Below, piece by piece: positions 1 to 64,000 of a stretch of 64,000 nucleotides of DNA (positions within the stretch are counted from its first letter, which is position 1; the number at the start of each line of letters is the position of its first letter). Where the stretch lies: the IMG/VR virus record IMGVR_UViG_3300021403_000005; one strand, 5' to 3'. Origin of the DNA: a virus. The position numbers and the translations under genes were made by a program. The notes under the pieces are model-generated. The model had not been told where the DNA came from. It ran no database searches and was given only the letters and a program-made list of their open reading frames with translations.

Positions 1-170
1 CGTAGTGTAGACTAGCAAAGTTGAGCGAAGCAGGCCCAGCCTAGCTTAGAAAGTCTAGTATAGTTGAGCGAAGCTTAGCAATGCAGGCAGAGCTAAGCGC
101 AGCCGAGTGCAGCCAAGCGAAGTTTAGTGCAGCACAGTCGAGTGCGGCGAAGCCGAGCGTAGCCTAGCCA
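1..170. repeat. Degenerate 5-nt periodic tract (AG about every 5 nt; (G/A)CTNN on the minus strand), truncated by the window edge
   Basis: cgtag tgtag actag caaag ttgag cgaag ... agcta agcgc agccg agtgc agcca agcga agttt agtgc agcac agtcg agtgc ggcga agccg agcgt agcct agcca, with a few phase slips. Confidence 0.85.
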
Positions 171-604
171 GATTCCTTCATTGGAACTCTGTCTAAGTCA
201 GGTGGGAGGCCGACCTTTGGTTCGATTTCGTTATGTCGAACTACTTGGGCGACCTCCCGCTTGTACTGCTCCCAGTTCCTACCGGCGGCTTCGACTAAAA
301 CTCTCTCTGCGCATGTTGCTAACGTATGCGCGCGGCTGTAATTCATCCCTAAAACGGACCTAAAAGCCTTTTCTGTTCTTTCGTGCCAAAGAATAAATTT
401 TCGTAAACCAACAGGAACATCGCGATCTTCATAGTACGTTCTTCCATTCCTGTTACTACCACCAGTCAATGGTATCGTATGGGAGTAATCAACTCTGAAT
501 GGCTTCGCCAGAAACTCCTTAATCTCTGGCGTGGCCAACAAGCGTCGAGTTTCTCGTTGGGTAACGAGGGAGTGGACGTACTTGTGGCGATGCCCGACGC
601 TCAA
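164..604 (-). CDS. Hypothetical protein with an HExxE...AH motif, last visible gene of the late operon
   Basis: 3' part of ORF 164..856. The probable TTG start overlaps the upstream TGA (TTGA at 604-601), giving MSVGHRHK...ILWHERTEKAF...RAHTLAT. Confidence 0.55.
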   Translation of the reverse strand: MSVGHRHKYVHSLVTQRETRRLLATPEIKEFLAKPFRVDYSHTIPLTGGSNRNGRTYYEDRDVPVGLRKFILWHERTEKAFRSVLGMNYSRAHTLATCAERVLVEAAGRNWEQYKREVAQVVRHNEIEPKVGLPPDLDRVPMKESG

Positions 605-1206
605 TGTGGATTGACGAAGGTAAGCCTCGCCATCCTTACCGCATGAGTGCCCCAAGAATCGGCCACAGTAATGGTGCCATCGCCATTGACACCGACCACT
701 GGTGCCACATGGCGGCCTCCTGGCCATACCGCAGCGGTTCCAGCAGCGGGGCTGGTATGGGGGAATCTGAGCCATTCCCTGGCCAGCCATAGATTCATGC
801 CGTGGAATATCCGCGCAGCACTGCCAAAGAAATGCTCCTGTGCCCAACAGCCGCAAGGGCCGCCTTGACGCGCTGCGCTACGGCACGAGGAATCGAGGTT
901 GGCAAAGCGACTGATGCGAGTCTGGTTCATCTTCCGAAACGGCCAGCCTTTTGGCGGCACATCTACGAGGTTTGGCCAAGACCATGCAGGGCGATGGTAC
1001 TTCTCGCGATTCTCGGTCCAGCCCCATTGCGGCTTTCCGGTATCCATGTCCTGATTGCGACTAGCACGGAGCATATGGATAAGCCCCAATCCAAGCCCGC
1101 GAGCTACCGGGTTTTGCTGGCCTTGGTGATGCCTGTAGTGGTGGGCGTCCGCTTGAGTAGTGAGAGCAACAAGTAAGGCAGCGATGAGAAAGATGCCGCT
1201 TTTCAT
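601..1206 (-). CDS. Secreted protein with a CHAP/NlpC-P60-like C-terminal domain (possible cell-wall amidase)
   Basis: GAGGA RBS before ATG 1206; signal peptide MKSGIFLIAALLVALTTQADA; Cys (GPCGCWA) and His (GRHVAPV) spaced as in CHAP domains. Confidence 0.6.
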   Translation of the reverse strand: MKSGIFLIAALLVALTTQADAHHYRHHQGQQNPVARGLGLGLIHMLRASRNQDMDTGKPQWGWTENREKYHRPAWSWPNLVDVPPKGWPFRKMNQTRISRFANLDSSCRSAARQGGPCGCWAQEHFFGSAARIFHGMNLWLAREWLRFPHTSPAAGTAAVWPGGRHVAPVVGVNGDGTITVADSWGTHAVRMARLTFVNPH

Positions 1207-1262
1207 CGTAAAATCCTCAAGTTGTTGGGGATGGCGGGAGGATACCCGATGACGCTTATATG

Positions 1263-1469
1263 TCAACGTCCGGCTTCGTTATTGGCATCCTTTCGACCTT
1301 GAGCGATGCCATCTGCTCTAGCGGCATGGGCACTTGCCGCAAGTAATTCACTCAAGCGGCTATTAAGATCGACATGCACGGATTGAAGCTTGCGATTATT
1401 CAGATAGGAAACGAGGACCGCTCCTATAGCAGCAAGGGCTGTGATAACTTCTGATGCCTCTTGAATCAT
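1263..1469 (-). CDS. Small membrane protein in the lysis cassette
   Basis: One N-terminal hydrophobic helix followed by a helical tail; collinear with neighbours. Confidence 0.6.
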   Translation of the reverse strand: MIQEASEVITALAAIGAVLVSYLNNRKLQSVHVDLNSRLSELLAASAHAARADGIAQGRKDANNEAGR

Positions 1470-1477
1470 GGCGTAGC

Positions 1478-1813
1478 CTAATGCTTTGTCTGAAACCCAC
1501 CACCGACTGCGGACCCGCCACCCGATCCCGGCCCCGAAATCGGCGCAGCCCGGCGCAACGCATCAAGCTGGCCGCTAATCTTATCCAATGAGACTTCCAG
1601 CCCTTTTACTTCTACGTCTTGTGCAGCATTGTGGAGCAAGATCGCGGCTACATCTGAAGCTGCCTTATCGTAGGTGGTGAACTTGAATGTGCTAACGGCA
1701 TAGAATCCGCCAGCCATAAAAACAACAGTAATAAAGGGAATTAAAAGGACATTAACGATTGTCCCGGCGTTCCAAACTGGCGCCACAGCGAGTTTTTTTC
1801 TCTTAGTGGCCAT
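1478..1813 (-). CDS. Membrane-anchored coiled-coil protein (lysis cassette; spanin or holin accessory candidate)
   Basis: Basic N-terminus, TM segment IVNVLLIPFITVVFMAGGFYAV, then a heptad-like region. Confidence 0.6.
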   Translation of the reverse strand: MATKRKKLAVAPVWNAGTIVNVLLIPFITVVFMAGGFYAVSTFKFTTYDKAASDVAAILLHNAAQDVEVKGLEVSLDKISGQLDALRRAAPISGPGSGGGSAVGGGFQTKH

Positions 1814-1819
1814 CGCATC

Positions 1820-2128
1820 TTAACTGCGCCCAGTTACACCCACACTGCCATCTGGCTTATAGTAATCAACCCCCGGATTCGCAGCAGCCCACTGCTCGAA
1901 ATTCGTAATCGCCAGATTAGCAATCTCCTGGGCCTTAAGTCGCTGTTCAAAGGCGCCAGCGAGAGAGGCCAGTACCGGGTGCAACGCCAGGAATGCCTTG
2001 AGAACGTCAGGCTCCGCACCCAGTAACGTGCTGGCCAAGCTTACCCATTGGACAGCAGTAAAGCCGCCAAGGATGGCCACAAGAGACTGGCCACCCACTA
2101 GAGCCATTATCATCGACAGCAGGATCAT
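1820..2128 (-). CDS. Hydrophobic hypothetical protein
   Basis: ORF track; its start shares base 2128 with the stop of the upstream gene (TAATG). Confidence 0.6.
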   Translation of the reverse strand: MILLSMIMALVGGQSLVAILGGFTAVQWVSLASTLLGAEPDVLKAFLALHPVLASLAGAFEQRLKAQEIANLAITNFEQWAAANPGVDYYKPDGSVGVTGRS

Positions 2129-2502
2129 TAGGCAGCCGGTAGTGTCAGACCAGCAAGAATGCCACCGATGGCGCTGTTCGATGTGGCATTGTTAAGCTCG
2201 GCCTTGGCTGCGATGATCGCTTGGATATAAGCGGTCGGATTCGAGGCCAGAGCAACGGCGCCATTCACCTCGTTAAGCACGCCCGGAGGCACGTTGGGCA
2301 GAGAGGCGATCAGCGCCGCATAGGTTGCAGCATTGACCGGATTGCTCTGCATTTGCTCCAACAGCGTATTAAGGCTGGCATTGGTATTCGTATTGCCCTG
2401 CATATGCTGTCCGAGGGCATTGAGAATCGGAATGCCGATGCTGGGCGCCGAAGTGAGAAGCCCTGAGAGGCCGGAAAGAGCAGCGAAGATATTTTCACCC
2501 AT
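2128..2502 (-). CDS. Hypothetical protein
   Basis: AATAGGAG RBS 8 nt before ATG 2502 (MGENIFAALSG); the longer ORF call overlaps the holin and is unlikely. Confidence 0.65.
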   Translation of the reverse strand: MGENIFAALSGLSGLLTSAPSIGIPILNALGQHMQGNTNTNASLNTLLEQMQSNPVNAATYAALIASLPNVPPGVLNEVNGAVALASNPTAYIQAIIAAKAELNNATSNSAIGGILAGLTLPAA

Positions 2503-2513
2503 AGTGGTAGCTC

Positions 2514-2750
2514 CTATTTTGCAGGAAGAGAGGATGGGGTTACGGTGGGAGTAAACCAAGTCTTTATGACCCAAGTGACGATGTTGGTCACAACGCCAAT
2601 GGTGACCACAATATCGACTTGCTGTTCTGGCGTGATATTGAGCTTGCCCCCAGTAAGAAACGTCACGAGCATGGCAGCGCCAGAAATCGCCTGAGTCCAA
2701 TTAATCTTGGACATCCAGGCCGTTTTGATTTGTACGTTAATCGTATCCAT
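2514..2750 (-). CDS. Putative holin
   Basis: 78 aa with two hydrophobic segments, adjacent to the endolysin. Confidence 0.6.
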   Translation of the reverse strand: MDTINVQIKTAWMSKINWTQAISGAAMLVTFLTGGKLNITPEQQVDIVVTIGVVTNIVTWVIKTWFTPTVTPSSLPAK

Positions 2751-2761
2751 GAGCTACCCCT

Positions 2762-2908
2762 TTATTGCCCAGTCACGGAGGATGCTACACCAAAGATTGC
2801 GACAAATATAGTGTGTAGAGCCATGTAGCCCGCTACCCCTAGTCCCAAGACTAAAGTACCGGCCACTCCAAACCACACGATCTCGGCTAAATCATCAAAC
2901 CAATGCAT
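2762..2908 (-). CDS. Unlisted 48-aa membrane peptide (holin or antiholin candidate)
   Basis: Hand translation: MHWFDDLAEIVWFGVAGTLVLGLGVAGYMALHTIFVAIFGVASSVTGQ. It fills the gap between endolysin and holin and overlaps the endolysin stop. Confidence 0.55.
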   Translation of the reverse strand: MHWFDDLAEIVWFGVAGTLVLGLGVAGYMALHTIFVAIFGVASSVTGQ

Positions 2909-3464
2909 TTGCGAATCCGCTTCCTATTTCCGAGTCTAGTCCGGCTATGGCTCGCGCTAATTCCACGCAACCCAACTGGGTATCGAAAGTACCGGGGGAC
3001 CATACCCCATCAGCAACGTATTTACCGCCTTGGTAAATCGAGGTGCCTGACCAGACATAGCCAGAAGGGCGTCCATGGTTGCGTGGGCCGAACCCGTTCC
3101 ATAGCTCCCATTCGTAGCAGGCCATGGGCCAAGTCCAGGTTGCGACCTTGGTAATTTCATCAAGAGTCAAAGCATCGGCGGCGCCAACCTCCCAAGAGGC
3201 AAAAGGCCCGCGTCCTTTCGGTACATGGATGGTCGGGTGACTAAGCGGGTCGCCATTACCAAGGTAAGAATTAAAAGATGGATTTTCCCGCTCAAACACC
3301 GGCATAACCCACAGCGCCGGTACACCGCAAAGCTTCTGCATTGCCAGGAATCGCTCACGATTAACTAAAAGGGTCTTGGCAACCGCAACAGCCTCACTGG
3401 ATCGCGTTGGTTGAGCATTAGCTAAATCGGCCATATATTCGGATTTTAGCTGATCGAAGTTCAT
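2895..3464 (-). CDS. Endolysin, lysozyme-family protein (COG5526-like)
   Basis: Motifs RE..F.SYLGNGDPL...T.HVPKGRGPF.SWE..A.DAL, E.WNGFG, S.YVWSGT..Y..GKYVADG and D.QLGC. Confidence 0.8.
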   Translation of the reverse strand: MNFDQLKSEYMADLANAQPTRSSEAVAVAKTLLVNRERFLAMQKLCGVPALWVMPVFERENPSFNSYLGNGDPLSHPTIHVPKGRGPFASWEVGAADALTLDEITKVATWTWPMACYEWELWNGFGPRNHGRPSGYVWSGTSIYQGGKYVADGVWSPGTFDTQLGCVELARAIAGLDSEIGSGFANALV

Positions 3465-6400
3465 TGCACACCGTAGTATTTCTGAGCCAAGGCTCGAATG
3501 GTTTGATCGTCCCGTGTGTTCTTGCTGGCCTTCGCATAGTATTTCTTGAAGTCGACAGGCTGCATGTTCTCCAGCGTATTGATCTGGTCCGAGGCCGGAA
3601 GCCGCGAGAACATATACACCATCCCACCTCCAGGTTGGAGCTTTCGGATCGTTGCACTCTTTACACCTAAATCGGCCAGTTTCTTGGCCGCAGCAGAGGT
3701 AGCCGCTGTATCTTTGCGCTGCATGGCACCGAGATATTCGGTCCTCGCGTCGGCCCGTTGCTGAGCGTTCTCGGACTCGGCAAACGGCTTTTCTACCGGC
3801 GCCACATGGCGGCTATAGAGATTAACAATATGGTTCTCAATGTTTGAGCGACTTGCATAAGCAGGCGCCGGGCCAAAGCCAAGCATTGGCATATATACAT
3901 CGGGATCGGTGATCTGCTTCATAATGTCGGTTGGGCCATAAGGTTTACCGGACAGTTGCAAAGACCGCCTTGCTCCCACGATGGACATGGGATTCAGGTC
4001 CTCGTTGAGAATCGACTTGCCCATCTGCCAAGCGCGCTGAAACGCTGGCGCATTCTCATCATAAATCTGGTAGCCAAAGTAGTCGCGGTTAGCCAGCATC
4101 TCAGCAACCGGGGCGTACATCATCTTGTGATAGGCAGTTTGCAGCAATCCATACAGCGGGGATTGCTGATCCTCGATATTCTTCTCCACCATCGGGATTT
4201 CTCGGGTGTAGAATGGATTGGACATGCGACGCGGCGAGCCATCGGTATTCAGCCCACCCATGCGCGGAAAGATGTAGTCCATTGCCTCCTGTGGCCAATC
4301 ATCGCTGAATGCCTTGTTCAATAGCGCATTGGCAATCATCGAAGTCATCGCGTAGAAAAACAGATTCGTGGATTTGGTCGTGGTGTCGCGAATAAGCTGC
4401 CGTGTAGGCGTTGGCGCCGACATAAGACGCCGAGCGGCGGGTTCCAAAGCACCTCCGACAAACTCTCTGGCAAAGCCTAGATTCCAGCCCAGCGATAGAA
4501 AAGACCCAATCGCGGCATCTTTCAGCGTCCTATTCCAGAATAAGCTGCCATAGAACATCTCACCAAAGCGGTTGTCGATCTGCCTGCCTATGGCGCGTAA
4601 TGCGACCTGACGATTGGCTTGGTCATCCAGCAGGTCAGGGCGGCGCCGAAACAACGCAGCAGATTCCCTGGCCAAGGCAGCGGCCTTAAGATTGGGAATC
4701 CATTGCTCGAATATCCAACCCGTGAGTTTTTCAACGCCAAGCCGCATTCCCGGTAGAACCGATTTAAGATACTGATTATTGTTCCAGGCGTCGCTGAAGT
4801 CCCTCTTAGCCCTAATCCGCATCTGTTCCGATAGCTGAAGGCTCATGCCAGCTTCGTTGGCTATCTTGGTGATGCCTTTCTGGAGATTGTTTTGGTCATC
4901 GCCCGGCGTTTTCCAGGCTTCTTTCCAGGTTTTACCGACAAATGGCGTTCCAATCGGGAGAGCCATTGCTGTATCTGTAATCGACTGCGCAAGCGCCTCT
5001 GGTATGGCAGCAAATCGTCTGCCGATGCTTTGTTCACCTCGCCCAACTGCTTCATTCCAAGCCCTCGATAGGTTGTTGGATAGCGAAATACCCATGACGT
5101 GTATCGGATGGAACAAGCTCAAGCCAAGCTTGATCGGTACCCACGCATTCTTAAGGCTCATCCATTTCTGGAACAGTGTTCCAGGCAAGCCCTCGTTGGC
5201 CCATAGCCCCTTGGCCACGACAGCATTTTCCCACATTGGTTGGGCATCGGGGGCAATCATCCAGGACTTGCCATTCGGCGCCACGATCTCTTGCCACGGA
5301 TGCGGATCATTGCGCATCGGATTCATAATCGGCCCCGGCGCATTATCCTTCGGCACCGCTACGCCTTGCGAATAAAGCTCGCGCAGGAGGTTTGTTTTGT
5401 TCACCATGTCAGCGCTAGACATAAGGCGCATAGTGACGAGTTCTTCAGGATTGTTGGACTTAAGCTCCAGCCCGCGATCCAAGCCTTTCTGGATCAAATC
5501 GTAGTAACGGCCTTTGCTGAACCAGTTAGACCCCATCACTTCCGGTGACGTGTCGGCGTAGTTCTTAAATACATTCCTGGCTACTACGGGGTCTTTCCAG
5601 ATGTGCGGAAAGTAATTGGTGATAAAGTCGTAAGGTGAACCTGCTGCGGCTTCGTTACGGTTGGCAATATCGAGGTATTTCTTGTAAGCTTCAGCCCGTT
5701 CCTGCATCCACGGGTACTTGTCGGTTAAATCCTGTGGCAGCTTGCCTTCTTCATAGCTGGTCATAAACCGTGTGGCATCTTCAGCGGGAACCTTATTCCA
5801 CCGATAGTAGGAATCCTCGGCGCGGCTAATGATGGCATCGCGCATCTGAGCGACGCCGGATTTGAACTTGGCAAAGATCGGGTCAATCTGGAGTGCCTTG
5901 TCGCTGGTCAACTCCGGCATGAAGTTCTGCGTCCAGCTTTTGGCCACCACTCCTTTCGCTGTCACATCAGGCGGCAGATTGGCCAACCAGCTTTCATGCA
6001 GCGCCGCATCCCGAATATCGTTGGCTTGCTTGAAGAGATCGTTGCGCTGATCGACTATGGATTTAGCCGCCGCTTGACCTTGCGGTGTGGATTGATCGGG
6101 CAACACCATCGCATGGGCTTGCTGCTCAAGCGTTTCGGCCTGTTGGCTAGCAGCTTGCAGCTTGGCTTGGGCAGCTTGTTGTGGTGGAGTGAGTTCCCGG
6201 CCTGACGTATCGGCACGCGGCCCTCCTAAGCCCCCTGCTATAAGTCCATGCGCCAGTGCCGGGACTATCGTGCCCACGCTGCCCTGGGCATAGGCTTGCT
6301 GGAGACTGTCCGTAACCGGCTTACCCTGCACCATGTTGCGGGTAGCCTGCTCGGCTACCGAAATCGGGGCTTGGACACCAAGGGCTTGGAACACGAGATT

Positions 6401-7042
6401 CTTAAGCGGCGCCTCAAAAGCTTTAAGCGGGAACGCAGCCCAGGCAGCACCGGAGAACGCCCCCGAAATCTCCGCCTCATGCATGGCCCGTTCCCAGGCC
6501 CCGTTCGGATCGTGGGGGTCCTTTCTAAGTTCCTCGGCAAAGACCGGCCCCAAGGTTTGGGCAGCAGCACCTATGGCCATGCCCGTAGCGCCTCCCACGA
6601 GGCCGCCAGCAGGCCCAGCAGCGGCAGTGCCTAATCCAGCCCCAGCCATACCAGTAGCCATGGAAGGGGCTGCGGACCCCAACATATAGCCAAGCTTGGG
6701 GGCTAGCCTGCCCCAAGGCTCGGCAACGTCTTTCCAGGCCAACGGATCAGCGGCGGGAGAGGTGGGTTTGTTGGGGTCAGGAGTGGTGCCAGAGACAGCT
6801 TGGCCGGTCTGTTTAAGGCCGGTCAGCCCAGCCCCTATACCTTGGTATGTAGCCTCTAATACCCCTGGCATAGGATTCTCAGGTTGCTCAGGAGGCTTAA
6901 CGGGAGGTCCCCAGTTAGGGTCAGGTGCAGGCTCAGCTTGGGCCGTAGATATGGCTGGCCCCCAAAGAGAGTCATTCTGTGGGGGCGGGATCGGAGGGGG
7001 CGGAGATGGGGCTACAACAGGTCCCCAGTCGGTATCAGCCAT
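3461..7042 (-). CDS. Large internal virion (DNA ejection) protein, possible LPD38-like C-terminus
   Basis: 1193 aa; Pro-rich N-terminus, Gly/Ala-rich hydrophobic segment, helical body; last ejection-gene position before lysis; EMLANRDYFGYQIYD resembles LPD38. Confidence 0.65.
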   Translation of the reverse strand: MADTDWGPVVAPSPPPPIPPPQNDSLWGPAISTAQAEPAPDPNWGPPVKPPEQPENPMPGVLEATYQGIGAGLTGLKQTGQAVSGTTPDPNKPTSPAADPLAWKDVAEPWGRLAPKLGYMLGSAAPSMATGMAGAGLGTAAAGPAGGLVGGATGMAIGAAAQTLGPVFAEELRKDPHDPNGAWERAMHEAEISGAFSGAAWAAFPLKAFEAPLKNLVFQALGVQAPISVAEQATRNMVQGKPVTDSLQQAYAQGSVGTIVPALAHGLIAGGLGGPRADTSGRELTPPQQAAQAKLQAASQQAETLEQQAHAMVLPDQSTPQGQAAAKSIVDQRNDLFKQANDIRDAALHESWLANLPPDVTAKGVVAKSWTQNFMPELTSDKALQIDPIFAKFKSGVAQMRDAIISRAEDSYYRWNKVPAEDATRFMTSYEEGKLPQDLTDKYPWMQERAEAYKKYLDIANRNEAAAGSPYDFITNYFPHIWKDPVVARNVFKNYADTSPEVMGSNWFSKGRYYDLIQKGLDRGLELKSNNPEELVTMRLMSSADMVNKTNLLRELYSQGVAVPKDNAPGPIMNPMRNDPHPWQEIVAPNGKSWMIAPDAQPMWENAVVAKGLWANEGLPGTLFQKWMSLKNAWVPIKLGLSLFHPIHVMGISLSNNLSRAWNEAVGRGEQSIGRRFAAIPEALAQSITDTAMALPIGTPFVGKTWKEAWKTPGDDQNNLQKGITKIANEAGMSLQLSEQMRIRAKRDFSDAWNNNQYLKSVLPGMRLGVEKLTGWIFEQWIPNLKAAALARESAALFRRRPDLLDDQANRQVALRAIGRQIDNRFGEMFYGSLFWNRTLKDAAIGSFLSLGWNLGFAREFVGGALEPAARRLMSAPTPTRQLIRDTTTKSTNLFFYAMTSMIANALLNKAFSDDWPQEAMDYIFPRMGGLNTDGSPRRMSNPFYTREIPMVEKNIEDQQSPLYGLLQTAYHKMMYAPVAEMLANRDYFGYQIYDENAPAFQRAWQMGKSILNEDLNPMSIVGARRSLQLSGKPYGPTDIMKQITDPDVYMPMLGFGPAPAYASRSNIENHIVNLYSRHVAPVEKPFAESENAQQRADARTEYLGAMQRKDTAATSAAAKKLADLGVKSATIRKLQPGGGMVYMFSRLPASDQINTLENMQPVDFKKYYAKASKNTRDDQTIRALAQKYYGVQ

Positions 7043-10000
7043 TACGGACCCAGATATTGTCTAACGCCGTTCGGTGTCTGGTAATATTCTCCATGAACCG
7101 GCTTCTGGCCATCCTGTAACGGAAGCGGCTTGGTGGGCGAGGATTGCGTAGGTGTAGGTGCTGCACCCGCTCCCTGTGGTGCATTAGCCGGGGCTAGCGG
7201 CGGCAAGCCAGCTTGTAGCCGGTACTTGTTGGTGGTCCCGATAGGATCGGCTTGGTAAGCCGCAGCATCGTTCTTGGCCGCAGCGGCAGCCTGTGAGGCA
7301 ATGCTATTAGGCGTCTCAATCCCAGCATTGCGGCCAGCAAGTCTACCTACTGCTATCGGCTGGTGCGTGTCGGGATCGAGAATCTGGCCATGCTTCGGAT
7401 CGAAGATGCCAACATGGTATTGCCCATCAGCGCCGATGTAGTTAGTGGCCGAGAACTTGCCTTGCTCAAGTCGCGCCCGCTCAACATCGAGCTTGCTGGC
7501 TTCAAGAGCCTGCCTGCGCGAGTCCTCCATCATCTTCTCACCAAGATCGCGGCCCTTCTCGGCCGCTGACATGGTAGAATCCCATTGCTTGTCGAAGTTC
7601 TGTTCGGTGGCCGCTATGCCTTGGCCAATACCACGAATACCAAGCCTGTCGCCTGGAGGTGCAGCGAGGATATTGGCGCCCATACGGAACAGCGCATCGG
7701 ATCGCGTAGCCGGGTCCTGGAACTTGGATATGATGCCAGGATTCTGCGGCACGCTGCTCTGGTAGTTACGCAGATTGAGAACGTCCTGATCTCGTGTTCC
7801 TAGGCCAGTACGCGCCAAGCCAGGGTCTTGTGGAGCAGGAGGCGTTGTTACAGGTGGCCGCACTCGCGGCATCGTTGGTGGCGCCGTTCCAACAGTCGGC
7901 TGTGCAGCCGGAGGCGCCGGAACATCCGGTGTTGGATAAGCGCCCTTGGGCGCCCCAGCTTCAGCAGGTGCCGGAGTCGCGGGAGCGGCAGCAGCCGGAG
8001 CTAGTTGAGCCGGTTGCATAAGTCCAGGATGGGCTTTGATAAAGGCCAAACCAGGGCTGTCGCTCACTCCAACATAGTCAGGACTCGCCACATCAGGCAG
8101 TGTGTCATCAGCGCCGCCTTCATCGAAGTGCTGAATGCCACCCCCGCGCTTTTGGCCGAATGCCTGACGAATCTTTTGGTTGTTGGCCAATTCCATCATC
8201 TGGCCCATCTGCTCCAGATAATTACTGCCCTGTTCTGGATTAGGTGTTTGGGCGGGTAGCAATCTTGGCGGCATCATCAGTGTGCCAAAGTTCGGCTTGC
8301 CGGGCTGGATCATCGGATTACCGTTGGCATCGCGCTGCAACGGCACGCGGCCTCTCACGCGATTCAATGCATAAGGATTCGATGAATAGCCATAAGCATC
8401 CGGGGTTGGGCCGCCATCATCAAAGTGCAATCGCCCACCGGCTGCTTGAGCGCGTGGCGCGGTCTGCATTTGATGCATCGTTTGGAGGTAATCGTCTTGT
8501 GCAGTAGCCGCTTCGCCAGGATCGGCGGCGCCAGCCATGCCCATCACACCTTGCGGAATGATCGGATAAGGCGAGCCACCAGTATCGTAACCACGGACAG
8601 CGCCACCGCGCTTGGCCAGCGCCAGGAACGGCAGAATATCCGCGATGCTTGCGGCTCCCGCATCGGTTGCTGCCGCAGCGCCAACGTCAGCCGCTCCGGC
8701 CGCAGCATCAATACCAAGGCCAACATCGGCCGCTGCTCCAACATCGCTAGCTATGCCAATTCCTGCATCGGCAGCAGCGCCACTTGCGCTTAGGGCCGGA
8801 TCAATGCCTGCGCTAGCCAGTGAATAAGCTGGAGCATCGGCTGTTACTGAGGCAGCCGTTCCGCTGTAGTCGCTGGCATCAAGGCCCGGCAGCGGGTTTG
8901 CGGCACTTCCGCCATAAGCATCGGTAAGCGATGTGCCACCACCGTAGCTCGGGCTTGGCACGAGGGCGTTCTGGGCGGTCGTATAAAGATTGCCCAGCCC
9001 CTTGAAAGCTGAGCCAAGCTGAGCCGCAGTAGCGGCGCCAGTAAGCGGATTCGATTGGGTATTACTATTGGCAGCTTGTGGGATTTGGATATTCGGTTGC
9101 GGCATCGCCTTGATCTGCGAGCCAGGAACCTGAATAGACTGCCCCGGAGAACTGCCGCCGCCAGTAATGTTAACTGCATTAGCATCCCACGGCATATCGT
9201 CGGGGCTGCCGGATTGGCTGCCAATGCCAGGATCGCTGCCACCAATCGCGTAGTGGCCAATATGACCACCTACAGCGTAAGGATTAATGCGGCCACCAGT
9301 AGCACCTGTTCCTGTCTGACCAGCCCCAACGGTATTATTAGCAAAGCCCGTAACTGATCCTGGCGCTTGCGCTGCATTTGATCCAAGCGCATTGCCAAGA
9401 CCGCCAGCAATCAAGCCGCCACCAACGATAGCTTGTGGCCATGTCAGGCCAGGAGGCGTGATTGTCTCGCCGGTTTGACCGATCTGGGTCTGATAACCAC
9501 CCATGCCACCCAATGCAGGTAAGCCGATACCAGCCAAGAACTGCGCTTGTTGATACGGAAACGCCAACTGCTGAAGGTACTGCTGATACTGCGCTGTATC
9601 TTGGGCCTGTTGGGTCTGCTGTTGCAACCCACCCGCTTGAATCTGCGCTCCGGCGCCCTGAAGCCCGAATTGCTGTTGCTGTTGCGCAGCGCCAAGCCCC
9701 TGCGCATAGTTCTGCGCGTTCAAGCCAGCCAGCGTTTGATTGGCCGCTAGGCCCTGTTGATAGGCCAGTTGCGATTGACCAACCGCAACACGATCAGCGC
9801 CCACACCCCCTGCTGCTTGATTAAGCTGTCCGGTAACCTGTTGTTGCTGTGCGGCATTAACCTGCTCAATATTGCCCATCGTCGCATTGATAACCTGCGA
9901 CTGATAGGGATTCATGTACTGCTGAATCTGGCCGCTGGTTAATGGCTGAGAGCCGACCGCTTGAGTCTGCGCAATACCAGCCTGCTCAGTAGGATTTACG

Positions 10001-10164
10001 CCAGCGACAAGCTCTCCAGTATAAGGTTGATAGGGCGTGTTGGCGACGTTGGACGCCTGATTGTAGATGTTTTGAAAGCCCTGAAGCCCAGTCGGTGTAT
10101 AGGCGACGTTCTGATTGGTCTGTTGCTGGACCTGAGTGGGCGCCCCGCCCTTCCCTGTACCCAT
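7042..10164 (-). CDS. DNA transfer (pilot/ejection) protein
   Basis: 1040 aa; Q/A/G-rich N-terminus MGTGKGGAPTQVQQQ..YMNPYQSQVI typical of podovirus pilot proteins; repeated GG..[FY]xxGG motifs. Confidence 0.7.
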   Translation of the reverse strand: MGTGKGGAPTQVQQQTNQNVAYTPTGLQGFQNIYNQASNVANTPYQPYTGELVAGVNPTEQAGIAQTQAVGSQPLTSGQIQQYMNPYQSQVINATMGNIEQVNAAQQQQVTGQLNQAAGGVGADRVAVGQSQLAYQQGLAANQTLAGLNAQNYAQGLGAAQQQQQFGLQGAGAQIQAGGLQQQTQQAQDTAQYQQYLQQLAFPYQQAQFLAGIGLPALGGMGGYQTQIGQTGETITPPGLTWPQAIVGGGLIAGGLGNALGSNAAQAPGSVTGFANNTVGAGQTGTGATGGRINPYAVGGHIGHYAIGGSDPGIGSQSGSPDDMPWDANAVNITGGGSSPGQSIQVPGSQIKAMPQPNIQIPQAANSNTQSNPLTGAATAAQLGSAFKGLGNLYTTAQNALVPSPSYGGGTSLTDAYGGSAANPLPGLDASDYSGTAASVTADAPAYSLASAGIDPALSASGAAADAGIGIASDVGAAADVGLGIDAAAGAADVGAAAATDAGAASIADILPFLALAKRGGAVRGYDTGGSPYPIIPQGVMGMAGAADPGEAATAQDDYLQTMHQMQTAPRAQAAGGRLHFDDGGPTPDAYGYSSNPYALNRVRGRVPLQRDANGNPMIQPGKPNFGTLMMPPRLLPAQTPNPEQGSNYLEQMGQMMELANNQKIRQAFGQKRGGGIQHFDEGGADDTLPDVASPDYVGVSDSPGLAFIKAHPGLMQPAQLAPAAAAPATPAPAEAGAPKGAYPTPDVPAPPAAQPTVGTAPPTMPRVRPPVTTPPAPQDPGLARTGLGTRDQDVLNLRNYQSSVPQNPGIISKFQDPATRSDALFRMGANILAAPPGDRLGIRGIGQGIAATEQNFDKQWDSTMSAAEKGRDLGEKMMEDSRRQALEASKLDVERARLEQGKFSATNYIGADGQYHVGIFDPKHGQILDPDTHQPIAVGRLAGRNAGIETPNSIASQAAAAAKNDAAAYQADPIGTTNKYRLQAGLPPLAPANAPQGAGAAPTPTQSSPTKPLPLQDGQKPVHGEYYQTPNGVRQYLGP

Positions 10165-10671
10165 CTAGTGATTCCTGCCGTTCAATTTTGGAGGCATTGC
10201 ATTATACAAGAAGAAGCTGCCAGCCTCAGGTAAATGCCGTCTATAGAGACGTATTTTGGCCGCTGTTCTGACGTTGGATACTATCCCAATACTCAGCGGG
10301 ACATTAACACGATCCGCAAGATTGCGCGCGTAACCTATCAGGGTCTTAGCGTGGTTGGATTTGCGATGGTCTGGATGGACGAAGTTAGCGTATTCCTCAA
10401 GCATTATATCTTCGGAATACCAGTAGGAACTTAGGACCAGAAGTATAAAACCCTCTAGCTCTCCAACCGGACCAATAACACCCATAAACCCGCGTAGCCC
10501 ACCGTCAGTAGGATCAATCCGGTCGTAATCAAGAATGCGATCAAGTAAGTAATCAATCTTGCGCTCCGAGCGCTGAAACATCGCATTCTCGTCGTACAGC
10601 AGATCAAATAGCTTCCAAACCCCATCCCTATCTTCCGGTCCAGCGCGGCGTACAATCGAGGCGCAACTCAT
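10165..10671 (-). CDS. GNAT-family acetyltransferase within the ejection module
   Basis: VRRA.P.D, FILL, E...FVHPDHRKSNHAKTLI (variant of the acetyl-CoA-binding motif A). Confidence 0.75.
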   Translation of the reverse strand: MSCASIVRRAGPEDRDGVWKLFDLLYDENAMFQRSERKIDYLLDRILDYDRIDPTDGGLRGFMGVIGPVGELEGFILLVLSSYWYSEDIMLEEYANFVHPDHRKSNHAKTLIGYARNLADRVNVPLSIGIVSNVRTAAKIRLYRRHLPEAGSFFLYNAMPPKLNGRNH

Positions 10672-13600
10672 CTCTTCTTAGGTCCAGGGAGCTTCTTGAG
10701 GTCTTGAATAAGCTTCTTGCGAACATGTAATACCATGTGGTCGAGAATCTCGTGGCCATGTTTCATATCGCCATGCCCAATTCGCAATACCACCTCGGGT
10801 GGAATTACGGTTTCTCCGCCTGCGGCGACGATAGGTACGGTATTGTGATTGTCCTCATGAACGCCGCCAGCGGCCATGATCCCAGGAGTGCCACGCAGGT
10901 TTAACCTAGGCATCCGTAGGCTGCTCTGAGCGGCGCGACCATAGTTAACCTTGGGTGTGGGGAGCGCCTTGTCGGCTGAACCGTAAGGCCCCATGCTGAA
11001 CATCTTATTGATGATGGCTGACCCAGCCATCGAGTTACCTTGTCCAACCCCAGAAACTACATCTGCGGGCAGTATGTAGGAGCCGCCCTTGACCCCCATA
11101 TTGATCTTGTCGGTTCGGCCAGGAATCGAGGAATGAATCATGCCGACATGCGGGGTCTTGATATTACCAACTCCAGGCATTCCTCCACCTGGAGGGTGGC
11201 CAATGCTGGATCGATAGAATCGTTGGCTAAACTCGTTCAGCTTAGGCTTGATCCCAGGTGCGCTTGGGGCGCCGCCAGGACCGTAACGCCGAAGGGTTTG
11301 GGTAGCCGTATCTGCCTTGGACATGGTGCCTATCCTACCACCTTCTTGCCTAGAAGGATTCTGGTTTTCATCGAGTTGATAGAGAGCGCTTCCGGCGCCA
11401 GCCGTACCCATGACGCCCGCCAGCGGCCAGGGGTTGTGGAGATGTTCTGGCGCGAACTTAGCTTTAGGGCTACGAAGCGTACCTTTCGTATTCAAGAAAA
11501 TGTACTGAGATTGATCTGGTCCACCTGTTTCAGCTTGGTAAAATGGGCTATCACTACCATTATCTCGGATATGATGAACCACAAGGAGGTCGTGGCCGCG
11601 TTCTTTGGCCATACGGATCGCGCGGTCCATCGTTTGGCCAGTATAATGGCCTGCGGTACTGACCTTTCTCCAATCTAACTGTGCTGGATTATCAGCCTTG
11701 CTAATGTAAGTACCACCAAGAGGGCCTGAGTAACCCTTGGCAATCTCAGGGTGGTCAGCGGCAAACCATCCCGGTTCATAGCCCTTATAATTTGGGTCCG
11801 GCAGTTCGCCAGGATAGCCTCCCTTCGGAGAAGAGATGCCAGTCTTGTAGAGAGGAATCTTAAGATTCCAGTTGTTCTGTTTAGCCCACTCTTTGGGATT
11901 GCTAACATGAGTAATGTTGGGAAGTTCTACCTCTGGACTGGGATCAACGTGTTCTGGTTCATATTCTGACCACTTCGGAATTGGCTCGATAGCATTCTTC
12001 ACGAATTGATCTTTTTGAGACTGAGAGTATCCAGTAGCGCCACCACCTTCAGGTGGCTTGGGTTTTACATCCTCACCTTTCTTATAAAGCTCTATAAGAT
12101 TGTCACTAATCTGCTTTTGGGCAGCATTAAAGTCGTCTCCATTAGAAACATGCGGTTCCATATTCTCCAGGACGCTCATTACGTTCTTATAGAACAATTT
12201 TTGATCTGACAGATAATGAGTTGGTGCTGCCGCCTTGTAGGTATCGGTATGGGTCGCAAGGTACTTGCCTTCAGTATCGGGTAGTTTGTCAAACGGAGAG
12301 CTACCTGTGAGTTTCTTTAGAAGCTCGATATTGGAACCAATAGGCTGCTGAGCAGCGTCCGGGAGGCTACGGTAAAGCTGCTCAGCAGTATGTGGATTTA
12401 TCTCATCGGCTACGTGCCATAGCTCCGCAGCAGCATGGAGTGGTGTTTGAGCATTCTCCCATAGACTTTTGGCGGCCTGCTTAGCGTCCCATTTACTTAA
12501 GGTGCCAGCAGCAATCTTATCGAGATATTGTTGACCACCCCACAGCTTGGCTGTCGCCTTAGCTTGCATCTCCGCCAGAATCGTTTGATTGGGAGTCTTA
12601 ACGGGCGGAGGCTCAGGTATCGGAAAATGGTCATCTTCCTGAGCATGAGCGTTGTCGCCGGACTGCCACCACTCGTTGCCCGGCTCATCAGGCTTCCACT
12701 CTTCACCCGGCTCAGGACCGCGCCATGGCTCCAGAGTATGCAGCGCCTCCTTAGTGTTTAAGCCAAGAATATCGCGCTGCACCTGTTGAGGTAGGTGAGA
12801 GAATATGCTGTTGGACATGGCGGGACCGTTATCGCCATAGATAACTTCTATCTGCTTGAGATATTGATTAATTGGCTGCGCGTTCCAACCATGCTTTTCA
12901 ATAACCGCATCAGCTATCTGCTTAGCAATCTGAGTAGGATCATTCTCCTTTGGAAGAATCTGGTTAACCACGCTGTCGCGGCGAGCAACGAGAGTGTTAT
13001 AAAGCTTGGTGGCTTCACCGATATTCGATGGGCCGTACTGGTTAACGAGGTCCCCAATTTGCTCGTTGGAAATAGCTCCAATGCGCCCGGCAGACTCCAT
13101 CATCTTGCCCTTAGGCATTCCACCAAACACTGCGGCAGAACTAGCATTCTTATTGGGGTCTGCCATAGTCTGAAGCTCGGTGACTTCAGGCCCGAAGGCA
13201 CCGGGATTCTTGAGAGCGCCCTGCGCGCGGTAACGCAGCGCACCACCCATGTCTATGCGATTGGCGCCTGCGGTCTTATCGACAATGATGTTATCGTTAT
13301 TTAGCCCCACTACATCCCAATTAGCGAGCCACGCATCGACAGGAAAGTGAGACTGAAGATCGTATATGTTATTATATTCACTAGGATGGTAATCAGGTAG
13401 TAAATTACCTTCAATCTGCTTACTTGCTATCGCGGGCTTACCGTTAAGCTGCGTGAGATAAATCTCTGGCGTTGGCACTCCGGCAGCCTTGTAAAGCTCA
13501 GCGGCAAGCTTCTCATTCTTGGCGTGTTCAAGCGTTGGCGGTGTCTTGATGTAGTAGCGGTCGCCGCTGTCCAAGTCCTCGTACCAGCCGCCAGGATTGC

Positions 13601-14633
13601 TACCCTCCTGCTTGCCAACCTTGGTAAAGTTCTTAACGAGATTAGGATCGAGATCAAAGAACTTGGCCGCCGCTTTCGCCGCTGGCGCTGCTTCCCTTGC
13701 AGCCATCCCCTCTCCCGGCATTGGGAGCATGAACATAGCTGATGTAGCGAAAGCAGCCTGTTCCTCAGGAGTCATCTCGCCGATGCGAGATACATCACCA
13801 ATCCCAGCCATGTCGGCAATGCGTTGCGCCGAGCGTTTCGGATCGGCAACATCCGGATACGGGTTAACCGGCTGGATTGTCTCTCCTGGCTTGGGAACGG
13901 CTTGATTGCCAAGATCGACTGGCGCCGCAGGCTGGTACTGCGCTGGTGCTGCTGGTGCTGGAATCGGTCCAACCTGCGGCACGCCCTGCTGTTTGGGTAC
14001 GGGCCGATCACCGAGATCAACTGGTGGCGCAGGAATGGTTATACGTGGAACGCCATTCGGGCTTGGTAGCGCCCCCCACGCCTTCGATTCATCCTCATCG
14101 TCGGTGCCACCTTCGGCGTATTTCTTAATAGCGCCGCCCCGTCGATTAGAGACCAGTGGATATGATTGATCCTGATGTAGTCTTACATCCAATTCATCTG
14201 CTGTAGGACCACTAGACTTGGGCGGATTTGCGCGAAGAATAGCTAGCGCGGCGGCTGTATTTGATAATCCGAAATCAGTAGCATCAGCTTCAGCGTGTGG
14301 CGCTGGTGGTAATTCTTGAAGTTGTCGATAAGGTGTTAGTGGATGCTGCAACATCCTACCGAATTCTGGTGGTCCCATCTGAAACGTATTCTCGAAGGCT
14401 CTCTGCCAAAGCGGCTTAACTCGATCATCTTCAACATTAGTCGAGGGACGGAAATCGGATGTATCCATTCCGCCTCCGTCAGCACGCTTGGCTCTGCCGC
14501 CGTATTTCTTGCCGTACTCACGGGCAGTGCGATATGCAGCAGCGATGGCTTGTTTTTGAGGATGCCCAGCGTGCATCATCTCGCGAATGTTAGTGGAAAT
14601 TGCCTGACGCGAGCCTGACTTAATTAAGGGCAT
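10668..14633 (-). CDS. Polyvalent internal virion protein with a PI3/4K-HipA-like kinase domain and an ART-PolyVal-like ADP-ribosyltransferase domain
   Basis: Kinase: GSNPGG, YYIK, NEKLA, DAWLANWDVVGLNNDNI, RIDMGG. ART-like: LYKTG, GWFAAD.PEIAKGYS, RGHDLLVV, QYIFL, LRSPKAKF. N- and C-termini match this phage type (MPLIKSGSRQAISTNIREM; GRTD..ILPADVVSGVGQGNSMAG). Confidence 0.7.
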   Translation of the reverse strand: MPLIKSGSRQAISTNIREMMHAGHPQKQAIAAAYRTAREYGKKYGGRAKRADGGGMDTSDFRPSTNVEDDRVKPLWQRAFENTFQMGPPEFGRMLQHPLTPYRQLQELPPAPHAEADATDFGLSNTAAALAILRANPPKSSGPTADELDVRLHQDQSYPLVSNRRGGAIKKYAEGGTDDEDESKAWGALPSPNGVPRITIPAPPVDLGDRPVPKQQGVPQVGPIPAPAAPAQYQPAAPVDLGNQAVPKPGETIQPVNPYPDVADPKRSAQRIADMAGIGDVSRIGEMTPEEQAAFATSAMFMLPMPGEGMAAREAAPAAKAAAKFFDLDPNLVKNFTKVGKQEGSNPGGWYEDLDSGDRYYIKTPPTLEHAKNEKLAAELYKAAGVPTPEIYLTQLNGKPAIASKQIEGNLLPDYHPSEYNNIYDLQSHFPVDAWLANWDVVGLNNDNIIVDKTAGANRIDMGGALRYRAQGALKNPGAFGPEVTELQTMADPNKNASSAAVFGGMPKGKMMESAGRIGAISNEQIGDLVNQYGPSNIGEATKLYNTLVARRDSVVNQILPKENDPTQIAKQIADAVIEKHGWNAQPINQYLKQIEVIYGDNGPAMSNSIFSHLPQQVQRDILGLNTKEALHTLEPWRGPEPGEEWKPDEPGNEWWQSGDNAHAQEDDHFPIPEPPPVKTPNQTILAEMQAKATAKLWGGQQYLDKIAAGTLSKWDAKQAAKSLWENAQTPLHAAAELWHVADEINPHTAEQLYRSLPDAAQQPIGSNIELLKKLTGSSPFDKLPDTEGKYLATHTDTYKAAAPTHYLSDQKLFYKNVMSVLENMEPHVSNGDDFNAAQKQISDNLIELYKKGEDVKPKPPEGGGATGYSQSQKDQFVKNAIEPIPKWSEYEPEHVDPSPEVELPNITHVSNPKEWAKQNNWNLKIPLYKTGISSPKGGYPGELPDPNYKGYEPGWFAADHPEIAKGYSGPLGGTYISKADNPAQLDWRKVSTAGHYTGQTMDRAIRMAKERGHDLLVVHHIRDNGSDSPFYQAETGGPDQSQYIFLNTKGTLRSPKAKFAPEHLHNPWPLAGVMGTAGAGSALYQLDENQNPSRQEGGRIGTMSKADTATQTLRRYGPGGAPSAPGIKPKLNEFSQRFYRSSIGHPPGGGMPGVGNIKTPHVGMIHSSIPGRTDKINMGVKGGSYILPADVVSGVGQGNSMAGSAIINKMFSMGPYGSADKALPTPKVNYGRAAQSSLRMPRLNLRGTPGIMAAGGVHEDNHNTVPIVAAGGETVIPPEVVLRIGHGDMKHGHEILDHMVLHVRKKLIQDLKKLPGPKKR

Positions 14634-14640
14634 CGCTCAC

Positions 14641-14865
14641 CTACGGGTATAAAGCGATGTGGTAGAGATGCCCGGAACTGGTAGTGACCGTTAAAAATGC
14701 TGATGCCTCTGAGCTAGTAAACGTAATGCTCCCAACAGAGGATGGCGCCGTTGTTGAGACTCCAGTAGCCTGCGGAAACGTAACAGAAATCTGCTGCGTT
14801 AGCGTTTGAATCGCTGTCACGCCGTTTTGGAGAGCAGCGAGAATGTCTGCAAGGCTGGTAGCCAT
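14641..14865 (-). CDS. Small structural protein
   Basis: 74 aa; helical N-terminus, S/T-rich, ends with HIALYP. Confidence 0.65.
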   Translation of the reverse strand: MATSLADILAALQNGVTAIQTLTQQISVTFPQATGVSTTAPSSVGSITFTSSEASAFLTVTTSSGHLYHIALYP

Positions 14866-14874
14866 TAGGCGGCC

Positions 14875-14903
14875 TTGACTGCGTTAGGCCGCCATCGCAT
14901 ACT
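14875..14903 (+). promoter_or_regulatory. Sigma70-type promoter for the inverted HNH gene, probably giving a leaderless mRNA
   Basis: TTGACT (14875-80), 17-nt spacer, CATACT (14898-903); ATG 6 nt later at 14910 with no SD sequence. Confidence 0.6.
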
Positions 14904-14909
14904 TCTAGT

Positions 14910-15461
14910 ATGAGAGAGTCGTGGCGGCGTGTAATTCTGAATAGAGAGATTCTGCCTTATGAAGTCTCCAATCAAGGCCAAGTAAGACGGCTGCCTGGAC
15001 CAGACGGCGGCGGTCACACATGGCCACTTATGATAATGAGCCAACATACGCACCGTGCTGGGTACAAGCAGCTTGGACTGAGGTGGGTAAGTCAGCACGG
15101 TAGGAAATCCAAGGTCATCGTAGTTCACAAACTTGTCGCGTTTGCCTTTCTTGAGCCGCCTCCCGGTCAATATGGACGCGGGAAGATAGCCATTAACCAT
15201 AAAAACTCTATAAAGTCCGATAACAGAGCCGAGAATCTTGAGTGGGTTACATATCAACAGAACAGCAATCACGCTATGATTAATGGTCGAATGTCTGTTG
15301 GAGAAAGCAATCCGAATAGCCGATTTACTAATGACGATGTTCTTGAAATCAGACGTAGATTCGATGCGGGAGAAAGCATGAGGTCCCTGGCACGATCTTT
15401 TAATAGCAGCCGATGCCCTATTATGATGATTTGCAAAAGGTTGACTTGGAAACATCTTTAA
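14910..15461 (+). CDS. NUMOD4-HNH homing endonuclease with C-terminal HTH, antisense to the late operon
   Basis: YEVSNQGQVR (NUMOD4), VHKLVAFAF, INHKNSIKSDNRAENLEWVT (HNH), GESNPNSRFTNDDVLEIR. Confidence 0.9.
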   Translation: MRESWRRVILNREILPYEVSNQGQVRRLPGPDGGGHTWPLMIMSQHTHRAGYKQLGLRWVSQHGRKSKVIVVHKLVAFAFLEPPPGQYGRGKIAINHKNSIKSDNRAENLEWVTYQQNSNHAMINGRMSVGESNPNSRFTNDDVLEIRRRFDAGESMRSLARSFNSSRCPIMMICKRLTWKHL

Positions 15462-16354
15462 CCTGCGCGCACAAGCGTTATCCCGCCAACGTAGCCAGGG
15501 GGCAATACTGGGGCCGGTGTAGGAGATGAACTGCCTGCTGTGATATTAGTAACGGCAGTCCCAGTGAAGCCAGTACCGGCGCCGCCGCCAGTAGCGGCCG
15601 TATTCGGTCCTCCCTGTAAACCACTCTGATTCAAAGTGTGAGAATGCCCAGGGTCGGTAATGGGAACTGGCGGCATATTTTGGCTAGTGAGCGCAACACT
15701 CTGCGAGCCGCCCGCAGCGAATAGCGTTGTTCCATCAATACCTCCAGTCGAGGTAATACGACCTGTACCTTGACTAAGATTAAATCGAGTTCGCCCCCGT
15801 GAATCTGGGAGCGTCGTGCCAATAAGATTAGCCAGTGCTGGATAGGTAGCCGAACTAAAAGTCGTACCGTCGCAATTCAGGTAAGGGTTAATCGAGCATC
15901 CAGTTACCCAAGCCGGAACAGACGATCCGGCATATTCCCAGTACGTTCCAATCCGACCAAAATTGCGAAACTTGACGTTCGTACCATCAACAAGAATATC
16001 AAAGGGTTCATACGGGGGGCACGCTATAGTCTGTCCTACACCAGCCCCCACAGTAAGCTGAACGATAAACTGGGATGATCCAGTACAGAGATTCTGAACG
16101 GTATAAAAACCACTGACACCAACTGGAAACTCAATAATGCAACTTCCTGTTAGTGTGCTTTGAAGAGTAAGAAAGACGTTCTGAGACTGGGCGGTGCTAA
16201 GAACCGTGACGCCGTTATTAAGGGTAAGCGTGGTAAAGCCACCGAGAGCCGCATCTAGGATGCTCATATTGCCATTTACAGGCACGTCCCAAGTGCCCAC
16301 AAAGGAGCTATTCGCCGGAAGCGTCAGGGCCTTATTGGTGGTAAAGGTAACCAT
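15458..16354 (-). CDS. Tail fibre or tail-collar domain protein
   Basis: Collar motif P..YLNCDG..FS.ATYPALA.LIG..LPDSRGR, FAAGGSQSVALT..NMP, DPGHSH. Confidence 0.8.
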   Translation of the reverse strand: MVTFTTNKALTLPANSSFVGTWDVPVNGNMSILDAALGGFTTLTLNNGVTVLSTAQSQNVFLTLQSTLTGSCIIEFPVGVSGFYTVQNLCTGSSQFIVQLTVGAGVGQTIACPPYEPFDILVDGTNVKFRNFGRIGTYWEYAGSSVPAWVTGCSINPYLNCDGTTFSSATYPALANLIGTTLPDSRGRTRFNLSQGTGRITSTGGIDGTTLFAAGGSQSVALTSQNMPPVPITDPGHSHTLNQSGLQGGPNTAATGGGAGTGFTGTAVTNITAGSSSPTPAPVLPPGYVGGITLVRAG

Positions 16355-16357
16355 TGC

Positions 16358-18400
16358 TTAGCGCCTTCCTGACACCGCGTACCGGAATCGAATGCGGCCC
16401 AATCGCCAAAACGCCTGATTATTACTCTGGACCTGGACCGACATTAATCGGGCACGCAGCCGCAGATTAATGTATTCTGTAGCCTGAGTCACGGTATAAG
16501 GCCCGTACTGCCGAGGTGTATCGCCGGGATAGTCAGCGCTATAGAAAGTCACATTCACACTGGCGGTATCGGTGCCGTAAGTCCCCCAGATGAAGTCCGG
16601 CAGAATCCAGTCCACGAAGGCCAAATCCTGCCCCTCGGTCAGCGCCCACCAGCCGCTTCTAAAGCTTGGCAGAGTTACGCCGGTAATCTGTACTCCGGTT
16701 TCGTGCTGATAGAGATAACCATTATTATCACAGCCAATAGGCATTCCCAGCGGGGAAATATCTATCCAGGCTGTACGAGCAAGAGAACCGAAATCCCACT
16801 CAAACTCATTGCCCTCGATGTGAACCTTCACATAGGAATCGTTCTCTCCGGCACTCATTGCCGATGGATAGAACCAAGTGACCTCGCTAAAGGCCGAATT
16901 GATCGCACAGCAAACCTTTGTTTGGTTAGCGGCGCTGATGTTCTGGAAGATCGCGTCCCACACCGAACATGGAATCGGCACAACACCATTGGGGCCAACA
17001 GTGTAGAAGTTATTAGTTCCGCACCAATAGGGATTACCAGCCATGATTGCGCAGGCATGAGGGCCTATCCAACCGCAACCGGCGCCAACGCGAGTGAAGT
17101 TAAAGATGACCGTGCCACCTACATACTGCATGATCCAAACATCAACATCAGTCGAGATCAGTCCGTAGGTGGGAGCTTGTAATCCGCCGATGATCTTGGA
17201 CCCAGTAGGCAGATGAAAGCTGCCAGCGGCGGTAGCCGACGTGACTGCCCAGTTGGTATAGTCGGCGCTATCGCTCCAGCGCACAATCAGTTGGTCCTGA
17301 ACGCCAGTCGATTGAACAGACCCATAGCAAACGAGAATCTGTTGCGGTTGGGAGATGAATATTCCATTATTGAAGAATGGTGCTTGCGGAACGACCTGAG
17401 CATTAAATGGCCCACCATCAACGGACCACGCATAAACCGCTCCGCCATAGGGGCACGCCAAAAGAATCTCGCCCCAATTATCCAGTGTCCAGTCGGTAGC
17501 CGTAATCGGAGTACCAGCCGTAGGACCCGTACCAGTGCTGCCAGTGCCAAACCCACCAATGCCAAACGGTCCCGTTCCAAACCCACCACCCTGTACCTGA
17601 GGACCCGGCGTGATGTAGTAAACTGCTTGTACGTTACCGCCATTCATAGTCGATGCAGCGGTAGTGGTTGCTGGATTGGCAGCAGTAATGGTGAAGGTAG
17701 TCGAATCGAGGATGCTGTTGATATAGTAGCGTCCCTGAATCGTTAAACCGCCGACAGATGTTGGTGCAATAAACTGCTCATACAACCCCACAATGGAAAC
17801 GTAATTGTTGTTAGGGATGGCGCCAACAACAACGCCGGAGTTAGCTGAGGTGGTAAAAGTAAGAAGCAGTCCGCTGCTGGTTATAGTCGTTGTAGCAGCG
17901 ACGCTGGATATGATGGTATATTGTCCGCTGCTCGGCACAGTAGCAATCGGATAGGCGCCATTGATGAAGAGATTGCCGATAGCAACTGGGGTGTTGAAGT
18001 ACACCGTATCGTAAATGGATGCCGTGAGGTTCTCATCGGTAACCGTGACCACGAAATTGGCACCACTTCCCGTAGAGCTTGAGATGGAAAAGTTAGGCGC
18101 AAATGTAGAGATGAAAGTCTGCGGTGTAATGTCTCTGATAGAGCCGTTCTTGATAACGACAAGATTCTTGGTGGCTGCCACTGCCAACCAATCATTGAAA
18201 TTGGAATCGACCCAGGCATGAAGCTCTCGAATCGTAGAGCCTATTGCAGTGTTATTGAATAACTGCCAGCCGCCATAGGTCTGAATTAAGCCTTCTTTGT
18301 AGCGGATAAGCTGAGATTGAGAGACACCAGCAGAGTTCAATGTGGCCGTTTGTTGAGTATCTACCCCCGGCTTTAACTGCACAGCCCCCATTGGTGCCAT
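16358..18400 (-). CDS. Tail nozzle / DNA-stabilisation protein (P22 gp10-like)
   Basis: 680 aa beta-rich; TDWTLDNWGEILLA, IVRWSD..DYTNW, AGSFHL..GSKI, FWRLGRIRF; position between adaptor and collar genes. Confidence 0.7.
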   Translation of the reverse strand: MAPMGAVQLKPGVDTQQTATLNSAGVSQSQLIRYKEGLIQTYGGWQLFNNTAIGSTIRELHAWVDSNFNDWLAVAATKNLVVIKNGSIRDITPQTFISTFAPNFSISSSTGSGANFVVTVTDENLTASIYDTVYFNTPVAIGNLFINGAYPIATVPSSGQYTIISSVAATTTITSSGLLLTFTTSANSGVVVGAIPNNNYVSIVGLYEQFIAPTSVGGLTIQGRYYINSILDSTTFTITAANPATTTAASTMNGGNVQAVYYITPGPQVQGGGFGTGPFGIGGFGTGSTGTGPTAGTPITATDWTLDNWGEILLACPYGGAVYAWSVDGGPFNAQVVPQAPFFNNGIFISQPQQILVCYGSVQSTGVQDQLIVRWSDSADYTNWAVTSATAAGSFHLPTGSKIIGGLQAPTYGLISTDVDVWIMQYVGGTVIFNFTRVGAGCGWIGPHACAIMAGNPYWCGTNNFYTVGPNGVVPIPCSVWDAIFQNISAANQTKVCCAINSAFSEVTWFYPSAMSAGENDSYVKVHIEGNEFEWDFGSLARTAWIDISPLGMPIGCDNNGYLYQHETGVQITGVTLPSFRSGWWALTEGQDLAFVDWILPDFIWGTYGTDTASVNVTFYSADYPGDTPRQYGPYTVTQATEYINLRLRARLMSVQVQSNNQAFWRLGRIRFRYAVSGRR

Positions 18401-18402
18401 GA

Positions 18403-19116
18403 TTACACCCTGGGCGGCTGAACAAGAGGATCGGGAATCTGGTTAGTCCAAGCTTGGCTCTGGTACTTCTTGCGAAGCTCCTCGACGTTAGCCGACTGAA
18501 TCAACTTACCATATTGAGCTTCCCACGATTGAGCCATTTGCGGATTATCTGATTGGGCACCAAAGTCCCGCATATAACCAGCCGCAAAGACCATGCTCGC
18601 AGCCACGAATAAGTCAGGCAACATCTGCGTCAGAATAGTGGATGAATTACCAGACGAAAGTGGAGTTGGACGTTGTGTTCCAATGATGATACACTGGTAT
18701 GAAGAATTCGGAGTCGGCCCTACAAGAATCTGCGCATTCGTTGCCATAGCAAAAAACTCAGGAACGCCTTGTCCAACAGAGTTAGACGGACAAGTTACAT
18801 CCAGAAAGTCTCGGCTGACATTCACCAACGATACACGATTGCCTAATGGCGACAGGGCGCTCGCTGGTGTGGTTATCAATACTTGCTCAACAACCAAAAA
18901 TGTCCCGATTGAAGTAGGTAGGATGAATGACTTGCTGTTGGTGGTAAGAGAGCCGGTAGTATCCACTACGCGAGTGGCCAAGAGATCGAGTTCTCTGTAC
19001 AGTCGTTGTTCAGCGTAATCAATCATGCCGGGTTCCATAGTCTGGAAATTCGGATCGGCGCTGCTGATAGCAGTAATGTTGGCAATCTGACTGGTATAAC
19101 TCGTATAATTTATCAT
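18403..19116 (-). CDS. Head-tail adaptor
   Basis: IDYAEQRLYREL, VGPTP.SSY, RP.PLSSGN.ST.LT...PDLFVAASMVFA..YMRD. Confidence 0.7.
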   Translation of the reverse strand: MINYTSYTSQIANITAISSADPNFQTMEPGMIDYAEQRLYRELDLLATRVVDTTGSLTTNSKSFILPTSIGTFLVVEQVLITTPASALSPLGNRVSLVNVSRDFLDVTCPSNSVGQGVPEFFAMATNAQILVGPTPNSSYQCIIIGTQRPTPLSSGNSSTILTQMLPDLFVAASMVFAAGYMRDFGAQSDNPQMAQSWEAQYGKLIQSANVEELRKKYQSQAWTNQIPDPLVQPPRV

Positions 19117-19886
19117 CTGGTTTCGCCCACGTTGAAGATAACCTGAGCTACCGAGATAGCGGTGCCAGTGCCATAGAAAGCAGCGCGATGAAAGCCGAAC
19201 TTTCCTCCCGTAGTAGCGCCGCTGATGGCTTCGCCAATAGCGCCAGCGGTGTTACCTGAAGCAATCGTATTCCAGGCGCCCCACGCGGGAGAGCCAGTCA
19301 CGGAGCCTTGAATCGCGTAAGCTGTTGATCCAAACGTACCACCCATCGGGGCGTTGATAGTAAAGCTCGTTACGGTGTGAGTAATGACTGGAGACTGGAG
19401 ACTCGATGGAGCATTCAGTACAGTCTGGTTGCCTGTCCAATTAATGCCCACGTAATTATTGAAGCTAGAATTAGACACAGATATGGTGGCACAAAGAAAC
19501 GGCGGCTTGTATGGATTACCATCGAAAGCAGCATTTATGTTGCCGTTCTGTGTCATGTTGCCGATACGATTGCCTTCGGTTTGGTTAAACCAGTTGGCGC
19601 CAACGCCAATGGCCGAAAGTGGATTATCATCGCCAACGTAGTATTCTGGGCGCGCGTTCTGGATAGGAACGGGATCGGGAGGGATCAGGATTGTGCGTTG
19701 GCCATTTTGTTGGTACTGGTCTTGGCATGGCTCACAAACTAAAAGCCTGAGATTCTGAAGCCGAGGGCCGCGCCAGTCGTACTGCCAACGCAGTTGGTCA
19801 TGGTTATAAATCGCACCACATCGGTCGCAGGTCGCTCTCGCGCGAGGACGGGTTGCATCTACATCATATCGTCCGTGGGGCCTCAT
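19113..19886 (-). CDS. Structural protein with an N-terminal CxxC...CxxC knuckle
   Basis: ATGA overlap with the upstream stop at 19883-86; ATCDRCG...LLVCEPCQD...PPDPVPIQNARP. Confidence 0.65.
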   Translation of the reverse strand: MRPHGRYDVDATRPRARATCDRCGAIYNHDQLRWQYDWRGPRLQNLRLLVCEPCQDQYQQNGQRTILIPPDPVPIQNARPEYYVGDDNPLSAIGVGANWFNQTEGNRIGNMTQNGNINAAFDGNPYKPPFLCATISVSNSSFNNYVGINWTGNQTVLNAPSSLQSPVITHTVTSFTINAPMGGTFGSTAYAIQGSVTGSPAWGAWNTIASGNTAGAIGEAISGATTGGKFGFHRAAFYGTGTAISVAQVIFNVGETR

Positions 19887-20578
19887 TGCTGCCAATACCC
19901 ACCGATTCCCGGACTGATATACATTGGGACGTTTTCCGTGTCTTGGGTTGTGGCAATCTGGAAGGCCCGTTGATACCGAATGAACATCTTGTCCTCTAGT
20001 TGAGGTGCATAGGTCTCAGCTAGCTTCCACGCTAAACCCGCACAGTAAGCTTCGTAGAATCTATAAGGTATTTCCACATTGTACCCATTTTGCACATCGG
20101 CATCCTGAGTCTGCCTTACGGTATAGAGATTGGCTACATATGGTCCATTACCGTCAGGAACGGGATAGAACGTCACTGTCTGAGAGATGAGACGGTCGTA
20201 CCAGAATACATTGGGTGGAGCTTGCGTGGTCTTGACGGCGTAGGAGGCATATTCTGTGCGGCTGATCGGGTAGATGTAATGATCCACACCGCCCCAGTTT
20301 ACATAGCAATCCAGGATCATCACCGTGGGCGCCGGGACCGCATAAGTCGCGATTCCTTGGGTAAGTGGTAGAGATTGTAAGTTTACCTGCCACAACATAG
20401 GAGTTGAGTTCGACCACTCAGAGAGAATAAAGTTTAACGCCATACGAGCGTTCAGCATGTGCGTCTGAGTTAGCTCCGATGGGCGCACTTGGATGCGCCC
20501 AAAGGCAGCCAAGACAAACTCAGCGCCAGTAGGTGAGAACTGGAATTGCCCACTCGTTTGTTGTGCGGGGGTAAACAT
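19883..20578 (-). CDS. Head completion / adaptor-type protein
   Basis: TAATG coupling at 20578; ARMALNFILSEWSN, ISRTEY, YPVPD, IPYRFYEAYCAGLAWKLA. Confidence 0.7.
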   Translation of the reverse strand: MFTPAQQTSGQFQFSPTGAEFVLAAFGRIQVRPSELTQTHMLNARMALNFILSEWSNSTPMLWQVNLQSLPLTQGIATYAVPAPTVMILDCYVNWGGVDHYIYPISRTEYASYAVKTTQAPPNVFWYDRLISQTVTFYPVPDGNGPYVANLYTVRQTQDADVQNGYNVEIPYRFYEAYCAGLAWKLAETYAPQLEDKMFIRYQRAFQIATTQDTENVPMYISPGIGGYWQQ

Positions 20579-20880
20579 TATGGCTCCAATATTCTTATAA
20601 GGCCGGTTTGTTCTATGTTCGTACTGCCAGTTACCGACAGAACCCAAGTAGCGATTCCTAGCGCCGCAGAGGTACTGGACCAAGTGCCGGTGAAAAAGCT
20701 GTTTACCTGACTTAGCGACACCGTATCGGCCTGCGTTGCCGCTGACGTATTCGTATAGGTTACGGTGATATATCCCGAGCTAGGCACCGTAAGATTACCA
20801 TTGGAATCCAGGTACTCCACGACAAATTGCGCCGAGTTGTTCTGGCTGATGTTTACTGGGCCAAACTGCACTTGCGTCAC
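20578..20880 (-). CDS. Ig-like small structural protein
   Basis: 100 aa, beta-rich, S/T-rich, coupled to neighbours. Confidence 0.6.
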   Translation of the reverse strand: MTQVQFGPVNISQNNSAQFVVEYLDSNGNLTVPSSGYITVTYTNTSAATQADTVSLSQVNSFFTGTWSSTSAALGIATWVLSVTGSTNIEQTGLIRILEP

Positions 20881-20883
20881 GGA

Positions 20884-21234
20884 TCAGTCCTTTATCGACA
20901 CATTGCCGCCAGCTATGGCTGGGACTTCGTAGATCGACACATTGGCCCCCTGGAGCGATGGTGGTGTTGGTTCTGGAGTATATACCTGTACGCCGAATTC
21001 GGCGCTATCGTTCGTTTCCACCGACCTCGCACTCATCGTTCCGGTAATATTAGGTTTTGGCAATAATCGCGTTGGCGCCTCAAAGAAGTGCTGAAGCGAC
21101 GAATGGAGGATTCTAAATCGAACTGGTTCAGACCATGGTTGGTGCCATGCGCTCTCAAACTGAGGTATAACCTTGATAAATGCTGGAGGCGCCTCTGTTT
21201 TGCCCTGATATTGGAACGACAATGCGATGGTCAT
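20884..21234 (-). CDS. WSEPVR-motif protein, short paralog of 24386..25306
   Basis: FQYQGKTE...WHQPWSEPVR...PTRLLPKP..TG...VETND.AEF...GGNVS. Confidence 0.7.
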   Translation of the reverse strand: MTIALSFQYQGKTEAPPAFIKVIPQFESAWHQPWSEPVRFRILHSSLQHFFEAPTRLLPKPNITGTMSARSVETNDSAEFGVQVYTPEPTPPSLQGANVSIYEVPAIAGGNVSIKD

Positions 21235-21260
21235 GCATCATCTTATATAGCTAACTTGGC

Positions 21261-21539
21261 TCATTTTCGGTTTTCCTTTGGCCACCCATTGCAATTAGCG
21301 TCCTCGACTCTGTGAACCATATCCTGGTCAGCTTGAGAAATGTCTGCATCCACCTCTGGAATTACTATCGTACAGCCAGCCGGGCCTCGCCAAGAGCAAC
21401 CATAAAGTACCCCATGAGGCAGGCGAACACCCAAAGTATAGCAAGTCCTTTGAGCTTGCTTTAAAGGCTGGATTATCACACCTGCCAAACTTGGATGGTC
21501 ATAAATAGCTGGTGGCGGATAGTCGTAGAGCCAGATCAT
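21261..21539 (-). CDS. Small Cys-containing hypothetical protein
   Basis: DYPPPAIYDHP, YGCSW, GCTIVIP, EDANCNGWP. Confidence 0.5.
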   Translation of the reverse strand: MIWLYDYPPPAIYDHPSLAGVIIQPLKQAQRTCYTLGVRLPHGVLYGCSWRGPAGCTIVIPEVDADISQADQDMVHRVEDANCNGWPKENRK

Positions 21540-21618
21540 TTCGAGTCTCTAAAAGCCCTCTCCACATCACTCTGCATTGTGACGGTCTTGCCGATGTTGG
21601 CGAGGATGGATTGCTCGG

Positions 21619-22338
21619 TCATAGGGTGGCTATAACGGCGCTAAGGGTTGCTCCCCAAATCGGCGCGAGCCTAGCATGTCCCGCTGTCGTCGGGTGGATT
21701 TGGTCGCTATTGTAATACGTAGCGTTGGTGGTGTTTGCGATATTGCCCATGATCGAGTCCGAGGCGAAGTCAAATATGCCGTCGATGCCGTTTGCTGCGG
21801 CCCAGCCCGACGCGGTGATTGTTGAGTTGTAGGCCACGCGGTTGGCATCCACCATTGGACCGCCAGCATCGGTGCGCGGCAGGACGGTGCCGATGATGAC
21901 TTTGTTCCATCCTGCGGTTTTTCGAGCAGCACAGAAAGCAACCACATCGGCAACAAACTGCGCCACCGTGCCGTCGATACACCCGTCGTTCGATCCCGGA
22001 AAGACCGAATAGACATATCGGCGCTGTGGGATTGGAGAACTGCCGCCGCCAGCAACTGCGCTACCAGATGCCGTGACCATCGGGTCGCCGTAGGTCGTCG
22101 CCATAGCTGTCATGCTAGGCGAGCCGCCATCTAGCTTTGATCCAGAAATCCCAAGGTTCTTCGCAATGACAGGAACACTACTGACGGTCGCATAATATTG
22201 GGGCCACGACTGGCTAAATGCCGCTCCGCAATCTCCAACAGCATTCACGCTCAAATATTGATAGGGGTAACATGTTCCTACGCTATCACATCCAGTGATG
22301 CTGTCGCCGCCAATGCCAAGAATGACGAGCTTGCTCAT
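21619..22338 (-). CDS. SGNH/GDSL-family esterase in the tail module
   Basis: Block I GDSIT, block II NLGISG, block III GSND, block V DQIHPTTAGH. Confidence 0.85.
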   Translation of the reverse strand: MSKLVILGIGGDSITGCDSVGTCYPYQYLSVNAVGDCGAAFSQSWPQYYATVSSVPVIAKNLGISGSKLDGGSPSMTAMATTYGDPMVTASGSAVAGGGSSPIPQRRYVYSVFPGSNDGCIDGTVAQFVADVVAFCAARKTAGWNKVIIGTVLPRTDAGGPMVDANRVAYNSTITASGWAAANGIDGIFDFASDSIMGNIANTTNATYYNSDQIHPTTAGHARLAPIWGATLSAVIATL

Positions 22339-23108
22339 ACAGCACCGAACGTGTGAAGCAGCGTGTGAAGCGCATTGAAAAGCGTCGTTTCTTGCGACGA
22401 TGTAAGCGCGCCGATAGCGAAGGCCGCCAAAATCTGGCTGTTGCCACCCGTACCGTGGCCGAAGTAGATGCTTGAATTAACCAACGCTCTCGAAACGGTT
22501 GTTGGGCTTGCGAGCGTCGTATTGTTGCGTTTGACCGTGTAGAGATTCGAGGCGGTGCGATTTACGGAATACCAGCCAGAGCTATCGGCCCCCGGCGGGT
22601 TGCCAATCTCGGTGCCGTCGTTCATTTGCGTGTAGATGTTGTTGTTTGAATAGAACGGCCAGCACTCAATGTCGGTGTCACTGTGATCGACCCATAGCGT
22701 TGCATTGATTTGCGTGGTAGACAAATTCCATGCACCGATAGTGGCAGCGTTCTGTGTGTAGTGTCCCCCTGCGGTGGACGGATTGAAATTGGAATTTATG
22801 TCATTAACTGTCGGTGCCGCAAATCCGCTCCACCCTCGATAGGCCGTGAAGGTAGGAAGGCTGCCATCTACTATTGGCGTAAAGGTTCCGGAGGTTATTT
22901 CCGTCAAAGACGTTCCACTATCGGGCGCGGCGGTCACAACGATAGCGTCAGAGTCCGACCAGGTATTATCTGGAACCAGCGAATTGATGAACGTCGCGTA
23001 AGCCGTCTGGTCCGAACTAGACGGCAGCATCGCCAGACGATTGAAAAACTGCTGCACTTGCGGAGTGTTGCCTGAAACTCCCGCTCTAAATCCAAAGCCA
23101 ACCCTCAT
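22335..23108 (-). CDS. Tail-associated beta-sandwich (lectin/LamG-like) protein
   Basis: GGAG RBS and ATGA overlap at 23105-08; PTFTAYRGWSG, NSNFNPS, YTQNAATIGAW. Confidence 0.6.
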   Translation of the reverse strand: MRVGFGFRAGVSGNTPQVQQFFNRLAMLPSSSDQTAYATFINSLVPDNTWSDSDAIVVTAAPDSGTSLTEITSGTFTPIVDGSLPTFTAYRGWSGFAAPTVNDINSNFNPSTAGGHYTQNAATIGAWNLSTTQINATLWVDHSDTDIECWPFYSNNNIYTQMNDGTEIGNPPGADSSGWYSVNRTASNLYTVKRNNTTLASPTTVSRALVNSSIYFGHGTGGNSQILAAFAIGALTSSQETTLFNALHTLLHTFGAV

Positions 23109-24385
23109 GCGAGTTCTCCGATGAGAACCCACACATCCTTCGCGCGTTGATAGATCGTTGCGCCGCTGTATTGCCCAGCGATATTGACCTTCCCGCTCGC
23201 AGATAACAGGGTCACCCCTCCAGCGGCGACGACCGTGGTAGTACCGGCCCCGAGTTGCGTGATGTCGATGCGCGTATTGATCGGAAATGGTGTCGTCGCA
23301 TTTGCGGGGATGGTTAAATTGTTGGCGCCAGCGGCGTTCATTTCAATGACGTTGCCGGCGTCGGAAAACACAAGCTGATATGACGCCGTTTGAGTATTTA
23401 TTGTGGGTCCGCCACCTGCTCCATTATAGGACGAACTGCCATCTATTGAGCCGGCCGTGTCACCGGGCAGCGTTGTAGGATCAATCCCTAATCCAACAGC
23501 GCCATTGGTAAACGCAAACTGCGGACCCGTCGCAGTGCCAGAAACAATTGTTGGGACCAGAATTCCCAAGCTGGCGTCATCGCCAGAATAGAATCCCACC
23601 GAGTATGCCTGCGCCCCGGACAACGTATAGTTTCCGGAGATGAGAGACTGACTTTGTGCAAGCCCTTGAATAGCTCCGGCGCAATTTCCCGAAATGGTAA
23701 TATTGGCCCCGGCGTTAAAGCCGTCTTGAAAATATCCAAACACGTCGTTCTGAAAATGAAACTTGCCGGCAATAGCCGTCGAAGAAATATCAACCGGAGT
23801 GCCAAGGTCGGTCGGGTCGGCAAGAATTACGATGTTATATTGCTGGACATACACGTTCCCGCCAGCAGAGCCAGTAAGGCCGGTGCCGTCAAAATCGACG
23901 CCCCCCATCCACCATTGCGTTCCCGTACCCTCCGTGTACCAAGAGGCGCATTCGCTGAAATTGAATAGTCCGTCGTTGGGGCCAGATGCTATTGTTGTTG
24001 AAGCTGTCCCGGCGCCCTTAATAAAGATATTGCCGCCGCCGACCATCGCCTTGGCGCCAAAGCCGACATAAGTACCCGCTGCCACATTAATCGTAATAAG
24101 AAATCCGGCGATATCTATTGTCAAGGCAATAACGCTGACCGCGTGCTGCAACGTCGCCCACGGCGCTCCTATCGACCCATTATTGCTGTCGCTGCCGGTA
24201 GAGCCGTTGACGAAGAGGGAGAGGTTGCCGGTGAGGACGGTGCGGATAGGAGGAACAATAGATGACTGAATCTGCGCAAATGTATATTGAACATCGGTTG
24301 TACCGCTTTGGACGCCAATGGCGGTATCGGTTAAGGCTGGCGCTGTTCCAGCGGCGATGTTCTTAAATTCTTTGACAGCAACCAT
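23105..24385 (-). CDS. Tail fibre / receptor-binding protein
   Basis: LFVNGSTGSDSNNG..GAPWATLQHAV (beta-helix entry), C-terminal QTASYQLVFSDAGNVIEMN...SGATIYQRAKDVWVLIGEL. Confidence 0.75.
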   Translation of the reverse strand: MVAVKEFKNIAAGTAPALTDTAIGVQSGTTDVQYTFAQIQSSIVPPIRTVLTGNLSLFVNGSTGSDSNNGSIGAPWATLQHAVSVIALTIDIAGFLITINVAAGTYVGFGAKAMVGGGNIFIKGAGTASTTIASGPNDGLFNFSECASWYTEGTGTQWWMGGVDFDGTGLTGSAGGNVYVQQYNIVILADPTDLGTPVDISSTAIAGKFHFQNDVFGYFQDGFNAGANITISGNCAGAIQGLAQSQSLISGNYTLSGAQAYSVGFYSGDDASLGILVPTIVSGTATGPQFAFTNGAVGLGIDPTTLPGDTAGSIDGSSSYNGAGGGPTINTQTASYQLVFSDAGNVIEMNAAGANNLTIPANATTPFPINTRIDITQLGAGTTTVVAAGGVTLLSASGKVNIAGQYSGATIYQRAKDVWVLIGELA

Positions 24386-25306
24386 CTATGTCTCCTGCAC
24401 ATAGTAAGTAGTGCCATCTTCAGCGACGTAATAGGTAACTCCATCCTCCGCGACGTAAGCATTCAGTGGGGTCACCGGCGGAGGTGGCACAGGAATGCTC
24501 GGCATTTGTACGAGTGAGATGTTACCACCTCGTACGGCAGGAATCTGTACCATGGATACTCGCGCGGAGACTGGTTTACCGTAAAGAACAATGCTGAATT
24601 CAGCAATGTCCTTGTTGCTTTCTACTGCATTCAGAATCCCCGTTACTTGCGGTGTGGGCAGCAATCGTGGCGGCTGCGCTAGCGCTTGCTGATAGCGCGC
24701 TTGGAGGCCAGCTAATGATCGCGTTGGTTCACTAAACCAATTATACCAGCCCTCCAATTCCACCCTTGGTGATGGCTCAACCGGAGTCGCAAGCGAGATA
24801 AATTGTTGAAGCTGGGCGCCTAGTCCTAGCTTCTGTCGAACTGGCTCCGTGAGCCAATTATAGTAGGCGAAGCTAACGATAGGCGGTTGTGCAGGCCACG
24901 CTAGGTGCGGCTCAGTGCCAATCGGGAAATGTGGCTTGATTCTTACTGGCTCAGACCATGGATAAATCCATGGCGCCGCATTCGTTGATCCAGGTTCTAT
25001 TTTCGCAAAAAACCCAGATGCGTAGGATTGCTGTAAAGCTTCCAGCAATCTCGGTCTGACGCGAACCGGCTCGGACCAAGCCTGATGCCATGGACTTTCG
25101 TAGGTCTTACCGGGTTCGATATTGGGGGTGAGGACTGGACTAAAGAGACCGGACGCAATGAGAGCAACCGCGAGAGCCGGAAGAATCTTCTGCCTTACAG
25201 GCTCAGACCAAGGTTGATGCCAGGGGCTTTCATAGGTCTTGCCCGGCTCAATAGCGTTAGAGAACCCCTCAGTCTTGGCTTGATACTGGAAGTTAATAGG
25301 CAACAT
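24386..25306 (-). CDS. WSEPVR-repeat structural protein
   Basis: Five W..[PAW]W?[ST]EP[VT]R units plus a C-terminal YVAEDG.TY tandem repeat. Confidence 0.7.
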   Translation of the reverse strand: MLPINFQYQAKTEGFSNAIEPGKTYESPWHQPWSEPVRQKILPALAVALIASGLFSPVLTPNIEPGKTYESPWHQAWSEPVRVRPRLLEALQQSYASGFFAKIEPGSTNAAPWIYPWSEPVRIKPHFPIGTEPHLAWPAQPPIVSFAYYNWLTEPVRQKLGLGAQLQQFISLATPVEPSPRVELEGWYNWFSEPTRSLAGLQARYQQALAQPPRLLPTPQVTGILNAVESNKDIAEFSIVLYGKPVSARVSMVQIPAVRGGNISLVQMPSIPVPPPPVTPLNAYVAEDGVTYYVAEDGTTYYVQET

Positions 25307-26081
25307 AGCCTATCTTCCTCGGAGAGAAATCTGGAAATTCTTGAACCACAGGAGGAAGCCCAGAATAAGTAATGACTATGACCCCCTGAATCCCAACCCC
25401 AGCGGTGCCGCCCGTAAGACAGCCCCCTCCGCCACCACCGTAATTACCACCCGCTCCACCAGTTCCAATCGCGACCCCCCCACCACCGCCTCCAGAGCCA
25501 GCAGTTACCCATTCCGTTCCTGGGGACCCGGCACCTCCGGTTCCAGTTGTCCCGCCTGCGCCTCCGGCGCCGCCAAAACCAGCATCGCCAGAACCGCCGT
25601 TACCACCAAGAGCAGCCCCTCCCGTAGCTCCGCTATTGCCAGCGCCATTCGGCCCACCAGCGCCACCCCCGCCGCCGCCATCGGTGCCAAGGCTCCCACC
25701 ACTCCCTCCTGCAAAAGCAAAAGAAGAACCTGGATTGGTAATGCTGCCACCGACACCACCAACACTATTAGAGGAAGTGCCCCCGGCCTGAAGGCCGGGA
25801 CCAGTTCCTCTTGCACCACAAATACTTGCCGCCACCCCCGCCGAACCAAGCGCAGTACCAGTGGTGCCTGTAGAGGTCCCTACAACATAAGTTATACTTA
25901 GCCCTGGAGTCAGAGAACTTACGTTCGTAGCTTTCGCGTAAGAACCGGCGCCGCCGCCAACGCCAGAGGTAAGGCCGCTAGAACCGGCGCCGACGCATTC
26001 AATGATGTTGTTGCTGCTGTTCCAATCCGATGGAACAACCCAGGTATTAATCCCGACACTTGTGAGAATAACCTTGACCAT
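25293..26081 (-). CDS. Glycine-rich tail fibre-like protein
   Basis: WVVPSDW..IIECVGAG..GGGAGSY, long Gly runs, GIQGVIVITY. Confidence 0.75.
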   Translation of the reverse strand: MVKVILTSVGINTWVVPSDWNSSNNIIECVGAGSSGLTSGVGGGAGSYAKATNVSSLTPGLSITYVVGTSTGTTGTALGSAGVAASICGARGTGPGLQAGGTSSNSVGGVGGSITNPGSSFAFAGGSGGSLGTDGGGGGGAGGPNGAGNSGATGGAALGGNGGSGDAGFGGAGGAGGTTGTGGAGSPGTEWVTAGSGGGGGGVAIGTGGAGGNYGGGGGGCLTGGTAGVGIQGVIVITYSGLPPVVQEFPDFSPRKIGYVAY

Positions 26082-26083
26082 GA

Positions 26084-26395
26084 TTATACATGCTCATAGG
26101 TCCGGGCGCGCTCTAAAGCATTCTTAATGCCGCGCTCTGTTTGCTCAAGCCACTTCTCAAATGGACGGCATGGTAAATTGCAGCAGCGCTGACAAATGCG
26201 CTGCATACAGTTGCGACAGAATCCTATGTCGTTAGGTCCAGGTCTTACAGGCGTATGAACTATGGAATTGCAGTGAAAGCACGAATAGGTATCGCGCTCT
26301 GTTAATCCAGCCTGAATTTCCTCGCAGTGCAGCCCAAAGCTGATACGTTGCGGTTCGGGAGATATAATCGTTGCGTAGCCCCCAGCGCGCAGCAT
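26084..26395 (-). CDS. Cys-rich zinc-binding protein
   Basis: CFHC...CRNC...CQRC...C pattern followed by PFEKWLE. Confidence 0.65.
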   Translation of the reverse strand: MLRAGGYATIISPEPQRISFGLHCEEIQAGLTERDTYSCFHCNSIVHTPVRPGPNDIGFCRNCMQRICQRCCNLPCRPFEKWLEQTERGIKNALERARTYEHV

Positions 26396-26397
26396 TA

Positions 26398-26958
26398 TTA
26401 GAGTTCACTAACCAGAACAGTTCCAGTTGCGGTGCCAGTATAGGCAGCCGAGCGAGCGTTCAGTGCTACGCCATTGAAGCCTGTGCCGGACGAGTTGGCC
26501 GGAACCACAAGCTCGGAACCAGGAGCCGCAACCCAGCGATAAGAAGCGCGTTGGTTAACACCAACATACCAGACTTCCTGTTTCGGCACACCCATGCCGC
26601 CAGCAGCCACAGAGGACCCCGCTGATGCGTTCATCACCACAAGAGAGCCGAAACCAGCATCGGCTTGATCGAGCATGTAGGAGCTTGAGACGCTGGATAC
26701 GGCACCAAGCCACACCCCAGTCGTGCTGGCCGTAACGCGAGCGCAATCCCACTCGATAAAATTGTCAGCAGGAGTACCATTGGTGCCGATAAGAATATCG
26801 TAGATTTTGCTGCGTTTGAGAGCTTGCGGGTTGGCTACGGTCTGAACGCTGCCTCCCGTAGAGGCAATCACCGCCAGCAGCGGAGTGTAGGTGGTGGACA
26901 GGGTGACCTGAGCTATTCCTGCCGGAATCGTTGAATTGGTAACGCCGTATTGCGCCAT
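26398..26958 (-). CDS. Ser/Thr-rich beta-sandwich structural (decoration-like) protein
   Basis: 186 aa; YDILIGTNGTPADN, VNQRASYRWVAAPGSELVVPA; few charged residues. Confidence 0.65.
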   Translation of the reverse strand: MAQYGVTNSTIPAGIAQVTLSTTYTPLLAVIASTGGSVQTVANPQALKRSKIYDILIGTNGTPADNFIEWDCARVTASTTGVWLGAVSSVSSSYMLDQADAGFGSLVVMNASAGSSVAAGGMGVPKQEVWYVGVNQRASYRWVAAPGSELVVPANSSGTGFNGVALNARSAAYTGTATGTVLVSEL

Positions 26959-26969
26959 GGCTTGGGTTC

Positions 26970-27902
26970 CTATCCTTGGCTGCCCGGTAGGTTATGACTT
27001 TGTGCCCCACCGAAGATCGAAATAACGTAGTCGTTGTCCTCAAGGGCGCCCTCAAGGTAGGTAACCTGTTGCGCTGTACTATCGCGTTGCTGCCGCAGCG
27101 ACATGATGCGATCCTGAATCTCTTTCTTGCGAGCCAGAAGCTTGCGACCCAACATCGTCACCTCCGAATAACCATAGAGCGCCGGAGGCTGCATAATGTC
27201 GGATTCGTAGGGTGCGGTGATCTTAACGCCGCGCTTCTGTGCTTCCGTGAAGAAATAATAGGCACCAGGGCGCTGGAGGATGTACTCATCGCGTGAGGCC
27301 ATGTCGATGCCGTACAGCGCGATCTCTTTCGCACCCTGCATCATCGCAAAGGCCATCATCCAAGAAAAAGACGAGGTGAAGAAATATGGACCGAATTCCT
27401 TTACTGCTTCCTTCATCGGAAACGGAATCGCGTTGGGAACAAACTCTTGGCTCTGCATGTAGATCGGAAAGGTTTGCTTATTGAGCCATTCCAGATAGGG
27501 GGCGCCGTAATGAGCGTTCTCGGGCCACATCATGTTGGCGTGAATCTCGAACCAAGCATCAATGCGCTCTAGCCCAACCATGTTGCCAGGAGAACAAGCC
27601 CAGATTTTCCAAGAGTGGTCTTTGAAGGGAGCCAACAGTCGCGAGCTTGGCGCTGTACCAATAAGAGCGACTTTAAGAGGAAGCGGTTCGGCAGCGGGAA
27701 CTACATTGATGACTTGAGGCAATTCAGGACCGCCTCCCGTAGCAGTAACAAAGCGCCACGGCGGCTCACCCGGCTCCTTAATCGGCTCGTGGGCTTCCGT
27801 GACCTTCATGGGAATCGGGAACAGCGGCGTGGGTTGCCCGGCCACATGCCCGTTGCCATTAAGCTGGTCGTTCGTGGTGGGCGTAAGCTTAGGCTGCATC
27901 AT
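26970..27902 (-). CDS. Sialyltransferase-fold protein (CstII/GT42-, GT29- or Maf/DUF115-like); candidate CMP-nonulosonate transferase
   Basis: KVALIGTAPS and WKIWACS parallel CstII KKVIIAGNGPS and FDVFRCN; FTSSFSWMMAFAMMQGAKEIALYGIDM parallels CstII ITSGVYMCAVAIALGYKEIYLSGIDF (CstII motifs recalled from memory). Confidence 0.7.
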   Translation of the reverse strand: MMQPKLTPTTNDQLNGNGHVAGQPTPLFPIPMKVTEAHEPIKEPGEPPWRFVTATGGGPELPQVINVVPAAEPLPLKVALIGTAPSSRLLAPFKDHSWKIWACSPGNMVGLERIDAWFEIHANMMWPENAHYGAPYLEWLNKQTFPIYMQSQEFVPNAIPFPMKEAVKEFGPYFFTSSFSWMMAFAMMQGAKEIALYGIDMASRDEYILQRPGAYYFFTEAQKRGVKITAPYESDIMQPPALYGYSEVTMLGRKLLARKKEIQDRIMSLRQQRDSTAQQVTYLEGALEDNDYVISIFGGAQSHNLPGSQG

Positions 27903-28282
27903 GACCCCGTTATCTGCGCGCTAAGAAGCTGTACCGTCTGTCCTGCCGTAATGAGCGTAGAATTCAGCCCATTGGACAAGATTATGTCCGCTCCTGATAA
28001 AGGAATTCCTACAGTAAGTCCACTAATCATGACGTTACCGGCACCGTCTTTTATTACTCCGGCCGTGGCCGACCCAGTATTAGCAGCCGAAGGATCAAGC
28101 AACGTCCCAATAAAGGTCAGCACTCCGGCATTAGCCGTTCCACATGGATTGGCCAATGCAATAGTGGATAGTATCGTACCACCAGCTAACAACTGAAGAG
28201 TGCCATTGCCCGCATCGTCAATGGCCGTGATAACTCCATTCAAGCGATCTGTAATGGCGGTTTGACTATAGTTTACGGGCAT
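27899..28282 (-). CDS. Small structural protein
   Basis: RLNGVITAID..G.GTLQL...ILSTIAL..P, ATAGVIKDG.G...ISGLTVG; ATGA coupling to the transferase gene. Confidence 0.65.
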   Translation of the reverse strand: MPVNYSQTAITDRLNGVITAIDDAGNGTLQLLAGGTILSTIALANPCGTANAGVLTFIGTLLDPSAANTGSATAGVIKDGAGNVMISGLTVGIPLSGADIILSNGLNSTLITAGQTVQLLSAQITGS

Positions 28283-28289
28283 AACAACG

Positions 28290-28730
28290 CTAGCCTCCTT
28301 CTCCTTGAAGGATCGTTAGCGTGGTTACGTTGCTGCTACTGTTGGTGCTGGAAAGGCGCAGTGCTGCGGGTGGCGGCGAAAAGACCCCAGAAATCCCATC
28401 AGGGAAAATGTTGCTGGATGTAAAGTGAAGCGCGGGGGCGCCAGCCGTGCTGCTGCCTATAACACCCGTGTAGGGATAGCTGCTGATACCAGACCAAATA
28501 CCTATCGAGGATGGCAGGCCAGTAACAACACCAGTGGGCGGATAGGTAGTCGAGTAGGCAGAAAGCATAATGTCATCCAGACTATACTGGATGGTATAAT
28601 CCCCGGTCGCGAGGCTGGAGCTTGTCGTGAGCCGCCACAGAACAGGCTTGCCACCACGCCAATCAAGCGCAATCGGCTTGGAAGTTACCGCACCGGAGGA
28701 AGCTGAGACTGTGACGAAAGCGTAGGGCAT
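28290..28730 (-). CDS. Ser/Thr-rich structural protein
   Basis: 146 aa; 43 Ser+Thr by hand count (about 29%). Confidence 0.65.
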   Translation of the reverse strand: MPYAFVTVSASSGAVTSKPIALDWRGGKPVLWRLTTSSSLATGDYTIQYSLDDIMLSAYSTTYPPTGVVTGLPSSIGIWSGISSYPYTGVIGSSTAGAPALHFTSSNIFPDGISGVFSPPPAALRLSSTNSSSNVTTLTILQGEGG

Positions 28731-28939
28731 TGGCTATTTTCCTGGGCGGTATTTCGCAAATGTAATCGCCAACCTTGCCCTTCGTCCTAAAGTTCCGGGC
28801 GCATCGCGGTGCTTATGCGCAAACTCCATTGTCGATTCGCCTGCCCGATGAGCGGCCTGCCGTAAGGCGCCTTTATGTTTTACGGCTGTGGCCATCCATC
28901 CTCCGGTCCTGCCGCCGGATGCATAACCATCAGGACCGT

Positions 28940-29242
28940 CTATTTTCCCGAGTGCGGAGGCGGATTGCCACCTGCCACAACAGCCTTGACGTGGGCGCTG
29001 GAGAACGGGCTGTGGTCGCTGCCAGTCTTGGACGAACTCAGGTGCGTATGCGTGCCAGCGGCACCGCCACGGGCAAACTTGTCCACCCGGCCACCTGACT
29101 TACGGCCAGGAACAGCACCACCAGCCTTCTTCTGAATCGCGCCCGGCTTGTCCTTCTTTTCCTTGGCTTCCTTCTCAACATTAGGATTACCATAGGCGTC
29201 CATAACCTTACCGCCGTGCGCTCTTTTATGACGTGCTGCCAT
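28940..29242 (-). CDS. Small basic internal head protein with GG motifs
   Basis: AGGA RBS before ATG 29242; K/R-rich; GGRVDKFARGGAA. Confidence 0.7.
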   Translation of the reverse strand: MAARHKRAHGGKVMDAYGNPNVEKEAKEKKDKPGAIQKKAGGAVPGRKSGGRVDKFARGGAAGTHTHLSSSKTGSDHSPFSSAHVKAVVAGGNPPPHSGK

Positions 29243-29256
29243 TGTCCTGTCCTTCA

Positions 29257-30306
29257 TTACACCGAGCTAAATTGCGCGGCTCCAAAGAGATTGTAGTTGT
29301 TGGTCGGGCTGATATTGTTGAAGCCACTGTAAGATGACAGTGCCGCATCGGCAACACCGATCATCGGATTCTGGATCATCAGGATTCGCATCCCACCCGA
29401 GGTGCTAGAGGCCACCGACGAGACATAAGTGCCGCGAACGTCACCATTAGTTGAGGTAGCCGTTGGCAGCGATGAGCCGTACACATGAGCACCGCTGCTC
29501 AACGTAACCAATGCAGCCGAACTCGTGGCGCCAGTCCAGATGGTGACGTAGCCAGGATGCTGAAGCAGGAACGGGAATCCATAAGTATCCGCCGTGCCGA
29601 CCACGACATTGGTGCTGGCCAGGGTCCCTGTGGAGTTAACCGGCGTAATGGACGTGATGTATTTATAGGCTTTCTTGCTGATAACGGGAACGCCGCCGGT
29701 AGCGCCAGCAGTAGTCGAGCCACCCGTTGTACCGGCAACCGTTTCCGTAACCTTGAACCCGTAAACATCCCGCCCGGCAATCGACCAGTTGATGCCACCA
29801 TCGTTCTGGGACGAGCCAGCAATGGAAATACAGCGGCCACAGACCGAAGCCGGATTCCAAATCTGGATGGAGTTGGCGCTGCCAAATGAGATACCAGCCG
29901 CCGTAGAGCCGCCACATGGCGTATCAATACAAAGCAGCGTGCCGGTGATGAGCTTGCCAGTCTCAGGGGCGATAATGCACGATACCGCCGTAACAGTCAC
30001 CCCACTGGCCGTCAGTGTCAGCGCGGTTCCGTTCGTTGGGACCTGCGTGGTAGCGATGTTGTTGGACGAGATCGTGCCGGGGATATAATCAACGATAGCC
30101 GTCTGACCCCAGAACCCGAAGGTCGGCTGCGTTGCCGACTGCCCAGGCTGGTAACCATAGCCGTACTGCGCTCGCGGGTCGAGCATCCCCGAACCAAGAT
30201 CGTTCAGGGAAGGACCGCGATGCTCGTTGTATTCACCCTGGCCGCCGCTAGCACTTACGGTGATGCCGTAAGTAATAGCCGGACCTGCCATTGCATCAAT
30301 AGTCAT
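29257..30306 (-). CDS. Ser/Thr/Gly-rich structural protein downstream of the capsid gene
   Basis: 349 aa; GRDVYGFKVTETVAG, KKAYKYITSI, VGTADTYGFPF, TSTNGDVRGTY. Confidence 0.7.
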   Translation of the reverse strand: MTIDAMAGPAITYGITVSASGGQGEYNEHRGPSLNDLGSGMLDPRAQYGYGYQPGQSATQPTFGFWGQTAIVDYIPGTISSNNIATTQVPTNGTALTLTASGVTVTAVSCIIAPETGKLITGTLLCIDTPCGGSTAAGISFGSANSIQIWNPASVCGRCISIAGSSQNDGGINWSIAGRDVYGFKVTETVAGTTGGSTTAGATGGVPVISKKAYKYITSITPVNSTGTLASTNVVVGTADTYGFPFLLQHPGYVTIWTGATSSAALVTLSSGAHVYGSSLPTATSTNGDVRGTYVSSVASSTSGGMRILMIQNPMIGVADAALSSYSGFNNISPTNNYNLFGAAQFSSV

Positions 30307-30318
30307 CTGTCAGGTCCC

Positions 30319-31233
30319 TTACTGCGTGGGGAACGTCCCATAGACCGAACGCCAGTCGTAGTAAGTGGGCACATAGCGCTGGTAGCCCTTGACCAAGAGG
30401 TTGTCCGTGGTGAACTCCACCGACATATCCATCTCGAAGGCTTTACGGTTGAAGAAGATAAGCCCATCGTGATTGGTGAGGATGAACCACGCATAGGAAG
30501 AGGTCAGGTAATCCCAGACCATAAAGCCTTCCTTGAGCGAGTCGTTCATGCCCAGAATCGCGTTGATATCGTTCTGTGCCGTGCCGGGACGAAGCTCGGA
30601 GCGGAACAGGCGTAACGCAATCGGCTCAAGATTCGGAGGCACAAGTACCTTGCGGCCACGCGCATGAATCTTCAGGCCCGCGTTGTCCTTCCAAGTGGAG
30701 CGGATGGTAATGAGAGCGTTCAGGAGTGAAGTCTCATTAAGGTCCACGTCCGGCGATGGCTGGTTGGCAATCGTCGCTTGGTCGATGGGATGAGCAGTAC
30801 TGAACAGAGAAACACCGTCGCCCTGCACCGCCGTATTGAAGGTCGTGCCCGTATTGAACACGTTCGCAGCATAGATTTCTTCGGTTTCCTTGAAGGATTC
30901 CATCAGACCATCGTTCGATGGTCCGAACTCTGCCTTGTAAAGGTTGTCGTCAATCGCCTTGCGAGTGATCGCGTAGCCAAGGCCAATCTCGAAATGCTCG
31001 GCGTTATAGACGAAGCGCTGACCCGCCGAGTTGTCGAAGGAGGTAGGCGCACCTTCCTGCTTCAACATCGCAAAGCCGAGGTAGCGAACCGCAGCACGCC
31101 GTTCGAGCGCCATGCTGGAATCGGTCTGCCGGAAAATCTTCGGCCATTGGCGTTCTATCATACTGTACTTGCCCGAGATGCCCCAAAGGCCCGGCAGCAA
31201 CAAATCGCGTATCTGACTTAACGCGACTGGCAT
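30319..31233 (-). CDS. Major capsid protein
   Basis: 304 aa; LLLPGLWGI.G.Y, KQEGAPTSFD, YAITRKAIDDNLY, SFKETEEI.AANVFN, GDGVSLFSTAHP, VPPNLE..A.RLF.SELRPGTAQNDINA; AAAGGA RBS. Confidence 0.85.
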   Translation of the reverse strand: MPVALSQIRDLLLPGLWGISGKYSMIERQWPKIFRQTDSSMALERRAAVRYLGFAMLKQEGAPTSFDNSAGQRFVYNAEHFEIGLGYAITRKAIDDNLYKAEFGPSNDGLMESFKETEEIYAANVFNTGTTFNTAVQGDGVSLFSTAHPIDQATIANQPSPDVDLNETSLLNALITIRSTWKDNAGLKIHARGRKVLVPPNLEPIALRLFRSELRPGTAQNDINAILGMNDSLKEGFMVWDYLTSSYAWFILTNHDGLIFFNRKAFEMDMSVEFTTDNLLVKGYQRYVPTYYDWRSVYGTFPTQ

Positions 31234-31271
31234 GGTAGTAATCCTTTGAAATTGCTTGTCAATTTTTCAAG

Positions 31272-31300
31272 TTGACAAGACACGTAGTTGACCATATATC
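31272..31300 (+). promoter_or_regulatory. Candidate sigma70 promoter for the inverted HNH gene
   Basis: TTGACA (31272-77), 17-nt spacer, TATATC; the -35 box is one arm of the 8-bp inverted repeat cttgtcaa/ttgacaag (31255-31279). Confidence 0.45.
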
Positions 31301-31343
31301 TTCCCATGTTTTTGGGTAGCAACCAAATCACAGGAGAGATACG

Positions 31344-32102
31344 GTGGACGAGACGACTGAAGAATGGCTTCCGATCCCCGGCTACGAAGGACAATACGAA
31401 GTATCGAATCAGTTTCGTGTAAGGCGCCTTGCGAGGATGGCGGAACACGGCATGGAGGGATTCAAGAGAGTCCTTGCTGCAAGATTGCTCTCGGTCTCGA
31501 ACAACAACGGCTACTTGGTGGTTTATCTCTGTCGGCCTGGACACCGAAAGAGAGCCAAAAAGTTCTATATTGAAGCCGCCGTTGAAAAGCTTTTTCCGGG
31601 CACCCTTCCAAAGATTCAAGATATTAGTGAGCCGGGAGAGGAATGGCGCCCTATTAGCGGATACGAGGGCCTGTACGAGGTTAGTAGTATTGGTCGAATC
31701 AAGAGCGTGGGATGGTACGTTAACAGAGGCGCCAAAAGACGCTACGCGAGGCCCCGCATCAGGATCGTTGGCATCGGGTCCAACGGCTACCCCAAAGTGG
31801 AACTTGCGATTAAGGGGAGAATCAGGACGGTTTCCATCCACCGACTTGTCGCGACAGCTTTCATTCCCAACCCCCTCAATCTTCCTATCGTCCATCACAA
31901 GGATGAAGATAGAACGAACAATCGAGTTGAGAATCTGGAGTGGGCTACGGCAGAGAAAAACATTGGCGATTGGTTTGACAGAAGGCGCGTCGTGATAACG
32001 CCCCACACCATCGAACGAATAGCCTTGGCCCACGCTTCCGGCAAAACCCCAGCCGAAATCCTGTCCTCTCTCCCGAGAAGAAGAAAGCCGCTGAAGAAAT
32101 GA
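31344..32102 (+). CDS. Tandem NUMOD4 plus HNH homing endonuclease, antisense to the late operon
   Basis: Two EEW.PI.GYEG.YEVS repeats; IHRLVATAFIPNPLNLPIVHHKDEDRTNNRVENLEW; CAGGAGA RBS with GTG start. Confidence 0.9.
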   Translation: MDETTEEWLPIPGYEGQYEVSNQFRVRRLARMAEHGMEGFKRVLAARLLSVSNNNGYLVVYLCRPGHRKRAKKFYIEAAVEKLFPGTLPKIQDISEPGEEWRPISGYEGLYEVSSIGRIKSVGWYVNRGAKRRYARPRIRIVGIGSNGYPKVELAIKGRIRTVSIHRLVATAFIPNPLNLPIVHHKDEDRTNNRVENLEWATAEKNIGDWFDRRRVVITPHTIERIALAHASGKTPAEILSSLPRRRKPLKK

Positions 32103-32132
32103 CGGAATAATAAAGAACACTTGCGATCCTTA

Positions 32133-32777
32133 CTAAGTAGAAGCCGCGTTGAGAGAGTTGCGCGCCCACAGATTGGGACGAACAACGAGAATATTCGCAC
32201 CCTCGGAACCGCTCGACGTGCCATTGACGCCCGGAGGCGCGAAGTTGGCGTAAACGTCAACGACGCGGAACGGAGAGGTGGCCGACTGAATCGTGGGCGC
32301 CACCGAAGAAGCGAGACACTGACCGGATTGGCCAGTCGTGGTGTTGCCCGCAACGGACGAGGCAATCGCGATGCCCCATCCAATATTCGATGAACCGATC
32401 AGAGTCGCGGTCGTAGTTGAGACTTGGGCGATAAAGAGTTGCTGGGGATTGTCGATGACGTAGGCATTGCATGGTGAACTGGAACCGACCGAGGCCGGGA
32501 AGTAGCTGTTCCAGACGGTGCGGCCAACCGATCCGTTGTAGTATTCGCAACCAACGAATACTCCAGCAATGACATAGCCACTCGAAGCGACTAGCGGCGA
32601 GATGGTGTTCGGGTTGGTGCCGAAGGCTTGCGCCGAACTCAGCAAAACCACGTCGCCAGTGTAGTAGGAATTGGTATCGCTCGATGCGATGAAGTAGCGG
32701 CTCATGCCCCCGGTCGGGGCAGTCCCCTCTTGCTGGCCAAAGGGCCGGAAACCGAAAGGACTGAATGTGTTAGACAA
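32133..32777 (-). CDS. Capsid-associated structural (cement/decoration) protein
   Basis: SNTFSPFGFRP, YYTGDVV, GVFVGCEYY..GRTVW..YFP, YVIDNPQQLF; AGGAGG RBS with TTG start. Confidence 0.75.
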   Translation of the reverse strand: MSNTFSPFGFRPFGQQEGTAPTGGMSRYFIASSDTNSYYTGDVVLLSSAQAFGTNPNTISPLVASSGYVIAGVFVGCEYYNGSVGRTVWNSYFPASVGSSSPCNAYVIDNPQQLFIAQVSTTTATLIGSSNIGWGIAIASSVAGNTTTGQSGQCLASSVAPTIQSATSPFRVVDVYANFAPPGVNGTSSGSEGANILVVRPNLWARNSLNAAST

Positions 32778-33261
32778 TGTTGCCTCCTGTTGCGGCGTCT
32801 CTAGCTTTCACAGCCTGACCTAAGCAGGCGAATGTCTCACGATAGATTGTTTCACCGTCCCTAAAAACTTGGACGTGAAAACTCTTGCGTTTTCGACTGA
32901 TATTTTTGATACCCAGCGTACTGTTAGACCAGCCGCCAGAGTTCACCATATTGCCGCTACGAGAAACCTCCCGTAGATTAATAAGGCGATTATCGTCTTT
33001 GTCTCGATTGATGTGATCTAGTTCGATTGGCCATTCGCCATAAACGTAAAACCACGCGAGACGATGAGCCAAGAATCGAGAACCGCAAGCGCGAATCACC
33101 CTATAACCTGTAGCCAACACAGTACCGGCCACAGACCCGATAGGACTTTGATGGAAGCTAGTAAGACGAATAAACTCGCCGGTTTCCGCATCGTAACACA
33201 AATAGGAGCGCAGAGCCTCTTGGCTCAATGCCCTCTCCTTATCTACGTTTCGATTGGCCAT
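32770..33261 (-). CDS. HNH-AP2 homing endonuclease
   Basis: LRSYLCYDAETGEF, LAHRLAWFYVYGEWP.ELDHINRDKDDNRLINLREVS..N, AP2-like C-terminus; GGAG RBS before ATG 33261. Confidence 0.9.
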   Translation of the reverse strand: MANRNVDKERALSQEALRSYLCYDAETGEFIRLTSFHQSPIGSVAGTVLATGYRVIRACGSRFLAHRLAWFYVYGEWPIELDHINRDKDDNRLINLREVSRSGNMVNSGGWSNSTLGIKNISRKRKSFHVQVFRDGETIYRETFACLGQAVKARDAATGGNIV

Positions 33262-33282
33262 GTATGGCTCCATCGACTGTTG

Positions 33283-33331
33283 CTACGAGCGTCGCAGCTT
33301 GAGTCAGGTGAACCATCACGGCGCGTGACGG
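33283..33331 (-). promoter_or_regulatory. Two-hairpin leader upstream of the HNH/decoration/capsid genes
   Basis: Minus strand ccgtcac-gcgcc-gtgatgg and gctgcga-cgc-tcgtagc stems (each with one G-U pair), just 5' of the RBS. Confidence 0.35.
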
Positions 33332-33370
33332 GTAGGATTTACCAAGGAATTACATAATTAATATTTTACG

Positions 33371-33682
33371 TCAAGATACATCGCCGCTGAATATAGCATT
33401 GCCGTCAGTGACTAGAATAATATGCATTCTCGCATACTGTCCCGACGTGCCTGTGGCGCCAGTAACATTGTTAGCGGTAGCGCCGCTAAGCGCAGTAACG
33501 CCGACCGCGCCGGTCCCGTATTGAACAACATAGACTTGGGTTCCGGCAGGGCAGATTGGAGATATTTGAATAATAACCGAGGAACTCAAAGTACTTGTAA
33601 GTACTACGTTATTATTGCGGCCATCCAATACCAATGCCGTAGTAGTGTTGATTGTTACATTCGGATATGACTTGAGCGCCAT
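33371..33682 (-). CDS. Small Ser/Thr-rich structural protein
   Basis: 103 aa; CPAGTQVYVVQYGTGAVGV..GATGTSGQYA resembles the C-terminus of the 23105 fibre. Confidence 0.65.
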   Translation of the reverse strand: MALKSYPNVTINTTTALVLDGRNNNVVLTSTLSSSVIIQISPICPAGTQVYVVQYGTGAVGVTALSGATANNVTGATGTSGQYARMHIILVTDGNAIFSGDVS

Positions 33683-33684
33683 GG

Positions 33685-34266
33685 CTATGCTTTCTTGTCG
33701 CCGGGAATAAACGCCCCATCCAGGGTTTTAGTGATTCGATTGGTGGCCAGCGCGGAACTGTGGCGGGCATCAAGCGAGATCGGCAAGTCGCCACTGCGCA
33801 TCGCCGCTTCCTTGATCTGAACCTGCTCGATAGCCCTGAGCTTATCTTCACGGATGGACTTAACGCTCAATTCGGCTGGCCGCATCATCAGTACCAAACC
33901 ATCCGCCTTAATCTCTCCAGGAGCGCCCTTCGGCATGAACATGCCGTCAAACTGGCCAGAAAAGTCGTCCTGGTGAACCGGCGTCCAGCCTTTCCGCTCA
34001 AATTCAGCGCGATGCTGCGGCACCGGCTGACCATAAACACTGTCCGTAACCCACAAAGCCGCCATGCCTTCCGGGATTAATTCGGAGGCAATATGCAGGC
34101 GATCAGGGGTGTCTTGGGCATTGGGATCAATCTCTTCCCAATTCGGCTTAGCCCGCATCTTGTACTTGGGCGTCGCAGTCTCGCCACGAAGCGCCTCGCG
34201 CTCGACAACGACCTTACGTGGACGGCCAGGACGGCGTTTCTGAGGGGTGGCTACTGTTTCGGTCAT
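33685..34266 (-). CDS. Head-module hypothetical protein
   Basis: LHI..ELIPEGM...W....VYGQP..QHRAEFERKGWTPV, I..DGLVLMMRP. Confidence 0.7.
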   Translation of the reverse strand: MTETVATPQKRRPGRPRKVVVEREALRGETATPKYKMRAKPNWEEIDPNAQDTPDRLHIASELIPEGMAALWVTDSVYGQPVPQHRAEFERKGWTPVHQDDFSGQFDGMFMPKGAPGEIKADGLVLMMRPAELSVKSIREDKLRAIEQVQIKEAAMRSGDLPISLDARHSSALATNRITKTLDGAFIPGDKKA

Positions 34267-35270
34267 CGTCCGTCTCCATAAGTGCCATTGGCCTTCATCG
34301 TATTGATCTTCTCAAGTTGTTTGGCATATTCAGCCTCGGTCACACCTGAGATTCTGGCAAACTCGCGCTGCTCAGCGGTAAGCTTGACCTGACCGTTCTT
34401 ACGCGGCGCCGAACCGCCCGGTACTTCCCGGCTGACTGGTGCGCTCACGATTGAAGTCCTTTGCTGTTGCTGCGGTGGCTCATCGTCCTCTTCCACCTTC
34501 GAAGCCTCGCGCATCCCAAGATGCACCTCCATGGATTCGTAGTATTCCGGTGAGAAAGCCTTGTGGCCCTCGTCAATCACGTCCCAATGGAGCGCCTGAA
34601 TCTTACTATTCTTGCGCTGGTCGGTGAGATATTCGGGGTGCTTCCGTAGCCAGTTCTTGGCGGTATCCGGCAGGCCAGAACGATCAAGCTGGTCGCCCTG
34701 TTGCTGGGGTTGCTCAGTCTTGACCGGAGCTTCCTTAAGGGCCTTAGCCTTTTCTTCAAGCTCTAGTTTACCGTCCTGAAGAATCTTCGCATTAGCTGCC
34801 GCCTCAGCGAGGCGCCCGTAGGCATCGGTCTGAAGATCGGCATCGCCTGCCTGAATCGCAGTCTTAATATCGCCCTTGGCGCGCTCGATCTCGGCTTGGG
34901 CAGCCGCAAGACCGCTAGTGATGGCATCGTATTGGTTCTGCGTGGCAGCGTTTTGGAACTTGAGAGCCTCGGCCTTACTCGCCTGAGCCTCACGAACAGC
35001 CGCCTCGCGATCCCTAGCAGCTTGGTCGGCACGCTGCCGTTCGGCCTCTTCAGAGCGCCTTAAATCCTCGATCTGCTTCTTTAGAAGCTTGGTAGCCTCA
35101 TCTTCGGACGCCTGCTTAGGGGGAGGAGTCTGGTCATCTTCAGCCTCGAATGGCCCAGGTGCTTCCTTGGACTCGAAACCTTTGTCCTCGGTTTGTTCTC
35201 CAGCCGGAGTAGTCTTTTCGACAGGAGGCTGCTTGGCAAGCTGTGCAGTAGCAGAACGGGATTTGGCCAT
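34263..35270 (-). CDS. Capsid scaffolding protein
   Basis: 335 aa; acidic coiled coil, AKNWLRKHPEY, C-terminal VKLT.EQREFARISGVTEAEYAKQ. Confidence 0.75.
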   Translation of the reverse strand: MAKSRSATAQLAKQPPVEKTTPAGEQTEDKGFESKEAPGPFEAEDDQTPPPKQASEDEATKLLKKQIEDLRRSEEAERQRADQAARDREAAVREAQASKAEALKFQNAATQNQYDAITSGLAAAQAEIERAKGDIKTAIQAGDADLQTDAYGRLAEAAANAKILQDGKLELEEKAKALKEAPVKTEQPQQQGDQLDRSGLPDTAKNWLRKHPEYLTDQRKNSKIQALHWDVIDEGHKAFSPEYYESMEVHLGMREASKVEEDDEPPQQQQRTSIVSAPVSREVPGGSAPRKNGQVKLTAEQREFARISGVTEAEYAKQLEKINTMKANGTYGDGR

Positions 35271-35280
35271 CTGATTGGTC

Positions 35281-35700
35281 CTACAGGGTATCTATGAGAT
35301 TTGGGTCTTGTACGCGCATCATGAAGCTAGAGTCCCTCACAATACGGCATGGGTAATCCTTAATAGTCACACTCCAACCATCTCCCACTTTATACACACC
35401 CCAGTCCCCAATATCGAGCTTGGATGCTCCCCAAGTATATTCCTCGTCATCCTTAAAGGCATCCGGGCCACACTTAAGTATAAGCCCACATTTACCCTGC
35501 CACACATCTTCACCAACATTATCATCCGGGCGAAAAATGCCACCGGCTGTCTTTTCATAACGAATATGGGTAGCCACAAGAACCCGGTTAAGGAGAATCT
35601 CGACTTCGGAAAGGTCGCCCAGGAAATCTAGAATAGCGCTTTTGGAATCACGCGAACTGGAAACCGCCTTAATTGCCCTATGAGGAATGACTACACCCAT
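35281..35700 (-). CDS. groES: GroES-like co-chaperonin
   Basis: LLNRVLV...EKTAGGIFRPD (mobile loop), G.ILKCGP, IGDWGVY. Confidence 0.75.
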   Translation of the reverse strand: MGVVIPHRAIKAVSSSRDSKSAILDFLGDLSEVEILLNRVLVATHIRYEKTAGGIFRPDDNVGEDVWQGKCGLILKCGPDAFKDDEEYTWGASKLDIGDWGVYKVGDGWSVTIKDYPCRIVRDSSFMMRVQDPNLIDTL

Positions 35701-35891
35701 TACTCTTCCCTTTGATCTGCGATGGCTTCAGCTATCTTGAGAGCATCGTTTAAGCCATCCAAATACCCAACCTGATACTTGTAGGCCACGTAATCGACAC
35801 AGAATCCACGAAGGACAGATTCGCTGCGATCTGCCATCGCGGTCTTAATGTCCCTCTCCAATAAAGAATGGAAGTGAGTCTTGTTGGCCAT
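35700..35891 (-). CDS. Small hypothetical protein
   Basis: DYVAYKYQVGYLDGL..AL..A; coupled to neighbours. Confidence 0.65.
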   Translation of the reverse strand: MANKTHFHSLLERDIKTAMADRSESVLRGFCVDYVAYKYQVGYLDGLNDALKIAEAIADQREE

Positions 35892-36449
35892 TTAGCTCCC
35901 AGGGAGAGGCTTGCCGCCATATTTTCTTGATTTCTGTAGTCGCCCCTCGCCGCTGAAAGAGCCAGCAGACATACCGACTTTTCCACCGCGTTTATAAACC
36001 GGGCCGCCAAGCTTACGCATCGGCATACCGCCTGGAGGCGGCCCACCCATGCCCGGAGGGCCACCCATCCCAGGGGGCGGCATACCAGGAGGCGGAGCGC
36101 CCATACCGGGCGGAGGCATCGGTGGCGGTCCACCAGCACCCGGAGGTGGCATAGGCGGTCCACCAGGAGCACCACCAACCGCATGGCCACCGTGAGGTGC
36201 AACCATGATATTGATGTGCGTACCCTTTTTACCCTTAGCCGCACCCCCGCGAGCGAACTTATCCACCCTGCCTCCAGCCTTATGGCCAGGAGCTTTCATC
36301 TCATCGTGCTTCTTCAGCATCTTCTTAATCAGATGCCGATCTTCCTTTTCGTCACCATGAGCAGCGCCACCACGCTTGAAATGCTTCATCTCATGGGCGC
36401 GTTTACGCCCAGCGTGGACTTCTTTGTGGGCTTCATAGGGATGGGCCAT
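35892..36449 (-). CDS. Basic, Pro/Gly-rich internal head protein with GG motifs
   Basis: HFKRGG, GGRVDKFARGGAA, KGTHINIMV, polyproline tract, AGSFSGEGRLQK. Confidence 0.7.
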   Translation of the reverse strand: MAHPYEAHKEVHAGRKRAHEMKHFKRGGAAHGDEKEDRHLIKKMLKKHDEMKAPGHKAGGRVDKFARGGAAKGKKGTHINIMVAPHGGHAVGGAPGGPPMPPPGAGGPPPMPPPGMGAPPPGMPPPGMGGPPGMGGPPPGGMPMRKLGGPVYKRGGKVGMSAGSFSGEGRLQKSRKYGGKPLPGS

Positions 36450-36451
36450 GA

Positions 36452-36778
36452 TTATTTCTTGCCTCCGTAGCGATGGCCAGATGGCCCCGCATCAAAATGG
36501 GGATAGGGAACTCCGCCCATACCGCGAACCCAACTATTATCTGCGGCGTCATTATCGTAACCAGGGCCGTGGCGGTCGATTGGCGCCTGTGGCGCCTGCA
36601 TCTTGCGGCTCATCTCATCAATGTTCGGTGCATCAACGAGGCCACCAGCCTTGGTTCCACCACTCGATTCCTGTGGCAATCCATCCTGGCGAACCCCACC
36701 AGCTTTCTGGTCGCCACCACCATAGCGCGTCTTGGCAACGGAACGGCCCCAGTTCTCAGTCGATTTATGTTCAGCCAT
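36452..36778 (-). CDS. Small Gly-rich head-module protein
   Basis: Directly after the portal gene; RYGG and KAGG motifs. Confidence 0.6.
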   Translation of the reverse strand: MAEHKSTENWGRSVAKTRYGGGDQKAGGVRQDGLPQESSGGTKAGGLVDAPNIDEMSRKMQAPQAPIDRHGPGYDNDAADNSWVRGMGGVPYPHFDAGPSGHRYGGKK

Positions 36779-36780
36779 GA

Positions 36781-39288
36781 TTACTTGTCCTTCTTCGCTG
36801 GTTTAGCGGATTTCTGAACTTTTGCCAATGCTCTAGCCTGTTCAAGCTTAGCCTGATGCATCTCACGGATATGTTGCATCTTGGTTTCGTGCTCCTCGCG
36901 GGCGCGAGCCATCTCGGCATCATGCTCGGCGCGGGCATTCCTGATGTTATCGGCGCTCTCGATACGACCGCCCTGTAATTCGTGGGCTTGCTGAGCAGCA
37001 CTTGTTTGTATGTCTTGCTGGTTCTGTGCATGTTGGTGAAGCAACTCCTGAGCTTTGGAGGCGGCATCCATATGCATACCGTGGACAGTCTCGGCCTGCT
37101 TTAAGCCCATCTGATGCTGGGCCATTGCAGCATCGCGCTGCGCATCATGCGCGTGGATGATGCTTTCCTGCTGGAGCTTGATCTTCTGAAGCTCGATCTT
37201 GGCTTGCTCAACCTTCTCCCGCGAGGCCCGATCAGCCGCCTTATCGGCAATGGATTGCTGCTGCGTTTGCGCCTTAAGCTGCGTTTCTTGCAGTTGAATC
37301 TGGTTTTGCTGGCCTTCCGTCTGTGCCTTGGCCTGGATGGCTACCATACGTGGGTCAGGTGGCGGCGGGGTCGGTGTCTCGTTAAACAAGCCCTCTGGAT
37401 CAATATCCACAATCCGCATGATGCGGCGATCCACATTCATTGCATTGTAAAGCTGCGGGGATGCCTGTTGCAGCGTCTTGATCGCCATAGCCTTAGCAAT
37501 GCGATGCAGTGAAGTCGGGTTGTTCGGATCGGCTACCGGAACAAGCTCATACTTGTTCAGAGCTTCAATAAACTGTTCTTTCTTCCATTCGACAGTGGGG
37601 CGTCGGTTATGACGCCAGAAGGCTTCTGGGTCCTCTTTGAAGCGTTCTTTGAGAAGCTTGAACTCTTCCGCTTGCGCCGCGTGTAGGCGCTTATGCGCAG
37701 AGTCCATAACCTTAGAAGCCTGTTCGATGAGAGCGAGGGTGGTGCCGACCGGAGCATCTTGCTTGCCTTCGCCAACTTGGATGTTGGCTGTAGAAGCAAG
37801 TCTCCTGCCAACATCCTCAACATGCGTGGCAAAAGCACTGAACGACTGCCCGACTTCCTTGTATGGAAGCGGCATGATGGCATCGCGGATATTCTGCTGA
37901 GCGCCAATATCCAAGCCAACACCGCCGCCAGGAGGCACACGAAACTGATTGGTATTCTGTCGTCCCGCGCCCTTGGCATAGAGAAAGCCAGGAAAGTTGG
38001 CGAACATCCCAGCGTCAACCATCTCGCGCCAAACGGCCGTCAATGTGTTCGTAGTGTTACCAAGGAGATGAATATAGCCAAGCCCATAAAAACCAAGGCC
38101 GCGTATAAGAGGAAACTGGACAAAATATTGCTTAGACAAGCACTGATCGTCATCCTCTTCCCAGTTTCTTCGTATATCGAGAATCTTGCGGCTCTCCTTC
38201 TCAATAGTAACGCGATAGGGAAGCGGCAGTCCTTTGCCCTTAAATTCTTTCGGTGCGTAGTCATCGAGGTCTAGCTCGCAGTAGGTCTCGTAAACCTCAT
38301 AGTCCCGGTCCTCGGGACGCATGTTCGTAGAACGAACACCAGCGACTTCTTCCTTTTTCTTATCAAGCGTAGTTGGGTTTGGCGTGCCAGGAAGGCCAAG
38401 GTCTATATCGCGATAGGCGCCGAGAATCTGCATCCGGCGCAGAATGGATTGCCGCATGTGAATGCGGTGGGTAACACGACCACAATTCTTAATATCGGTC
38501 GCCGCATTGGAGATAATCAAATCTTCCGCATCAATGCTCTCCGATACGGGGCGGCGCCGAAGCGGACAGTTGTAAACTTTCTTGAAGCCATCGCCTCCAA
38601 AGCCAACATAGAACAGCATTCGGTCAGTATCGGGAACGTATTCCGTAGCAATGCCGGTGAGATAGAAGTTCATATCCTTCTCAAGGGCATTGGCTAATTC
38701 ATCAGTGGCGGCGATCTCTTCTTGCGGTGGGTCCTGTATATTAGGAGGTGGCGTAGTCGAATCGTTACGGACTTTGACTGGCCCAGAAGCAGGCAACAGT
38801 TCGGCTCTCGCTGTAGCCTGAAATGATACAGTAGCCTCTAGCAGTAGGGGGTGCCGGATGGTGGACATACCCTCCAATGGGGCTGAGCTACTTCCGGCAT
38901 CGGATCGTGGCTTCTCAAGCTTAAGTCCTAAGAGCGAGATACCCAACGTGCGGGTTTCGATCCACTCCTTGCGCGATTCCTCGTCGCGCATGATGCCTTC
39001 AAGAAGATTGGTGGCAAGACTATCGAGTTCGGAATCCTGCATTTCCTTGGCCAGATTGCGGCCAAAGCCTTTATCTTCTGGGGCGTCGTCTTTGATCCTG
39101 TCGGTATTGAAGTCGATGGTAACGGAACCATCGGGATGCTCGATCTTGAGAACACCATCCTCGACAGACTTGGTATCGACTTTCACATCCTCTTTGGGTC
39201 CCTTAGCAGAACCAACAATAGATAAAGGAGCGGGCGGGATTAACCGTGGGTAAGGATCGCTTAGGCGCCTGCTATTAGATAGAGCCAC
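36781..39288 (-). CDS. Portal protein
   Basis: 835 aa after terL; HPLLLEATVSFQATARAELLPASGPVK, DRMLFY..FGGDGFKK, GLGFYGLGYIHLLG, APVGTTLALIEQ, long Q-rich helical barrel. Confidence 0.9.
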   Translation of the reverse strand: MALSNSRRLSDPYPRLIPPAPLSIVGSAKGPKEDVKVDTKSVEDGVLKIEHPDGSVTIDFNTDRIKDDAPEDKGFGRNLAKEMQDSELDSLATNLLEGIMRDEESRKEWIETRTLGISLLGLKLEKPRSDAGSSSAPLEGMSTIRHPLLLEATVSFQATARAELLPASGPVKVRNDSTTPPPNIQDPPQEEIAATDELANALEKDMNFYLTGIATEYVPDTDRMLFYVGFGGDGFKKVYNCPLRRRPVSESIDAEDLIISNAATDIKNCGRVTHRIHMRQSILRRMQILGAYRDIDLGLPGTPNPTTLDKKKEEVAGVRSTNMRPEDRDYEVYETYCELDLDDYAPKEFKGKGLPLPYRVTIEKESRKILDIRRNWEEDDDQCLSKQYFVQFPLIRGLGFYGLGYIHLLGNTTNTLTAVWREMVDAGMFANFPGFLYAKGAGRQNTNQFRVPPGGGVGLDIGAQQNIRDAIMPLPYKEVGQSFSAFATHVEDVGRRLASTANIQVGEGKQDAPVGTTLALIEQASKVMDSAHKRLHAAQAEEFKLLKERFKEDPEAFWRHNRRPTVEWKKEQFIEALNKYELVPVADPNNPTSLHRIAKAMAIKTLQQASPQLYNAMNVDRRIMRIVDIDPEGLFNETPTPPPPDPRMVAIQAKAQTEGQQNQIQLQETQLKAQTQQQSIADKAADRASREKVEQAKIELQKIKLQQESIIHAHDAQRDAAMAQHQMGLKQAETVHGMHMDAASKAQELLHQHAQNQQDIQTSAAQQAHELQGGRIESADNIRNARAEHDAEMARAREEHETKMQHIREMHQAKLEQARALAKVQKSAKPAKKDK

Positions 39289-39295
39289 TTATTCC

Positions 39296-40924
39296 TCAGA
39301 AGGGATAGAGGGCGGCTGTTGCCGATGGAGAACTATAAGCTAGTTCGTCCGCAGAAGCCATTGACTGTTCCTCACGGCGCAAAGCAAAACCCGACTCTCG
39401 CAAGTAACGAAGCGCTTGCGATGTGGAATCCACCAAGTCGTCCCGCGCACCTTTCGGGAAAAGCGCACACTGATCTATGACCATATCGGCCCAACTCTTG
39501 TCCGGGGCGTAGATCATCTCATCGGCAAAGAGATGCTGGATGGCGTGGACCCTGGCCACCTTGTCGCCGTACTTGGTGGGGTCCAGAAGTTCCACCCCCA
39601 GCTTGCCAGTGCCACGTAGCAATCGGTGAAGTTCATGCCCAATCGAGAGGCCGCTGGCCTTTGATTCCACCAAGAGCCTATCGACCGGGAATCTGGCCTC
39701 AACCGTGGTCACCGTACTGATCGTGCATGTCTGTATAACCTTTTGAACTAACTCGTAAAATTGCAACCGTTCCTGCCAAGCATAGATCAGCATAACCTTG
39801 GGATTCCCGGCCACATCGCGAAACACCCCCCAGATGGTCAGGGCTGAGGCGTCGTTTTCCTGCTTGATGGTGTAGGCGGTATCCAGGGAGGCGAGGATGT
39901 ACTCGAATCCAGGGTACTTCCCCTTTTCCCACATCTGCCAGAAATGGCGCTTAATAATTGAGCCACCACGCGGTTCCGGGGTCTGCTGGTACTGTCCGGC
40001 CCAGGCGTGAGGCCCTTTGTCGCGCTCCAGGCCCTTGCAGATTTCCTGGGTGAATCGCTCGGGCCAAGCTAGCTCGTAATCCGTAATTCGAGGGTCCTCC
40101 CAGAATACATCCTTGTCTTGCACATCTTTCACATCATCCCCAACAAATGTCTTAATACTACCATCAGGCGCATAGGCATTAACATACACCTTGGGAATGT
40201 ACTCCATGGGAATCCAGAGGTGGGTGTAGCCCATCTCCCGGCTGAGTGCGATTCCGCTAACATCGTCCTCGTGGGTGCGCTGCTGGATGACAGCGATGAT
40301 GCTCTCTTGGGGATTGTTCAGGCGGTCGGGCATGATTTCTGTAAACCACATCTTGGTGGTTTCTCGAACTAGCTCCGATTCCACATCAAATGGGTTATTC
40401 GGGTCGTCAATGATGATAATGTCGGCCCGTTCCCCCGTACCGATGCCGCCGACCGAGGTAGCCAGCTTCCAGCCGGTCTTGTCGTTAGCGAACTTGATCT
40501 TGGTGAATTGCTCATTGGAAATACCAAAGCGGTTGCCCCACATGCGCCTGTAGCGCTCGCTCACCACGATATTGCGGCAACGCATATTATCGCGTTCCGT
40601 CAAATGGTTAGAGTAGGCGGCGCACATGAATCGCGTCCACGGCTTGTTCTGCGGCCCCCATATCCAGGCAGGCCAGAACACGTCAGTCAGCAGCGACTTG
40701 GTAAAACCCGGCGGCACATTAATAAGGAGGCGCTTGATGTGCCCCTCGGACGCTGCCTGAAGGTGATCGGCAATGGCTTCAATGGCCCAGCCCCGAATAA
40801 ATGGGATCGCTGGCTCAACCACCGGCCACACGTACTCGGCAAAGTCGATGAGGCTACCTTCATACTTGCGATTGACCAGAAGCTTGTCGATTTGCCGGTA
40901 GGCGGTCTTGACCAGTTCGCTCAT
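39296..40924 (-). CDS. terL: Terminase large subunit
   Basis: LLINVPPGFTKS (Walker A region), IIIIDD (Walker B), YILASLDTA, VESKASG, GARDDLVDSTSQAL (RNase H-like nuclease). Confidence 0.95.
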   Translation of the reverse strand: MSELVKTAYRQIDKLLVNRKYEGSLIDFAEYVWPVVEPAIPFIRGWAIEAIADHLQAASEGHIKRLLINVPPGFTKSLLTDVFWPAWIWGPQNKPWTRFMCAAYSNHLTERDNMRCRNIVVSERYRRMWGNRFGISNEQFTKIKFANDKTGWKLATSVGGIGTGERADIIIIDDPNNPFDVESELVRETTKMWFTEIMPDRLNNPQESIIAVIQQRTHEDDVSGIALSREMGYTHLWIPMEYIPKVYVNAYAPDGSIKTFVGDDVKDVQDKDVFWEDPRITDYELAWPERFTQEICKGLERDKGPHAWAGQYQQTPEPRGGSIIKRHFWQMWEKGKYPGFEYILASLDTAYTIKQENDASALTIWGVFRDVAGNPKVMLIYAWQERLQFYELVQKVIQTCTISTVTTVEARFPVDRLLVESKASGLSIGHELHRLLRGTGKLGVELLDPTKYGDKVARVHAIQHLFADEMIYAPDKSWADMVIDQCALFPKGARDDLVDSTSQALRYLRESGFALRREEQSMASADELAYSSPSATAALYPF

Positions 40925-40994
40925 TAAAAATCCAGCGGTGGAAAACTCGACAACAATGATTGTCGCTTTCCGGGGCAGCTTATACCGAATCACA

Positions 40995-41351
40995 ATGGAA
41001 GAGAATGCTAAGACCTCACACACCGTCATCTACAATCGGCTTTGGAATATCCAACCGGGCGAACAGATTATCTATTTCGTGGGATTCTTGGATGCCGAAC
41101 GCGATCCGCAACCTTCAGAGAGTCCGCTCAATAAGATCGCCAATCTCGCCTACCAGCTTATGCTGGAAGGTCGCGTGAGGCTTACGCAGCGACGCATCAT
41201 GGCGCCAGTCGTTCATGGCGGCATGGTCGATTGGCATCGTGGGGTCGGACAGGGCTTTGAATATATCGCTACGGGGACCACACCCAGGAAAGAAGCGATG
41301 AAAGTACCCGAAAGAACTCTCTACAACCCCCTCAGCAAGGTACTCAAATGA
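40995..41351 (+). CDS. Phage hypothetical protein, first gene of the plus-strand block
   Basis: PGEQIIYFVGFL...ANLAYQL..EGRVRLTQRR...FEYIA; ATGA coupling to the next gene. Confidence 0.6.
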   Translation: MEENAKTSHTVIYNRLWNIQPGEQIIYFVGFLDAERDPQPSESPLNKIANLAYQLMLEGRVRLTQRRIMAPVVHGGMVDWHRGVGQGFEYIATGTTPRKEAMKVPERTLYNPLSKVLK

Positions 41352-41569
41352 ACCGAAGCGATCTCGATGATTTGGAAGAGAAGATCATGGACGAATTCGC
41401 CAAGCGGCGCGCTCTCGGTGGATTCGATGCTAATGCCGCTACTATTCTGCTCTTGATTCGATGGGTTTACGAACTCACACGACACCTTAAGGATAAAGAG
41501 CCAAAATCCAAGGAAGCCGAAGTCGATCTTGCGGGAGCCAGAGTCGAACTACGCCCGAAGAAAAAATGA
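41348..41569 (+). CDS. Small hypothetical protein
   Basis: ATGA overlaps at both ends. Confidence 0.6.
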   Translation: MNRSDLDDLEEKIMDEFAKRRALGGFDANAATILLLIRWVYELTRHLKDKEPKSKEAEVDLAGARVELRPKKK

Positions 41570-42084
41570 CCCCTCCGTTAAGTACGTTCAATCTGGTCTT
41601 GATGCCATATCAGCAGCGCCTCCTGCGTCAGCAACACGTTGATTGGCTCAATGATAAAGAACTCATGAAGTATTCCGAGCAGCGCCATCGTAAGCATACG
41701 ATGGAGACGCAGCGCGAATACCTTTGGACCTTTCCTAAGACCTCGCACATCTGGCTCATTGAATTTGGCCCACCGCCAGTCCCGGAACTGCGAGCCATCG
41801 GCACCATCACAGCCTACATAGACCAGCCCAACAAAGTTGCCAATATGGGCATCTTGCTTGGGGAAGAGAAGGGCTATGGCCATGGTTTGGCAGCATGGTC
41901 AGCGGTGATGGAGTTTCTATTCGCAGATGGAATCCGCAAGGTTGAGGCTGGATGTATGGCCGTTAATGAGCCGATGCGGTTGCTTGCCACCAAAGCCAAG
42001 ATGAATGTCGAAGGGGTTATTCCTGAGCATTATCTATTCGAAGGTAAGCCCTGCGATCTCATTAACTATGGGAAAACCAAGTGA
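41566..42084 (+). CDS. RimJ/RimL-type GNAT N-acetyltransferase (PseH-like role)
   Basis: HVDWLND.E.MKYSEQRH, IGTITA, MGILLGE.KGYG.G..AW, RKVEAG.MA.NEPM. Confidence 0.8.
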   Translation: MTPPLSTFNLVLMPYQQRLLRQQHVDWLNDKELMKYSEQRHRKHTMETQREYLWTFPKTSHIWLIEFGPPPVPELRAIGTITAYIDQPNKVANMGILLGEEKGYGHGLAAWSAVMEFLFADGIRKVEAGCMAVNEPMRLLATKAKMNVEGVIPEHYLFEGKPCDLINYGKTK

Positions 42085-42653
42085 AGGTTCTGCTGCTTTC
42101 GCCCTACCCAGAGCGCCTTGCAGATATTTTGCGAGATGATGATGTTGTTCCTCTCGTCTCCAAAATTCACTGGCCAAACGTCGATTTCGTTATCTCCTAT
42201 GGACACCGCGAGATCATAAGAGAGCCGTACTTATCCGAATACAAAGGACGGATAATAAACATCCACCTCAGCCTATTACCATGGAATCGCGGCGCCGATC
42301 CGAATTTCTGGGCGTGGTTTGATAATACTCCACATGGCGTCTCCATCCATCACATAGATGATGGTATAGATTCTGGACCGATCATCTTTAACGGCACAGT
42401 TGATATGACCCTCGATCCAATCGGAACACTGGAGTCATCATACGGCATCTTGCAGAACCACGCCGTATATCTCTTTGGTATTCTCTGGGAAAACTTTAAG
42501 TACAAAGGTAAGCTGCCCCGAGGCCGCCCTAATGAGGGGGGCACCTACCATAGGTCCAAAGACAAAGAGCAATGGATGGCGCGATTCCCGCTCGGCTGGA
42601 AAACTCCTGTCGCAGATGTAATGGCACTCGGAAGAAAAGCCAATGGCCGCTAG
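42081..42653 (+). CDS. Sugar N-formyltransferase (Formyl_trans_N only)
   Basis: VISYGHREII, IINIHLSLLPWNRGADPNFW, GVSIHHIDDGIDSGPII; 190 aa with no tRNA-binding C-terminal domain. Confidence 0.85.
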   Translation: MKVLLLSPYPERLADILRDDDVVPLVSKIHWPNVDFVISYGHREIIREPYLSEYKGRIINIHLSLLPWNRGADPNFWAWFDNTPHGVSIHHIDDGIDSGPIIFNGTVDMTLDPIGTLESSYGILQNHAVYLFGILWENFKYKGKLPRGRPNEGGTYHRSKDKEQWMARFPLGWKTPVADVMALGRKANGR

Positions 42654-43329
42654 CCAAACCGAGAGATTCCTGCATGGCGCTGGCGATGATTACTACATGC
42701 GCAATCGCAATGATTTCGGCCAAAAGGAAAAGGACCCGGTTCTCTCGATACTAAAAGCCACCGAAATTAAGCCTACATCCATACTGGAAATAGGCTGCGC
42801 TAATGGCTGGCGCCTCATGAAGCTCAAGGGACTCTACAACTGTCATGTACGAGGCATTGATCCCTCGACTATGGCTATCCAAGAAGGATCGAAGGATTTA
42901 GGTGGCGATCTACAGGTGGGGGTCGCCCAACACATACCATTTGATGCCAACAGCTTCGATCTGGTGATATTCGGCTACTTTATGTTTCTCTGTGAACCAA
43001 ATTCTTGGTTCCAGATCATGGCTGAGGCCAATCGTGTTCTAGCAGATAAAGGGCACATCGCCCATTACGATTACATCAGCGCCCGACCTTTGGTTTGGGA
43101 ATACGCCCCAGCCAAAGCGTCCATTCGCGAAAAGGAATGCCGAGCCTGGGTCTATGACCACGCCAAAATGTGGCTCAGTCACCCCGGCTACTTTGCCGTC
43201 GCAGAAGGCACCGGACCTTGTGAATTAGGTAAAACCGTTGCCTGCCAAGTTATGGTCACATTGTTACAGAAAGACATGACTCGTTCGTTTCATAAACCAG
43301 ACGGCACGATACCTGAGTTTACACAATGA
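42643..43329 (+). CDS. Class I SAM methyltransferase (nonulosonate-cluster type)
   Basis: F..GAGDDYY.RN, ILEIGCANGWRL, GIDPS, FDLVIFG. Confidence 0.85.
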   Translation: MAASQTERFLHGAGDDYYMRNRNDFGQKEKDPVLSILKATEIKPTSILEIGCANGWRLMKLKGLYNCHVRGIDPSTMAIQEGSKDLGGDLQVGVAQHIPFDANSFDLVIFGYFMFLCEPNSWFQIMAEANRVLADKGHIAHYDYISARPLVWEYAPAKASIREKECRAWVYDHAKMWLSHPGYFAVAEGTGPCELGKTVACQVMVTLLQKDMTRSFHKPDGTIPEFTQ

Positions 43330-44279
43330 CCAAGACATTCGGGATTCTCGGCCACGGTTCTATTGGAAAGCGCCATGCACAGAATCTCGTGCGGCTTGGT
43401 CACAAGGTCCTAACCTTTGATCCAAGCAATCCTATCCCCAAGTCGGCGCCACCATTCATAGCAATGCACGATGAACAAGACTTAATTAACAATGCCGATG
43501 CTATTCTCATATGCAGCCCCACGGCACTGCATTATGAGCATCTCGTTAAAGGCCTCTTTGCCAGGAAACCGATCTTCGTTGAAAAGCCCATAGGAGATAC
43601 CGAGAAGTGTCACTTCTTGGGATCGGTCATGGGACGCGATCCATTTATGGTTGGCTACAATCTGCGCTTCCATTCCTGCGTTAAGAAAGCCAAGGAGTGG
43701 CTCGACAACGGTATTCTTGGCCAGATTCAATGGGCGAGCTTCGTGGTGGGGCAGAAGAACGACAAGCTCGACTACCTCCGCGACGGTGTAATCCTCAACT
43801 GGTCGCATGAGATTGATCTGGCGCTGTACCTACTGGGTCCAGCGAAGGTGTTACAGGCTTCCGCTCGTGTCACAGGTTCCGGTGAGGATATAGCCGACAT
43901 TTGGCTACAACATGACAGCGGCGCTCGATCATCCATCCACTTGGACTATGTAACCAAGCCTGAGATTCGTGAGGCTTGGATTGTCGGCGCCAATAACAGG
44001 ATTGGTATGGACCTTGTTGGGCGCAATGCCTCGCTAGGTGAATACGTCCATCGCGGAGACGACAGCTTCGATCAGAACTATGTAGAGGAAATACGGGCTT
44101 TTATTGACCGCATAGATGGCAAGGAGACAATCGGATGCAACGCAAAAGAAGGGTTGGCCGCCCTAGAAATATGCCTCCAAGCGCGCCGCCTAGCCGGACT
44201 ATCGAGCGAGACGTTCGCCCACTCGATTCCTTGGACGCCGCCTTCGGAATCTACACCGACCCCGAAATCCAACTCCTGA
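43326..44279 (+). CDS. Gfo/Idh/MocA NAD-dependent oxidoreductase
   Basis: GILGHGSIGKRH, ICSPTALH, IFVEKP, VGYNLRFH, SHEIDLALYLLG. Confidence 0.9.
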   Translation: MTKTFGILGHGSIGKRHAQNLVRLGHKVLTFDPSNPIPKSAPPFIAMHDEQDLINNADAILICSPTALHYEHLVKGLFARKPIFVEKPIGDTEKCHFLGSVMGRDPFMVGYNLRFHSCVKKAKEWLDNGILGQIQWASFVVGQKNDKLDYLRDGVILNWSHEIDLALYLLGPAKVLQASARVTGSGEDIADIWLQHDSGARSSIHLDYVTKPEIREAWIVGANNRIGMDLVGRNASLGEYVHRGDDSFDQNYVEEIRAFIDRIDGKETIGCNAKEGLAALEICLQARRLAGLSSETFAHSIPWTPPSESTPTPKSNS

Positions 44280-44430
44280 TTAAGTCACACGCCAAGAATA
44301 TCATTGGCTTCAGCTATGGCGGTCCTACAGGAGAGATGACGATAGAAACACACAATGCGATTCTACGCGAGGCTAATCGCATCCTCTTCCTGTGCAAGAG
44401 TATGCAGCTAACTACCAAACGAACACGGTC

Positions 44431-44595
44431 ATGAAAGCCTCTAAATACTCCGTCCAATATACCGATCACGGTACAAAGCAGGAACACTGCTCGATCTGCA
44501 AACATTACGTCTCGCCTGTGATCTGCGCTGTGGTTGAGGGCCGCATCAAGGCTGGCGGCTGGTGCAAGAAATTCGAGAGGAAAAACGAAGAATGA
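44431..44595 (+). CDS. HiPIP-like [4Fe-4S] protein lacking a Tat signal
   Basis: KASKYSVQY...HCSICKHY...CAVVEGRI..GGWCKKF; four Cys in HiPIP spacing; ATGA overlaps at both ends. Confidence 0.7.
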   Translation: MKASKYSVQYTDHGTKQEHCSICKHYVSPVICAVVEGRIKAGGWCKKFERKNEE

Positions 44596-46631
44596 AGGTC
44601 TTAGCGATTGCGCAGGCTCGGATGGGTTCAACGCGCGTGCCCGGCAAGGTTATGCGGAGGATGGGAGAGTATAACCTTCCAGTCTTACATTGGGTGTACG
44701 ACGCCCTTATCCAAGCTGAAGGCATCGACCAAGCCGTTATAGCTACCTCTACTTTGTCAGAGGATAATATTATTGCGGGGTACTGTAGAGATACCGCGAT
44801 TCCATTCTTTCGTGGCAGTGCGCTGGATGTGCTGGACCGATTCTATCAATGTGCGCTTCGTTATGATGCTGATATAGTCTTGAGATTAACCTGCGACTGC
44901 CCATTCCTTGACCCTCAAGTTATTGGCGAAGTCATCAAGCTTAGGAACATAACCAATGCCGATTACACCTCAAACATTGATCCCCCAAGCTACCCCGATG
45001 GACTCGATGTTGAATGCTTCACCTTCAAGGCTTTGGAAGCCGCTTGGGAAGAAGCGACTCGACCAACAGACCGAGATTGCGTTACTCAGTTTATCGTTCG
45101 TAATCGCCATCGCTTTAGCGCTGCTAATCTACGGTGTCCTCTGCCTGGGCTAGATAAGGAGCGCTGGGTTCTCGATACCGAAGCTGACTGGAACTTCTGC
45201 AAAGCAGTAGCGGAGCATATCCGCTGTGGTGGTCAACCCTATCTTAAAATACTCAACATCCTCGATGAACATCCCGAGATTCGTAAACTCAACCCAGGAA
45301 TCCGCAATGAGCGATTCTTTGAAGCAATCAACACAGAGCGATTACCCCCACGAACATTTGAGCGGACTGCGGGAGTATTCAAGCGAGCCATCAAGACTAT
45401 ACCATTTGGGGCGCAGACATTCTCGAAGTCTCACCTTCAGTTTCCGCGCGATCATAGTCCTCTTTATTGCAGCCATGCTGATGGGGCTAGGCTCTTTGAT
45501 GTTGACGGAAACGATTACGTTGACTTGGTTAACGCTGTGCTGCCTGTTGTACTTGGCTACCGTGATCCTGATGTGGATGACGCAATTCGACTGCAACTGG
45601 ACCGAGGAATTTCCTTCAGTCTCGCGACTGAGCTTGAAGCGGAGCTATCGGAAACCCTCTGCCGACTTATACCGTGCGCACAAGCGGTCAAACTCGGCAA
45701 ATCAGGAACGGACGTTACCACTGCTGCCATTCGTCTAGCGCGAGCCTATACAGGCAAGAGCCACGTTCTGTTGTCCGGCTATCATGGCTGGGCAGATTGG
45801 TCTATGGCGGCGAGTCAGCGCGACGCTGGGATTCCGTTGGCCACCAAGCTTCTATCACACAAATTCGAGTACGGTAACTACAACGACGAAGAACTGAATC
45901 GCTGGATTGGCGATGCCGCTGCGATCATTGTCGAACCGGACAGCAATCCAGAATACCTAAAGTTCCTGCGTGAAGCCTGCGACGAACACAATGTCGTTCT
46001 GATCTTCGATGAAATCATTACCGGCTTCCGTTATCACATCGGTGGCGCCCAAGCGTACTGGAACGTAACACCAGATTTAGCCACCTTCGGCAAGGCGATG
46101 GCTAATGGGATGCCGATTTCGGCCCTCGTCGGCAAGCGTGACATAATGGCTCGCATGTCACCACCGAACAACATCTTCTATTCCGGCACGATGTTCGGTG
46201 AAACCCTCTCTATTTCTGCCGCAATAGCTACAATCAAGAAAATGGAAAAAGAGGATGTTATTGGCTACCTCTATCACGTTGGGGCAGAGATTCATTCTGA
46301 AGTTGCCCCAAGCATTGCTTTCCATGGCCTTCAAGACGTTATCAAACTAGACGGCCACTGGACACGCAAAATCATCAATATCCACGACCACAGGAACGCC
46401 ACTAAGGAAGAAATCAAGGCTCTGTTCATGCAGGAGATGATCCAGGGGGGCGTGCTAGTCATTGCCTCGCACAATGTCTCCTACGCTATTAAACAGAACG
46501 AGGTTAAGCGCATCCTCACTGCTTACAATCGAGCTTTGACCACGATCAATCAGGCTTTGGAGAACAACAACATCTCCGACTACATAGATGCTCCGCTCAT
46601 CGGTGTGGCGCCGCTGCGGACCACAGCATGA
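44592..46631 (+). CDS. SpsF/PseF-like cytidylyltransferase fused to a class III (GSA-aminomutase-like) PLP aminotransferase
   Basis: N-terminal QARMGSTRVPGKV, FRGS.LDVLDRFY, RLTCDCPFLDP, LDTEADW; C-terminal DVDGNDYVD, LIFDEIITGFR, ATFGKAMANG.PISA. Confidence 0.9.
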   Translation: MKVLAIAQARMGSTRVPGKVMRRMGEYNLPVLHWVYDALIQAEGIDQAVIATSTLSEDNIIAGYCRDTAIPFFRGSALDVLDRFYQCALRYDADIVLRLTCDCPFLDPQVIGEVIKLRNITNADYTSNIDPPSYPDGLDVECFTFKALEAAWEEATRPTDRDCVTQFIVRNRHRFSAANLRCPLPGLDKERWVLDTEADWNFCKAVAEHIRCGGQPYLKILNILDEHPEIRKLNPGIRNERFFEAINTERLPPRTFERTAGVFKRAIKTIPFGAQTFSKSHLQFPRDHSPLYCSHADGARLFDVDGNDYVDLVNAVLPVVLGYRDPDVDDAIRLQLDRGISFSLATELEAELSETLCRLIPCAQAVKLGKSGTDVTTAAIRLARAYTGKSHVLLSGYHGWADWSMAASQRDAGIPLATKLLSHKFEYGNYNDEELNRWIGDAAAIIVEPDSNPEYLKFLREACDEHNVVLIFDEIITGFRYHIGGAQAYWNVTPDLATFGKAMANGMPISALVGKRDIMARMSPPNNIFYSGTMFGETLSISAAIATIKKMEKEDVIGYLYHVGAEIHSEVAPSIAFHGLQDVIKLDGHWTRKIINIHDHRNATKEEIKALFMQEMIQGGVLVIASHNVSYAIKQNEVKRILTAYNRALTTINQALENNNISDYIDAPLIGVAPLRTTA

Positions 46632-47569
46632 AGAAAGTCTTAATTTCGGGTGGCACAGGTTCGTTTGGCAATGCGTTCGCACGACGCATTATAGCCCATA
46701 ACCCTGAGCGCGTGGTGATCTATTCGCGCGATGAGCAGAAGCAGGAAGAAATGGCACGGCGATTCCCGCAGCGATTCTTTCGATTCTTCCTAGGAGATGT
46801 GCGCGACCAGGACCGCCTCGAATACGCTATGCACGACATTGATACGGTTATCCATGCAGCAGCACTAAAGATTGTGCCTGCTTTGGAGTATAACCCCACC
46901 GAATGTGTTGCGACCAATATCGGTGGTGCCCAGAATGTCGTTAGAGCCGCCATCAACAGCGGAGTTAAACGAGTCATCGCCCTGTCCACGGATAAGGCGG
47001 TCCACCCGATCAACCTTTACGGGGCATCGAAGCTGGCGGCGGAGAAAATCTTCATTGCCGCCAATGCTCTCGCTGCGGGCGCAACTGCTTTCAGCGTTGT
47101 ACGTTACGGTAATGTCGTGGGTAGCCGTGGGAGCGTTGTTCCTTATTTTAAGTCTCTTGCCGCCGCCGGGAAGCCACTGACAGTTACCGATACGCGCATG
47201 ACGCGGTTCTGGATCACGCTGGATCAAGCGGTCGATCTGGTCCGGCTTGCTCACACCAAGATGACCGGGCGAGAGATTTACATCCCGAAGATTCCGTCCG
47301 TAAAGATCATGGACTTGGCGCTGGCCATATCTCCGGCATGGGAAGTCACCGGCATCAGGCCAGGAGAGAAGCTGCATGAGTGTCTCCTGACCAGGGATGA
47401 GGCGCGCGATACGCTCGATATGGGCGATTACTACATTATCACCCATCCTGGATGGCAAGGTCAGATCGGCTCTGGAATCCCAGTCACGCCTGACTTTACC
47501 TACACCTCTGACACCAATCATCAATGGCTCAGTATAGAACAACTCAAGGAATCGCTCAATGAAGCCTGA
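46628..47569 (+). CDS. pseB: UDP-GlcNAc 4,6-dehydratase (inverting), PseB
   Basis: GGTGSFG, YSRDEQKQ, GDVRD, HAAALKIVP..EYNP.E, LSTDKAVHPINLYGASK, VRYGNVVGSRGSVVP, TRFWITL, GIRPGEKLHE. Confidence 0.92.
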   Translation: MKKVLISGGTGSFGNAFARRIIAHNPERVVIYSRDEQKQEEMARRFPQRFFRFFLGDVRDQDRLEYAMHDIDTVIHAAALKIVPALEYNPTECVATNIGGAQNVVRAAINSGVKRVIALSTDKAVHPINLYGASKLAAEKIFIAANALAAGATAFSVVRYGNVVGSRGSVVPYFKSLAAAGKPLTVTDTRMTRFWITLDQAVDLVRLAHTKMTGREIYIPKIPSVKIMDLALAISPAWEVTGIRPGEKLHECLLTRDEARDTLDMGDYYIITHPGWQGQIGSGIPVTPDFTYTSDTNHQWLSIEQLKESLNEA

Positions 47570-47738
47570 GAACATCATAAACGAAATCACTCAGGTTCGA
47601 TCACGCAATAATTTTCTCTGGATGAGTCTCCTTACATTAGCCATGAAGGCCAAGCCTAAAGAAGCCAAGAAAATCTTACAGGCTATCAACGAAAACGATA
47701 AGGAGATTTCCGGGTGGCTAGAAAAGCTCCAACACTAA
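47559..47738 (+). CDS. Unlisted 59-aa helical protein between pseB and pseC
   Basis: Hand translation: MKPENIINEITQVRSRNNFLWMSLLTLAMKAKPKEAKKILQAINENDKEISGWLEKLQH; AAGGA RBS; overlaps both neighbours. Confidence 0.65.
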   Translation: MKPENIINEITQVRSRNNFLWMSLLTLAMKAKPKEAKKILQAINENDKEISGWLEKLQH

Positions 47739-48829
47739 AGCGGCTACCTAAATTCTTCACGGTAGGATCACAGGAGAGAAGGAATGTGCAACGCGCGCTT
47801 GGGCGGCAGCTATCTGGCTATGTTGGCGGTATCCATAATGCTGGTTACTGGGTTGACCGCCTCTCCGTCGAGTGGACCAACACGTTTCGATGCCGATACG
47901 CTATACCCTGCAATTCAGCTACCTCGGGTTTGTTGGCTTGTTGCATGGCAGCTTCTATTGGCCCCGGAGATGAAGTTTGGGCATCCTCGTACACTATGTC
48001 CGCGTCTGGGGCCTGTGCCAAAGTATTGGGTGCCAGTGTTAAATTCATCGACATAGACTTGGTACGCTATTCTCTCAATAGCCCTACCTCTTGGACAACA
48101 AAGCCAAAAGCGATCATCGTTACCAACCTATTCGGGCACCCCGCCTACTTAGCGCAGATACGCAGAACATGCGACGATAATGGCATCGTCATGATCGAGG
48201 ATAACGCTCAATCACCCTTCGCAATGGAGAACGGTAAATATGCAGGGACCATCGGACACTACGGCGTCTTTAGCTTCAACGTCCACAAGCACATCCAATC
48301 TGGAGAGGGAGGAGTGGTTACGACAAACGATGCAGAAAGTGCTGAGAGAGTTAGAAACGCAGTTAATCATGGAGAACTGGCTGCCAAAAACCCCTCCATC
48401 GGACTCAACCTGCGAATGACGGAGCCAATAGCTGCGATTGCCTCGGCGCAGCTACATAGGGCGCACGACATTATCGAGAATCGGCGCCATCTGGCAGATG
48501 AACTTACCGACGCTGCGAATCAATCGGCCTACCTGATTCCTCCGGTGGAATCGAAGGGCTGCAAGCATGTCTATTACATTTGGGCGTGCAGGGTATTGGA
48601 TGGCAAGCGGGAAGCGTTCGTGACCTTTCTCAACAAGCACTGCTTTCCGGTACGTGCTGGCTATTCCATACCTTTGCATAGGTTATTCAAAACCAACGAT
48701 CAGTGTCCACTGACCGAACGCATGGAGGACAGGGAACTGGTCAGCTTCGAGATTTGCATGTGGCGCCCGAATACCAGCGAAGTATCCAAGATGAAGCGCA
48801 TCATCAAGATAGCAGGAGAAAGCCTATGA
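47714..48829 (+). CDS. pseC: DegT/DnrJ/EryC1/StrS sugar aminotransferase (PseC role)
   Basis: CNSATSGL, IEDNAQSP, FSFNVHKHIQSGEGGVV (PLP Lys), GLNLRMTEPIAA, HVYY. Confidence 0.85.
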   Translation: MARKAPTLKRLPKFFTVGSQERRNVQRALGRQLSGYVGGIHNAGYWVDRLSVEWTNTFRCRYAIPCNSATSGLLACCMAASIGPGDEVWASSYTMSASGACAKVLGASVKFIDIDLVRYSLNSPTSWTTKPKAIIVTNLFGHPAYLAQIRRTCDDNGIVMIEDNAQSPFAMENGKYAGTIGHYGVFSFNVHKHIQSGEGGVVTTNDAESAERVRNAVNHGELAAKNPSIGLNLRMTEPIAAIASAQLHRAHDIIENRRHLADELTDAANQSAYLIPPVESKGCKHVYYIWACRVLDGKREAFVTFLNKHCFPVRAGYSIPLHRLFKTNDQCPLTERMEDRELVSFEICMWRPNTSEVSKMKRIIKIAGESL

Positions 48830-49215
48830 GTGCCATTAAGCAAAGATTCGTAACCTCAGCCCTTCCCGGCTTCTGCGTTGCAGAATTTATCCCCGGAGAC
48901 GCTGAAAGAGGGCCAGAAATATTCCTAGAACCTATTGTTACATGGGTAACGGAAATCGAAGAAACTGAAAAGTATGCCACAAGTAAAGATTATTTCCTGA
49001 TGGCAACTTATCCGGTCTGCTACGGGATGCTCACTGATAGCACGGTATCTTATGTAATATATAGCCCAGATGGCAAATACTGCTTTTCTGGGGATTGTAC
49101 TGTTAATTCTAAAGAAGAAGCCATCCTAGTCTTTATAGAGAGAGAAAAGATAAAACAGGAAATACAGCAACGGCTGCGAGATAAGCAATTGTTGAAAGGA
49201 TATAAGAAATCATGA
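48826..49215 (+). CDS. AT-rich hypothetical protein
   Basis: AGGAG RBS and ATGA overlap with the pseC stop. Confidence 0.6.
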   Translation: MSAIKQRFVTSALPGFCVAEFIPGDAERGPEIFLEPIVTWVTEIEETEKYATSKDYFLMATYPVCYGMLTDSTVSYVIYSPDGKYCFSGDCTVNSKEEAILVFIEREKIKQEIQQRLRDKQLLKGYKKS

Positions 49216-49544
49216 AAATCGCAATAAAAAAACGCAACCAAAGGATCAAGCCCGCACAAAAGAAGGCAAGCGACGACAAGGTTGCCAAGTACATTGTTAA
49301 GCTTCTAAGTAGAATCGAAAGTCTTGAAAAGGAATTAGGGCAATGCAAAGAGCAGCTTAATCAAAACTGGTATCACCGAGAGAAAAGAGAACAGCGGTTA
49401 GCAAAACTTTTGACTCCAGACCAAAAAGAAGCTGCCAGAATATCTGGCATTTCTCAGTATGAATATGCCGTGCGGTTTATGGAAATTCAATACGCCAAGA
49501 CTGCCACCAATATATTAACGGGTAATCTTGATGATGATCGCTAA
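49212..49544 (+). CDS. Coiled-coil hypothetical protein
   Basis: ATGA overlap; LTPDQKEAARISGISQYEYA resembles the C-terminus of the scaffold protein. Confidence 0.6.
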   Translation: MKIAIKKRNQRIKPAQKKASDDKVAKYIVKLLSRIESLEKELGQCKEQLNQNWYHREKREQRLAKLLTPDQKEAARISGISQYEYAVRFMEIQYAKTATNILTGNLDDDR

Positions 49545-50535
49545 GACCGAGATCGCTCAGTGTGCCTTCCCTTATATTGTTTGTGAAATATCAGGCAATC
49601 ACGGTGGTAGCCTAGAACGCGCCAAACAGCTTATCAAAGAAGCCAAGAAAGCTGGAGCGGCTGCGGTCAAGACGCAATGCTACAACGCTGATACATTGAC
49701 GTTGAACTGCAACAAGCTGGACTTCATCGTACAGGGCGGTCTATGGCAGGGCAAGACGCTATACGAACTTTATCAATCCGCTTGTACTCCACCGGAATGG
49801 CACAAGGAGCTATACAGTGTCGCCCATGACGAAGGCATTACGATCTTTTCTTCGGTGTTCGACCGCAGTGGGATCGACCTACTCCAATCTCTCGGCTGTC
49901 CGGCATATAAGATTGCGAGCTTTGAAGTGGCCGACCTACATCTTATCGAGTACGCAGCTAAGACAGATAAACCAATCATCATCTCGACGGGCCTCGCCAA
50001 CAACCAAGAAATAAGAGAAGCGCGCGAGGCGGCTGGTCCCAACTCCGCGTTCCTGCATTGCACCAGCGAGTATCCAGCCGATACCGACAATGCCGATATG
50101 TGGCGCGTCCATAGGATATACGAACTGCTCCACAAAGAGTGCCCTGTAGGGCTGTCCGATCATAGCAGCGGGCATCTGTTGCCGATCATGGCGACCGCGA
50201 TGGGGGCGGCGATCATTGAGAAGCACCTCAAACTGCGATTGGCGCCCCCAAGCGAGGACGATGCGTTTAGCCTGACACCGGCCGAGTTTGCGGGCATGGT
50301 CACGGCCGTCAAGCAAGCCTGGAGCGCGGGGCTGGAGCATGAGCAGCCTGCGAATCCATCACGGCAATTCCGCAGAAGCCTTTATGTTATCGAGGACATA
50401 CGAGAAGGCGAGCAGTTCACCGAACTGAACATACGCTCGATCCGGCCGGGCTTTGGAATGCCGCCGAAGAACTATTCCAAGATGCTGGGGAAAAGAGCCA
50501 AAAAAGATTATAAGCGCGGCGACCCCTTATGGTAG
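49531..50535 (+). CDS. pseI: NeuB-family nonulosonate synthase with SAF domain, PseI
   Basis: EISGNHGGS, VKTQCY..DT, LYELY, IFSSVFD, YKIASFE, IIISTG, LHCTSEYP, VGLSDHS, IIEKH, FRRSLY, RSIRPGFG. Confidence 0.9.
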   Translation: MMIAKTEIAQCAFPYIVCEISGNHGGSLERAKQLIKEAKKAGAAAVKTQCYNADTLTLNCNKLDFIVQGGLWQGKTLYELYQSACTPPEWHKELYSVAHDEGITIFSSVFDRSGIDLLQSLGCPAYKIASFEVADLHLIEYAAKTDKPIIISTGLANNQEIREAREAAGPNSAFLHCTSEYPADTDNADMWRVHRIYELLHKECPVGLSDHSSGHLLPIMATAMGAAIIEKHLKLRLAPPSEDDAFSLTPAEFAGMVTAVKQAWSAGLEHEQPANPSRQFRRSLYVIEDIREGEQFTELNIRSIRPGFGMPPKNYSKMLGKRAKKDYKRGDPLW

Positions 50536-50542
50536 GGAAGCA

Positions 50543-50638
50543 CGTGGGCGAGTGAAACGGATACCCGGTCAGTGACCGGGGGATCATTTCAGTCTCATAA
50601 ACTGAAGATAGTGGGTTCGACTCCCATGCCCGCAACCA
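50543..50638 (+). tRNA. tRNA with CAT anticodon (Met or Ile2), encoded CCA, and a 17-nt hairpin inserted in the D-loop
   Basis: Acceptor CGTGGGC/GCCCGCA, discriminator A, CCA; D-stem GTGA/TCAT; anticodon arm TCAGT-CTCATAA-ACTGA; T-arm GTGGG-TTCGACT-CCCAT; 96 nt total. Confidence 0.8.
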
Positions 50639-50656
50639 ACCATCAGGAGCTACAGC

Positions 50657-50923
50657 ATGAGTTACCAAGGCCAGACAGCAGAGAGAAATCCTACGCCTGC
50701 CAGCCTTACAGAAGGCGGTGTGAACATGAACTCTCGCCTTCGCGAGATTCGTGATCGCATTAGCAAGATTGCCGATAACATCCACGGAATGAGCCTCAAA
50801 GCTGCCGGTGAGGGAAAAGCAGAAGCGCCACCGACAAATAGCTTACGTCGCAATCTCGATGTAGGATTCAACTACATCGACCAGATTGAAGCTGAACTCC
50901 ATCGGCTTGAACTCAACCTCTAA
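50657..50923 (+). CDS. Small hypothetical protein
   Basis: AGGAG RBS before ATG 50657 (an alternative start at 50726 is possible). Confidence 0.5.
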   Translation: MSYQGQTAERNPTPASLTEGGVNMNSRLREIRDRISKIADNIHGMSLKAAGEGKAEAPPTNSLRRNLDVGFNYIDQIEAELHRLELNL

Positions 50924-50941
50924 AAGCGATACAATCTTTCT

Positions 50942-51062
50942 GCCTGAGGGGTCCGCCATCCCAAGCCCCGAGGGTTTTTCTCCGTGTTGTACTGACCCCC
51001 GCCGAATCTTAAGGCCGTTTCTCCCGGCCTGCCCTCCCCCGGCGGGGGTCGCCTTTTCAGGC
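50942..51062 (+). other. GC-rich nested stem-loop (terminator or structured RNA) ending the sugar operon
   Basis: gcctga/tcaggc encloses gacccccgccg/cggcgggggtc (11 bp), which encloses aggccg/cggcct. Confidence 0.5.
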
Positions 51063-51131
51063 TTGACTTCCCCACATAGCAATAATAGATAATTCCTACT
51101 TGGGAATACACCCAATACAAAGGAATATCTT

Positions 51132-51908
51132 ATGGCTAAGGCCAAAAACGGACGAACACTGGTTACCTTCCTTCTGGATCGCACTGGTTCAATGGAATCG
51201 GTCAAGAAGGCTACGATTGAAGGTTTCAACGGCTATGTTGAAACGCTTCAGAAAGAGAAAGCAGCCGATATCGAGTTCACGCTCATTACCTTCGACACCC
51301 AGAGCATGGACAAGATTTGCGTCTGCAAGCCAATCAAAGGCGCTCCGAAGCTGGACGAGAAGAACTATCAGCCTCGTTCAGGCACCAACTTGATCGACTG
51401 TGCCTACGACACCATCAAGGCGGTTGAAGGCCAGGAGAAGGCCAAGGGCGCCAAGATTGTGATCTGCTTCCAGACCGATGGTGAGGAGAATTCCTCGCAC
51501 AAGCATACATCTGAGGAGCTTAAGACCCTGATCGAGGAAAAGACCAAGCTGGGTTGGCAGTTCAACTTCATGGGCTGCGGAATCGACGCCTATGCTCAAT
51601 CGGCTCGGATGGGAATGACCTACGCCCAGACCACATCCTATAGCCCGGATGCAGCATCGACAGATGCTTCCTTCCGTGCCAACGCCATGAATACCTCTCT
51701 TTATGCCGCAGGAGCCAGAGACAATACCTCCTATACCAACGTGCAAAGAGCGGCTTCTGGTGATAAGTTCTATCATTACCAGAATGGTCTTGTTGGCAAT
51801 TTTGGCCTTACCGGGACTCCCGTTAAAGGTCCAATTCCAACACAGGGGCCGCTAGACCTAAATGACGCCAGCAAGCCAAAAGATTCGTCTCTCGACCTCA
51901 ATGGCTAA
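51132..51908 (+). CDS. vWA-domain protein
   Basis: MIDAS residues LLDRTGSM, T.LIDC, QTDGEENSS; WQFNFMG. Confidence 0.88.
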   Translation: MAKAKNGRTLVTFLLDRTGSMESVKKATIEGFNGYVETLQKEKAADIEFTLITFDTQSMDKICVCKPIKGAPKLDEKNYQPRSGTNLIDCAYDTIKAVEGQEKAKGAKIVICFQTDGEENSSHKHTSEELKTLIEEKTKLGWQFNFMGCGIDAYAQSARMGMTYAQTTSYSPDAASTDASFRANAMNTSLYAAGARDNTSYTNVQRAASGDKFYHYQNGLVGNFGLTGTPVKGPIPTQGPLDLNDASKPKDSSLDLNG

Positions 51909-52152
51909 CCGTGCCTACAATACCAACTTCGGGACCTCGGTGAGCAACGCGCTTGCCGAGGCCCGGCTTACCCAATCCGAGGTAGCAACCAGTGCCAGAA
52001 TCTCGCAACCGTACTTCAATCAAATGCTTACAGGACTTAAAAAGCCATCTCCCGAGTGGGTGGACATTATCGCCTCAACGCTCAACTTTTCCAAGGAAAA
52101 GCGCCGAGAACTCCATGTCGCGGCGGCCAAGGATTATGGATTCAAGCTATGA
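51901..52152 (+). CDS. XRE-family HTH regulator
   Basis: LTQSEVATSARISQPYFNQMLTGLKKPS. Confidence 0.85.
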   Translation: MANRAYNTNFGTSVSNALAEARLTQSEVATSARISQPYFNQMLTGLKKPSPEWVDIIASTLNFSKEKRRELHVAAAKDYGFKL

Positions 52153-52448
52153 CTAAACGCATTATGTTTATCCTATTGATTGTTATCTTGTCTTATACGA
52201 TTGGGCCAATTCTGATTGGCCTTATAGGTGCAATAATTGCTACAATAGGTTCGTGTCAGGTGGATGAGGGTAGCGTTCACCCATGTATTCTGTTGGGTAT
52301 GAACTTAGGCGGTTTGCTATACAGGGTGGGATTAATGCCATGGCTGGCGCTCATAACGATTCCTACCGGCGAAATAGCACTCGGGGTATGGGGCATCATG
52401 GCTAGCCTTATTTGGATTGTAACATGGAAGAAAAAGCAAACAAACTAG
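52149..52448 (+). CDS. AT-rich membrane protein with a periplasmic Cys pair
   Basis: TM - GSCQVDEGSVHPC - TM; ATGA overlap. Confidence 0.65.
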   Translation: MTKRIMFILLIVILSYTIGPILIGLIGAIIATIGSCQVDEGSVHPCILLGMNLGGLLYRVGLMPWLALITIPTGEIALGVWGIMASLIWIVTWKKKQTN

Positions 52449-52882
52449 AACGCATCATCCGCCCGATTGTCGAAGGCCAGATTCGCGGGTTCCTCAAGGA
52501 ACATCCGGTGATCGTGAACGCAGTTGACTGGTATAAGCCGCGCCGGGACAAGGCGACGACCTTTACCAATTCACTAGCCAAACGTATTGTTCGGGACCTG
52601 ACGTGTGGAACGCAAGCTGCACGTCTGAGAGCGGCGCTCTTGGAATGTAGTGCTGAGGCGCCGTCTAAGTCGCCCCTGGAATTCCTGGCTGGCGGCGACG
52701 GGAGGCTTGGCACGTCACTTGAACCTCCTGGCGGGGTGTCTGGTAACGCGACTGGACACCCCACTAATCCAAGACTTGGCGGCTACACCGCTCAAGAATA
52801 CGCTGCGAAAGCTTTCCCAAAAGATCAATGGCCAAAGCTTTTTCAATCCGCTCACCCTCTACAGGCGATCACTGATGGGTAG
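52412..52882 (+). CDS. Hypothetical protein
   Basis: ORF track; LERIIRPIVEGQIRGFLKEHP...NSLAKRIVRDL. Confidence 0.55.
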   Translation: MDCNMEEKANKLERIIRPIVEGQIRGFLKEHPVIVNAVDWYKPRRDKATTFTNSLAKRIVRDLTCGTQAARLRAALLECSAEAPSKSPLEFLAGGDGRLGTSLEPPGGVSGNATGHPTNPRLGGYTAQEYAAKAFPKDQWPKLFQSAHPLQAITDG

Positions 52883-53036
52883 GCCAGCATTCTATTGTTG
52901 CAAAACTCTCCTGGGAGGCACCCCGGACGTGAATCGCCTCACGATCCTACAGACCTGTGGTTCGATACCCTGGACGAAGATTCCAGAACCCCGGTTGCAC
53001 TCCTCTGGTACAACGTAGCTAGGACACTGAGCTTCC

Positions 53037-53237
53037 TCAGACTCGATCTGAAGGAACTATCTCCTTGAGTCCGTGGAGGTTTTGTAGTATTTTGATCTCT
53101 GCTTGAAGCTCCTCAATTTCATCCACAGCAAGACGTAGCCAAAAGCAGGTAGGACACAAAAATCGCTCCGCACACCCCACCTGCCCACAAGGAACCCTCT
53201 CCCTCAACTTCTTCACTACATCCATGCCTACATTCAT
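53037..53237 (-). CDS. Small Cys-containing hypothetical protein
   Basis: CGQVGC...CPTC...AVDEIEELQ. Confidence 0.55.
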   Translation of the reverse strand: MNVGMDVVKKLRERVPCGQVGCAERFLCPTCFWLRLAVDEIEELQAEIKILQNLHGLKEIVPSDRV

Positions 53238-53240
53238 CTT

Positions 53241-53483
53241 TCACCCAATTTTCTTTGTAGATTTTTTAGCCCGGTAGGCTCTCATATAGACCCGCTGGTA
53301 AGCTGTCTTGTCAAAGGTCTTGAGAACCGGCTTAACGATGACAGGTCCCTCAGTGGCCTCCCTTACCCTATTGTCCACGATTCTGGCCTTTAGCTCCTCA
53401 CAGGCTTCTAGAACCAGGGGGTGTCTAGGAAACGTCCGAAGGAGCCTGTCTACAATCTGCATCGCTTCAGTGTTAGATTTCAT
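53241..53483 (-). CDS. Small basic hypothetical protein
   Basis: FDKTAYQRVYMRAYRAKK; TTGACA 31-36 nt upstream within an actctaac/gttagagt inverted-repeat region. Confidence 0.6.
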   Translation of the reverse strand: MKSNTEAMQIVDRLLRTFPRHPLVLEACEELKARIVDNRVREATEGPVIVKPVLKTFDKTAYQRVYMRAYRAKKSTKKIG

Positions 53484-53791
53484 ACTCTAACAGTTAGACT
53501 GCGTTAGAGTCCTTGTCAATCTGCTTTTCTATATTTTTTTGACCGTAAGCCTGGATACACAGGGTAAAAATCGTCAGCACCATCGCGCAAATCCGCTCCT
53601 ACGCGTCTAGTACGGCTCCCCTTTAGGGTACAAAGCATGAACGTTCTCGATCTGTACTCGATTCGTTCCTAGCTGCTTAGCTAGAATATAGCTCGGACTT
53701 GTCAATGACTTAGCTTAAGTAAGCTAACCAATGTGATGTTGAGCTTGGCAATGGTGGCTACTCAAGACTAGGGCGCGCAAGGACAAACAGC

Positions 53792-53953
53792 CTATTCTGA
53801 CTCTATCGAGTCAGCCGATATTAAACCCGATAATCCAAGAGCCAAGGCGTAAGCCTTGACCCAATCCTCGTCCAAGTAGGACGATTGATCCATAGATTCC
53901 AGCAGCTTGAATAAGCTGCGGTAGTCGATGTATTGCACCGGCTTATAATCCAT
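53792..53953 (-). CDS. Unlisted 53-aa hypothetical protein
   Basis: Hand translation: MDYKPVQYIDYRSLFKLLESMDQSSYLDEDWVKAYALALGLSGLISADSIESE; start overlaps the end of 53943..54128. Confidence 0.4.
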   Translation of the reverse strand: MDYKPVQYIDYRSLFKLLESMDQSSYLDEDWVKAYALALGLSGLISADSIESE

Positions 53954-54128
53954 CGGTAGACCTTGAAACGATTGGATAACGCTGCTTGAACTCCATGACT
54001 ATGGAGTTGACTCGACGTTGGGTTTGGCGGTGGCAGTTGATGATGGCGCGCTCGTATTCAGTGAGCGGCCCTGGCGGATATGGAATCGGCTGCATCCATG
54101 ATGGCAGGTCTGGATACTCAAACGCCAT
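53943..54128 (-). CDS. Small hypothetical protein
   Basis: AGGAG RBS 9 nt before ATG. Confidence 0.55.
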   Translation of the reverse strand: MAFEYPDLPSWMQPIPYPPGPLTEYERAIINCHRQTQRRVNSIVMEFKQRYPIVSRSTDGL

Positions 54129-54241
54129 GCGCGCGATCTCCTATCTTCCAACCCTCTTTCCCCTTGCCAGAACAAACCACGAAAACCGCTGCGGCACAAG
54201 GAAAACCTTAAGGAAAGGATCACTCTATCAATCTACGTCTA

Positions 54242-54293
54242 TCTTAAAGAAAGACCCTACGCTTCGCTCACTTTGTGAGGTCTTTCTTTAAGA
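54242..54293 (+). promoter_or_regulatory. Long intergenic hairpin H1
   Basis: Perfect 15-bp tcttaaagaaagacc/ggtctttctttaaga with an asymmetric bulge and an inner tcac-ttt-gtga stem. Confidence 0.7.
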
Positions 54294-54324
54294 CAGACTT
54301 CGATGCCAACACCGGAGAAACCCA

Positions 54325-54759
54325 ATGACCGCAATCAAGTCCGACGATCTTGCCAAGCTCGCTACGCTGCTCTCGAAGCTCGTTGCGAATACAGCGCCGA
54401 AGGCTGCGAAGCAGCCGGTGAAAGCCACGCCGCAATTCAAGCGTTCCATCGACGGTGGCTTGACCGAACGCCAAATCAAGAACGATAGCGCCGTTATTCG
54501 AGCTTTCAAGAAGCTCGGATTGACTGTGAAGCCGCGAATTGACGTGATGACCTACAACATGTGGCTCAAGCAGGGACGCAAGGTTCGTCCCGGTCAAAAG
54601 GCGAAAGCCTTTGTAAAGGGCGTAGGATCGCTGTTCACAGTCGATCAGACCGATACCTACAGTGTGCCGAAAAGCGAACTGGCGGCGCTCGCTGCGTCTG
54701 TGGCACACATTCCGGCGAACAACGTCGCTCTTGATGCCGAATACGGTCCTGTTGCGTAA
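54325..54759 (+). CDS. ArdC-N-like ssDNA-binding mini-protein, paralog 1
   Basis: ND.A...AF..LG...KPR.DVMTYNMWLKQGRKVRPGQKA...LFTVDQT. Confidence 0.55.
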   Translation: MTAIKSDDLAKLATLLSKLVANTAPKAAKQPVKATPQFKRSIDGGLTERQIKNDSAVIRAFKKLGLTVKPRIDVMTYNMWLKQGRKVRPGQKAKAFVKGVGSLFTVDQTDTYSVPKSELAALAASVAHIPANNVALDAEYGPVA

Positions 54760-54773
54760 ATACCACACCGAAC

Positions 54774-54814
54774 GTCCTTTCCTGCCTCTCTCTTGTGAGA
54801 GGCAGGATAAGGAC
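54774..54814 (+). promoter_or_regulatory. Long intergenic hairpin H2
   Basis: gtcctt/aaggac plus tcctgcctctc/gagaggcagga with a one-base bulge; loop tcttgt. Confidence 0.65.
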
Positions 54815-54833
54815 ACACCCACGGAGAACTGCG

Positions 54834-55094
54834 ATGGTCGTGAATAAGCGCAATCACAAGCCAACGTCGAATGACGTGTATATCGGCCGCCCAAGCAAAT
54901 GGGGCAATCCGTTCGTGATCGGCAAGGATGGCTCGCGTGATGACGTGATTCGCAAGTATGCGAGCTATTTAGCTGGTCAGCCCAAGTTGCTGGCCGCAAT
55001 TCCAGAATTGAAGGGCAAAACGCTCGTTTGCTTCTGCAAGCCCTTGGCTTGCCACGGCGACGTTTTAGCCGCGCTATGTGAGGCAATCCCATGA
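54834..55094 (+). CDS. DUF4326-family protein
   Basis: DVYIGRPSKWGNPF.IG.DGSRDDVIRKY, LKGKTLVCFCKP.ACHGDVL. Confidence 0.9.
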   Translation: MVVNKRNHKPTSNDVYIGRPSKWGNPFVIGKDGSRDDVIRKYASYLAGQPKLLAAIPELKGKTLVCFCKPLACHGDVLAALCEAIP

Positions 55095-55229
55095 GTGAAC
55101 TCGCATCAGCCATAGCTGGCTACGTTGCTGGTGGCGCCGTCACTTTCGTCGCCATCAGCATCATCATCCTTTGGATGATGTTTTGCTAGTGAAATCAGCG
55201 GCTTCGCCCGCAATTCACAGGAGAAAATC

Positions 55230-55454
55230 ATGGATGCGGTTGAATTAACTGCTGATCCAGATCGTGTTGCCAATACGATGGATACCGGCATCTACGTTCG
55301 CGCTAAAAGCGTCGCTGGCGTATGGGCTAGCTTCGACATTGCCGAACTCGATGCCCCAAGCCTCTTGGCTTGGTTGCGATCTCGCGGCGGCGAGAATCCG
55401 TGGGCGGAAAACTGCGTCGCCACGCTTCTCGGCCATGACAACCCTATAGCCTAA
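55230..55454 (+). CDS. Small hypothetical protein
   Basis: CAGGAGA RBS; DIAELDAPSLLAWLRSRGGENPWAE. Confidence 0.7.
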   Translation: MDAVELTADPDRVANTMDTGIYVRAKSVAGVWASFDIAELDAPSLLAWLRSRGGENPWAENCVATLLGHDNPIA

Positions 55455-55468
55455 AACACCGCCAAACC

Positions 55469-55512
55469 CCTCCTATTCTTGTTCTGTTCTCTTCGAGAAC
55501 AAGAATAGGAGG
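55469..55512 (+). promoter_or_regulatory. Long intergenic hairpin H3
   Basis: Perfect 17-bp cctcctattcttgttct/agaacaagaataggagg; centre contains TTCTCTTCGAGAA. Confidence 0.7.
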
Positions 55513-55552
55513 AAGCTGTAGTAGTGCCCTCTCAACACGGAGAAAAACGACC

Positions 55553-55819
55553 ATGAGCCACGAAGATATTATCGAGTTGATGATCGAAGAACTCGAACCA
55601 ATGTACGACGCTCTTGAGAACTGTCGTCGCGTCGATGCGTTGATTGAGTACGACGAGGAAATGATTATCCTCGAATATGCCATAAATCCACCGGATATGT
55701 ATGCTGAACCCGATGTGGATGAGGAAAATCCTTGGGTTGGGCGCTATATCCCAAGTCGTAGACAAATCGAATTGGAGCGCGAAGCTGATCGCATCCTAGG
55801 CTTGAAGAAAGCCGCGTAA
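55553..55819 (+). CDS. Small acidic hypothetical protein
   Basis: CACGGAGAA RBS. Confidence 0.65.
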   Translation: MSHEDIIELMIEELEPMYDALENCRRVDALIEYDEEMIILEYAINPPDMYAEPDVDEENPWVGRYIPSRRQIELEREADRILGLKKAA

Positions 55820-55921
55820 TTCATCGGGGGAGAGCAAGTAGGCTGCTGCGGAATAACGCGTATTCGTATGCACCCCAGTTGTCCGATGCCCCCACCTATA
55901 CCATAAATCACGGAGAAAATC

Positions 55922-56119
55922 ATGAGCGCGAGAACTGCCGCAAGGCGTCGTAGGCAAGCTGTCGGAGGCTATCGCCACCTTGCCAAGATTGGTCGCGGTA
56001 ACAATAACCGGCCGATTTACCACAAGAAAAGCGAGTCCAAACTGACGCAGCACGAGCAAAGGCTGCGCGAGCGCCAGAAGGCCATGCAGATGCGTATGGC
56101 ATTCCGTAAGAAGCGATAA
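55922..56119 (+). CDS. Small basic hypothetical protein
   Basis: CACGGAGAA RBS; R/K-rich. Confidence 0.6.
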   Translation: MSARTAARRRRQAVGGYRHLAKIGRGNNNRPIYHKKSESKLTQHEQRLRERQKAMQMRMAFRKKR

Positions 56120-56162
56120 ACATCAAACCGCTGGCTAAATATAAGCTGGCAGGAGGGATTGC

Positions 56163-56360
56163 ATGAGAAACTATGTTCTCGAAGCTATCCGTGGATTTCT
56201 GCGTGATCCGCCGGATGGTGATTATCAGCGTGGTTATTTAGCTGCGCTGGTTACGGTTTACATCGAATCGGAAGATGTTGCTGCCATCCCGCCGGAAGTG
56301 CAGCAGGCCCAAGATTTGCTTGGGCTACCAGCATATTGGACCGATGCCGACCCAATGTAA
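56163..56360 (+). CDS. Small hypothetical protein
   Basis: AGGAGG RBS; GFL.DPPD.DYQRGYLAAL. Confidence 0.7.
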   Translation: MRNYVLEAIRGFLRDPPDGDYQRGYLAALVTVYIESEDVAAIPPEVQQAQDLLGLPAYWTDADPM

Positions 56361-56582
56361 ATCAATTCACCGCACCCGTCGGCGGCTCGCCTATGTCTGT
56401 GGGCGAGTCGCCTAATGGAGGGATTAATGGCAACAGCCAAAGAAATAGTTGCGGTAGCAACATCAGATGCAAGTTTTGATGGTCGAACCTACAGCGCCTT
56501 ATCGCGAATGGACAGAGAGCGTTATTGTGCGCGAGCTAGGCTCGGACTCGAAATCATCGACACAATGCGCGCCAAAAGCGGC

Positions 56583-57143
56583 TTAGTTAACAGCGCCAGT
56601 GGGCGGTTCTCCAATATCAAAATCGCTGTCAGCGATTCGCTCCATCTGCTCCTGAGCTATCGTTTTAGGCTCAGGCGCTTCAATGCCAAATGCTTTAGCA
56701 AGAGCTAACGCTACATCAGCGCCAGCCTCTTGCCCTACTCGTTCGAGAATATCAGAGATATTCTCCATTTGCTCGATTTCACTTGGTTCATTAACAATGC
56801 GATCTTTCAATAATCCAACTAATTTAGCTTGGGCAGTTGCAGCATTAACAATGCTGTCAGGCTTGCCATCGCTCTTGGCTATATCGAGCGCGTATTGGTA
56901 ATCGCTGAGAATCTTCTCGATGGTAATATCGGATTTCTTCTGCATGGCGACGCGAATCTCCTCGATTCTCTTGGGCACCTCAGGATATAGATTCAATAGC
57001 TGCCAGCCCATAGTCTTGGCTACATTCGGACGCAACCGTGTGCCATCTGGATCGTACACAGCCTCATAGGCTTGGCGCCGATTGCCAGTCTTGATGAACT
57101 CATAACAGAAACGCTCGTGGCGTATGTTGCGCAAACGGGGCAT
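56583..57143 (-). CDS. terS: Terminase small subunit
   Basis: RHERFCYEFIKTGNRRQAYEAVY (HTH), PEV..RIEEIR, ITIEKIL.DY..A...A......A..AQAKLVGL. Confidence 0.8.
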   Translation of the reverse strand: MPRLRNIRHERFCYEFIKTGNRRQAYEAVYDPDGTRLRPNVAKTMGWQLLNLYPEVPKRIEEIRVAMQKKSDITIEKILSDYQYALDIAKSDGKPDSIVNAATAQAKLVGLLKDRIVNEPSEIEQMENISDILERVGQEAGADVALALAKAFGIEAPEPKTIAQEQMERIADSDFDIGEPPTGAVN

Positions 57144-57179
57144 CTTGTTGATACAATAGCACAAACAACGGAGAGATCA

Positions 57180-57488
57180 ATGAGTGAAACTAAAGTTAAG
57201 TGGAAACGCATTTCTAACTGCCTGCAAGCTGATGGTGATGGTTTTACCATCAGTTACAAGGAGGACGATGAAAACTCTGAGTTCGGTAAGATCGCTACGC
57301 AGCTTGGTGTTAAAAACCCATTCCGTGGCGATACGCCTCAAGAAACCGCGCTCATCAAGGATGGCAACTATTACATCCTCAACGGCGATTGGCGCAAGGA
57401 ATACGAGCCTTTAATCCCTCAAGGATTTGAGGCTTGTAAGGCGCTCTTTGATGAGAATCAGCACGCCAGATCGTCCTGGTCCAACTAG
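57180..57488 (+). CDS. Hypothetical protein
   Basis: GGAGAG RBS; ETALIKDGNYYILNGDWRKEYE.LIPQGFEAC..LF. Confidence 0.7.
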   Translation: MSETKVKWKRISNCLQADGDGFTISYKEDDENSEFGKIATQLGVKNPFRGDTPQETALIKDGNYYILNGDWRKEYEPLIPQGFEACKALFDENQHARSSWSN

Positions 57489-57590
57489 ATTCCTAAAGCC
57501 GCTGGAAAACTGATCTTGTCTGTCCGTCCTCTTCGAGGACAGACAAGATCAAGAGCCTCGACAACCCCCACCACAACGCGGAGCAGGACC

Positions 57591-57965
57591 ATGACGGAAA
57601 TCCAACAGTTGATCGCCGCCCTCTCTCAGATGGGCATTGGCAAGCCTCAGAAGGCCAAGAGTGGCCGCAAAGTGAAGGCCAAGGGTCGCGGTCGCCAGAA
57701 GCTCACCGACGCCGAGAAGGCCGTCTTTATGGCAAAGAACGATGCTGCCTGCGTCGAGACTTTCACAGCAGCGGGCTATAAGGACGTGAGGCCGCGAGAA
57801 ACCGTTTTAACTTACGATAAATGGGTTCTCCAGGGCCGTTTGGTCAAAAAGGGTGAAAAGTCCTTACGGGTTGGACCTTTTAACCTCTTCCACATCGACC
57901 AAACCTCGGCTATCCCGCCAAGCGCTGCTGCGGCTTCGGCGCCAACCACCGAGACTGTGCAGTAA
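57591..57965 (+). CDS. ArdC-N-like ssDNA-binding mini-protein, paralog 2
   Basis: ND.A...TF...G..DVRPRETVLTYDKWVLQGRLVKKGEKS...LFHIDQT. Confidence 0.55.
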   Translation: MTEIQQLIAALSQMGIGKPQKAKSGRKVKAKGRGRQKLTDAEKAVFMAKNDAACVETFTAAGYKDVRPRETVLTYDKWVLQGRLVKKGEKSLRVGPFNLFHIDQTSAIPPSAAAASAPTTETVQ

Positions 57966-57988
57966 TTATACCGCACTGTAGCGACAAT

Positions 57989-58020
57989 GCCCAGGAGATT
58001 AAACCCTCCTGGGCTTTTTA
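57989..58020 (+). terminator. Rho-independent terminator
   Basis: gcccaggag-attaaacc-ctcctgggc followed by a T run. Confidence 0.8.
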
Positions 58021-58048
58021 TTAGTTAATTTAACCACGGAGAACTGCA

Positions 58049-58327
58049 ATGGGACTATTTATGCACGATGACGGAAGGCCATCGCCATTCCGTCGCGATA
58101 TTGAGCGCCTCGTGAATAATGGCGCTATCTTCACTGGTCTTAGTGAGGACGAAAAGCAGCAAGCGATTGTGGAAATCGACAGGCTGCTGGCGCGCGAGAT
58201 CACCATCGGAATCGCAACCTGGGGCGATTGGTGGACCTCGAAAGCGGAAGCTGACCGTAAACTGGCGCTAATGGCTATCAAAAGCGAGGCTATAAAAGCT
58301 TTCGATGAGCTTGGCTACAAGCACTAA
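58049..58327 (+). CDS. Hypothetical protein
   Basis: CACGGAGAA RBS. Confidence 0.65.
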   Translation: MGLFMHDDGRPSPFRRDIERLVNNGAIFTGLSEDEKQQAIVEIDRLLAREITIGIATWGDWWTSKAEADRKLALMAIKSEAIKAFDELGYKH

Positions 58328-58336
58328 GGGGGCATC

Positions 58337-58591
58337 ATGCGCAGAATACGCAGGGGTCTTAAGCGCCTATGGCGTATGAGTGATCCCTATTATGCAGCTA
58401 AGGATGATGGGTTGGTGGGATGGGCACCAGAAAGACGCTTAACTCCCGCCGAAGCTCATTCAATGGCACAGCGGACCGTTGAGTACCCAGACGAATTCAA
58501 TCGGCCCCATTATCAGAACGACCCATCATACGATTGGGTTGCTGAGACGAGACGAGCGAAAATGGAGAAAGCAAATGGCAAAACTGCTTAG
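58337..58591 (+). CDS. Hypothetical protein
   Basis: AAGGGG RBS; ORF track. Confidence 0.5.
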   Translation: MRRIRRGLKRLWRMSDPYYAAKDDGLVGWAPERRLTPAEAHSMAQRTVEYPDEFNRPHYQNDPSYDWVAETRRAKMEKANGKTA

Positions 58592-58889
58592 TACACCGTA
58601 TCCAGGTGATTGGGATTGGCATGAAGGCGACGACTTTAACGCCTATCATGAGAAAACCACCAAGATGCTCGACGCTATCGAGCAGAAAATCTATTTCCCG
58701 GTGGGCGATGGTAAAGCAATTTACGCTGTTGTGAGTGTTTCGCCGCCGGTTCTGCAATGGGTCCCATTCGGTGACAAGTATCAGATTGATTATGCTCACA
58801 TTCGCGGGCTGCGCGCAAGAGACATTCAGGAAGTGCTCGACCGAGATAGATATTACCGAGAATCCGCATTGGAAAGGCGGCGAAGCTAA
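58575..58889 (+). CDS. Hypothetical protein
   Basis: GGAG RBS before ATG 58575; IYFPVGDGKAIYAVVS.SPPVLQWVPFGDKY. Confidence 0.7.
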   Translation: MAKLLSTPYPGDWDWHEGDDFNAYHEKTTKMLDAIEQKIYFPVGDGKAIYAVVSVSPPVLQWVPFGDKYQIDYAHIRGLRARDIQEVLDRDRYYRESALERRRS

Positions 58890-58904
58890 ATAATGCCGCT
58901 CCAC

Positions 58905-58947
58905 CATCCCCTTCTTCTTCCTTCTCTTCGAGAAGAAGAAGGGGATG
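58905..58947 (+). promoter_or_regulatory. Long intergenic hairpin H4
   Basis: Perfect 16-bp catccccttcttcttc/gaagaagaaggggatg; centre contains TTCTCTTCGAGAA. Confidence 0.7.
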
Positions 58948-58986
58948 TAGTGCCCCGCTTCGCTCCCCGCATTTTGGAGTGACCGG

Positions 58987-59256
58987 ATGCCAAAGAAAAT
59001 TACCGACAAGAGCCACAGTGTAAGGGCGACAGAATTTCTCACCGCAGATGAAATCAAAAAGGCGATCAAGCTATACAGAATCGCCAACGGCTCATTTCAT
59101 CAGCGCTGCATGGACGAAATTATAAAGCCTGTGATTACGAGGATCAACAAGGCTTTAGGACAAGAAAGCGATCCTCGTTGGCTCGCCTATGCAGTCGAGT
59201 TCTTCTGCATGAAGGGCGGCAATAAAATCAACACGGAGAAAGACCATGAGAAATAA
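58987..59256 (+). CDS. Hypothetical protein
   Basis: GGAG RBS; IIKPVITRINKALGQESDPRWLAYAVE. Confidence 0.7.
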   Translation: MPKKITDKSHSVRATEFLTADEIKKAIKLYRIANGSFHQRCMDEIIKPVITRINKALGQESDPRWLAYAVEFFCMKGGNKINTEKDHEK

Positions 59257-59794
59257 TGAGCCTCGTTACGATCCCAATGACTTCGATCAGCAAGTCGCTG
59301 AGGCAGTCTCGCGAACTCTGCAAAAGGCACACATAGATTTTATCGCCCAAACGGGCAACCGCTCCAAAGCACGAGCGATGCAGATGGTAAGCACCGGATG
59401 CGTTGCTGCAATCCAAGCCTTGGCGCTGATCTGTGGCGGCTGCTCTGATTGCGATGAAACTGGGCATCACAATGATCGTAATCCCACTCCGGATCAGATG
59501 GTGGAGGTCGGCCGCAGACACATGAATCCCACATCGTTACTGTTTGCAGCCATTCTGGTCAACAAGATTTGCCCCGAAGGACCAGACGCGAACGGTGCTG
59601 TTGCCTGTGAAATCAGCCCCACAGTGATTGCTGATGCGCTCGATACCACCGAGCGGCTTATCGGTAAGCGTCCTGACGAATTTCTCGACCCGAATATGTG
59701 CAAGCAGGTTCGGGAGTGTATCGAGGAGGGCGGTGTTCCCCTTGCGAAGCTGTTGGAGTCTCGCAAGGCGAGTCCGTCGAAAACCCTGAACTAA
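59246..59794 (+). CDS. Hypothetical protein
   Basis: CACGGAGAA RBS; ORF track. Confidence 0.65.
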   Translation: MRNNEPRYDPNDFDQQVAEAVSRTLQKAHIDFIAQTGNRSKARAMQMVSTGCVAAIQALALICGGCSDCDETGHHNDRNPTPDQMVEVGRRHMNPTSLLFAAILVNKICPEGPDANGAVACEISPTVIADALDTTERLIGKRPDEFLDPNMCKQVRECIEEGGVPLAKLLESRKASPSKTLN

Positions 59795-59885
59795 GAGTTT
59801 TTGGCCTGCTACGGCGTCAGCCCCCCCCAACCCCGACGCCGTAGTGGGGCGAAAATGCCAGAGTTCACAAACACGGAGAAAGTTA

Positions 59886-61361
59886 ATGGCTGAACCGAAA
59901 GTTAACTGGGACAAGCTGGATGTTGGTATTCAGCACGAAGGCCGCGCTATTACGCTGCCCGGTGATCCCGGCAATATGCCGCTTGAGAAAGCGGTGGAGG
60001 CTCTCCAGCGCAAGATCGCTGACGAGAATCAAGCGTTCCAGATTCACGAAATCATCGAGGGTTATCCATTGGATGCTGCGGTGGCTTTCGTGAAGGCTAT
60101 GGCCAAACTCTATGGCTGGGCGTCGCCGGTTGCTACGCCAAGCTTCTTTGGTCCTCGGCCGCCACAGATGATTTCGGTCAAGACCGGGCCGAATGACGAG
60201 GATGTGATCCAGTGCCCTCTCGGTGGCTTTAGGATTCCCGGCGTCGATCAGATGATTCATACTCTGATTGATCGGGGACCAAAAGGCAAGCTGATCTTCA
60301 TCGTCCGCGCTGAGATCAAAAAGAAAGATCGCCATATCCTACTTGAACTCGCCAACGAAGCTCGGCGTTTCGTTCGTGAGGAAAGCATCTACAAGGGTAA
60401 GGCGATTCGGCTGAGTGTCGATGACTGTGGCGATATTGACTTCGGCAACCCGCCGAGCTTCTTGGCTGGACTGGAGGATACCACGGAAGCCTCGCTGATC
60501 TTCGATGCTGAGATTCAGGCTCAGATCGACACCAGCGTACTGGTTCCGCTCAAGTATCCCGAAGAGTGCAGAAAGAACAAGGTGCCGTTTAAGCGCGGTA
60601 TCTTGCTCGAAGGCCCCTATGGCACCGGCAAATCGTTGACGGCCCGCATGGTAGCCAATGTGGCACAGCAGAACGGTGTGACGTTTGTGCTGCTCGATAA
60701 GGTCCAGGGCCTTCAGGCTGGACTGGAGTTCGCGATTCAATACTCCCCGGCGGTCGTGTTTGCCGAGGATATCGACCGGGTGGCCTCCGAGCGTAACGAA
60801 GCGACCAACGATCTCATCAATATCATTGATGGTGTCGTGAGCAAGACCGCCAAGGTCATGACGATCCTGACGACCAATTTCGTAGAAAAGCTCAATCCGG
60901 TAATTCTGCGGCCCGGTCGTTTGGATGCAGTGATTTCACTGCGAGCGCCGACACAAGACGCCGTGGAGAAACTGCTGCGAATGTATGCCGGTAAGTTGTT
61001 GGTGTCCGATACCGATATAAAGGCGGCCTCCAAGGAACTCGCCGGTCAAATTCCTGCCTCAATTCGCGAATGTGTTGAGCGGGCAAAGTTGGGCATGATT
61101 GGACGTGAGGACACGAAATTGTCCGATAGCGATCTGGTCACAGCGGCCAAGACGATGAAGAATCATTTGGCCCTGCTCAATAAGGATAACAAGAAGCAGA
61201 GCAATGCCGAGAAACTTGCTGAGAGCCTCCATGCGGTTGTCAGCAATGATCACGGCAACGACGAGAAGCTTGATGGAATCGAAGGACTGATTCGCCAGAA
61301 TGCATCGCTATGCGATGATATGGACGATGACGTGAAGCGGATCAAGCGCAGCGTTTGCTAA
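59886..61361 (+). CDS. AAA+ ATPase (classic clade) with an N-terminal extension
   Basis: Walker A GPYGTGKS, Walker B VFAEDID, sensor TTN, second region of homology ILRPGRLD. Confidence 0.92.
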   Translation: MAEPKVNWDKLDVGIQHEGRAITLPGDPGNMPLEKAVEALQRKIADENQAFQIHEIIEGYPLDAAVAFVKAMAKLYGWASPVATPSFFGPRPPQMISVKTGPNDEDVIQCPLGGFRIPGVDQMIHTLIDRGPKGKLIFIVRAEIKKKDRHILLELANEARRFVREESIYKGKAIRLSVDDCGDIDFGNPPSFLAGLEDTTEASLIFDAEIQAQIDTSVLVPLKYPEECRKNKVPFKRGILLEGPYGTGKSLTARMVANVAQQNGVTFVLLDKVQGLQAGLEFAIQYSPAVVFAEDIDRVASERNEATNDLINIIDGVVSKTAKVMTILTTNFVEKLNPVILRPGRLDAVISLRAPTQDAVEKLLRMYAGKLLVSDTDIKAASKELAGQIPASIRECVERAKLGMIGREDTKLSDSDLVTAAKTMKNHLALLNKDNKKQSNAEKLAESLHAVVSNDHGNDEKLDGIEGLIRQNASLCDDMDDDVKRIKRSVC

Positions 61362-61454
61362 CTGCTCCGTGTGGCACTGAGTTCCTGGTCGTTCTCAGTG
61401 CCGTCCCTAGCGCCCTGATCCATTCGGGATTGGGGCGCGTTAGGGGCTTAAATC

Positions 61455-61868
61455 TTGGAGACACTGATGCATATTATTGACGAGAAGATTGTCGTCAATG
61501 CGAAAAAGTCGGTGATTTTGCATATCACCGATGGCGACATATCAAAGGCCAAGAAAAAGAAACCTGACTCCTGCGCCGCCGCGATAGCTTGTCGGCGCCA
61601 AATGCATGTTGCTGAGGCGCGGGTTCATCTTGGACGAACCTACCTACGTAACAACGGTAAGTGGGTGCGCTATCTTACTTCGGATGCGCTCCGCAGTGAA
61701 CTGATTGCCTTCGATAAAGGTGGCAAATTTGAACCGGGAGATTATCCCATCTATCGGATTCAGCCATCCAAAGCGACAGGCAAGCAGCAAGGAAGCCGAA
61801 AATACAAGAAACGCTCGCATATTTACCATCGGGTTATCGGAGTTCGTCCCTCTAGCATGGTGGCTTAA
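61455..61868 (+). CDS. Hypothetical protein
   Basis: CAAAIACRR...EARVHLGRTY...WVRY; ORF track. Confidence 0.65.
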   Translation: METLMHIIDEKIVVNAKKSVILHITDGDISKAKKKKPDSCAAAIACRRQMHVAEARVHLGRTYLRNNGKWVRYLTSDALRSELIAFDKGGKFEPGDYPIYRIQPSKATGKQQGSRKYKKRSHIYHRVIGVRPSSMVA

Positions 61869-61919
61869 CTTATTGCCCGGCGCCAATGCCGGGCGTTTGA
61901 TAATTTTCAGGGGAGCCGC

Positions 61920-62381
61920 ATGAAATTAGATACCCTCAATGGAATCTTTGAACACGGGCGCGATTCAGCCAAGGAAATGTTCAACGCTCAAGGTTACGTG
62001 GCGCCGATGTGGATCGCGATAGCCAAGGATGGCACTGTCTTACCTATTGTAGCACAGATGCCGGATGAGAAGGATGATTTGATCGAAGCAATCAAAATAA
62101 TCTTTGAGAATAAGCAGATTGTACGCTATGTTTCGATCTTGGAGGCGTGGATGGTTAAAGCTCCAGAGATTCCGCAGAGCCACAAGCTTGGTGCCTCATT
62201 ATCATCGCATCCTGACCGCGAGGAAGTGATATTCATCACAGCCGAGGATAAAAAAACCTCCAGAACTGGAGTATATCACATTCTTCGCCCTGAACACGGT
62301 AAACCGAAGCTATCGGAATTCAGGGATTATTCCGATGGCGAAAGCGAAGGAAGATTCAGTAACCTATTAACACGGGGTTAA
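61920..62381 (+). CDS. Hypothetical protein
   Basis: GGAG RBS; RYVSILEAW, LSSHPDREEVI. Confidence 0.7.
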   Translation: MKLDTLNGIFEHGRDSAKEMFNAQGYVAPMWIAIAKDGTVLPIVAQMPDEKDDLIEAIKIIFENKQIVRYVSILEAWMVKAPEIPQSHKLGASLSSHPDREEVIFITAEDKKTSRTGVYHILRPEHGKPKLSEFRDYSDGESEGRFSNLLTRG

Positions 62382-62395
62382 TCGGGAGAAATGCG

Positions 62396-62848
62396 ATGCT
62401 TTTGGAGATTGCAATGTGGACGCTAATCACGGTGACGAATGGCGGCAAAGTCAATGAGTCTCAGCACGCCACCAAGGAGTCCTGCGAACAAGCACGGAGC
62501 ATCGCCTTAACCGGCATGACCGTTGAGGAAAACAAGGCCGCCGATCAAGTCTATGCGGACTACCTCAAAAAATACGAAGAGGATCATCCATGGCGCGACC
62601 CGAAAGATGACAACGAGCGCCAGATTCTTAAGAGTGGCGGCAGCGGCTCGGTAAGTTGGGGCGGCCCATATCAGCTTTCTTACGATAGCGCGACCGGGAA
62701 GGTCCGAGAATACCCCAGCGGCGGAATGTCAATGTCGTACAACTCCAACGAAGGAGAGACAGTCGATTACGTCCGAGGGGGTTGGGTACGCAAGAGCCGC
62801 ACCGATATAAAGTCCGCGAAATGCGTGCCACCAGCATCTGGCGGATAA
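62396..62848 (+). CDS. Hypothetical protein
   Basis: GGAGA RBS; MWTLI...F..KE.CE.A-like start, IKSAKCV end. Confidence 0.6.
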   Translation: MLLEIAMWTLITVTNGGKVNESQHATKESCEQARSIALTGMTVEENKAADQVYADYLKKYEEDHPWRDPKDDNERQILKSGGSGSVSWGGPYQLSYDSATGKVREYPSGGMSMSYNSNEGETVDYVRGGWVRKSRTDIKSAKCVPPASGG

Positions 62849-62864
62849 CAGGACGATAACAGCC

Positions 62865-63032
62865 ATGACGCGCTATATCGTGGAGGTTTGGGAAACTCGC
62901 GCTTATTGGGTTCCGGTTGACGCACTGAACGAGGATGAGGCGCAGGAAATCGCTACGGAAATTTATGCTGAGAAGTCGACGCGGGATGAATTTGTCAGCG
63001 TTGAGTATCGCGAAATCACAAAGGCCGACTAA
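62865..63032 (+). CDS. Unlisted 55-aa protein (DpnD/PcfM-like pattern)
   Basis: Hand translation: MTRYIVEVWETRAYWVPVDALNEDEAQEIATEIYAEK...; AGGA RBS. Confidence 0.5.
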   Translation: MTRYIVEVWETRAYWVPVDALNEDEAQEIATEIYAEKSTRDEFVSVEYREITKAD

Positions 63033-63214
63033 CCGCCGAACAGACTGGAACTTAAAATGACCGAGATATATTCGCGCTATTGGTACAGCCCTTACCAATC
63101 AAGGCGCGTTCGCTTCCGTGTGTGGCCCGGCGAAAGCCAATGGACGGAAATCCGCATGTGCTTTGCGCGCTGCGAGGTTTAGCCGGTTAACCGTCCAATG
63201 CAGGAGGAATTACG

Positions 63215-63382
63215 ATGATCGACTCGACAAAGATTGAGGTTCTGAGCAAAGAGGTCAGGCAATGCGCCGTCGAGCTTGAGGAGGCCGCCAAGATATTGAA
63301 GCCCTACGGTCTGCCATCGCTTGCCAGCATCTATCAGAAGGCTGCGGAACGCGCCCGCCAAACGCTAGAAACCGTGCGTTAA
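63215..63382 (+). CDS. Unlisted 55-aa helical protein
   Basis: AGGAGG RBS; MIDSTKIEVLSKEVRQCAVELEEAAKILK... Confidence 0.55.
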   Translation: MIDSTKIEVLSKEVRQCAVELEEAAKILKPYGLPSLASIYQKAAERARQTLETVR

Positions 63383-63682
63383 TCAGTAGGGAGAGGAAAC
63401 ATGGGTGTTTGGAGCTTGATCTATGGTTCAACCAACCGCTGGGTGCTTACCCCGGATGCCGCAACGACGCCAGCAATCATTATTTTGCACTGGCGGGTTA
63501 TTCAGTAGATAGCAGGAAAACCATGAGCAAAGACGAATGGATTAGGTTTACAGTCCGAACGCTCGATGCGGTTCGCCTTATGATGAAAAGTCGAGACCGG
63601 ATGCCACATGAGGAAGCAATCTACACTGCCGTTCGGCAATGCATTGAGGAATGCCCCCCGACCGGAAAAATGGCGCTATAAT

Positions 63683-63886
63683 ATGGACAAATATCAGCTT
63701 GCCGTCCTAGCCGATGACTACGAAACCAAGCGCCTGATCTTCGAGGCCCATTCCCTGGCCAACACGCCGAGCGACCCTGATGAACGCCGTAAGGGAATGA
63801 TCTCCTACCACATAGCAGAGGCCGAAATGATCGAGGCCGCCACTCGTCTCTGGCAGGCGAAATATGGACTCACGGTTAATCCCTGA
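63683..63886 (+). CDS. Small hypothetical protein
   Basis: MDKYQLAVLADDYETKRLIFEA...; 3' part of ORF 63608..63886. Confidence 0.55.
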   Translation: MDKYQLAVLADDYETKRLIFEAHSLANTPSDPDERRKGMISYHIAEAEMIEAATRLWQAKYGLTVNP

Positions 63887-64000
63887 ACAGCAGGCAGAAT
63901 CATGAGCGATGATATTAAGCCCTATGAATCCGACGCCGAAGTTGACGCCGATATGATCGACGGCCTTAATCGTGTAATCGACCGGCAGGACGCCAAGATC

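What the first reader, a model, noticed from the sequence alone, without database searches (positions are those of the whole stretch)
11450..13620. Ejection protein carrying both kinase-like and ADP-ribosyltransferase-like effector domains
Seen: at about 12920-13620, GSNPGG (Gly loop), YYIK (beta3 Lys), NE (alphaC Glu), NWDVVGLNNDN (catalytic loop) and RIDMG (DFG-like). At about 11450-11865, LYKTG, GWFAAD.PEIAKGYS, RGHDLLVV, QYIFL and LRSPKAKF. Both sit between the conserved termini of an internal virion protein, and the stretch near 11.9-12.3 kb looks AT-richer than its flanks. Established: these patterns match PI3/4K-HipA-like kinases and the ART domain of phage polyvalent proteins; injected ARTs (T4 Alt) and phage kinases (T7 gp0.7) aid host takeover. 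The usual first His of the ART is Lys here, so activity is uncertain. Inference: two modifying enzymes are injected with the DNA before any phage gene expression.
Basis: partly seen in the sequence, partly recalled or inferred. Interest (0 to 1): 0.75.

Follow-up and report, generated by a model that had tools for sequence, protein, structure and literature searches.

The report
Phage virion protein carrying kinase-ART cassette
An uncultured soil phage encodes, among its DNA-ejection genes, a 1,321-residue carrier protein whose swappable middle holds a HipA/CtkA-type kinase with an intact-looking active site and a divergent ADP-ribosyltransferase-fold domain, probably delivered into the host with the DNA; it is a new variant of the known "polyvalent" phage effector proteins.

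Summary
One ORF (window 10668-14633, minus strand, 1,321 aa) contains every motif quoted, at the stated coordinates.

- **ART-like domain (aa 909-1085).** It folds with pLDDT 89.7. An unbiased structure search returned almost only ADP-ribosyltransferase folds. 41 of 91 relatives hit Pfam ART-PolyVal, but this protein does not.
- **ART catalytic positions.** The strand-5 acidic residue is also replaced, by an invariant Gln. Its chemistry is therefore uncertain.
- **Carrier and cassette.** The N- and C-terminal modules define a carrier family of at least 472 proteins of 302-1,732 aa. A phage 83-95% identical in DNA carries unrelated sequence in the same slot, so the cassette is swappable.
- **Location.** The gene lies after the nozzle and fibre genes and before a GNAT gene and two giant proteins.

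Injection and both activities remain inference. I found no paper describing this kinase family or the pairing. Earlier notes of this scan reported similar kinase-ART cassettes on other DNA.

The parts
10668..14633 (-). Whole gene, 1,321 aa (P0001). A GGTGAG Shine-Dalgarno-like site lies 4-9 nt upstream of the ATG. The stop overlaps the start of the next gene (ATGA).
14454..14633 (-). N-terminal carrier module (aa 1-60), conserved. It matches PHROG 2423 and is DUF6496-like in relatives.
14472..14501 (-). First basic di-glycine motif, GGRAKRADGG (aa 45-54), at a module border.
   Evidence: DNA similarity to relative L003 stops near here
14106..14138 (-). Second di-glycine motif, GGAIKKYAEGG (aa 166-176), followed by DDEDESKAWG. 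This is the left border of the swapped cassette.
11322..14072 (-). Swappable cargo cassette (aa 188-1104). It has no DNA similarity to the otherwise 83-95% identical relative L003, which carries unrelated sequence in this slot.
13662..14072 (-). Pro/Ala-rich, probably disordered linker (aa 188-324) with a short internal repeat (PPVDLGDRPVPK / APVDLGNQAVPK).
   Evidence: GC 0.606
12939..13661 (-). CtkA/HipA-like protein-kinase-fold domain (aa 325-565). Key residues are Gly-loop 344-349, K363, E374, D440, N448 and D461.
11910..12938 (-). Inter-domain linker (aa 566-908), mostly helical-looking and weakly conserved. Its last third (aa 761-908, about 11910-12350) is the AT-rich stretch.
11379..11909 (-). 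Divergent ART-PolyVal-like ADP-ribosyltransferase-fold domain (aa 909-1085). Key residues are K930 (His position), F957, Y968, Q1043 (catalytic-acid position), and the invariant or near-invariant E953, D1015, D1024 and R1054.
   Evidence: AF2 pLDDT 89.7; fold searches; Pfam hits through relatives; hhalign; column counts
10671..11186 (-). C-terminal carrier module (aa 1150-1321). It is Gly-rich with an internal repeat (GSYILPADVV / GGETVIPPEVV). DNA similarity to L003 resumes at window 11321, and the protein is 91% identical to the relative P0208 from aa 1103.
10165..10671 (-). Downstream GNAT-like acetyltransferase gene (168 aa), translationally coupled. It is kept in relatives whatever the cargo.
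3461..10164 (-). Two giant downstream proteins (1,040 and 1,193 aa), the likely core ejection proteins. The positional counterpart in MW202675 is annotated internal virion protein D.
15458..19116 (-). Upstream tail genes: SU10-type adaptor (18403-19116), nozzle-like 680-aa protein (16358-18400) and a tail-collar fibre (15458-16354).

Best explanation
The gene encodes a cargo-carrying internal virion (ejection-module) protein of an uncultured ~75-kb short-tailed soil phage. It is a polyvalent-type effector.

A short N-terminal module and a ~170-residue C-terminal module form a conserved carrier. The carrier presumably gets the protein into the capsid core and out through the tail. Between them lies an exchangeable cassette with two parts:
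1. A CtkA/HipA-like Ser/Thr-type kinase whose ATP-binding and catalytic residues are all kept, so it is probably active.
2. About 300 residues downstream, an ADP-ribosyltransferase-fold domain of the ART-PolyVal lineage. Its NAD-pocket aromatic residues are kept, but its His and catalytic acid are replaced by Lys and an invariant Gln. It is either a weak or unusual NAD-using enzyme or an NAD/ADP-ribose-binding module.

The most likely mode of action is as follows. The protein is made late, packed into the head and released into the cell with the DNA. There the kinase, and possibly the ART-like domain, modify host proteins before any phage gene is expressed, either to take over the host or to disarm defences.

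Shown here: gene structure, folds, homology, residue conservation, the carrier/cargo architecture and the cassette swap. Inferred: packaging, injection, both enzyme activities and the targets.
For: Kinase:
- The AF2 model has pLDDT 96.8.
- Foldseek returned only kinases.
- In 57 relatives below 60% identity to each other: G344 53/57, G348 55/57, K363 54/57, E374 56/57, D440 53/57, N448 55/57, D461 55/57.
- Relatives give sub-threshold Pfam HipA_C/HipA_2 hits.

ART-like domain:
- The AF2 model has pLDDT 89.7.
- In a search of 48,161 chains, ranks 1-26 are all ART folds: NatT 7.6, ParT 7.2, MbcT 7.2, Xre-RES 7.0, AcrIF11 6.8, PARPs, diphtheria and exotoxin A.
- The viral structure library (BFVD) returns proteins named PolyVal ADP-ribosyltransferase.
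- 41 of 91 relatives hit PF18760, best E 2.4e-11.
- hhalign to canonical ART-PolyVal domains gives 88% and 71.5% probability.
- E953, Y968 and Q1043 are invariant, and D1015, D1024 and R1054 nearly so, which argues for a conserved functional site.

Carrier and cargo:
- The C-module family has 472 proteins of 302-1,732 aa with varied cargo: NUDIX, inorganic pyrophosphatase, LPD23, ART-PolyVal.
- A collinear relative is 83-95% identical in DNA except across window 11322-14072.

Virion context:
- The gene follows the adaptor, nozzle and fibre genes and precedes a GNAT gene and two giant proteins.
- The same slot in MW202675 holds a 193-aa cargo-less form next to 'internal virion protein D'.
- The kinase domain occurs in a 2,146-aa Yersinia phage protein that its depositors annotated as particle-associated, and in many MuF head-protein fusions.
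- The ART-like subfamily also occurs in a 415-aa protein encoded between portal and capsid genes.

Pairing: among 120 C-module proteins, 31 carry both domains, 4 the ART-like domain only and 2 the kinase only. Wherever both are present the kinase precedes the ART-like domain (KINend-to-ARTstart spacing 45-713 aa in 57 proteins, median ~300).
Against: - There is no direct evidence that this protein is in virions or is injected. The phage is uncultured.
- The carrier modules match no ejection protein of known structure or function.
- P0001 itself reaches no Pfam, NCBIfam or PDB sequence threshold for either domain.
- Residue equivalence with the CtkA/HipA catalytic residues was inferred from motif order and conservation. 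It was not read from a residue-level superposition.
- Kinase folds can carry other chemistries (AMPylation, glutamylation, small-molecule or lipid phosphorylation).
Confidence: 0.65

Rival explanations
1. The ART-like domain is not a protein ADP-ribosyltransferase. It is an NAD+-degrading or NAD+-phosphorolysing enzyme like the RES-domain toxins, or a non-catalytic NAD/ADP-ribose-binding module that regulates or targets the kinase. The kinase is then the only protein-modifying activity.
For: - Four of the top five structural matches, and the sixth, are toxin-antitoxin ART-fold toxins (NatT, ParT, MbcT, Xre-RES, VPA0770). From my own knowledge, several of these are RES-domain toxins that consume NAD+ rather than modify proteins.
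- The strand-5 acid is an invariant Gln and the His is mostly Lys.
- An invariant Glu (E953) sits before strand 2, where canonical ART-PolyVal has none.
- One relative gives a weak Pfam RES hit, E 0.13.
Against: - Homology by sequence is to ART-PolyVal, not to RES.
- From my own knowledge, PARP-type enzymes that lack the catalytic Glu are still mono-ADP-ribosyltransferases, so Gln does not exclude transfer.
- Draining NAD+ seems counter-productive for an infecting phage.
Confidence: 0.25
2. The kinase-fold domain acts on a non-protein substrate such as a lipid, nucleotide, sugar or antibiotic-like small molecule, or carries out another ATP-dependent chemistry. It is not a protein Ser/Thr kinase.
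For: - In relatives the domain travels with nucleotide-handling modules: NUDIX, inorganic pyrophosphatase, WGR.
Against: - The clearly best match, by more than 4 Z units, is CtkA, and HipA is also close. From my own knowledge both are protein Ser/Thr kinases.
- Most bacteria lack phosphoinositides.
Confidence: 0.15
3. The central domains are catalytically dead relics that serve only as bulk or structural parts of the internal core, so the protein is a purely mechanical ejection protein.
For: - The ART-like domain has lost two canonical catalytic residues.
Against: - All kinase catalytic positions are 93-98% conserved across relatives sharing only about 40% identity.
- The ART-like domain keeps invariant polar residues.
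- The cassette is dispensable for the carrier, since close relatives carry other cargo or none. That fits an accessory effector better than a structural need.
Confidence: 0.1
4. The protein is not delivered into the next host. It acts late inside the producing cell, or on the cell envelope from the outside as a tail-associated protein.
For: - It is encoded in the late operon.
- A published reading of HipA-family kinases encoded between portal and capsid genes in 'Gratiaviridae' favoured a late or immunity role (PMC8008677).
Against: - The conserved carrier termini, the position among the ejection genes, the MuF fusions of the same kinase domain and a particle-associated homologue all point to packaging.
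- ATP and NAD+ are cytoplasmic.
Confidence: 0.1

Closest known systems
Polyvalent proteins of phages and conjugative elements (Iyer, Burroughs, Anand, de Souza, Aravind 2017, PMC5512222)
   Same: - One polypeptide combines unrelated enzyme domains.
- It is encoded with virion genes and predicted to be injected early.
- An ART of the ART-PolyVal lineage is among the domains.
- A GNAT lies next to the ART theme.
- Relatives carry LPD23, NUDIX and similar domains.
   Different: - The kinase that paper describes is a C-lobe-less Ser/Thr/Tyr-type kinase with a His-Asp catalytic pair, found in Verrucomicrobia-Chlamydia and Bacteroidetes. The kinase here is CtkA/HipA-like, with NWD...DN and RIDxGG motifs and a helical C-lobe.
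- The carrier here is a defined N plus C module pair in a podophage ejection operon.
- The ART has K-F-Q in place of H-Y-D.
Helicobacter pylori CtkA (PDB 3AKJ/3AKK/3AKL) and HipA-family toxin kinases
   Same: - The order of Gly-loop, Lys, Glu, Asn-x-Asp catalytic loop and Mg-binding Asp is shared.
- Relatives give sub-threshold HipA_C hits.
   Different: - Sequence identity is about 15%.
- This protein has no Pfam HipA hit.
- The domain is embedded in a phage virion protein, not in a toxin-antitoxin pair or a secreted bacterial effector.
- No antitoxin-like partner was seen.
Pfam ART-PolyVal (PF18760), prototype in the Roseovarius Plymouth podovirus 1 vRNAP, and the related ART-fold toxins NatT, ParT, MbcT and Xre-RES
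   Same: - The fold is shared.
- Four motifs align: LYKTG/LYHGT, GWFAAD/GLFFTN, IAKGY/LARDY, RGHDLL/GGYDGA.
- 41 of 91 relatives hit the Pfam model.
   Different: - His is replaced by Lys (the family has K 64, R 11, H 9 of 91).
- The strand-5 Asp/Glu is replaced by an invariant Gln.
- There are extra invariant Glu and Arg residues.
- The query itself does not reach the model.
Phage T4 Alt (head-packaged, injected ART) and T7 gp0.7 (early protein kinase)
   Same: They are functional analogies: modification of host proteins at the very start of infection. Alt is packed in the head and injected (PMC5512222). Alt also helps evade the Mokosh defence system (PMC13716836).
   Different: - Alt is an R-S-E ART of another clade.
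- gp0.7 is an unrelated kinase that is expressed early, not packaged.
- Neither combines both activities in one protein.
MuF polymorphic toxins of temperate phages (Jamet et al. 2017, PMC5576092)
   Same: - A conserved head-associated carrier domain is joined to exchangeable toxin or effector domains.
- The same kinase domain is fused to MuF in dozens of proteins, often together with an R-S-E ART.
   Different: - The carrier here is not MuF.
- The cargo sits in the middle, between two carrier modules, not at the C-terminus.
- No immunity gene is evident.
Podophage ejection proteins (T7 gp14-16; cyanophage A4 gp26-29, PMC12002296)
   Same: - The gene position after the nozzle and fibre genes matches.
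- The cargo-less form is about gp14-sized.
- Enzymatic domains embedded in ejection proteins have precedents: lytic transglycosylase in T7 gp16 (my own knowledge), and lytic transglycosylase and M23 peptidase in A4 gp28 (PMC12002296).
   Different: - No sequence homology to any of them was detected.
- Their enzymes attack the cell wall, whereas these domains need cytoplasmic ATP and NAD+.

Membership tests
Polyvalent proteins (Iyer et al. 2017) | Two or more unrelated effector or enzyme domains in one large polypeptide | tested here: met
   A kinase fold and an ART fold lie in one 1,321-aa ORF.
Polyvalent proteins (Iyer et al. 2017) | Encoded by a phage or conjugative element beside virion or packaging genes | tested here: met
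   Terminase, portal, adaptor, nozzle and fibre genes are on the same strand upstream.
Polyvalent proteins (Iyer et al. 2017) | Packaged in the particle and delivered into the recipient cell | not testable with these tools
   Only synteny and annotation of homologues are available.
Pfam ART-PolyVal (PF18760) | Score above the curated gathering threshold (31.2 bits) | tested here: not met
   P0001 gives no hit even at E<=10. 41 of 91 homologous domains hit at E<=1, best 2.4e-11.
Pfam ART-PolyVal (PF18760) | ADP-ribosyltransferase fold | tested here: met
   [not shown]
Pfam ART-PolyVal (PF18760) | H-Y-D active-site configuration (His strand 1, Tyr strand 2, Asp strand 5; PMC5512222) | tested here: not met
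   The positions hold K930, F957 and Q1043. Family counts are K64/R11/H9, F89/91 and Q91/91. The strand-5 equivalence rests on motif comparison, because hhalign did not extend that far.
HipA/CtkA-like kinases (Pfam HipA_C PF07804, HipA_2 PF20613) | Score above the Pfam gathering threshold | tested here: not met
   P0001 gives no hit. Relatives reach 18-25 bits against a 30.5-bit cut-off.
HipA/CtkA-like kinases (Pfam HipA_C PF07804, HipA_2 PF20613) | Protein-kinase-like fold closest to CtkA/HipA | tested here: met
   [not shown]
HipA/CtkA-like kinases (Pfam HipA_C PF07804, HipA_2 PF20613) | Conserved ATP-binding Lys, helix-C Glu, catalytic Asp, Asn and Mg-binding Asp | tested here: inconclusive
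   The candidate residues are 93-98% conserved and in the right order. No residue-level superposition on CtkA or HipA was available.
HipA/CtkA-like kinases (Pfam HipA_C PF07804, HipA_2 PF20613) | Toxin-antitoxin gene pair (HipB-type partner) | tested here: not met
   The neighbours are virion genes and a GNAT gene; no HTH antitoxin is present.
Podophage ejection / internal virion proteins | Gene in the late operon after the tail (nozzle) genes, next to giant internal proteins | tested here: met
Podophage ejection / internal virion proteins | Sequence or structural homology to a characterised ejection protein | tested here: inconclusive
   No PDB, Pfam or named PHROG hit was found for the carrier modules. 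The carrier modules were not folded.
T4 Alt / R-S-E ARTs | Arg-Ser-Glu active site | tested here: not met
   The motifs are of the H-Y-[DE] type with K-F-Q. No Pfam ADPrib_exo_Tox hit was found.

The most novel reading that the evidence does not exclude
The CtkA/HipA-like kinase and an ADP-ribosyltransferase-fold domain form an obligate two-part injected effector unit.

The evidence is that the kinase recurs in one polypeptide with at least four different ART families. These are R-S-E toxin type, DRAT, canonical ART-PolyVal and this K-F-Q subfamily. Within this carrier family the two domains almost always occur together and in the same order.

The two could act in sequence on one host target or on NAD/ADP-ribose. 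For example, the kinase might phosphorylate an ADP-ribosylated product, or the Gln-type ART domain might sense NAD/ADP-ribose and gate the kinase. That would be a previously undescribed class of phage takeover or anti-defence system.
Probability: 0.15. Interest if true: 0.8.

Novelty: new variant of a known kind. Interest (0 to 1): 0.55.

Why it matters
Injected phage enzymes act before any phage gene is expressed. They can therefore decide whether host defences fire. Apart from T4 Alt and a few others they are almost unstudied.

This locus contributes four things:
1. A large kinase family in phage virion proteins that no Pfam or NCBIfam model detects in this protein. There are at least 678 members in one length band, including cultured Felix-O1-like and Gordonia phages, where the host protein is annotated only as an ADP-ribosyltransferase or as hypothetical.
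2. A conserved kinase plus ART-fold pairing that suggests coupled action.
3. A carrier with clear module borders.
4. A natural near-isogenic pair of phages that differ only in the cassette.

Together these would allow clean tests of what such cargo does for host range and counter-defence.

Tried and rejected
- **Direct family searches of P0001.** Pfam on the whole protein and on five segments, PHROGs, NCBIfam, and PDB by sequence gave nothing. The only exception was PHROG 2423 on aa 1-45.
- **Profile-versus-PDB sequence searches of the three domain alignments.** These gave only spurious hits: ribosomal protein L23 and designed TIM barrels. HipA appeared at E 2.1.
- **Megablast of 25 kb of the window against known phages.** No match.
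- **Interaction model of the kinase domain against the ART-like domain.** No verdict, score 0.00. This is not evidence either way.
- **Attempts to build a canonical ART-PolyVal alignment from P0033.** Only the query itself came back, and tblastn in phages found nothing. I used the Roseovarius podovirus 1 vRNAP prototype instead.
- **The genome search.** It could not be used because no whole genome is held for this window.
- **A global-mode hhalign run.** It gave a meaningless alignment and was discarded.
- **The alternative cargo of the close relative P0208.** It had no Pfam or PDB match and only weak hits to hypothetical phage proteins.
- **Reading the AT-rich stretch as a separate recent insertion.** Considered and rejected. 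The swap borders lie elsewhere (aa 188 and about 1104), and relatives align across the linker.
- **Literature searches.** I found no description of this kinase family or of the kinase-ART pairing. The library is incomplete.

Full report
**The gene.** The finding lies inside a single ORF on the minus strand, window 10668-14633, of 1,321 residues. A Shine-Dalgarno-like GGTGAG precedes its ATG. Its stop overlaps the start of the next gene in ATGA. The kinase-like motifs lie at aa 344-463 (about 13245-13604) and the ART-like motifs at aa 928-1060 (11454-11852). The AT-richer stretch is also real. GC is 0.438 at 11900-12349, against 0.528 +/- 0.036 for the window, and only 0.7% of 450-bp windows are at or below 0.43. 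It corresponds to the linker just before the ART-like domain.

**Context.** The window is most of an uncultured ~75-kb soil phage. It has no close relative among deposited phages. On the same strand, in order of transcription, lie:
- large terminase, portal and head genes;
- a SU10-type adaptor, a 680-aa nozzle-like protein and a tail-collar fibre;
- a 74-aa gene, then the target gene;
- a translationally coupled GNAT-like gene;
- two giant proteins of 1,040 and 1,193 aa;
- in the relative L003, a GH108 lysozyme gene at the matching position after the 1,193-aa gene.

This is the layout of a podophage late operon, with the ejection (internal virion) genes after the tail genes. In the distantly related record MW202675 the same slot holds a 193-aa protein that matches only the C-terminus of the target. 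It is followed by an acetyltransferase and a protein annotated internal virion protein D.

**Kinase-like domain (aa 325-565).**
- Pfam, NCBIfam and PDB sequence searches find nothing for it.
- It nevertheless has 678 significant homologues among proteins of 726-2,312 aa alone.
- An alignment of 57 relatives, mutually below 60% identical (A1), gave an AlphaFold model with mean pLDDT 96.8.
- Foldseek returned only kinases, led by H. pylori CtkA.
- The candidate functional residues are conserved in 93-98% of the 57 sequences: G344 and G348 of the Gly-loop, K363, E374, D440 and N448 of the NWD...DN loop, and D461 of RIDxGG. W435, N438, G464 and K475 are invariant. This is the pattern of an active enzyme.
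- The equivalence to the CtkA/HipA catalytic residues is inferred from motif order, not from a residue-level superposition.
- Some relatives give sub-threshold Pfam HipA_C or HipA_2 hits.

**ART-like domain (aa 909-1085).**
- A search of 1.84 billion cluster representatives found only 92 relatives, so this is a much rarer family.
- The model built from 91 aligned domains (A2) has pLDDT 89.7.
- Foldseek against the PDB gave only weak rows, but they were enriched for ARTs.
- The viral library returned proteins named PolyVal ADP-ribosyltransferase or ART-PolyVal-like, with E from 8e-6 upwards.
- By sequence, P0001 does not reach Pfam ART-PolyVal, but 41 of the 91 relatives do at E<=1, best 2.4e-11.
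- The family profile aligns to a canonical ART-PolyVal domain (P0033) with 88% probability. It aligns to the prototype in the Roseovarius Plymouth podovirus 1 vRNAP with 71.5% probability.
- In that alignment LYKTG pairs with LYHGT, GWFAAD with GLFFTN, IAKGY with LARDY, and RGHDLL with GGYDGA.

**ART catalytic positions.** Across the family the position is K 64, R 11, H 9 of 91. The strand-2 aromatic is Phe in 89 of 91. The later Tyr (Y968), which from my own knowledge corresponds to the nicotinamide-stacking Tyr of PARP and diphtheria toxin, is invariant. Canonical members have Asp or Glu there (ADVIVI in P0033, EIMVV in the prototype). Here it is Gln in all 91 sequences. That equivalence rests on motif comparison, because hhalign did not extend that far. 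E953 is invariant too, and D1015, D1024 and R1054 are nearly so. The site is therefore conserved, but it is not the canonical H-Y-D site. I read it as either an unusual NAD-using enzyme or an NAD/ADP-ribose-binding module. From my own knowledge, PARP enzymes that lack the Glu still mono-ADP-ribosylate, so Gln does not by itself mean the domain is dead.

**Carrier and cassette.**
- The C-terminal 170 residues define a family of 472 proteins of 302-1,732 aa. The N-terminal ~60 residues recur with them and are DUF6496-like in relatives.
- In the 120 best C-module proteins, 83 have neither domain, 31 have both, 4 have the ART-like domain only and 2 have the kinase only. Wherever both are present the kinase comes first; across 57 proteins with both, the gap between them is 45-713 residues, median about 300.
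- Other cargos include NUDIX, inorganic pyrophosphatase, LPD23 and canonical ART-PolyVal.
- The closest relative (JGI contig of 74,469 bp, L003) is collinear and 83-95% identical in DNA across the whole structural block. Across window 11322-14072 (aa 188-1104) there is no similarity at all.
- The protein of that relative (P0208, 1,096 aa) is 91% identical over the last 209 residues. It shares the AEGGxDDEDESKAWG border motif but carries unrelated cargo.
- The kinase plus ART-like block is therefore an exchangeable cassette with sharp borders. The AT-rich stretch is inside it, not at a border.

**Support for a virion location from other carriers.**
- The same kinase domain is fused to MuF head proteins in dozens of proteins, often with R-S-E ARTs, DRAT, WGR or NUDIX.
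- It sits in large proteins of Felix-O1-like and Gordonia phages. One is a 2,146-aa Yersinia phage protein that its depositors annotated as an ADP-ribosyltransferase toxin and particle-associated.
- The ART-like subfamily also ends a 415-aa protein encoded between P22-type portal and capsid genes.

**Comparison with the literature.**
- Polyvalent proteins and their ARTs are described in PMC5512222. The kinase family in that paper has a His-Asp catalytic pair, lacks the C-lobe and is centred on Verrucomicrobia and Bacteroidetes. That does not fit the domain here.
- HipA-family kinases encoded between portal and capsid genes were noted in 'Gratiaviridae' and were given a late or immunity reading (PMC8008677).
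- MuF toxins give the carrier-plus-cargo precedent (PMC5576092).
- T4 Alt gives the injected-ART precedent and is now linked to evasion of the Mokosh defence (PMC13716836).
- I found no paper on this kinase family or on its pairing with ARTs.
- Earlier AI notes of this scan report similar kinase-ART cassettes and swappable ejection cargo on other DNA. I treat those as leads only.

**Verdict.** One correction applies: the ART-like domain has also lost its catalytic acid. The locus is a new variant of the known polyvalent-effector theme, not a new kind of system. Packaging, injection, both activities and the targets remain inference.

Noticed in passing
window 29063-29095, 36243-36275, 14472-14501, 14106-14138 (all minus strand): A basic di-glycine motif (GG-x3-K/R-x-A-x-GG) occurs four times in virion-module proteins. 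It is identical, GGRVDKFARGG, in two small head-module ORFs. In the target it flanks module borders. In homologues (P0048, P0049, P0067, P0101) a similar motif sits between the ART-like and C modules. It may be a cleavage or docking site.
   Followed up: partly
L003:10241-12637 (protein P0208, about aa 80-877): In the near-identical relative the cassette slot holds about 800 residues of unrelated sequence. It contains an HEVNH (zincin-like HExxH) motif. It has no Pfam or PDB match and only weak hits to hypothetical phage proteins.
   Followed up: partly
window 10165-10671 (-): A GNAT-like acetyltransferase gene is translationally coupled (ATGA) to the target. It is kept in L003 and in MW202675 whatever the cargo, so it belongs to the ejection module and not to the cassette.
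   Followed up: partly
window 14139-14471 (-), about aa 55-165: An extra segment of about 110 residues lies between the two di-glycine motifs. It is absent from the close relative L003, where the motifs are merged into one. Its third-position GC is low (0.37 over aa 61-187).
   Followed up: no
proteins P0002-P0009, P0011, P0013-P0017: Many relatives carry two tandem copies of the kinase domain. Some also carry DRAT (PF07357) or an inorganic pyrophosphatase domain.
   Followed up: no
P0047 aa 1024-1085 and about 20 similar proteins: In one subfamily a WGR domain, otherwise typical of PARPs, sits directly upstream of the kinase domain.
   Followed up: partly
[not shown]
   Followed up: partly
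window 10671-11186 (-), aa 1150-1321: The C-terminal carrier module contains an internal repeat (GSYILPADVV and GGETVIPPEVV) and runs of invariant Gly. No known family or structure matches it. PHROG 11341 (unknown function) is hit by 12 of 38 relatives.
   Followed up: partly
L006:2895-4142: A 415-aa protein that ends in the same K-F-Q ART-like subfamily domain is encoded between a P22-type portal gene and the capsid gene of another uncultured phage. This is a second, independent head-module carrier.
   Followed up: partly

Follow-up and report, generated by a model that had tools for sequence, protein, structure and literature searches.

A predicted homing-endonuclease gene, lying backwards in the late operon of an uncultured phage (about 75 kb), is crossed on the operon strand by an open reading frame that begins just after the stop of one late gene and ends on the start of the next, and according to our analysis this arrangement recurs at the backward HNH genes of related phages. 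In this phage group the backward HNH genes are spanned by operon-strand ORFs in 8/8 cases (seven by single ORFs and one by a relay of two), the co-oriented ones in 1/22. Judging from these comparisons, we consider it most probable that selection keeps such a translatable bridge, for translational coupling and/or for avoidance of polarity. The initial annotation of the locus had suggested selection to preserve translational coupling; selection for an open frame fitted to its junctions is what the contrast between orientations strongly supports, and within it coupling and polarity avoidance are indistinguishable.

The collar-p74 locus

The window, by which we mean the whole analysed stretch of 64,000 nucleotides, contains a long minus-strand virion block (large terminase, portal, major head protein, tail and fibre genes), whose junctions are nearly all overlapping or at most 13 nt wide. 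The locus in question is composed of the following features.

14641..14865, minus strand: p74, downstream late gene of 74 aa with the N-terminus MATSLAD (ORF list; 60% identity to a 71-aa gene of the relative L001)
14865..15455, minus strand: bridging ORF (bridge 1) of 196 codons with its ATG at 15455 (ORF list)
14868..14893, minus strand: hairpin in the operon RNA, stem 8 bp and GC-rich, GGCGGCCU/AGGCCGCC (sequence, minimum-energy fold)
14875..14903, plus strand: putative promoter facing HNH1, TTGACT, 17 nt, CATACT (consensus scan only)
14910..15461, plus strand: HNH1, backward free-standing NUMOD4/HNH_3 gene of 183 aa (Pfam, ORF list)
15458..15461, no strand: TTAA, convergent overlapping stops of the collar gene and HNH1 (sequence)
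15458..16354, minus strand: collar-domain gene encoding a 298-aa tail fibre/collar-domain protein (ORF list; Pfam Collar PF07484, 1.1e-7)

The collar gene ends with GGT TAA (TAA at 15460..15458), and the ATG of bridge 1 follows 2 nt (AG) 3' of this stop, giving TAA-AG-ATG at 15460..15453. The bridge remains open for all of its 196 codons, and its own TAA (14867..14865) shares a single A with the ATG of p74, as TAATG at 14867..14863; all coordinates first proposed for this arrangement hold. It runs antisense to HNH1 in exact codon alignment, so that its stops correspond to the sense codons TTA, CTA and TCA of the endonuclease gene, which we call mirror stops. The convergent overlap in TTAA is likewise real, but the stops that meet there are those of HNH1 and the collar gene and not, as had been written, of two HNH genes. 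The same TTAA overlap is seen at G001 and L150, and G002 has an equivalent CTAA overlap.

HNH1 matches the Pfam family HNH_3 with 32.5 bits (cut-off 24.8, E 6.6e-8), the motif region INHKN...DNRAENLEW...NSNH being intact, and NUMOD4 with 22.1 bits (1.8e-4), slightly below the cut-off of 23.4; NUMOD4 (PF07463) is present in the relatives P0004 and P0007-P0017 of the same clade. Its closest relatives are 46-50% identical. We regard HNH1 as a predicted free-standing homing-endonuclease gene, occurring sporadically between conserved genes of otherwise collinear relatives; L001, L002 and G001-G003 are without an HNH gene at the p74 junction. The C-terminus of the clade is a conserved W(K/R)H(L/I/V) tail (alignment of P0001 and P0003-P0006), and in the window the codon of the tail His, CAT, is the antisense of the bridge 1 ATG. 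The idea that this terminal His is kept solely to supply the bridge with its ATG is weakened for HNH1, as the residue is conserved clade-wide.

The collar gene has homologues in L001 and L002 (49% identity); a wider search with its protein gave distant partial matches only, and the DNA of the locus had no match among 50,697 phage records. The start of p74 is conserved among the relatives. Where the HNH gene is absent, the order is 680-aa gene, p74, and then either the collar gene or a 1321-aa gene, and the ATG of p74 overlaps the stop of the 680-aa gene (TAATG/TGATG). It had been predicted that in relatives lacking the endonuclease the collar stop would sit directly against the p74 start; a stop does sit there, but it belongs to the 680-aa gene. 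The TAATG of the window would be the ancestral overlap of p74, kept as the end of the bridge, with the 680-aa gene and not the collar gene as the ancestral partner. Gene order in this region is variable: 680aa-collar-HNH-p74 in the window, collar-HNH-680aa in L154, and 680aa-p74-collar in L001, L002, G003 and L150, the collar gene of G001 being located elsewhere. In both the window and L154 a backward HNH gene of the same clade adjoins the collar stop, and the fibre gene and the endonuclease may move as one cassette.

The hairpin ends 1 nt 5' of UAAUG and contains the sole Shine-Dalgarno (SD)-like AAGG of p74, located 7 nt upstream of the start and within the 8-bp GC stem. The 76-nt stretch that includes this stem has a folding energy of -26.1 kcal/mol (z = -2.4), and the stem is part of the minimum-energy fold. 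Position of the SD inside a stem fits a p74 start which would depend on an arriving ribosome. On the other strand, the promoter-like site ends 6 nt before the ATG of HNH1, and if this promoter is real, its -10 element, ending so close to the ATG, would produce a leaderless or near-leaderless HNH1 mRNA. A hairpin with TTGACT or TTGACA lies between each backward HNH start of the window and the downstream late gene (14875-14910; 31255-31280).

Mirror-frame stops in backward and co-oriented genes

The second backward HNH gene of the window lies at the major capsid gene, and its surroundings include a co-oriented HNH gene of the same operon that can serve as an internal control.

30319..31233, minus strand: major head protein (capsid) gene, downstream of bridge 2 (PHROG 371; 80 relatives at 75-92% identity)
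31218..32120, minus strand: bridge 2, 300 codons, GTG start (ORF list)
31344..32102, plus strand: HNH2, backward NUMOD4/HNH_3 gene of 252 aa (Pfam; zero TTA/CTA/TCA)
32133..32777, minus strand: UP, late gene upstream of bridge 2, directly adjoining the capsid gene in most relatives
32770..33273, minus strand: co-oriented HNH_3 gene of the same operon, internal control (Pfam HNH_3, 5.2e-14)

It was confirmed that both inverted HNH genes are bridged. The GTG of bridge 2 lies 12 nt 3' of the upstream stop, behind TAAGGA, its stop lies 15 nt inside the capsid gene, and its frame is again the codon-aligned antisense frame of the endonuclease gene. HNH1 and HNH2 have merely 35% identity over 51 residues, and the two cases can therefore be taken as independent. 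A mirrored ORF pair at 36452..36778 (minus) and 36448..36780 (plus) was considered as a third case and rejected, since a relative encodes a homologue of the minus-strand product but none of the other.

TTA, CTA and TCA make up 2.0% of the codons in the 52 genes of the window. HNH1 has none of them among its 13 Leu and 16 Ser codons, with about 3.5 expected, and HNH2 has none with about 4.8 expected; the co-oriented control contains 3 in 167 codons. The chance of an open mirror frame is 0.012-0.024 for HNH1 and about 0.005 for HNH2, in two genes without close relationship, which agrees with the earlier argument that a pair of such fits is harder to ascribe to chance than one. Just one of the 52 window genes, with 108 codons, is free of mirror stops. 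The other four alternative frames of HNH1 and HNH2 carry 5-17 stops each, at or above about the average of window genes; because the absence of stops is specific to the mirror frame, strand composition is not its cause.

For the comparison of orientations, the phage group was defined as the window, 20 related records and L105, and every HNH_3 gene in these records was classed by the strand of its neighbours. The eight backward genes are HNH1 and HNH2 of the window, the capsid-site genes of L064, L071, L095 and L105, and those of L140 (between homologues of the 1321-aa and 168-aa genes) and L150 (between homologues of the 680-aa gene and p74). They occupy at least four insertion sites, namely UP|capsid in five phages, collar|p74, 680aa|p74 and 1321aa|168aa. 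Mirror stops are absent from seven of the eight, with 3.0-7.1 expected where the expectation was computed. The eighth, in L150, has two mirror stops and is crossed by two ORFs joined as ATGCTAA: the first starts with an ATG 2 nt after the upstream stop, the second overlaps its end in a different frame and closes with a TAATG that contains the start of the p74 homologue. Each of the 22 co-oriented or junction HNH_3 genes contains between 0 and 14 mirror stops, zero being found in only one (7/8 vs 1/22, p = 3e-5). Counted by codons, TTA, CTA and TCA account for 2/267 Leu and Ser codons in the backward genes against 111/504 in the co-oriented ones (Fisher 3.7e-20). A tight-relay test gave the same division, being passed by all eight backward genes and by one of the 22 others. 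The junctions are fitted as well: stop/start overlap or spacing of a few nucleotides is found for bridge 1 and for the 7 other bridges, and there are five cases of TAATG, four of a 0-2 nt spacer and two of an SD with GTG or ATG at 12 nt.

The capsid site and other lineages

The 80 relatives found in IMG/VR by the capsid protein have genomes of about 72-77 kb, and in 72 of them UP adjoins the capsid gene without an insert. A backward homologue of HNH2 occupies the UP|capsid site in L064, L071, L095 and the more distant L105 (capsid 49% identical), and across each of these four genes runs one ORF of the operon strand, 274-372 codons long, which starts at the upstream stop or not more than 12 nt from it and ends 0-15 nt from the capsid start. 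Together with HNH2 the five capsid-site genes are 41-55% identical, and all have zero mirror stops. In four aligned genes the HNH frame has 41-50% amino-acid identity, the mirror frame 24-29%, and third positions of HNH codons agree in 35-42%; with third positions so diverged, these genes are effectively independent samples of codon choice. The comparison suggests that openness alone is preserved on the opposite strand. A random distribution of stops in homologous insertions had been named as the observation that would speak against selection, and the capsid-site insertions are free of stops despite this divergence.

The start of the capsid-site bridges reuses TAAGGA, which is the SD of the capsid gene in HNH-free relatives, and the capsid gene has a good SD of its own. 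Spacers of 11-19 or 68-92 nt occur at this site without ORF cover, and all five inserts longer than 100 nt (377-1318 nt) are fully covered by ORFs on the operon strand. Since spacers of 68-92 nt are tolerated and the capsid gene has its SD, strict coupling is not needed there; the sequence pattern at the capsid site is better explained by avoidance of long RNA stretches empty of ribosomes than by strict coupling.

Several minor features of this junction can be mentioned here. The HNH-free UP|capsid spacers (L025-L104) form two classes, of 11-19 nt (35 distinct junctions) and of 68-92 nt (19), and the longer class, being unbridged, may hold a conserved signal. L056 (2625-2981) and L079 (2567-2989) have an extra co-oriented ORF of 118 or 140 aa which fills the UP|capsid gap, from about 2 nt past the stop to 12-20 nt before the capsid start. 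In L095 (3049-3051; G003, a complete relative) the capsid gene carries an in-frame TGA at codon 17 and an additional Leu codon, a short distance downstream of the backward HNH gene and with a conserved Met (MIERQ) at codon 27; the TGA could reflect an error in the assembly, alteration of the target site or use of a second start.

The bridge is not a property of all backward HNH genes. Among those taken from other sequence collections only 2/12 have one. A metagenome scan for the HNH1 clade gave five backward genes, of which three (L179, L180, L183) are without a bridge. In L163 a single ORF of 186 codons crosses the HNH gene in a non-aligned antisense frame, with its start 2 nt after the upstream stop. 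L154, which has the closest homologue of HNH1 (49%), also located backwards after a collar homologue, retains five mirror stops and offers only a relay of four ORFs with TGATG and ATGA joints; that this gene has not been purged counts against the selection proposed. Its ATG overlaps a minus-strand ATG in the palindrome CCATGG (L154, 2999-3004). A viral scan for the HNH2 clade gave seven backward genes, 0/7 bridged, at least three of which (L294, L252, L261) are snugly embedded. In the relay test 3/58 co-oriented controls pass by chance, and 4/46 pass in the HNH2-clade viral scan, two of these being faulty ORF calls. Among cultured phages, the HNH2 matches that we sampled, in Xanthomonas FoX3 and crAss cr116_1, are both co-oriented. 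From these comparisons the bridge is a strong feature of the studied phage group (GC 53-57%) and not general to backward HNH genes.

Interpretation, rival explanations and known systems

We propose the following scheme for the collar-p74 locus. HNH1 would have entered a very compact late operon in backward orientation, between the collar stop and p74 and directly adjacent to both. Ribosomes finishing the collar gene would restart at the bridge AUG and translate a meaningless peptide of 196 residues across the antisense HNH gene; in passing they would melt the GC hairpin that holds the weak SD of p74, and then terminate at UAAUG and restart on p74. Such ribosome cover of the 0.6 kb insert may preserve the ancestral stop/start coupling of p74, and it may also prevent Rho-type polarity or mRNA decay caused by an untranslated stretch. 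Selection would purge TTA, CTA and TCA from the HNH gene by synonymous changes and keep the start and the stop at both junctions, the sequence of the bridge peptide itself not being selected. From sequence we infer that the bridge is translated and that the late genes are transcribed together, and the selected benefit, be it coupling, polarity avoidance or mRNA protection, is deduced in the same manner. The codon adaptation of the bridges is the same as in ordinary antisense frames, and the C/G ratio of bridge RNA (0.95-1.2) reveals no C-rich, rut-like signal. A search for a T7-type RNA polymerase gave no match in the relatives, as it also gave none in the control genomes. In a more general form, it is rather likely that compact late operons in some lineages force backward selfish genes into having a stop-free opposite ORF, with fitted junctions, whose sole function would be to carry ribosomes between host genes.

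The observations could also be attributed to chance and codon bias, as an antisense frame in codon alignment is open more often than any other, its stops mirroring three uncommon codons. About 11 of roughly 230 ordinary co-oriented genes of at least 120 codons in four genomes are indeed free of mirror stops, and in ten such genes, both strands of which were compared with Pfam, no hidden backward gene was found, which fits a chance background; one co-oriented HNH gene (L149, 143 codons) belongs to the same category, and HNH1 taken by itself has P of only about 0.01-0.02. For the seven backward HNH genes with zero mirror stops, however, the joint probability is 3e-14 with the rate of genes in general and 2e-23 with that of co-oriented HNH genes. 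The effect moreover depends on orientation and is accompanied by the fit of spacers and junctions, which makes chance hardly credible as an explanation.

It might be also suggested that the open frame has no present function and represents a relic or the result of an entry filter: either the endonuclease lineages once resided antisense inside coding sequences (inteins, in-frame inserts), where an open host frame is compulsory, or only those copies could establish which were open by luck. Antisense endonuclease genes inside actinophage inteins have been reported (bioRxiv 10.1101/2025.01.02.630785), as has an HNH gene located on the same strand but out of frame, across which a methylase frame stays open (PMC11855218), and conservation of the His codon supplying the bridge 1 ATG in the whole HNH1 clade (the WKH motif) would be in line with such an origin. 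Still, the diverged capsid-site genes, all of them with zero mirror stops, call for continuing selection, and a relic would not be expected to run on through non-HNH spacers of 9-37 codons to the downstream start, to fit its present neighbours at the junctions, or to use other antisense frames, as in L150 and L163; we regard this origin as unlikely. A functional protein, for instance a regulator or inhibitor of the endonuclease, encoded in a true bidirectionally overlapping gene pair, appears still less probable to us. The ORF is long, has a start codon and appears among the gene calls of four contigs in the protein collection, and antisense overlapping genes have been claimed in bacteria. But the bridge 1 peptide has no homologue among 5.8 billion proteins and belongs to no Pfam family, the mirror frame is far less conserved than the HNH frame in the capsid-site alignment, the bridges over unrelated HNH genes have only openness in common, and a bridge split between two frames (L150) or placed in a non-aligned one (L163) is difficult to reconcile with a protein product. 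Selection for a translatable bridge accommodates these points best.

In bacterial genetics, translational coupling through overlapping stop and start codons and polarity caused by untranslated insertions in operons are both well known. The bridges share with classical coupling the TAATG/ATGA-type junctions and the 0-2 nt spacers at both ends, the insert otherwise being a long untranslated stretch. Unlike classical coupling, which joins two functional genes, the link here appears to be an ORF without function of its own, the sequence of which is dictated by the gene on the opposite strand.

The seg and mob genes of T4 provide a parallel as selfish endonuclease genes placed between conserved late genes and distributed sporadically among relatives (PMC2988022). 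All T4 endonuclease genes except segD are co-oriented; segD is the one backward gene, located between genes 23 and 24 and flanked by terminators (PMC2988022). The same review states that an invading endonuclease must fit the expression programme of its host, and discusses coupling for mobE but not mirror frames (PMC2988022). HNH2 resembles segD in lying backwards beside a major capsid gene; however, segD is not bridged, and no ORF across it on the operon strand exceeds 48 codons, whereas the inserts of the phage group are spanned exactly from stop to start. ShiLan-type HNH genes in DNA methylase genes of actinophages are also similar, in that the host frame remains stop-free across the insert, but there the HNH gene is on the same strand in another frame, inside the host gene, and is translated within the host protein (PMC11855218). 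HNH1 is on the opposite strand and intergenic, and the open frame across it forms an independent ORF that has initiation and termination codons of its own; a hidden HNH of ShiLan type was rejected for this location and strand. In actinophage inteins an antisense endonuclease gene lies opposite an obligatorily open host frame, which is part of a splicing protein (bioRxiv 10.1101/2025.01.02.630785). The HNH1 locus, unlike these, has neither splicing motifs nor a host protein, and nothing but the passage of ribosomes seems to depend on its frame. An intein- or intron-borne insert was rejected too, since two distinct genes flank the insert, one with its own stop and the other with its own start, and since relatives lacking the HNH gene have p74 homologues that begin at the same Met. 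In the literature we found no publication describing an ORF that bridges an intergenic, backward endonuclease gene.

If the proposed reading is true, a host operon shapes the codon usage of a selfish gene on its opposite strand, where a single substitution synonymous for the HNH protein suffices to create a stop in the bridge. It would also define a class of ORFs selected for being translated and not for their product, and explain those "hypothetical proteins" which gene callers place antisense to endonuclease genes. For uncultured phages, such an ORF could be taken as a signature, readable from sequence alone, of obligatory ribosome coverage, whether for coupling or against polarity, and a comparison with T4 segD and the bridge-free lineages could reveal in which hosts or operon designs translation has to be continuous. 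The endonuclease load is uneven even between close relatives: G001, of 75 kb, has eight HNH_3 genes, and its close relatives G004, G006, G008 and G010 have none.

Follow-up and report, generated by a model that had tools for sequence, protein, structure and literature searches.

Nonulosonic acids are sugars of bacterial and archaeal cell surfaces (flagella, LPS, capsules and S-layers) and also serve as phage receptors; to our knowledge, they have not been described as decorations that phages make for themselves. The closest described counterparts of the phage gene considered here are the Maf proteins, flagellin nonulosonate O-glycosyltransferases (PF01973, structure 5mu5) of 600 aa or more in three domains that place Pse or Leg directly on flagellin Ser/Thr, and the GT42 CMP-sialyltransferases (Campylobacter jejuni CstII and Cst-I, Pasteurella multocida ST; PF06002), which possess a membrane-association region and whose acceptors are LOS sugars. 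MptE-type 6-hydroxymethylpterin pyrophosphokinase (HPPK), the N-domain of thiamin pyrophosphokinase (TPK) and SteA, by comparison, are ATP-dependent pyrophosphokinases or a division regulator, with no link to nonulosonate genes. Among phages, mycobacteriophages encode glycosyltransferases beside structural genes, and these enzymes add glycans to proteins of the capsid and tail (Freeman et al., 2023, Cell Host Microbe, cited in PMC12619734). That system, in which virion glycosylation is known, employs other GT folds and host nucleotide hexoses, whereas in the phage described here glycosylation is predicted from gene placement and would combine the phage's own nonulosonate pathway with a sialyltransferase-fold enzyme. 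Literature searches returned no prior account of nonulosonates on phage virions, nor of the protein family to which this enzyme belongs.

The analyzed window, a 64,000-nucleotide stretch of viral DNA (IMG/VR record IMGVR_UViG_3300021403_000005) whose sequence occurs in soil metagenomes, covers most of a ~75-kb SU10-type podophage, an assignment based on SU10_adaptor matches and on relatives of 65–77 kb with direct terminal repeats. Its features are collected in Table 1. The target gene sits within an unbroken same-strand train that comprises the large terminase (39296..41029) and then portal, capsid and tail genes. The sequence-only reading had proposed that the gene is translationally coupled to the structural gene before it, and this is supported by the train and by an ATGA overlap, in which the target ATG (27902–27900) shares nucleotides with the upstream TGA (27901–27899); on the other side, the next gene begins 11 nt past the target TAG. 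Between 23.0 and 41.6 kb, promoter-like and terminator-like sites do not exceed their frequency in shuffled sequence. A soil metatranscriptome contains the target region, with one contig spanning the junction between the target and the next gene, but DNA carry-over is possible, since the data consist of contigs and both modules are evenly covered. Elsewhere in the window, two HNH/NUMOD4 homing-endonuclease genes (31344–32102 and 14910–15461, both on the plus strand) lie reversed inside the minus-strand structural train, the capsid gene having one of the two a short way upstream, with HNH_3 matched in three ORFs and NUMOD4 in two. Three giant consecutive minus-strand ORFs (3461–14633; 1193, 1040 and 1321 aa), almost without family matches, are presumably internal or ejection proteins of the podophage, and Pfam matches to CHAP and GDSL-lipase are present among the scanned ORFs. 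ARAGORN detected no tRNA genes in the whole window, including 50543–50638 at the end of the sugar operon.

Table 1. Features of the head gene region and of the sugar operon, in window coordinates.
Feature	Position	Strand	Size and remarks
Cys-rich protein	26084..26395	−	103 aa; third of the conserved trio target/jelly-roll/Cys-rich
Downstream jelly-roll protein	26398..26958	−	186 aa; Ser/Thr-rich (21%); candidate acceptor or partner
Target gene	26970..27902	−	310 aa; phage-family enzyme with predicted Maf/GT42 (sialyltransferase-like) fold; candidate CMP-pseudaminate transferase
C-terminal long helix of target	27012..27155	−	residues 250–297; moderate heptad pattern; K254, E261 and G285 conserved family-wide
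Catalytic core of target	27162..27677	−	residues 76–247; Rossmann-like domain
N-terminal extension of target	27678..27902	−	residues 1–75; predicted disordered; specific to close clade
Upstream gene, ATGA-overlapped	27899..28282	−	127 aa; Ser/Thr-rich (20.5%); virion structural protein (phrog_3758)
Ser/Thr-rich protein	28290..28730	−	146 aa; 29.5% Ser+Thr; possible acceptor
Ser/Thr-rich protein	29257..30306	−	349 aa; 24.4% Ser+Thr; directly after major capsid gene; possible acceptor
Major capsid protein (MCP)	30319..31233	−	phrog_371; Mu-like gpT Pfam match
GNAT acetyltransferase	41566..42084	+	PseH-like step
Formyltransferase	42081..42653	+	tailoring
SAM methyltransferase	42643..43329	+	Methyltransf_11/25; tailoring
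Gfo/Idh/MocA oxidoreductase	43326..44279	+	tailoring
Cytidylyltransferase (CTP_transf_3) fused to class-III aminotransferase	44562..46631	+	source of CMP-activated sugar
PseB, UDP-GlcNAc 4,6-dehydratase (inverting)	46628..47569	+	TIGR03589, 433.2 bits (cut-off 407.75)
DegT-family aminotransferase	47714..48829	+	best match PseC/LegC, below equivalog cut-off
PseI, pseudaminic acid synthase	49528..50535	+	TIGR03586, 401.2 bits (cut-off 340.25)

First, the predicted structure places the protein among the sialyltransferase-like enzymes. The four strings on which the sequence-only reading relied, KVALIGTAPS (residues 77–86), WKIWACS (98–104), FTSSFSWMMAFAMMQGAKEIALYGIDM (175–201) and LLARKKEIQDRIMSLRQQRD (255–274), are all found in the translation, and its proposal of a sialyltransferase fold agrees with the model: AlphaFold2 confidently predicts a Rossmann-like core (pLDDT about 90), with one helix after it (250–297), and Foldseek ranks the GT42 sialyltransferases CstII and Cst-I highest in the PDB (E 3.5e-6), ahead of GT29 enzymes. 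The confident core and these matches together make the fold assignment firm, and non-transferases do not head the ranking, as MptE-type HPPK and TPK fall below both GT42 and GT29. The modeled protein thus displays the modified GT-A/Rossmann-like sialyltransferase fold of GT42 and the fold of the Maf central domain, but also that of MptE-type HPPK and TPK; by itself, the fold does not separate a CMP-sugar transferase from a pyrophosphokinase, the rival that the sequence-only reading had itself raised.

Sequence comparison is far less generous. Pfam, NCBIfam and PHROGs scans of the target protein yielded nothing meaningful, and profiles A1, A2 and A4 have no significant match among PDB sequences. 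No significant sequence match links the target to the GT42 enzymes, PF06002 (CST-I) being absent from Pfam matches of the target at E≤1 and of 45 diverse family members at E≤0.1. PF01973 does not match the target either: against a gathering score of 34.6 bits, the best value is 14.1 bits, in the ortholog of one relative (G003), with nothing at E≤10 in the 12 other records searched. The assignment of PF01973 to 16–35% of members in neighboring viral clusters of the Atlas serves as a lead only. What sequence-level signals to known proteins there are all fall into one block, FFTS...A.A...G..EI.LYGID, which aligns to RITSGVYMCAVAIALGYKEIYLSGIDF of CstII, to the P. multocida enzyme and, in one ortholog, to the end of PF01973 (14 bits); over its TS...GID portion, the top PDB matches of the A4 profile are six CstII entries (E 0.8–1.1).

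Conservation within the family is nonetheless strong. Its common unit spans residues ~76–300, with core motifs GTAPSS (82–87), WxIWxCS (98–104), FExH (118–121), TSS...GID (176–200), EYxxQ (206–210) and ESD (233–235), whereas the N-terminal extension carries KLTxTxND in 99 and HEP in 78 of 116 relatives. At least 85% of 45 members with 33–63% identity retain each of fourteen residues (G82, W98, W101, E119, H121, T176, S177, G198, D200, E206, Q210, S234, Y243 and G285), which are also kept in 11 members from distinct phage lineages, so that the motifs cannot be attributed to chance; these residues recur across at least six different phage backgrounds. Of the coiled coil that the sequence-only reading had placed at the C-terminus, the long helix predicted by AlphaFold2 stands, and the coiled coil itself is plausible in view of this helix and its moderate heptad pattern, with hydrophobic residues at 0.67 of a/d positions versus 0.32 elsewhere.

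Going by spacing and conservation, E119, H121, S177, D200 and E206 make up a putative active site. In GT42, a histidine acts as the base (CstII His188, Cst-I His202; PMC4202792). No histidine follows the GID strand in target residues 200–247, and none is conserved there family-wide, the sole invariant one, H121, preceding the TS motif. Should the chemistry match that of CstII, E119, H121 or E206 would be likelier candidates for the base. Maf enzymes require an Asp, a Ser and an Asp/Asn (D272/S334/D357 in CbMaf, D285/S356/N379 in GkMaf; bioRxiv 10.1101/2020.06.03.131540), the corresponding report for MmMaf being D324/E415. Mapped by spacing rather than superposition, S177 and D200 lie 23 residues apart, the same distance as from Ser to Asp/Asn in Maf, and D115 lies 62 residues before S177; S177 and D200 are near-invariant, while D115 is variable, in contrast to the invariant E119 and H121. 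The overall layouts differ. The target lacks the N- and C-terminal domains of Maf, being made up of a single catalytic domain with a disordered N-extension and a long helix, and in place of the GT42 membrane-association region the phage family has its conserved long C-terminal helix. The target does not reach the sequence thresholds of PF01973 and GT42, and the Maf flanking domains and the GT42 histidine are missing; it is most aptly assigned to a new, phage-specific family of the Maf/GT42/MptE superfold.

Second, the phage appears to encode its own sugar donor. Judged by its gene content, the operon at 41.5–50.5 kb encodes the route to a pseudaminic acid that is CMP-activated and probably tailored. 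Besides PseB and PseI, which exceed their equivalog cut-offs, the DegT aminotransferase has the PseC model as its best match (142.7 bits, cut-off 423.5), and the GNAT protein and the CTP_transf_3 domain score above Pfam cut-offs without an equivalog match (PseH and PseF, respectively). The cytidylyltransferase half of the fusion enzyme scores closer to KdsB than to PseF models and its class-III aminotransferase half is GSA-aminomutase-like; the fusion is kept in 13 of 13 related genomes, in ORFs of 673–790 aa. This KdsB-leaning enzyme and the accompanying formyltransferase, methyltransferase and Gfo/Idh/MocA genes suggest that the sugar is a non-standard pseudaminic acid derivative.

One step of the pathway is missing from view. 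Neither Glyco_tran_28_C nor PseG is matched among the window ORFs, and TIGR03590 is absent at E≤1 from all five complete relatives examined (G001–G005), so the PseG step may come from the host or from an unrecognized analogue. Could the target itself be that analogue, a nucleotide-sugar hydrolase replacing PseG, or some other nucleotide-sugar editing enzyme that performs no final transfer? The consistent lack of PseG and a fold that binds nucleotide sugars speak for this idea, but the target lies among the head genes, 14 kb away from the sugar operon, and conserved members reside in complete phages that lack all Pse genes. Moreover, the substrate of PseG is a UDP-sugar, while CMP is what the related transferases bind, the phage would be left without a transferase, and a fusion of the family domain to the last pathway enzyme, the cytidylyltransferase (see below), suits a later rather than an earlier step. 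A biosynthetic role is therefore highly improbable.

Third, the target family and the nonulosonate genes travel together, a trait that it shares with Maf. NeuB and CTP_transf_3 both occur in 14 of 16 complete or near-complete phage genomes that contain a family member; they are present in 10 of 10 near-complete close relatives and in 4 of 4 near-complete genomes of a second, more divergent sample, which includes phages of 45 kb and 57 kb with family members at only 33–38% identity. In the comparison set of 50,697 deposited phage records, a PseI homolog is found in two. In several divergent loci (L048, L062 and L056), the nonulosonate genes adjoin the family member: in L048, whose portal is 25% identical, genes for a class-III aminotransferase, CTP_transf_3, NeuB and PseB run into the portal gene and then the target, and in L062/L063, with T7-type portal and capsid, PseB-like, DegT, CTP_transf_3, GNAT and NeuB genes lie directly upstream of the family member. 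The L048 sugar operon also contains an S-adenosylmethionine decarboxylase homolog (3213–3737). The association extends to a Rosetta-stone fusion, protein P0255, in which CTP_transf_3 (E 4e-27) is joined to the target-family domain and the preceding gene is a PseB homolog. Two complete 41-kb phages, G014 and Microcystis phage Mvi-Yong1342-1, depart from this pattern. Their family members retain all conserved residues, but having neither NeuB nor a cytidylyltransferase, these phages would need a host donor. Maf enzymes, for their part, accept CMP-Kdo and CMP-Neu5Ac.

No other glycosyltransferase family was detected among the 58 scanned window ORFs, which leaves the target as the only candidate user of the sugar in the window. 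The Pse pathway, the co-occurrence, the CTP_transf_3 fusion and this lack of another transferase argue that the target is, with good probability, a CMP-ulosonate transferase of the CMP-pseudaminate type; the pathway, the fusion and the co-occurrence likewise point to a CMP-ulosonic acid as its donor. The same evidence weighs against the other branch of the fold, in which the target would be a nucleotide-dependent enzyme or regulator akin to MptE, TPK or SteA instead of a glycosyltransferase. Compatible as the modeled fold is with that branch, such a function would leave unexplained both the near-obligate link to NeuB and a cytidylyltransferase and the CTP_transf_3 fusion, and would leave the phage sugar without any transferase. 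There are no folate or thiamin genes among the 58 window ORFs. Structural alignments to the target are shorter for MptE, TPK and SteA (121–147 residues), with only 121 residues for TPK as compared to 161–164 for Maf and Cst-I, and the target motif G-I-D-M-A-S has a single Asp, whereas the TPK motif has two Asp at the position where the target family has one. Membership in this branch is very unlikely.

The family is large and almost wholly viral, with 855 close proteins and 3,444 clusters at 50% identity. A scan of 185,579 bacterial and archaeal species genomes with profile A1 found no relative, and profile A5 only two weak matches, on contigs binned into MAGs. In some phages, two paralogs lie in tandem (L086, 1625–2506 and 2998–3732; L105, 1070–2474), recalling the multiple maf genes of bacterial flagellin glycosylation islands. 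The family also combines with other domains. In an HK97-type phage, a weakly PhyH-dioxygenase-like N-terminus is joined to the family domain (P0262; L061, 4894–6408); a Methyltransf_11 fusion characterizes an Atlas cluster of 105 viral proteins (442-aa proteins); and in L045 a methyltransferase gene lies immediately 3′ of the family member. The annotation “type 11 methyltransferase” carried by the homolog of Mvi-Yong1342-1 probably derives from Methyltransf_11-type fusions in the family. Downstream of the transferase trio, L048 (11694–13904) encodes a protein of 736 aa that contains Sortilin-Vps10/BNR (Asp-box) repeats, the kind of propeller typically seen in sialidases.

Fourth, genomic position bears on the acceptor. 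In the close clade, the order MCP ... 127-aa protein, target, 186-aa protein and Cys-rich 103-aa protein is conserved, and the jelly-roll protein lies 3′ of the target both there and in the divergent loci L048, L059 and L060. More distant SU10-like phages have the family gene between SU10_MCP and SU10_adaptor, an HK97-type siphovirus has it between the capsid gene and the head-completion genes, and in other phages it abuts terminase or portal genes. The recurrence of this head-module placement in unrelated architectures is the strongest evidence for a virion substrate. The proteins flanking the target contain 20–30% Ser+Thr and few charges, against a window median of 12%; high Ser+Thr content is common in exposed phage proteins. 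A Gly-rich protein of 262 aa (25293–26081, minus strand; 33% Gly, 20% Ser+Thr) is encoded two genes downstream of the Cys-rich protein and has a BLAST match in one relative only. Provided that the target is a CMP-ulosonate transferase, its acceptor is rather likely to be a virion protein. This would set it apart from Maf, whose acceptor is flagellin, the target being viral and part of a head gene block. Of the sequence-only reading as a whole, the fold and the coupling stand, the virion substrate is plausible, and the docking of the coiled coil on proheads is conjectural.

The same chemistry might be directed instead at the host, the acceptor being an LPS or capsule precursor, flagellin, pilin or another host protein, which could mask receptors on infected cells and debris or otherwise change the host surface. 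The donor-side evidence fits this equally well, the known relatives modify LOS (CstII, Cst-I) or flagellin (Maf), and in phages without NulO genes the family members adjoin terminase, not capsid, genes. Yet the target is embedded in the head gene train by a start/stop overlap, with head placement in several phage architectures; the family is almost purely viral, with just the two binned contigs mentioned above in all species genomes; and a late gene of a lytic phage would presumably have scant time for envelope remodeling. A host acceptor is thus unlikely. Less credible still, indeed barely so, is phage DNA as the acceptor, giving a nonulosonate-decorated modified base. AT-hook-like GRP/RGRP stretches do occur in the N-terminal linker of 25 of 116 close relatives, but they are missing from the target and most relatives, the target belongs to the late structural block and not to the replication module, and a thymidylate-synthase-like hydroxymethylase is found in none of 10 near-complete relatives; we rejected DNA because of this missing hydroxymethylase and the small share of AT-hook-like linkers.

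Returning to a virion acceptor, a sequence of events can be envisioned in which the phage operon makes a CMP-activated nonulosonate of the pseudaminic acid type as donor, the target is translated within the late head and virion gene train, and it then would move the nonulosonate from the CMP donor to its acceptor, most likely Ser/Thr hydroxyls on one or more exposed virion proteins encoded nearby. By analogy, the target would work most like Maf in flagellin O-glycosylation. Taken as a whole, the account that we narrowly favor as the best explanation is that a phage-made CMP-Pse-type sugar is placed by the target on an acceptor, most likely the nearby virion proteins. A broader and more tentative extension, which may or may not hold, is that a widespread phage-specific family coats tailed-phage particles with sialic-acid-like sugars by directly O-glycosylating head or fiber proteins during assembly, the sugar being either phage-made Pse derivatives or, in phages without the pathway, host CMP-ulosonates.

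Finally, if virions are indeed pseudaminylated, thousands of environmental phages would bear an acidic, sialic-acid-like coat, a new virion surface chemistry common to SU10-like, T7-like and HK97-like phages. Such a coat could alter how these phages adsorb, their host range, how stable they are in soil, whether lectins or immune systems recognize them, and how susceptible they are to host defenses. It would also provide a function for a large family of hypothetical phage proteins and a reason for the costly 9-kb sugar operon that these phages maintain, and it would offer glycobiology a compact protein-O-nonulosonate transferase of about 230 aa, with a defined donor pathway and candidate acceptors.

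Follow-up and report, generated by a model that had tools for sequence, protein, structure and literature searches.

The stretch of DNA analysed here (referred to as the window) comprises 64,000 nt of the IMG/VR virus record IMGVR_UViG_3300021403_000005, a genome segment of a soil phage. A long virion operon lies on its minus strand. Directly ahead of the major capsid protein gene (identified by PHROG 371 and by tblastn to annotated capsids) is an inverted HNH endonuclease gene, and the operon-strand frame that mirrors it is open throughout, forming an ORF tentatively referred to as the "bridge". The junction consists of the following features:

30319..31233, minus strand: major capsid protein gene (304 aa, ATG at 31233)
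31218..32120, minus strand: bridge (filler) ORF (300 codons, GTG start, codon-in-register with the HNH gene)
31242..31247, minus strand: AAAGGA, SD of the capsid gene, 8 nt ahead of its ATG
31272..31300, plus strand: predicted sigma70-type promoter of the HNH gene (TTGACA-17-TATATC, with the -10 box ending 43 nt ahead of the HNH start)
31332..31336, plus strand: AGGAG, SD of the HNH gene, assigned by sequence
31344..32102, plus strand: NUMOD4-NUMOD4-HNH endonuclease gene (252 aa), running opposite to the virion operon
32127..32132, minus strand: TAAGGA, a second stop and SD-like site of the bridge ORF
32133..32777, minus strand: upstream virion-operon gene (214 aa), ending in TAG at 32133

The 214-aa upstream gene matches no family in Pfam or PHROG, and relatives conserve it at the same place, immediately before the capsid gene. 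Its TAG is followed by TAAGGA (32132-32127), 6 nt, and then the GTG at 32120, so that the bridge starts 12 nt past the stop. The bridge ORF reads through the SD of the capsid gene and terminates at a TAA (31220-31218) located out of frame inside capsid codons 5-6, giving a bridge-capsid overlap of 16 nt, stop included. The remaining two minus-strand frames over the insert contain 11 and 15 stops. Because the two frames are codon-in-register, the bridge is open wherever the HNH gene avoids TTA, CTA, and TCA (referred to as mirror stops), none of which occurs in the gene. An earlier sequence-only reading had claimed an antisense ORF bridging the inverted HNH gene ahead of the capsid gene, and this was confirmed, including start, stop, and register. 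The in-register shadow that it also reported over pseB is real, but is a 234-codon run without mirror stops, and three mirror stops are present elsewhere in pseB.

Judged on the window alone, the bridge ORF is not clearly beyond chance. The probability of finding no mirror stop over the HNH gene is 0.006 under the pooled codon usage of the window and 0.057 under local usage, and stop-free shadows of 200-244 codons lie over other genes of the window, pseB among them.

Two further regions of the window were recorded in passing. A third HNH gene (32770..33273), same-strand and located directly upstream, has 3 mirror-stop codons in 168, like ordinary genes. At 41566..51908 on the plus strand, opposite to the virion operon, is a sugar-nucleotide modification gene cluster encoding a PseB-like dehydratase, two aminotransferases, a formyltransferase, and a methyltransferase.

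Occupied and empty capsid junctions

In most of 80 viral contigs that carry a close capsid gene, the upstream and capsid genes are only 11-15 nt apart (referred to as empty alleles), with a TAAGGAG-like RBS overlapping the upstream stop, 11-15 nt ahead of the capsid ATG. An additional same-strand gene is present in two of the 80 contigs, and a related HNH gene lies inverted at the same junction in three, so that occupied alleles number four (the window counted) among about 80 close capsid relatives. About 20 HNH-free relatives have an untranslated structured spacer of 82-92 nt just ahead of the capsid start. This spacer (L001:3918-4001, L002, L011, L014, L028, L037, L042, and about 13 more) contains a conserved RNA-like hairpin with compensatory changes in five of its six consensus pairs and a conserved AAC bulge. 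It has no match in Rfam, and could possibly be a cis-regulatory element of capsid translation.

A protein search identified an HNH subfamily of about 53 proteins, and DNA was available for 20 distinct loci including the window, in all of which the HNH gene is inverted directly upstream of a capsid gene. Six loci were left out as near-duplicates (L171, L177, L178, L251, L253, and L255), one as partial (L174), and one (L176) as a different, frameshifted site. In five short-spacer loci the HNH starts may be set too far upstream. The search turned up no member of this HNH subfamily in same-strand orientation, which leaves the most direct control absent. On a FastTree capsid tree, occupied alleles are interspersed with empty ones, at no fewer than 7 separate positions, although no formal clade test was made. 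Such scatter is expected of a mobile cassette, an inference drawn from distribution; homing and cleavage are themselves only inferred.

Two side observations concern these alleles. In the excluded locus L176 (571-1714), an HNH gene of the subfamily occupies a non-capsid site and has a frameshift near its 5' end, and over 331 codons its mirror frame remains open. The capsid start codon is GTG or TTG in 7 of the 20 occupied alleles (L040:4001, L071:4001, L081, L086, L173, L250, and L256) vs. none of 58 empty ones, a contrast that is partly confounded, with several of these loci belonging to a distant clade that lacks an empty comparator.

The endonuclease gene itself contains two Pfam NUMOD4 domains and an HNH_3 domain (PHROG 1492/59/959), and in 54 relatives H185, N197, and N206 are invariant and H166 nearly so. 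With NUMOD4 and HNH domains, a position between two intact genes, and both occupied and empty alleles of one site, it meets three criteria of a free-standing HNH homing endonuclease gene, and by domain, position, and distribution it is an ordinary member of the NUMOD4-HNH type.

The gene probably has a host-type promoter of its own and is transcribed in opposition to the late operon, an inference from sequence alone. A TTGAC-17/18-TA pattern facing the HNH gene is present in 13 of the 20 loci (1.9% of shuffles), 12 of them at the same offset from the capsid start as in the window. The AT-rich promoter region that the sequence-only reading had placed inside the insert thus corresponds to a conserved, predicted sigma70-like pattern. 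A consensus promoter and terminator scan returned nothing relevant in the insert. In 8 of the 13 promoter patterns the last T of the -10 box is missing, a form described for Alphaproteobacteria (PMC7703639), which hints only weakly at an alphaproteobacterial host; no relative came up when GTDB was scanned with the capsid and the C-terminus of the HNH protein, and the host is therefore unidentified. An inverted repeat at 31259..31279 of the window (arms TTGTCAA/TTGACAA) overlaps the predicted -35 box of the HNH gene, and might serve as an operator or, ahead of the capsid RBS, form an RNA hairpin.

Mirror stops and boundaries of the bridge

In all 20 loci the in-register operon-strand frame is open across the whole insert, for 274-383 codons, whereas the other two frames contain 5-25 stops. 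No TTA, CTA, or TCA is present in 5,734 HNH codons, compared to 2.3 mirror-stop codons per 100 in 40 GC3-matched control HNH genes, where CTA and TTA make up 12% and 9% of Leu codons and TCA 16% of Ser codons. The expected number of mirror stops is 87, about 16 of which come from two loci without host genes (pseudocounts). The purge is specific to mirror stops, because other A-ending codons (GGA, CGA, AGA, CCA, and GAA) are common in the subfamily. Nor can shared ancestry explain the open frame: the HNH genes of the 20 loci for the most part show 45-55% identity, and with 0.30-0.34 of four-fold sites identical (0.29 expected) those sites are nearly saturated, so that the frame has stayed open through many synonymous changes. 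The purge extends beyond the gene: the spacer from HNH start to capsid start (59-125 nt) adds up to 605 in-register codons without a single stop, whereas the other two frames have 21 and 44. Judged across homologues, the bridge ORF is far beyond chance.

Both ends of the bridge fit the neighbouring genes. Nineteen of the bridges start with ATG and one with GTG. Relative to the upstream stop these starts lie at -1 to +14 nt, and in 6-7 loci the two codons overlap by one base (TAATG or TGATG). The bridge follows whichever gene is upstream, because in L071 it begins directly after an extra inserted gene. At the other end, bridges stop at -3 to +16 from the capsid start and are never fused in frame to the capsid; those in the capsid's own frame always terminate just ahead of its start codon. 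The 11 bridges that enter the capsid gene are all in one frame and stop at +10 or +16. A stop by +16 in that frame is present in 11/11 of these alleles vs. 27/58 empty alleles (Fisher p=7e-4, related loci treated as independent), and in three of the nine occupied alleles in which the bridge ends earlier. Selection for openness and for matched boundaries of the bridge is thus shown, computationally.

A control scan revealed a second case within the window itself:

14910..15461, plus strand: second inverted HNH gene (183 aa, no TTA, CTA, or TCA), distantly related to the first (about 35% identity across the HNH core)
14865..15455, minus strand: second bridge ORF (196 codons), with its ATG 2 nt past the stop of a tail-collar gene

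The TAA of this second bridge overlaps the ATG of the next gene (TAATG), and in two relatives without the second HNH gene the collar gene abuts the next gene. Relatives that do carry it are less regular. In L284 the frame has one mirror stop, and 52 nt later an SD and ATG reopen it to 1 nt before the next gene, an arrangement that we infer from sequence to be a two-piece relay. L285, an AT-rich relative (GC3 0.33), has 7 mirror stops, a 245-nt gap, and only partial cover. Because L285 is broken in this way, a bridge is not obligatory for every inverted HNH gene. Several other control HNH genes that appear inverted (orientation assigned automatically) also carry mirror stops. So does T4 segD, which has 9 of them and no bridge; it lies behind the intrinsic terminator of gene 23, where we infer that none would be needed. 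As a separate observation, the tail-collar gene in L284 (2939-3076, minus strand) and L285 (858-998, minus strand) has lost its usual stop and has a C-terminal extension of about 46 codons into the HNH mirror frame.

A proposed ribosome relay and its rivals

The best explanation, to which we assign a probability of about 0.75, is that the bridge acts as a ribosome relay protecting capsid expression, with both its translation and the nature of the benefit being inferred. In this view, a mobile HNH cassette (promoter, SD, and gene) would insert backwards between two closely coupled virion genes, probably inside one late messenger, where it would otherwise leave about 0.9 kb of ribosome-free late messenger directly ahead of the capsid gene. 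Selection would then make a filler ORF of the HNH mirror frame. After terminating at the end of the upstream gene, ribosomes may re-initiate at an ATG or GTG no more than 14 nt from that stop, read through the whole insert while making a junk peptide, and terminate a few bases from the capsid start, allowing re-initiation or at least clearing of the capsid RBS. Capsid output would thereby be maintained via termination-reinitiation and/or escape from Rho polarity and naked-mRNA decay. The independent second HNH gene of the window, which has a bridge of the same design, supports the relay, as do the two-piece arrangement in L284 and the lack of a bridge over T4 segD behind its terminator.

Several findings count against such a relay. 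The capsid SD is kept in every occupied allele (20 loci), and the capsid start is no more structured in occupied than in empty alleles; a need for coupling is accordingly not evident. The roughly 20 empty alleles with an 82-92 nt spacer tolerate untranslated structured RNA at the capsid junction, and the broken bridge of L285, with its mirror stops and gap, also stands against the relay. Transcript data do not help: in one soil metatranscriptome the region is represented by unstranded contigs of flat depth over 19.6 kb, possibly DNA, which show no joint across either insert and are uninformative on transcription or splicing.

The functional claims of the sequence-only reading fared differently. 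It named common antisense stops in homologous inverted insertions as a refutation, and the opposite was seen, with 20/20 stop-free and both ends boundary-matched. That the element keeps ribosomes on the late mRNA across its insertion is supported by the purge and the boundaries, and that it delivers them to the capsid start is supported by the enriched termination there (11/11 vs. 27/58); translation is only inferred in both. Its view of the AAGGA as the original capsid RBS is plausible, as empty alleles have TAAGGAG overlapping the upstream stop, yet occupied alleles retain a capsid SD. Avoidance of Rho polarity was not shown to be the specific cause. A rut-like bias of C over G on the late strand of the insert is absent (C/G 1.04 vs. 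1.07 in the capsid gene), and a Rho target is not evident because this strand is not C-rich and G-poor. The evidence does not tell coupling apart from Rho polarity or RNA protection; how tightly the 3' end sits at the capsid start points, again by inference, to coupling or to ribosomes clearing the capsid RBS.

The strongest rival, unlikely but still live, holds that ribosome traffic over the bridge mainly shields the late messenger from pairing with the HNH transcript, to which it is fully complementary there, and the ensuing cleavage of double-stranded RNA (RNase III type), or from nucleases, with ribosome delivery to the capsid start and Rho being secondary. In its favour, the predicted HNH promoter faces into the operon (13/20 loci), and about 0.8-1 kb of complementary RNA is therefore expected; the capsid's own SD and the lack of rut-like bias also fit. 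Shielding alone, however, leaves the tight end of the bridge (11/11 by +16 vs. 27/58) unexplained, though avoiding occlusion of the capsid RBS could account for it.

Less probable still is that the antisense ORF encodes a functional protein, e.g., a nuclease inhibitor or virion component. A good start context, a length of 274-383 aa, and presence in 20/20 loci speak for it. So do a mild, about two-fold depletion of TAT (mirror ATA) in the HNH genes, which would fit translation of the bridge and is only a small hint, and the use of GAA for Glu238 in 18/18. Against it, mirror residues vary freely at invariant HNH residues (V169 to D/N/H/Y; A170 to R/G/C/S), and synonymous HNH changes are not extra conservative for the mirror protein (BLOSUM of mirror changes 0.387 vs. 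0.379 expected). The sole invariant bridge residues are three prolines that mirror HNH tryptophans, and the tail of the bridge over non-HNH DNA is unconserved. The peptide belongs to no Pfam or PHROG family and has no usable Atlas match, and AlphaFold with a 20-row alignment gave no confident fold (pLDDT 37, pTM 0.19). In one relative of the second element (L284) the frame is split in two. With saturated synonymous sites and free mirror residues, the criterion of a protein-coding overlapping gene, namely purifying selection on the antisense peptide, is not met. The bridge is likely best read as a filler ORF, of which the openness and the two boundaries are selected and the peptide is not under detectable selection.

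A chance shadow ORF, arising from low TTA, CTA, and TCA use in a moderately GC-rich gene, would suit the window-only probabilities (0.006-0.06) and the 200-244-codon shadows over other genes including pseB, but is all but excluded. It is refuted by the homologue survey, in which 20 diverged loci lack any mirror stop in 5,734 codons (2.3 per 100 in matched controls), the intergenic portion is purged too, and starts and ends fit the gene boundaries at every locus. Equally close to exclusion is a self-splicing intron or intein with the open frame as a by-product: known inteins include some that carry an antisense homing-endonuclease gene and keep the host frame open (bioRxiv 10.1101/2025.01.02.630785), but the insert lies between genes, in no locus does its bridge continue in frame into the capsid, and neither an intein domain (Pfam) nor an Rfam intron family was matched. 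The only Rfam match, a sub-threshold miRNA, was rejected.

Comparison with known systems

A bridging mirror ORF over free-standing endonuclease genes was not described in the literature searched, although most subscription papers were outside the search. Beyond the capsid junction, a bolder reading of the ribosome relay is that translated filler mirror ORFs have arisen repeatedly, and independently of one another, over selfish endonuclease genes that lie inverted in phage virion operons. We consider this likely, with translation being inferred. If true, the only role of the filler ORF would be to carry ribosomes between host genes, selected for occupancy and boundaries and not for its product, and a mobile gene could insert backwards into an operon without polarity. 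Besides introns and inteins, a selfish gene would thus have a further route to harmlessness for its host, i.e., to stay in the messenger and keep the messenger translated. The bridge would also illustrate cleanly how a long ORF can be strongly selected while its peptide is not, an ORF of a kind missed by annotation tools or called a hypothetical protein, and a natural design for non-polar inverted insertions. One HNH-silent change would be a simple test of how far translational continuity matters in phage late expression.

Among known systems, the mob and seg genes of T4 are free-standing phage homing endonuclease genes (reviewed in PMC2988022). The window insert resembles them as an intergenic gene with its own promoter, beside a conserved essential gene and patchy among empty alleles, and T4 segD is likewise antisense beside the major capsid gene (PMC2988022). 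The T4 genes are, however, all co-oriented except segD, which has no bridge. The relevant passages of the review contain no filler ORF, and the coupling discussed there concerns expression of the homing endonuclease gene itself.

The "hidden" HNH insertions of ShiLan in actinophage methylase genes (PMC11855218) are similar in that mobile HNH DNA keeps a second frame stop-free, so that host translation crosses the insert. In ShiLan, however, the host gene itself contains the insertion, whose open frame forms part of the host protein; the HNH is read in another frame, and the antisense strand is not mentioned. The window insert is intergenic and antisense, and what stays open there is an independent ORF with start and stop codons of its own; it thus does not belong to the ShiLan type. 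Inteins with antisense LAGLIDADG or VSR-like endonuclease genes share an opposite-strand endonuclease and an open host-sense frame (10.1101/2025.01.02.630785), but there the open frame is spliced out of the host protein, whereas the window insert has no splicing domain and interrupts no protein. With no Pfam or PHROG match and a separate start and stop, the bridge does not qualify as an intein either.

Intervening ORFs, such as leader peptides and non-polar cassettes, are generally known to give translational coupling and relief of polarity. In the ribosome relay, the bridge would resemble them in being translated for ribosome occupancy and re-initiation rather than for its peptide. It differs in being the mirror frame (270-380 codons) of a functional gene and in being maintained by a selfish element.
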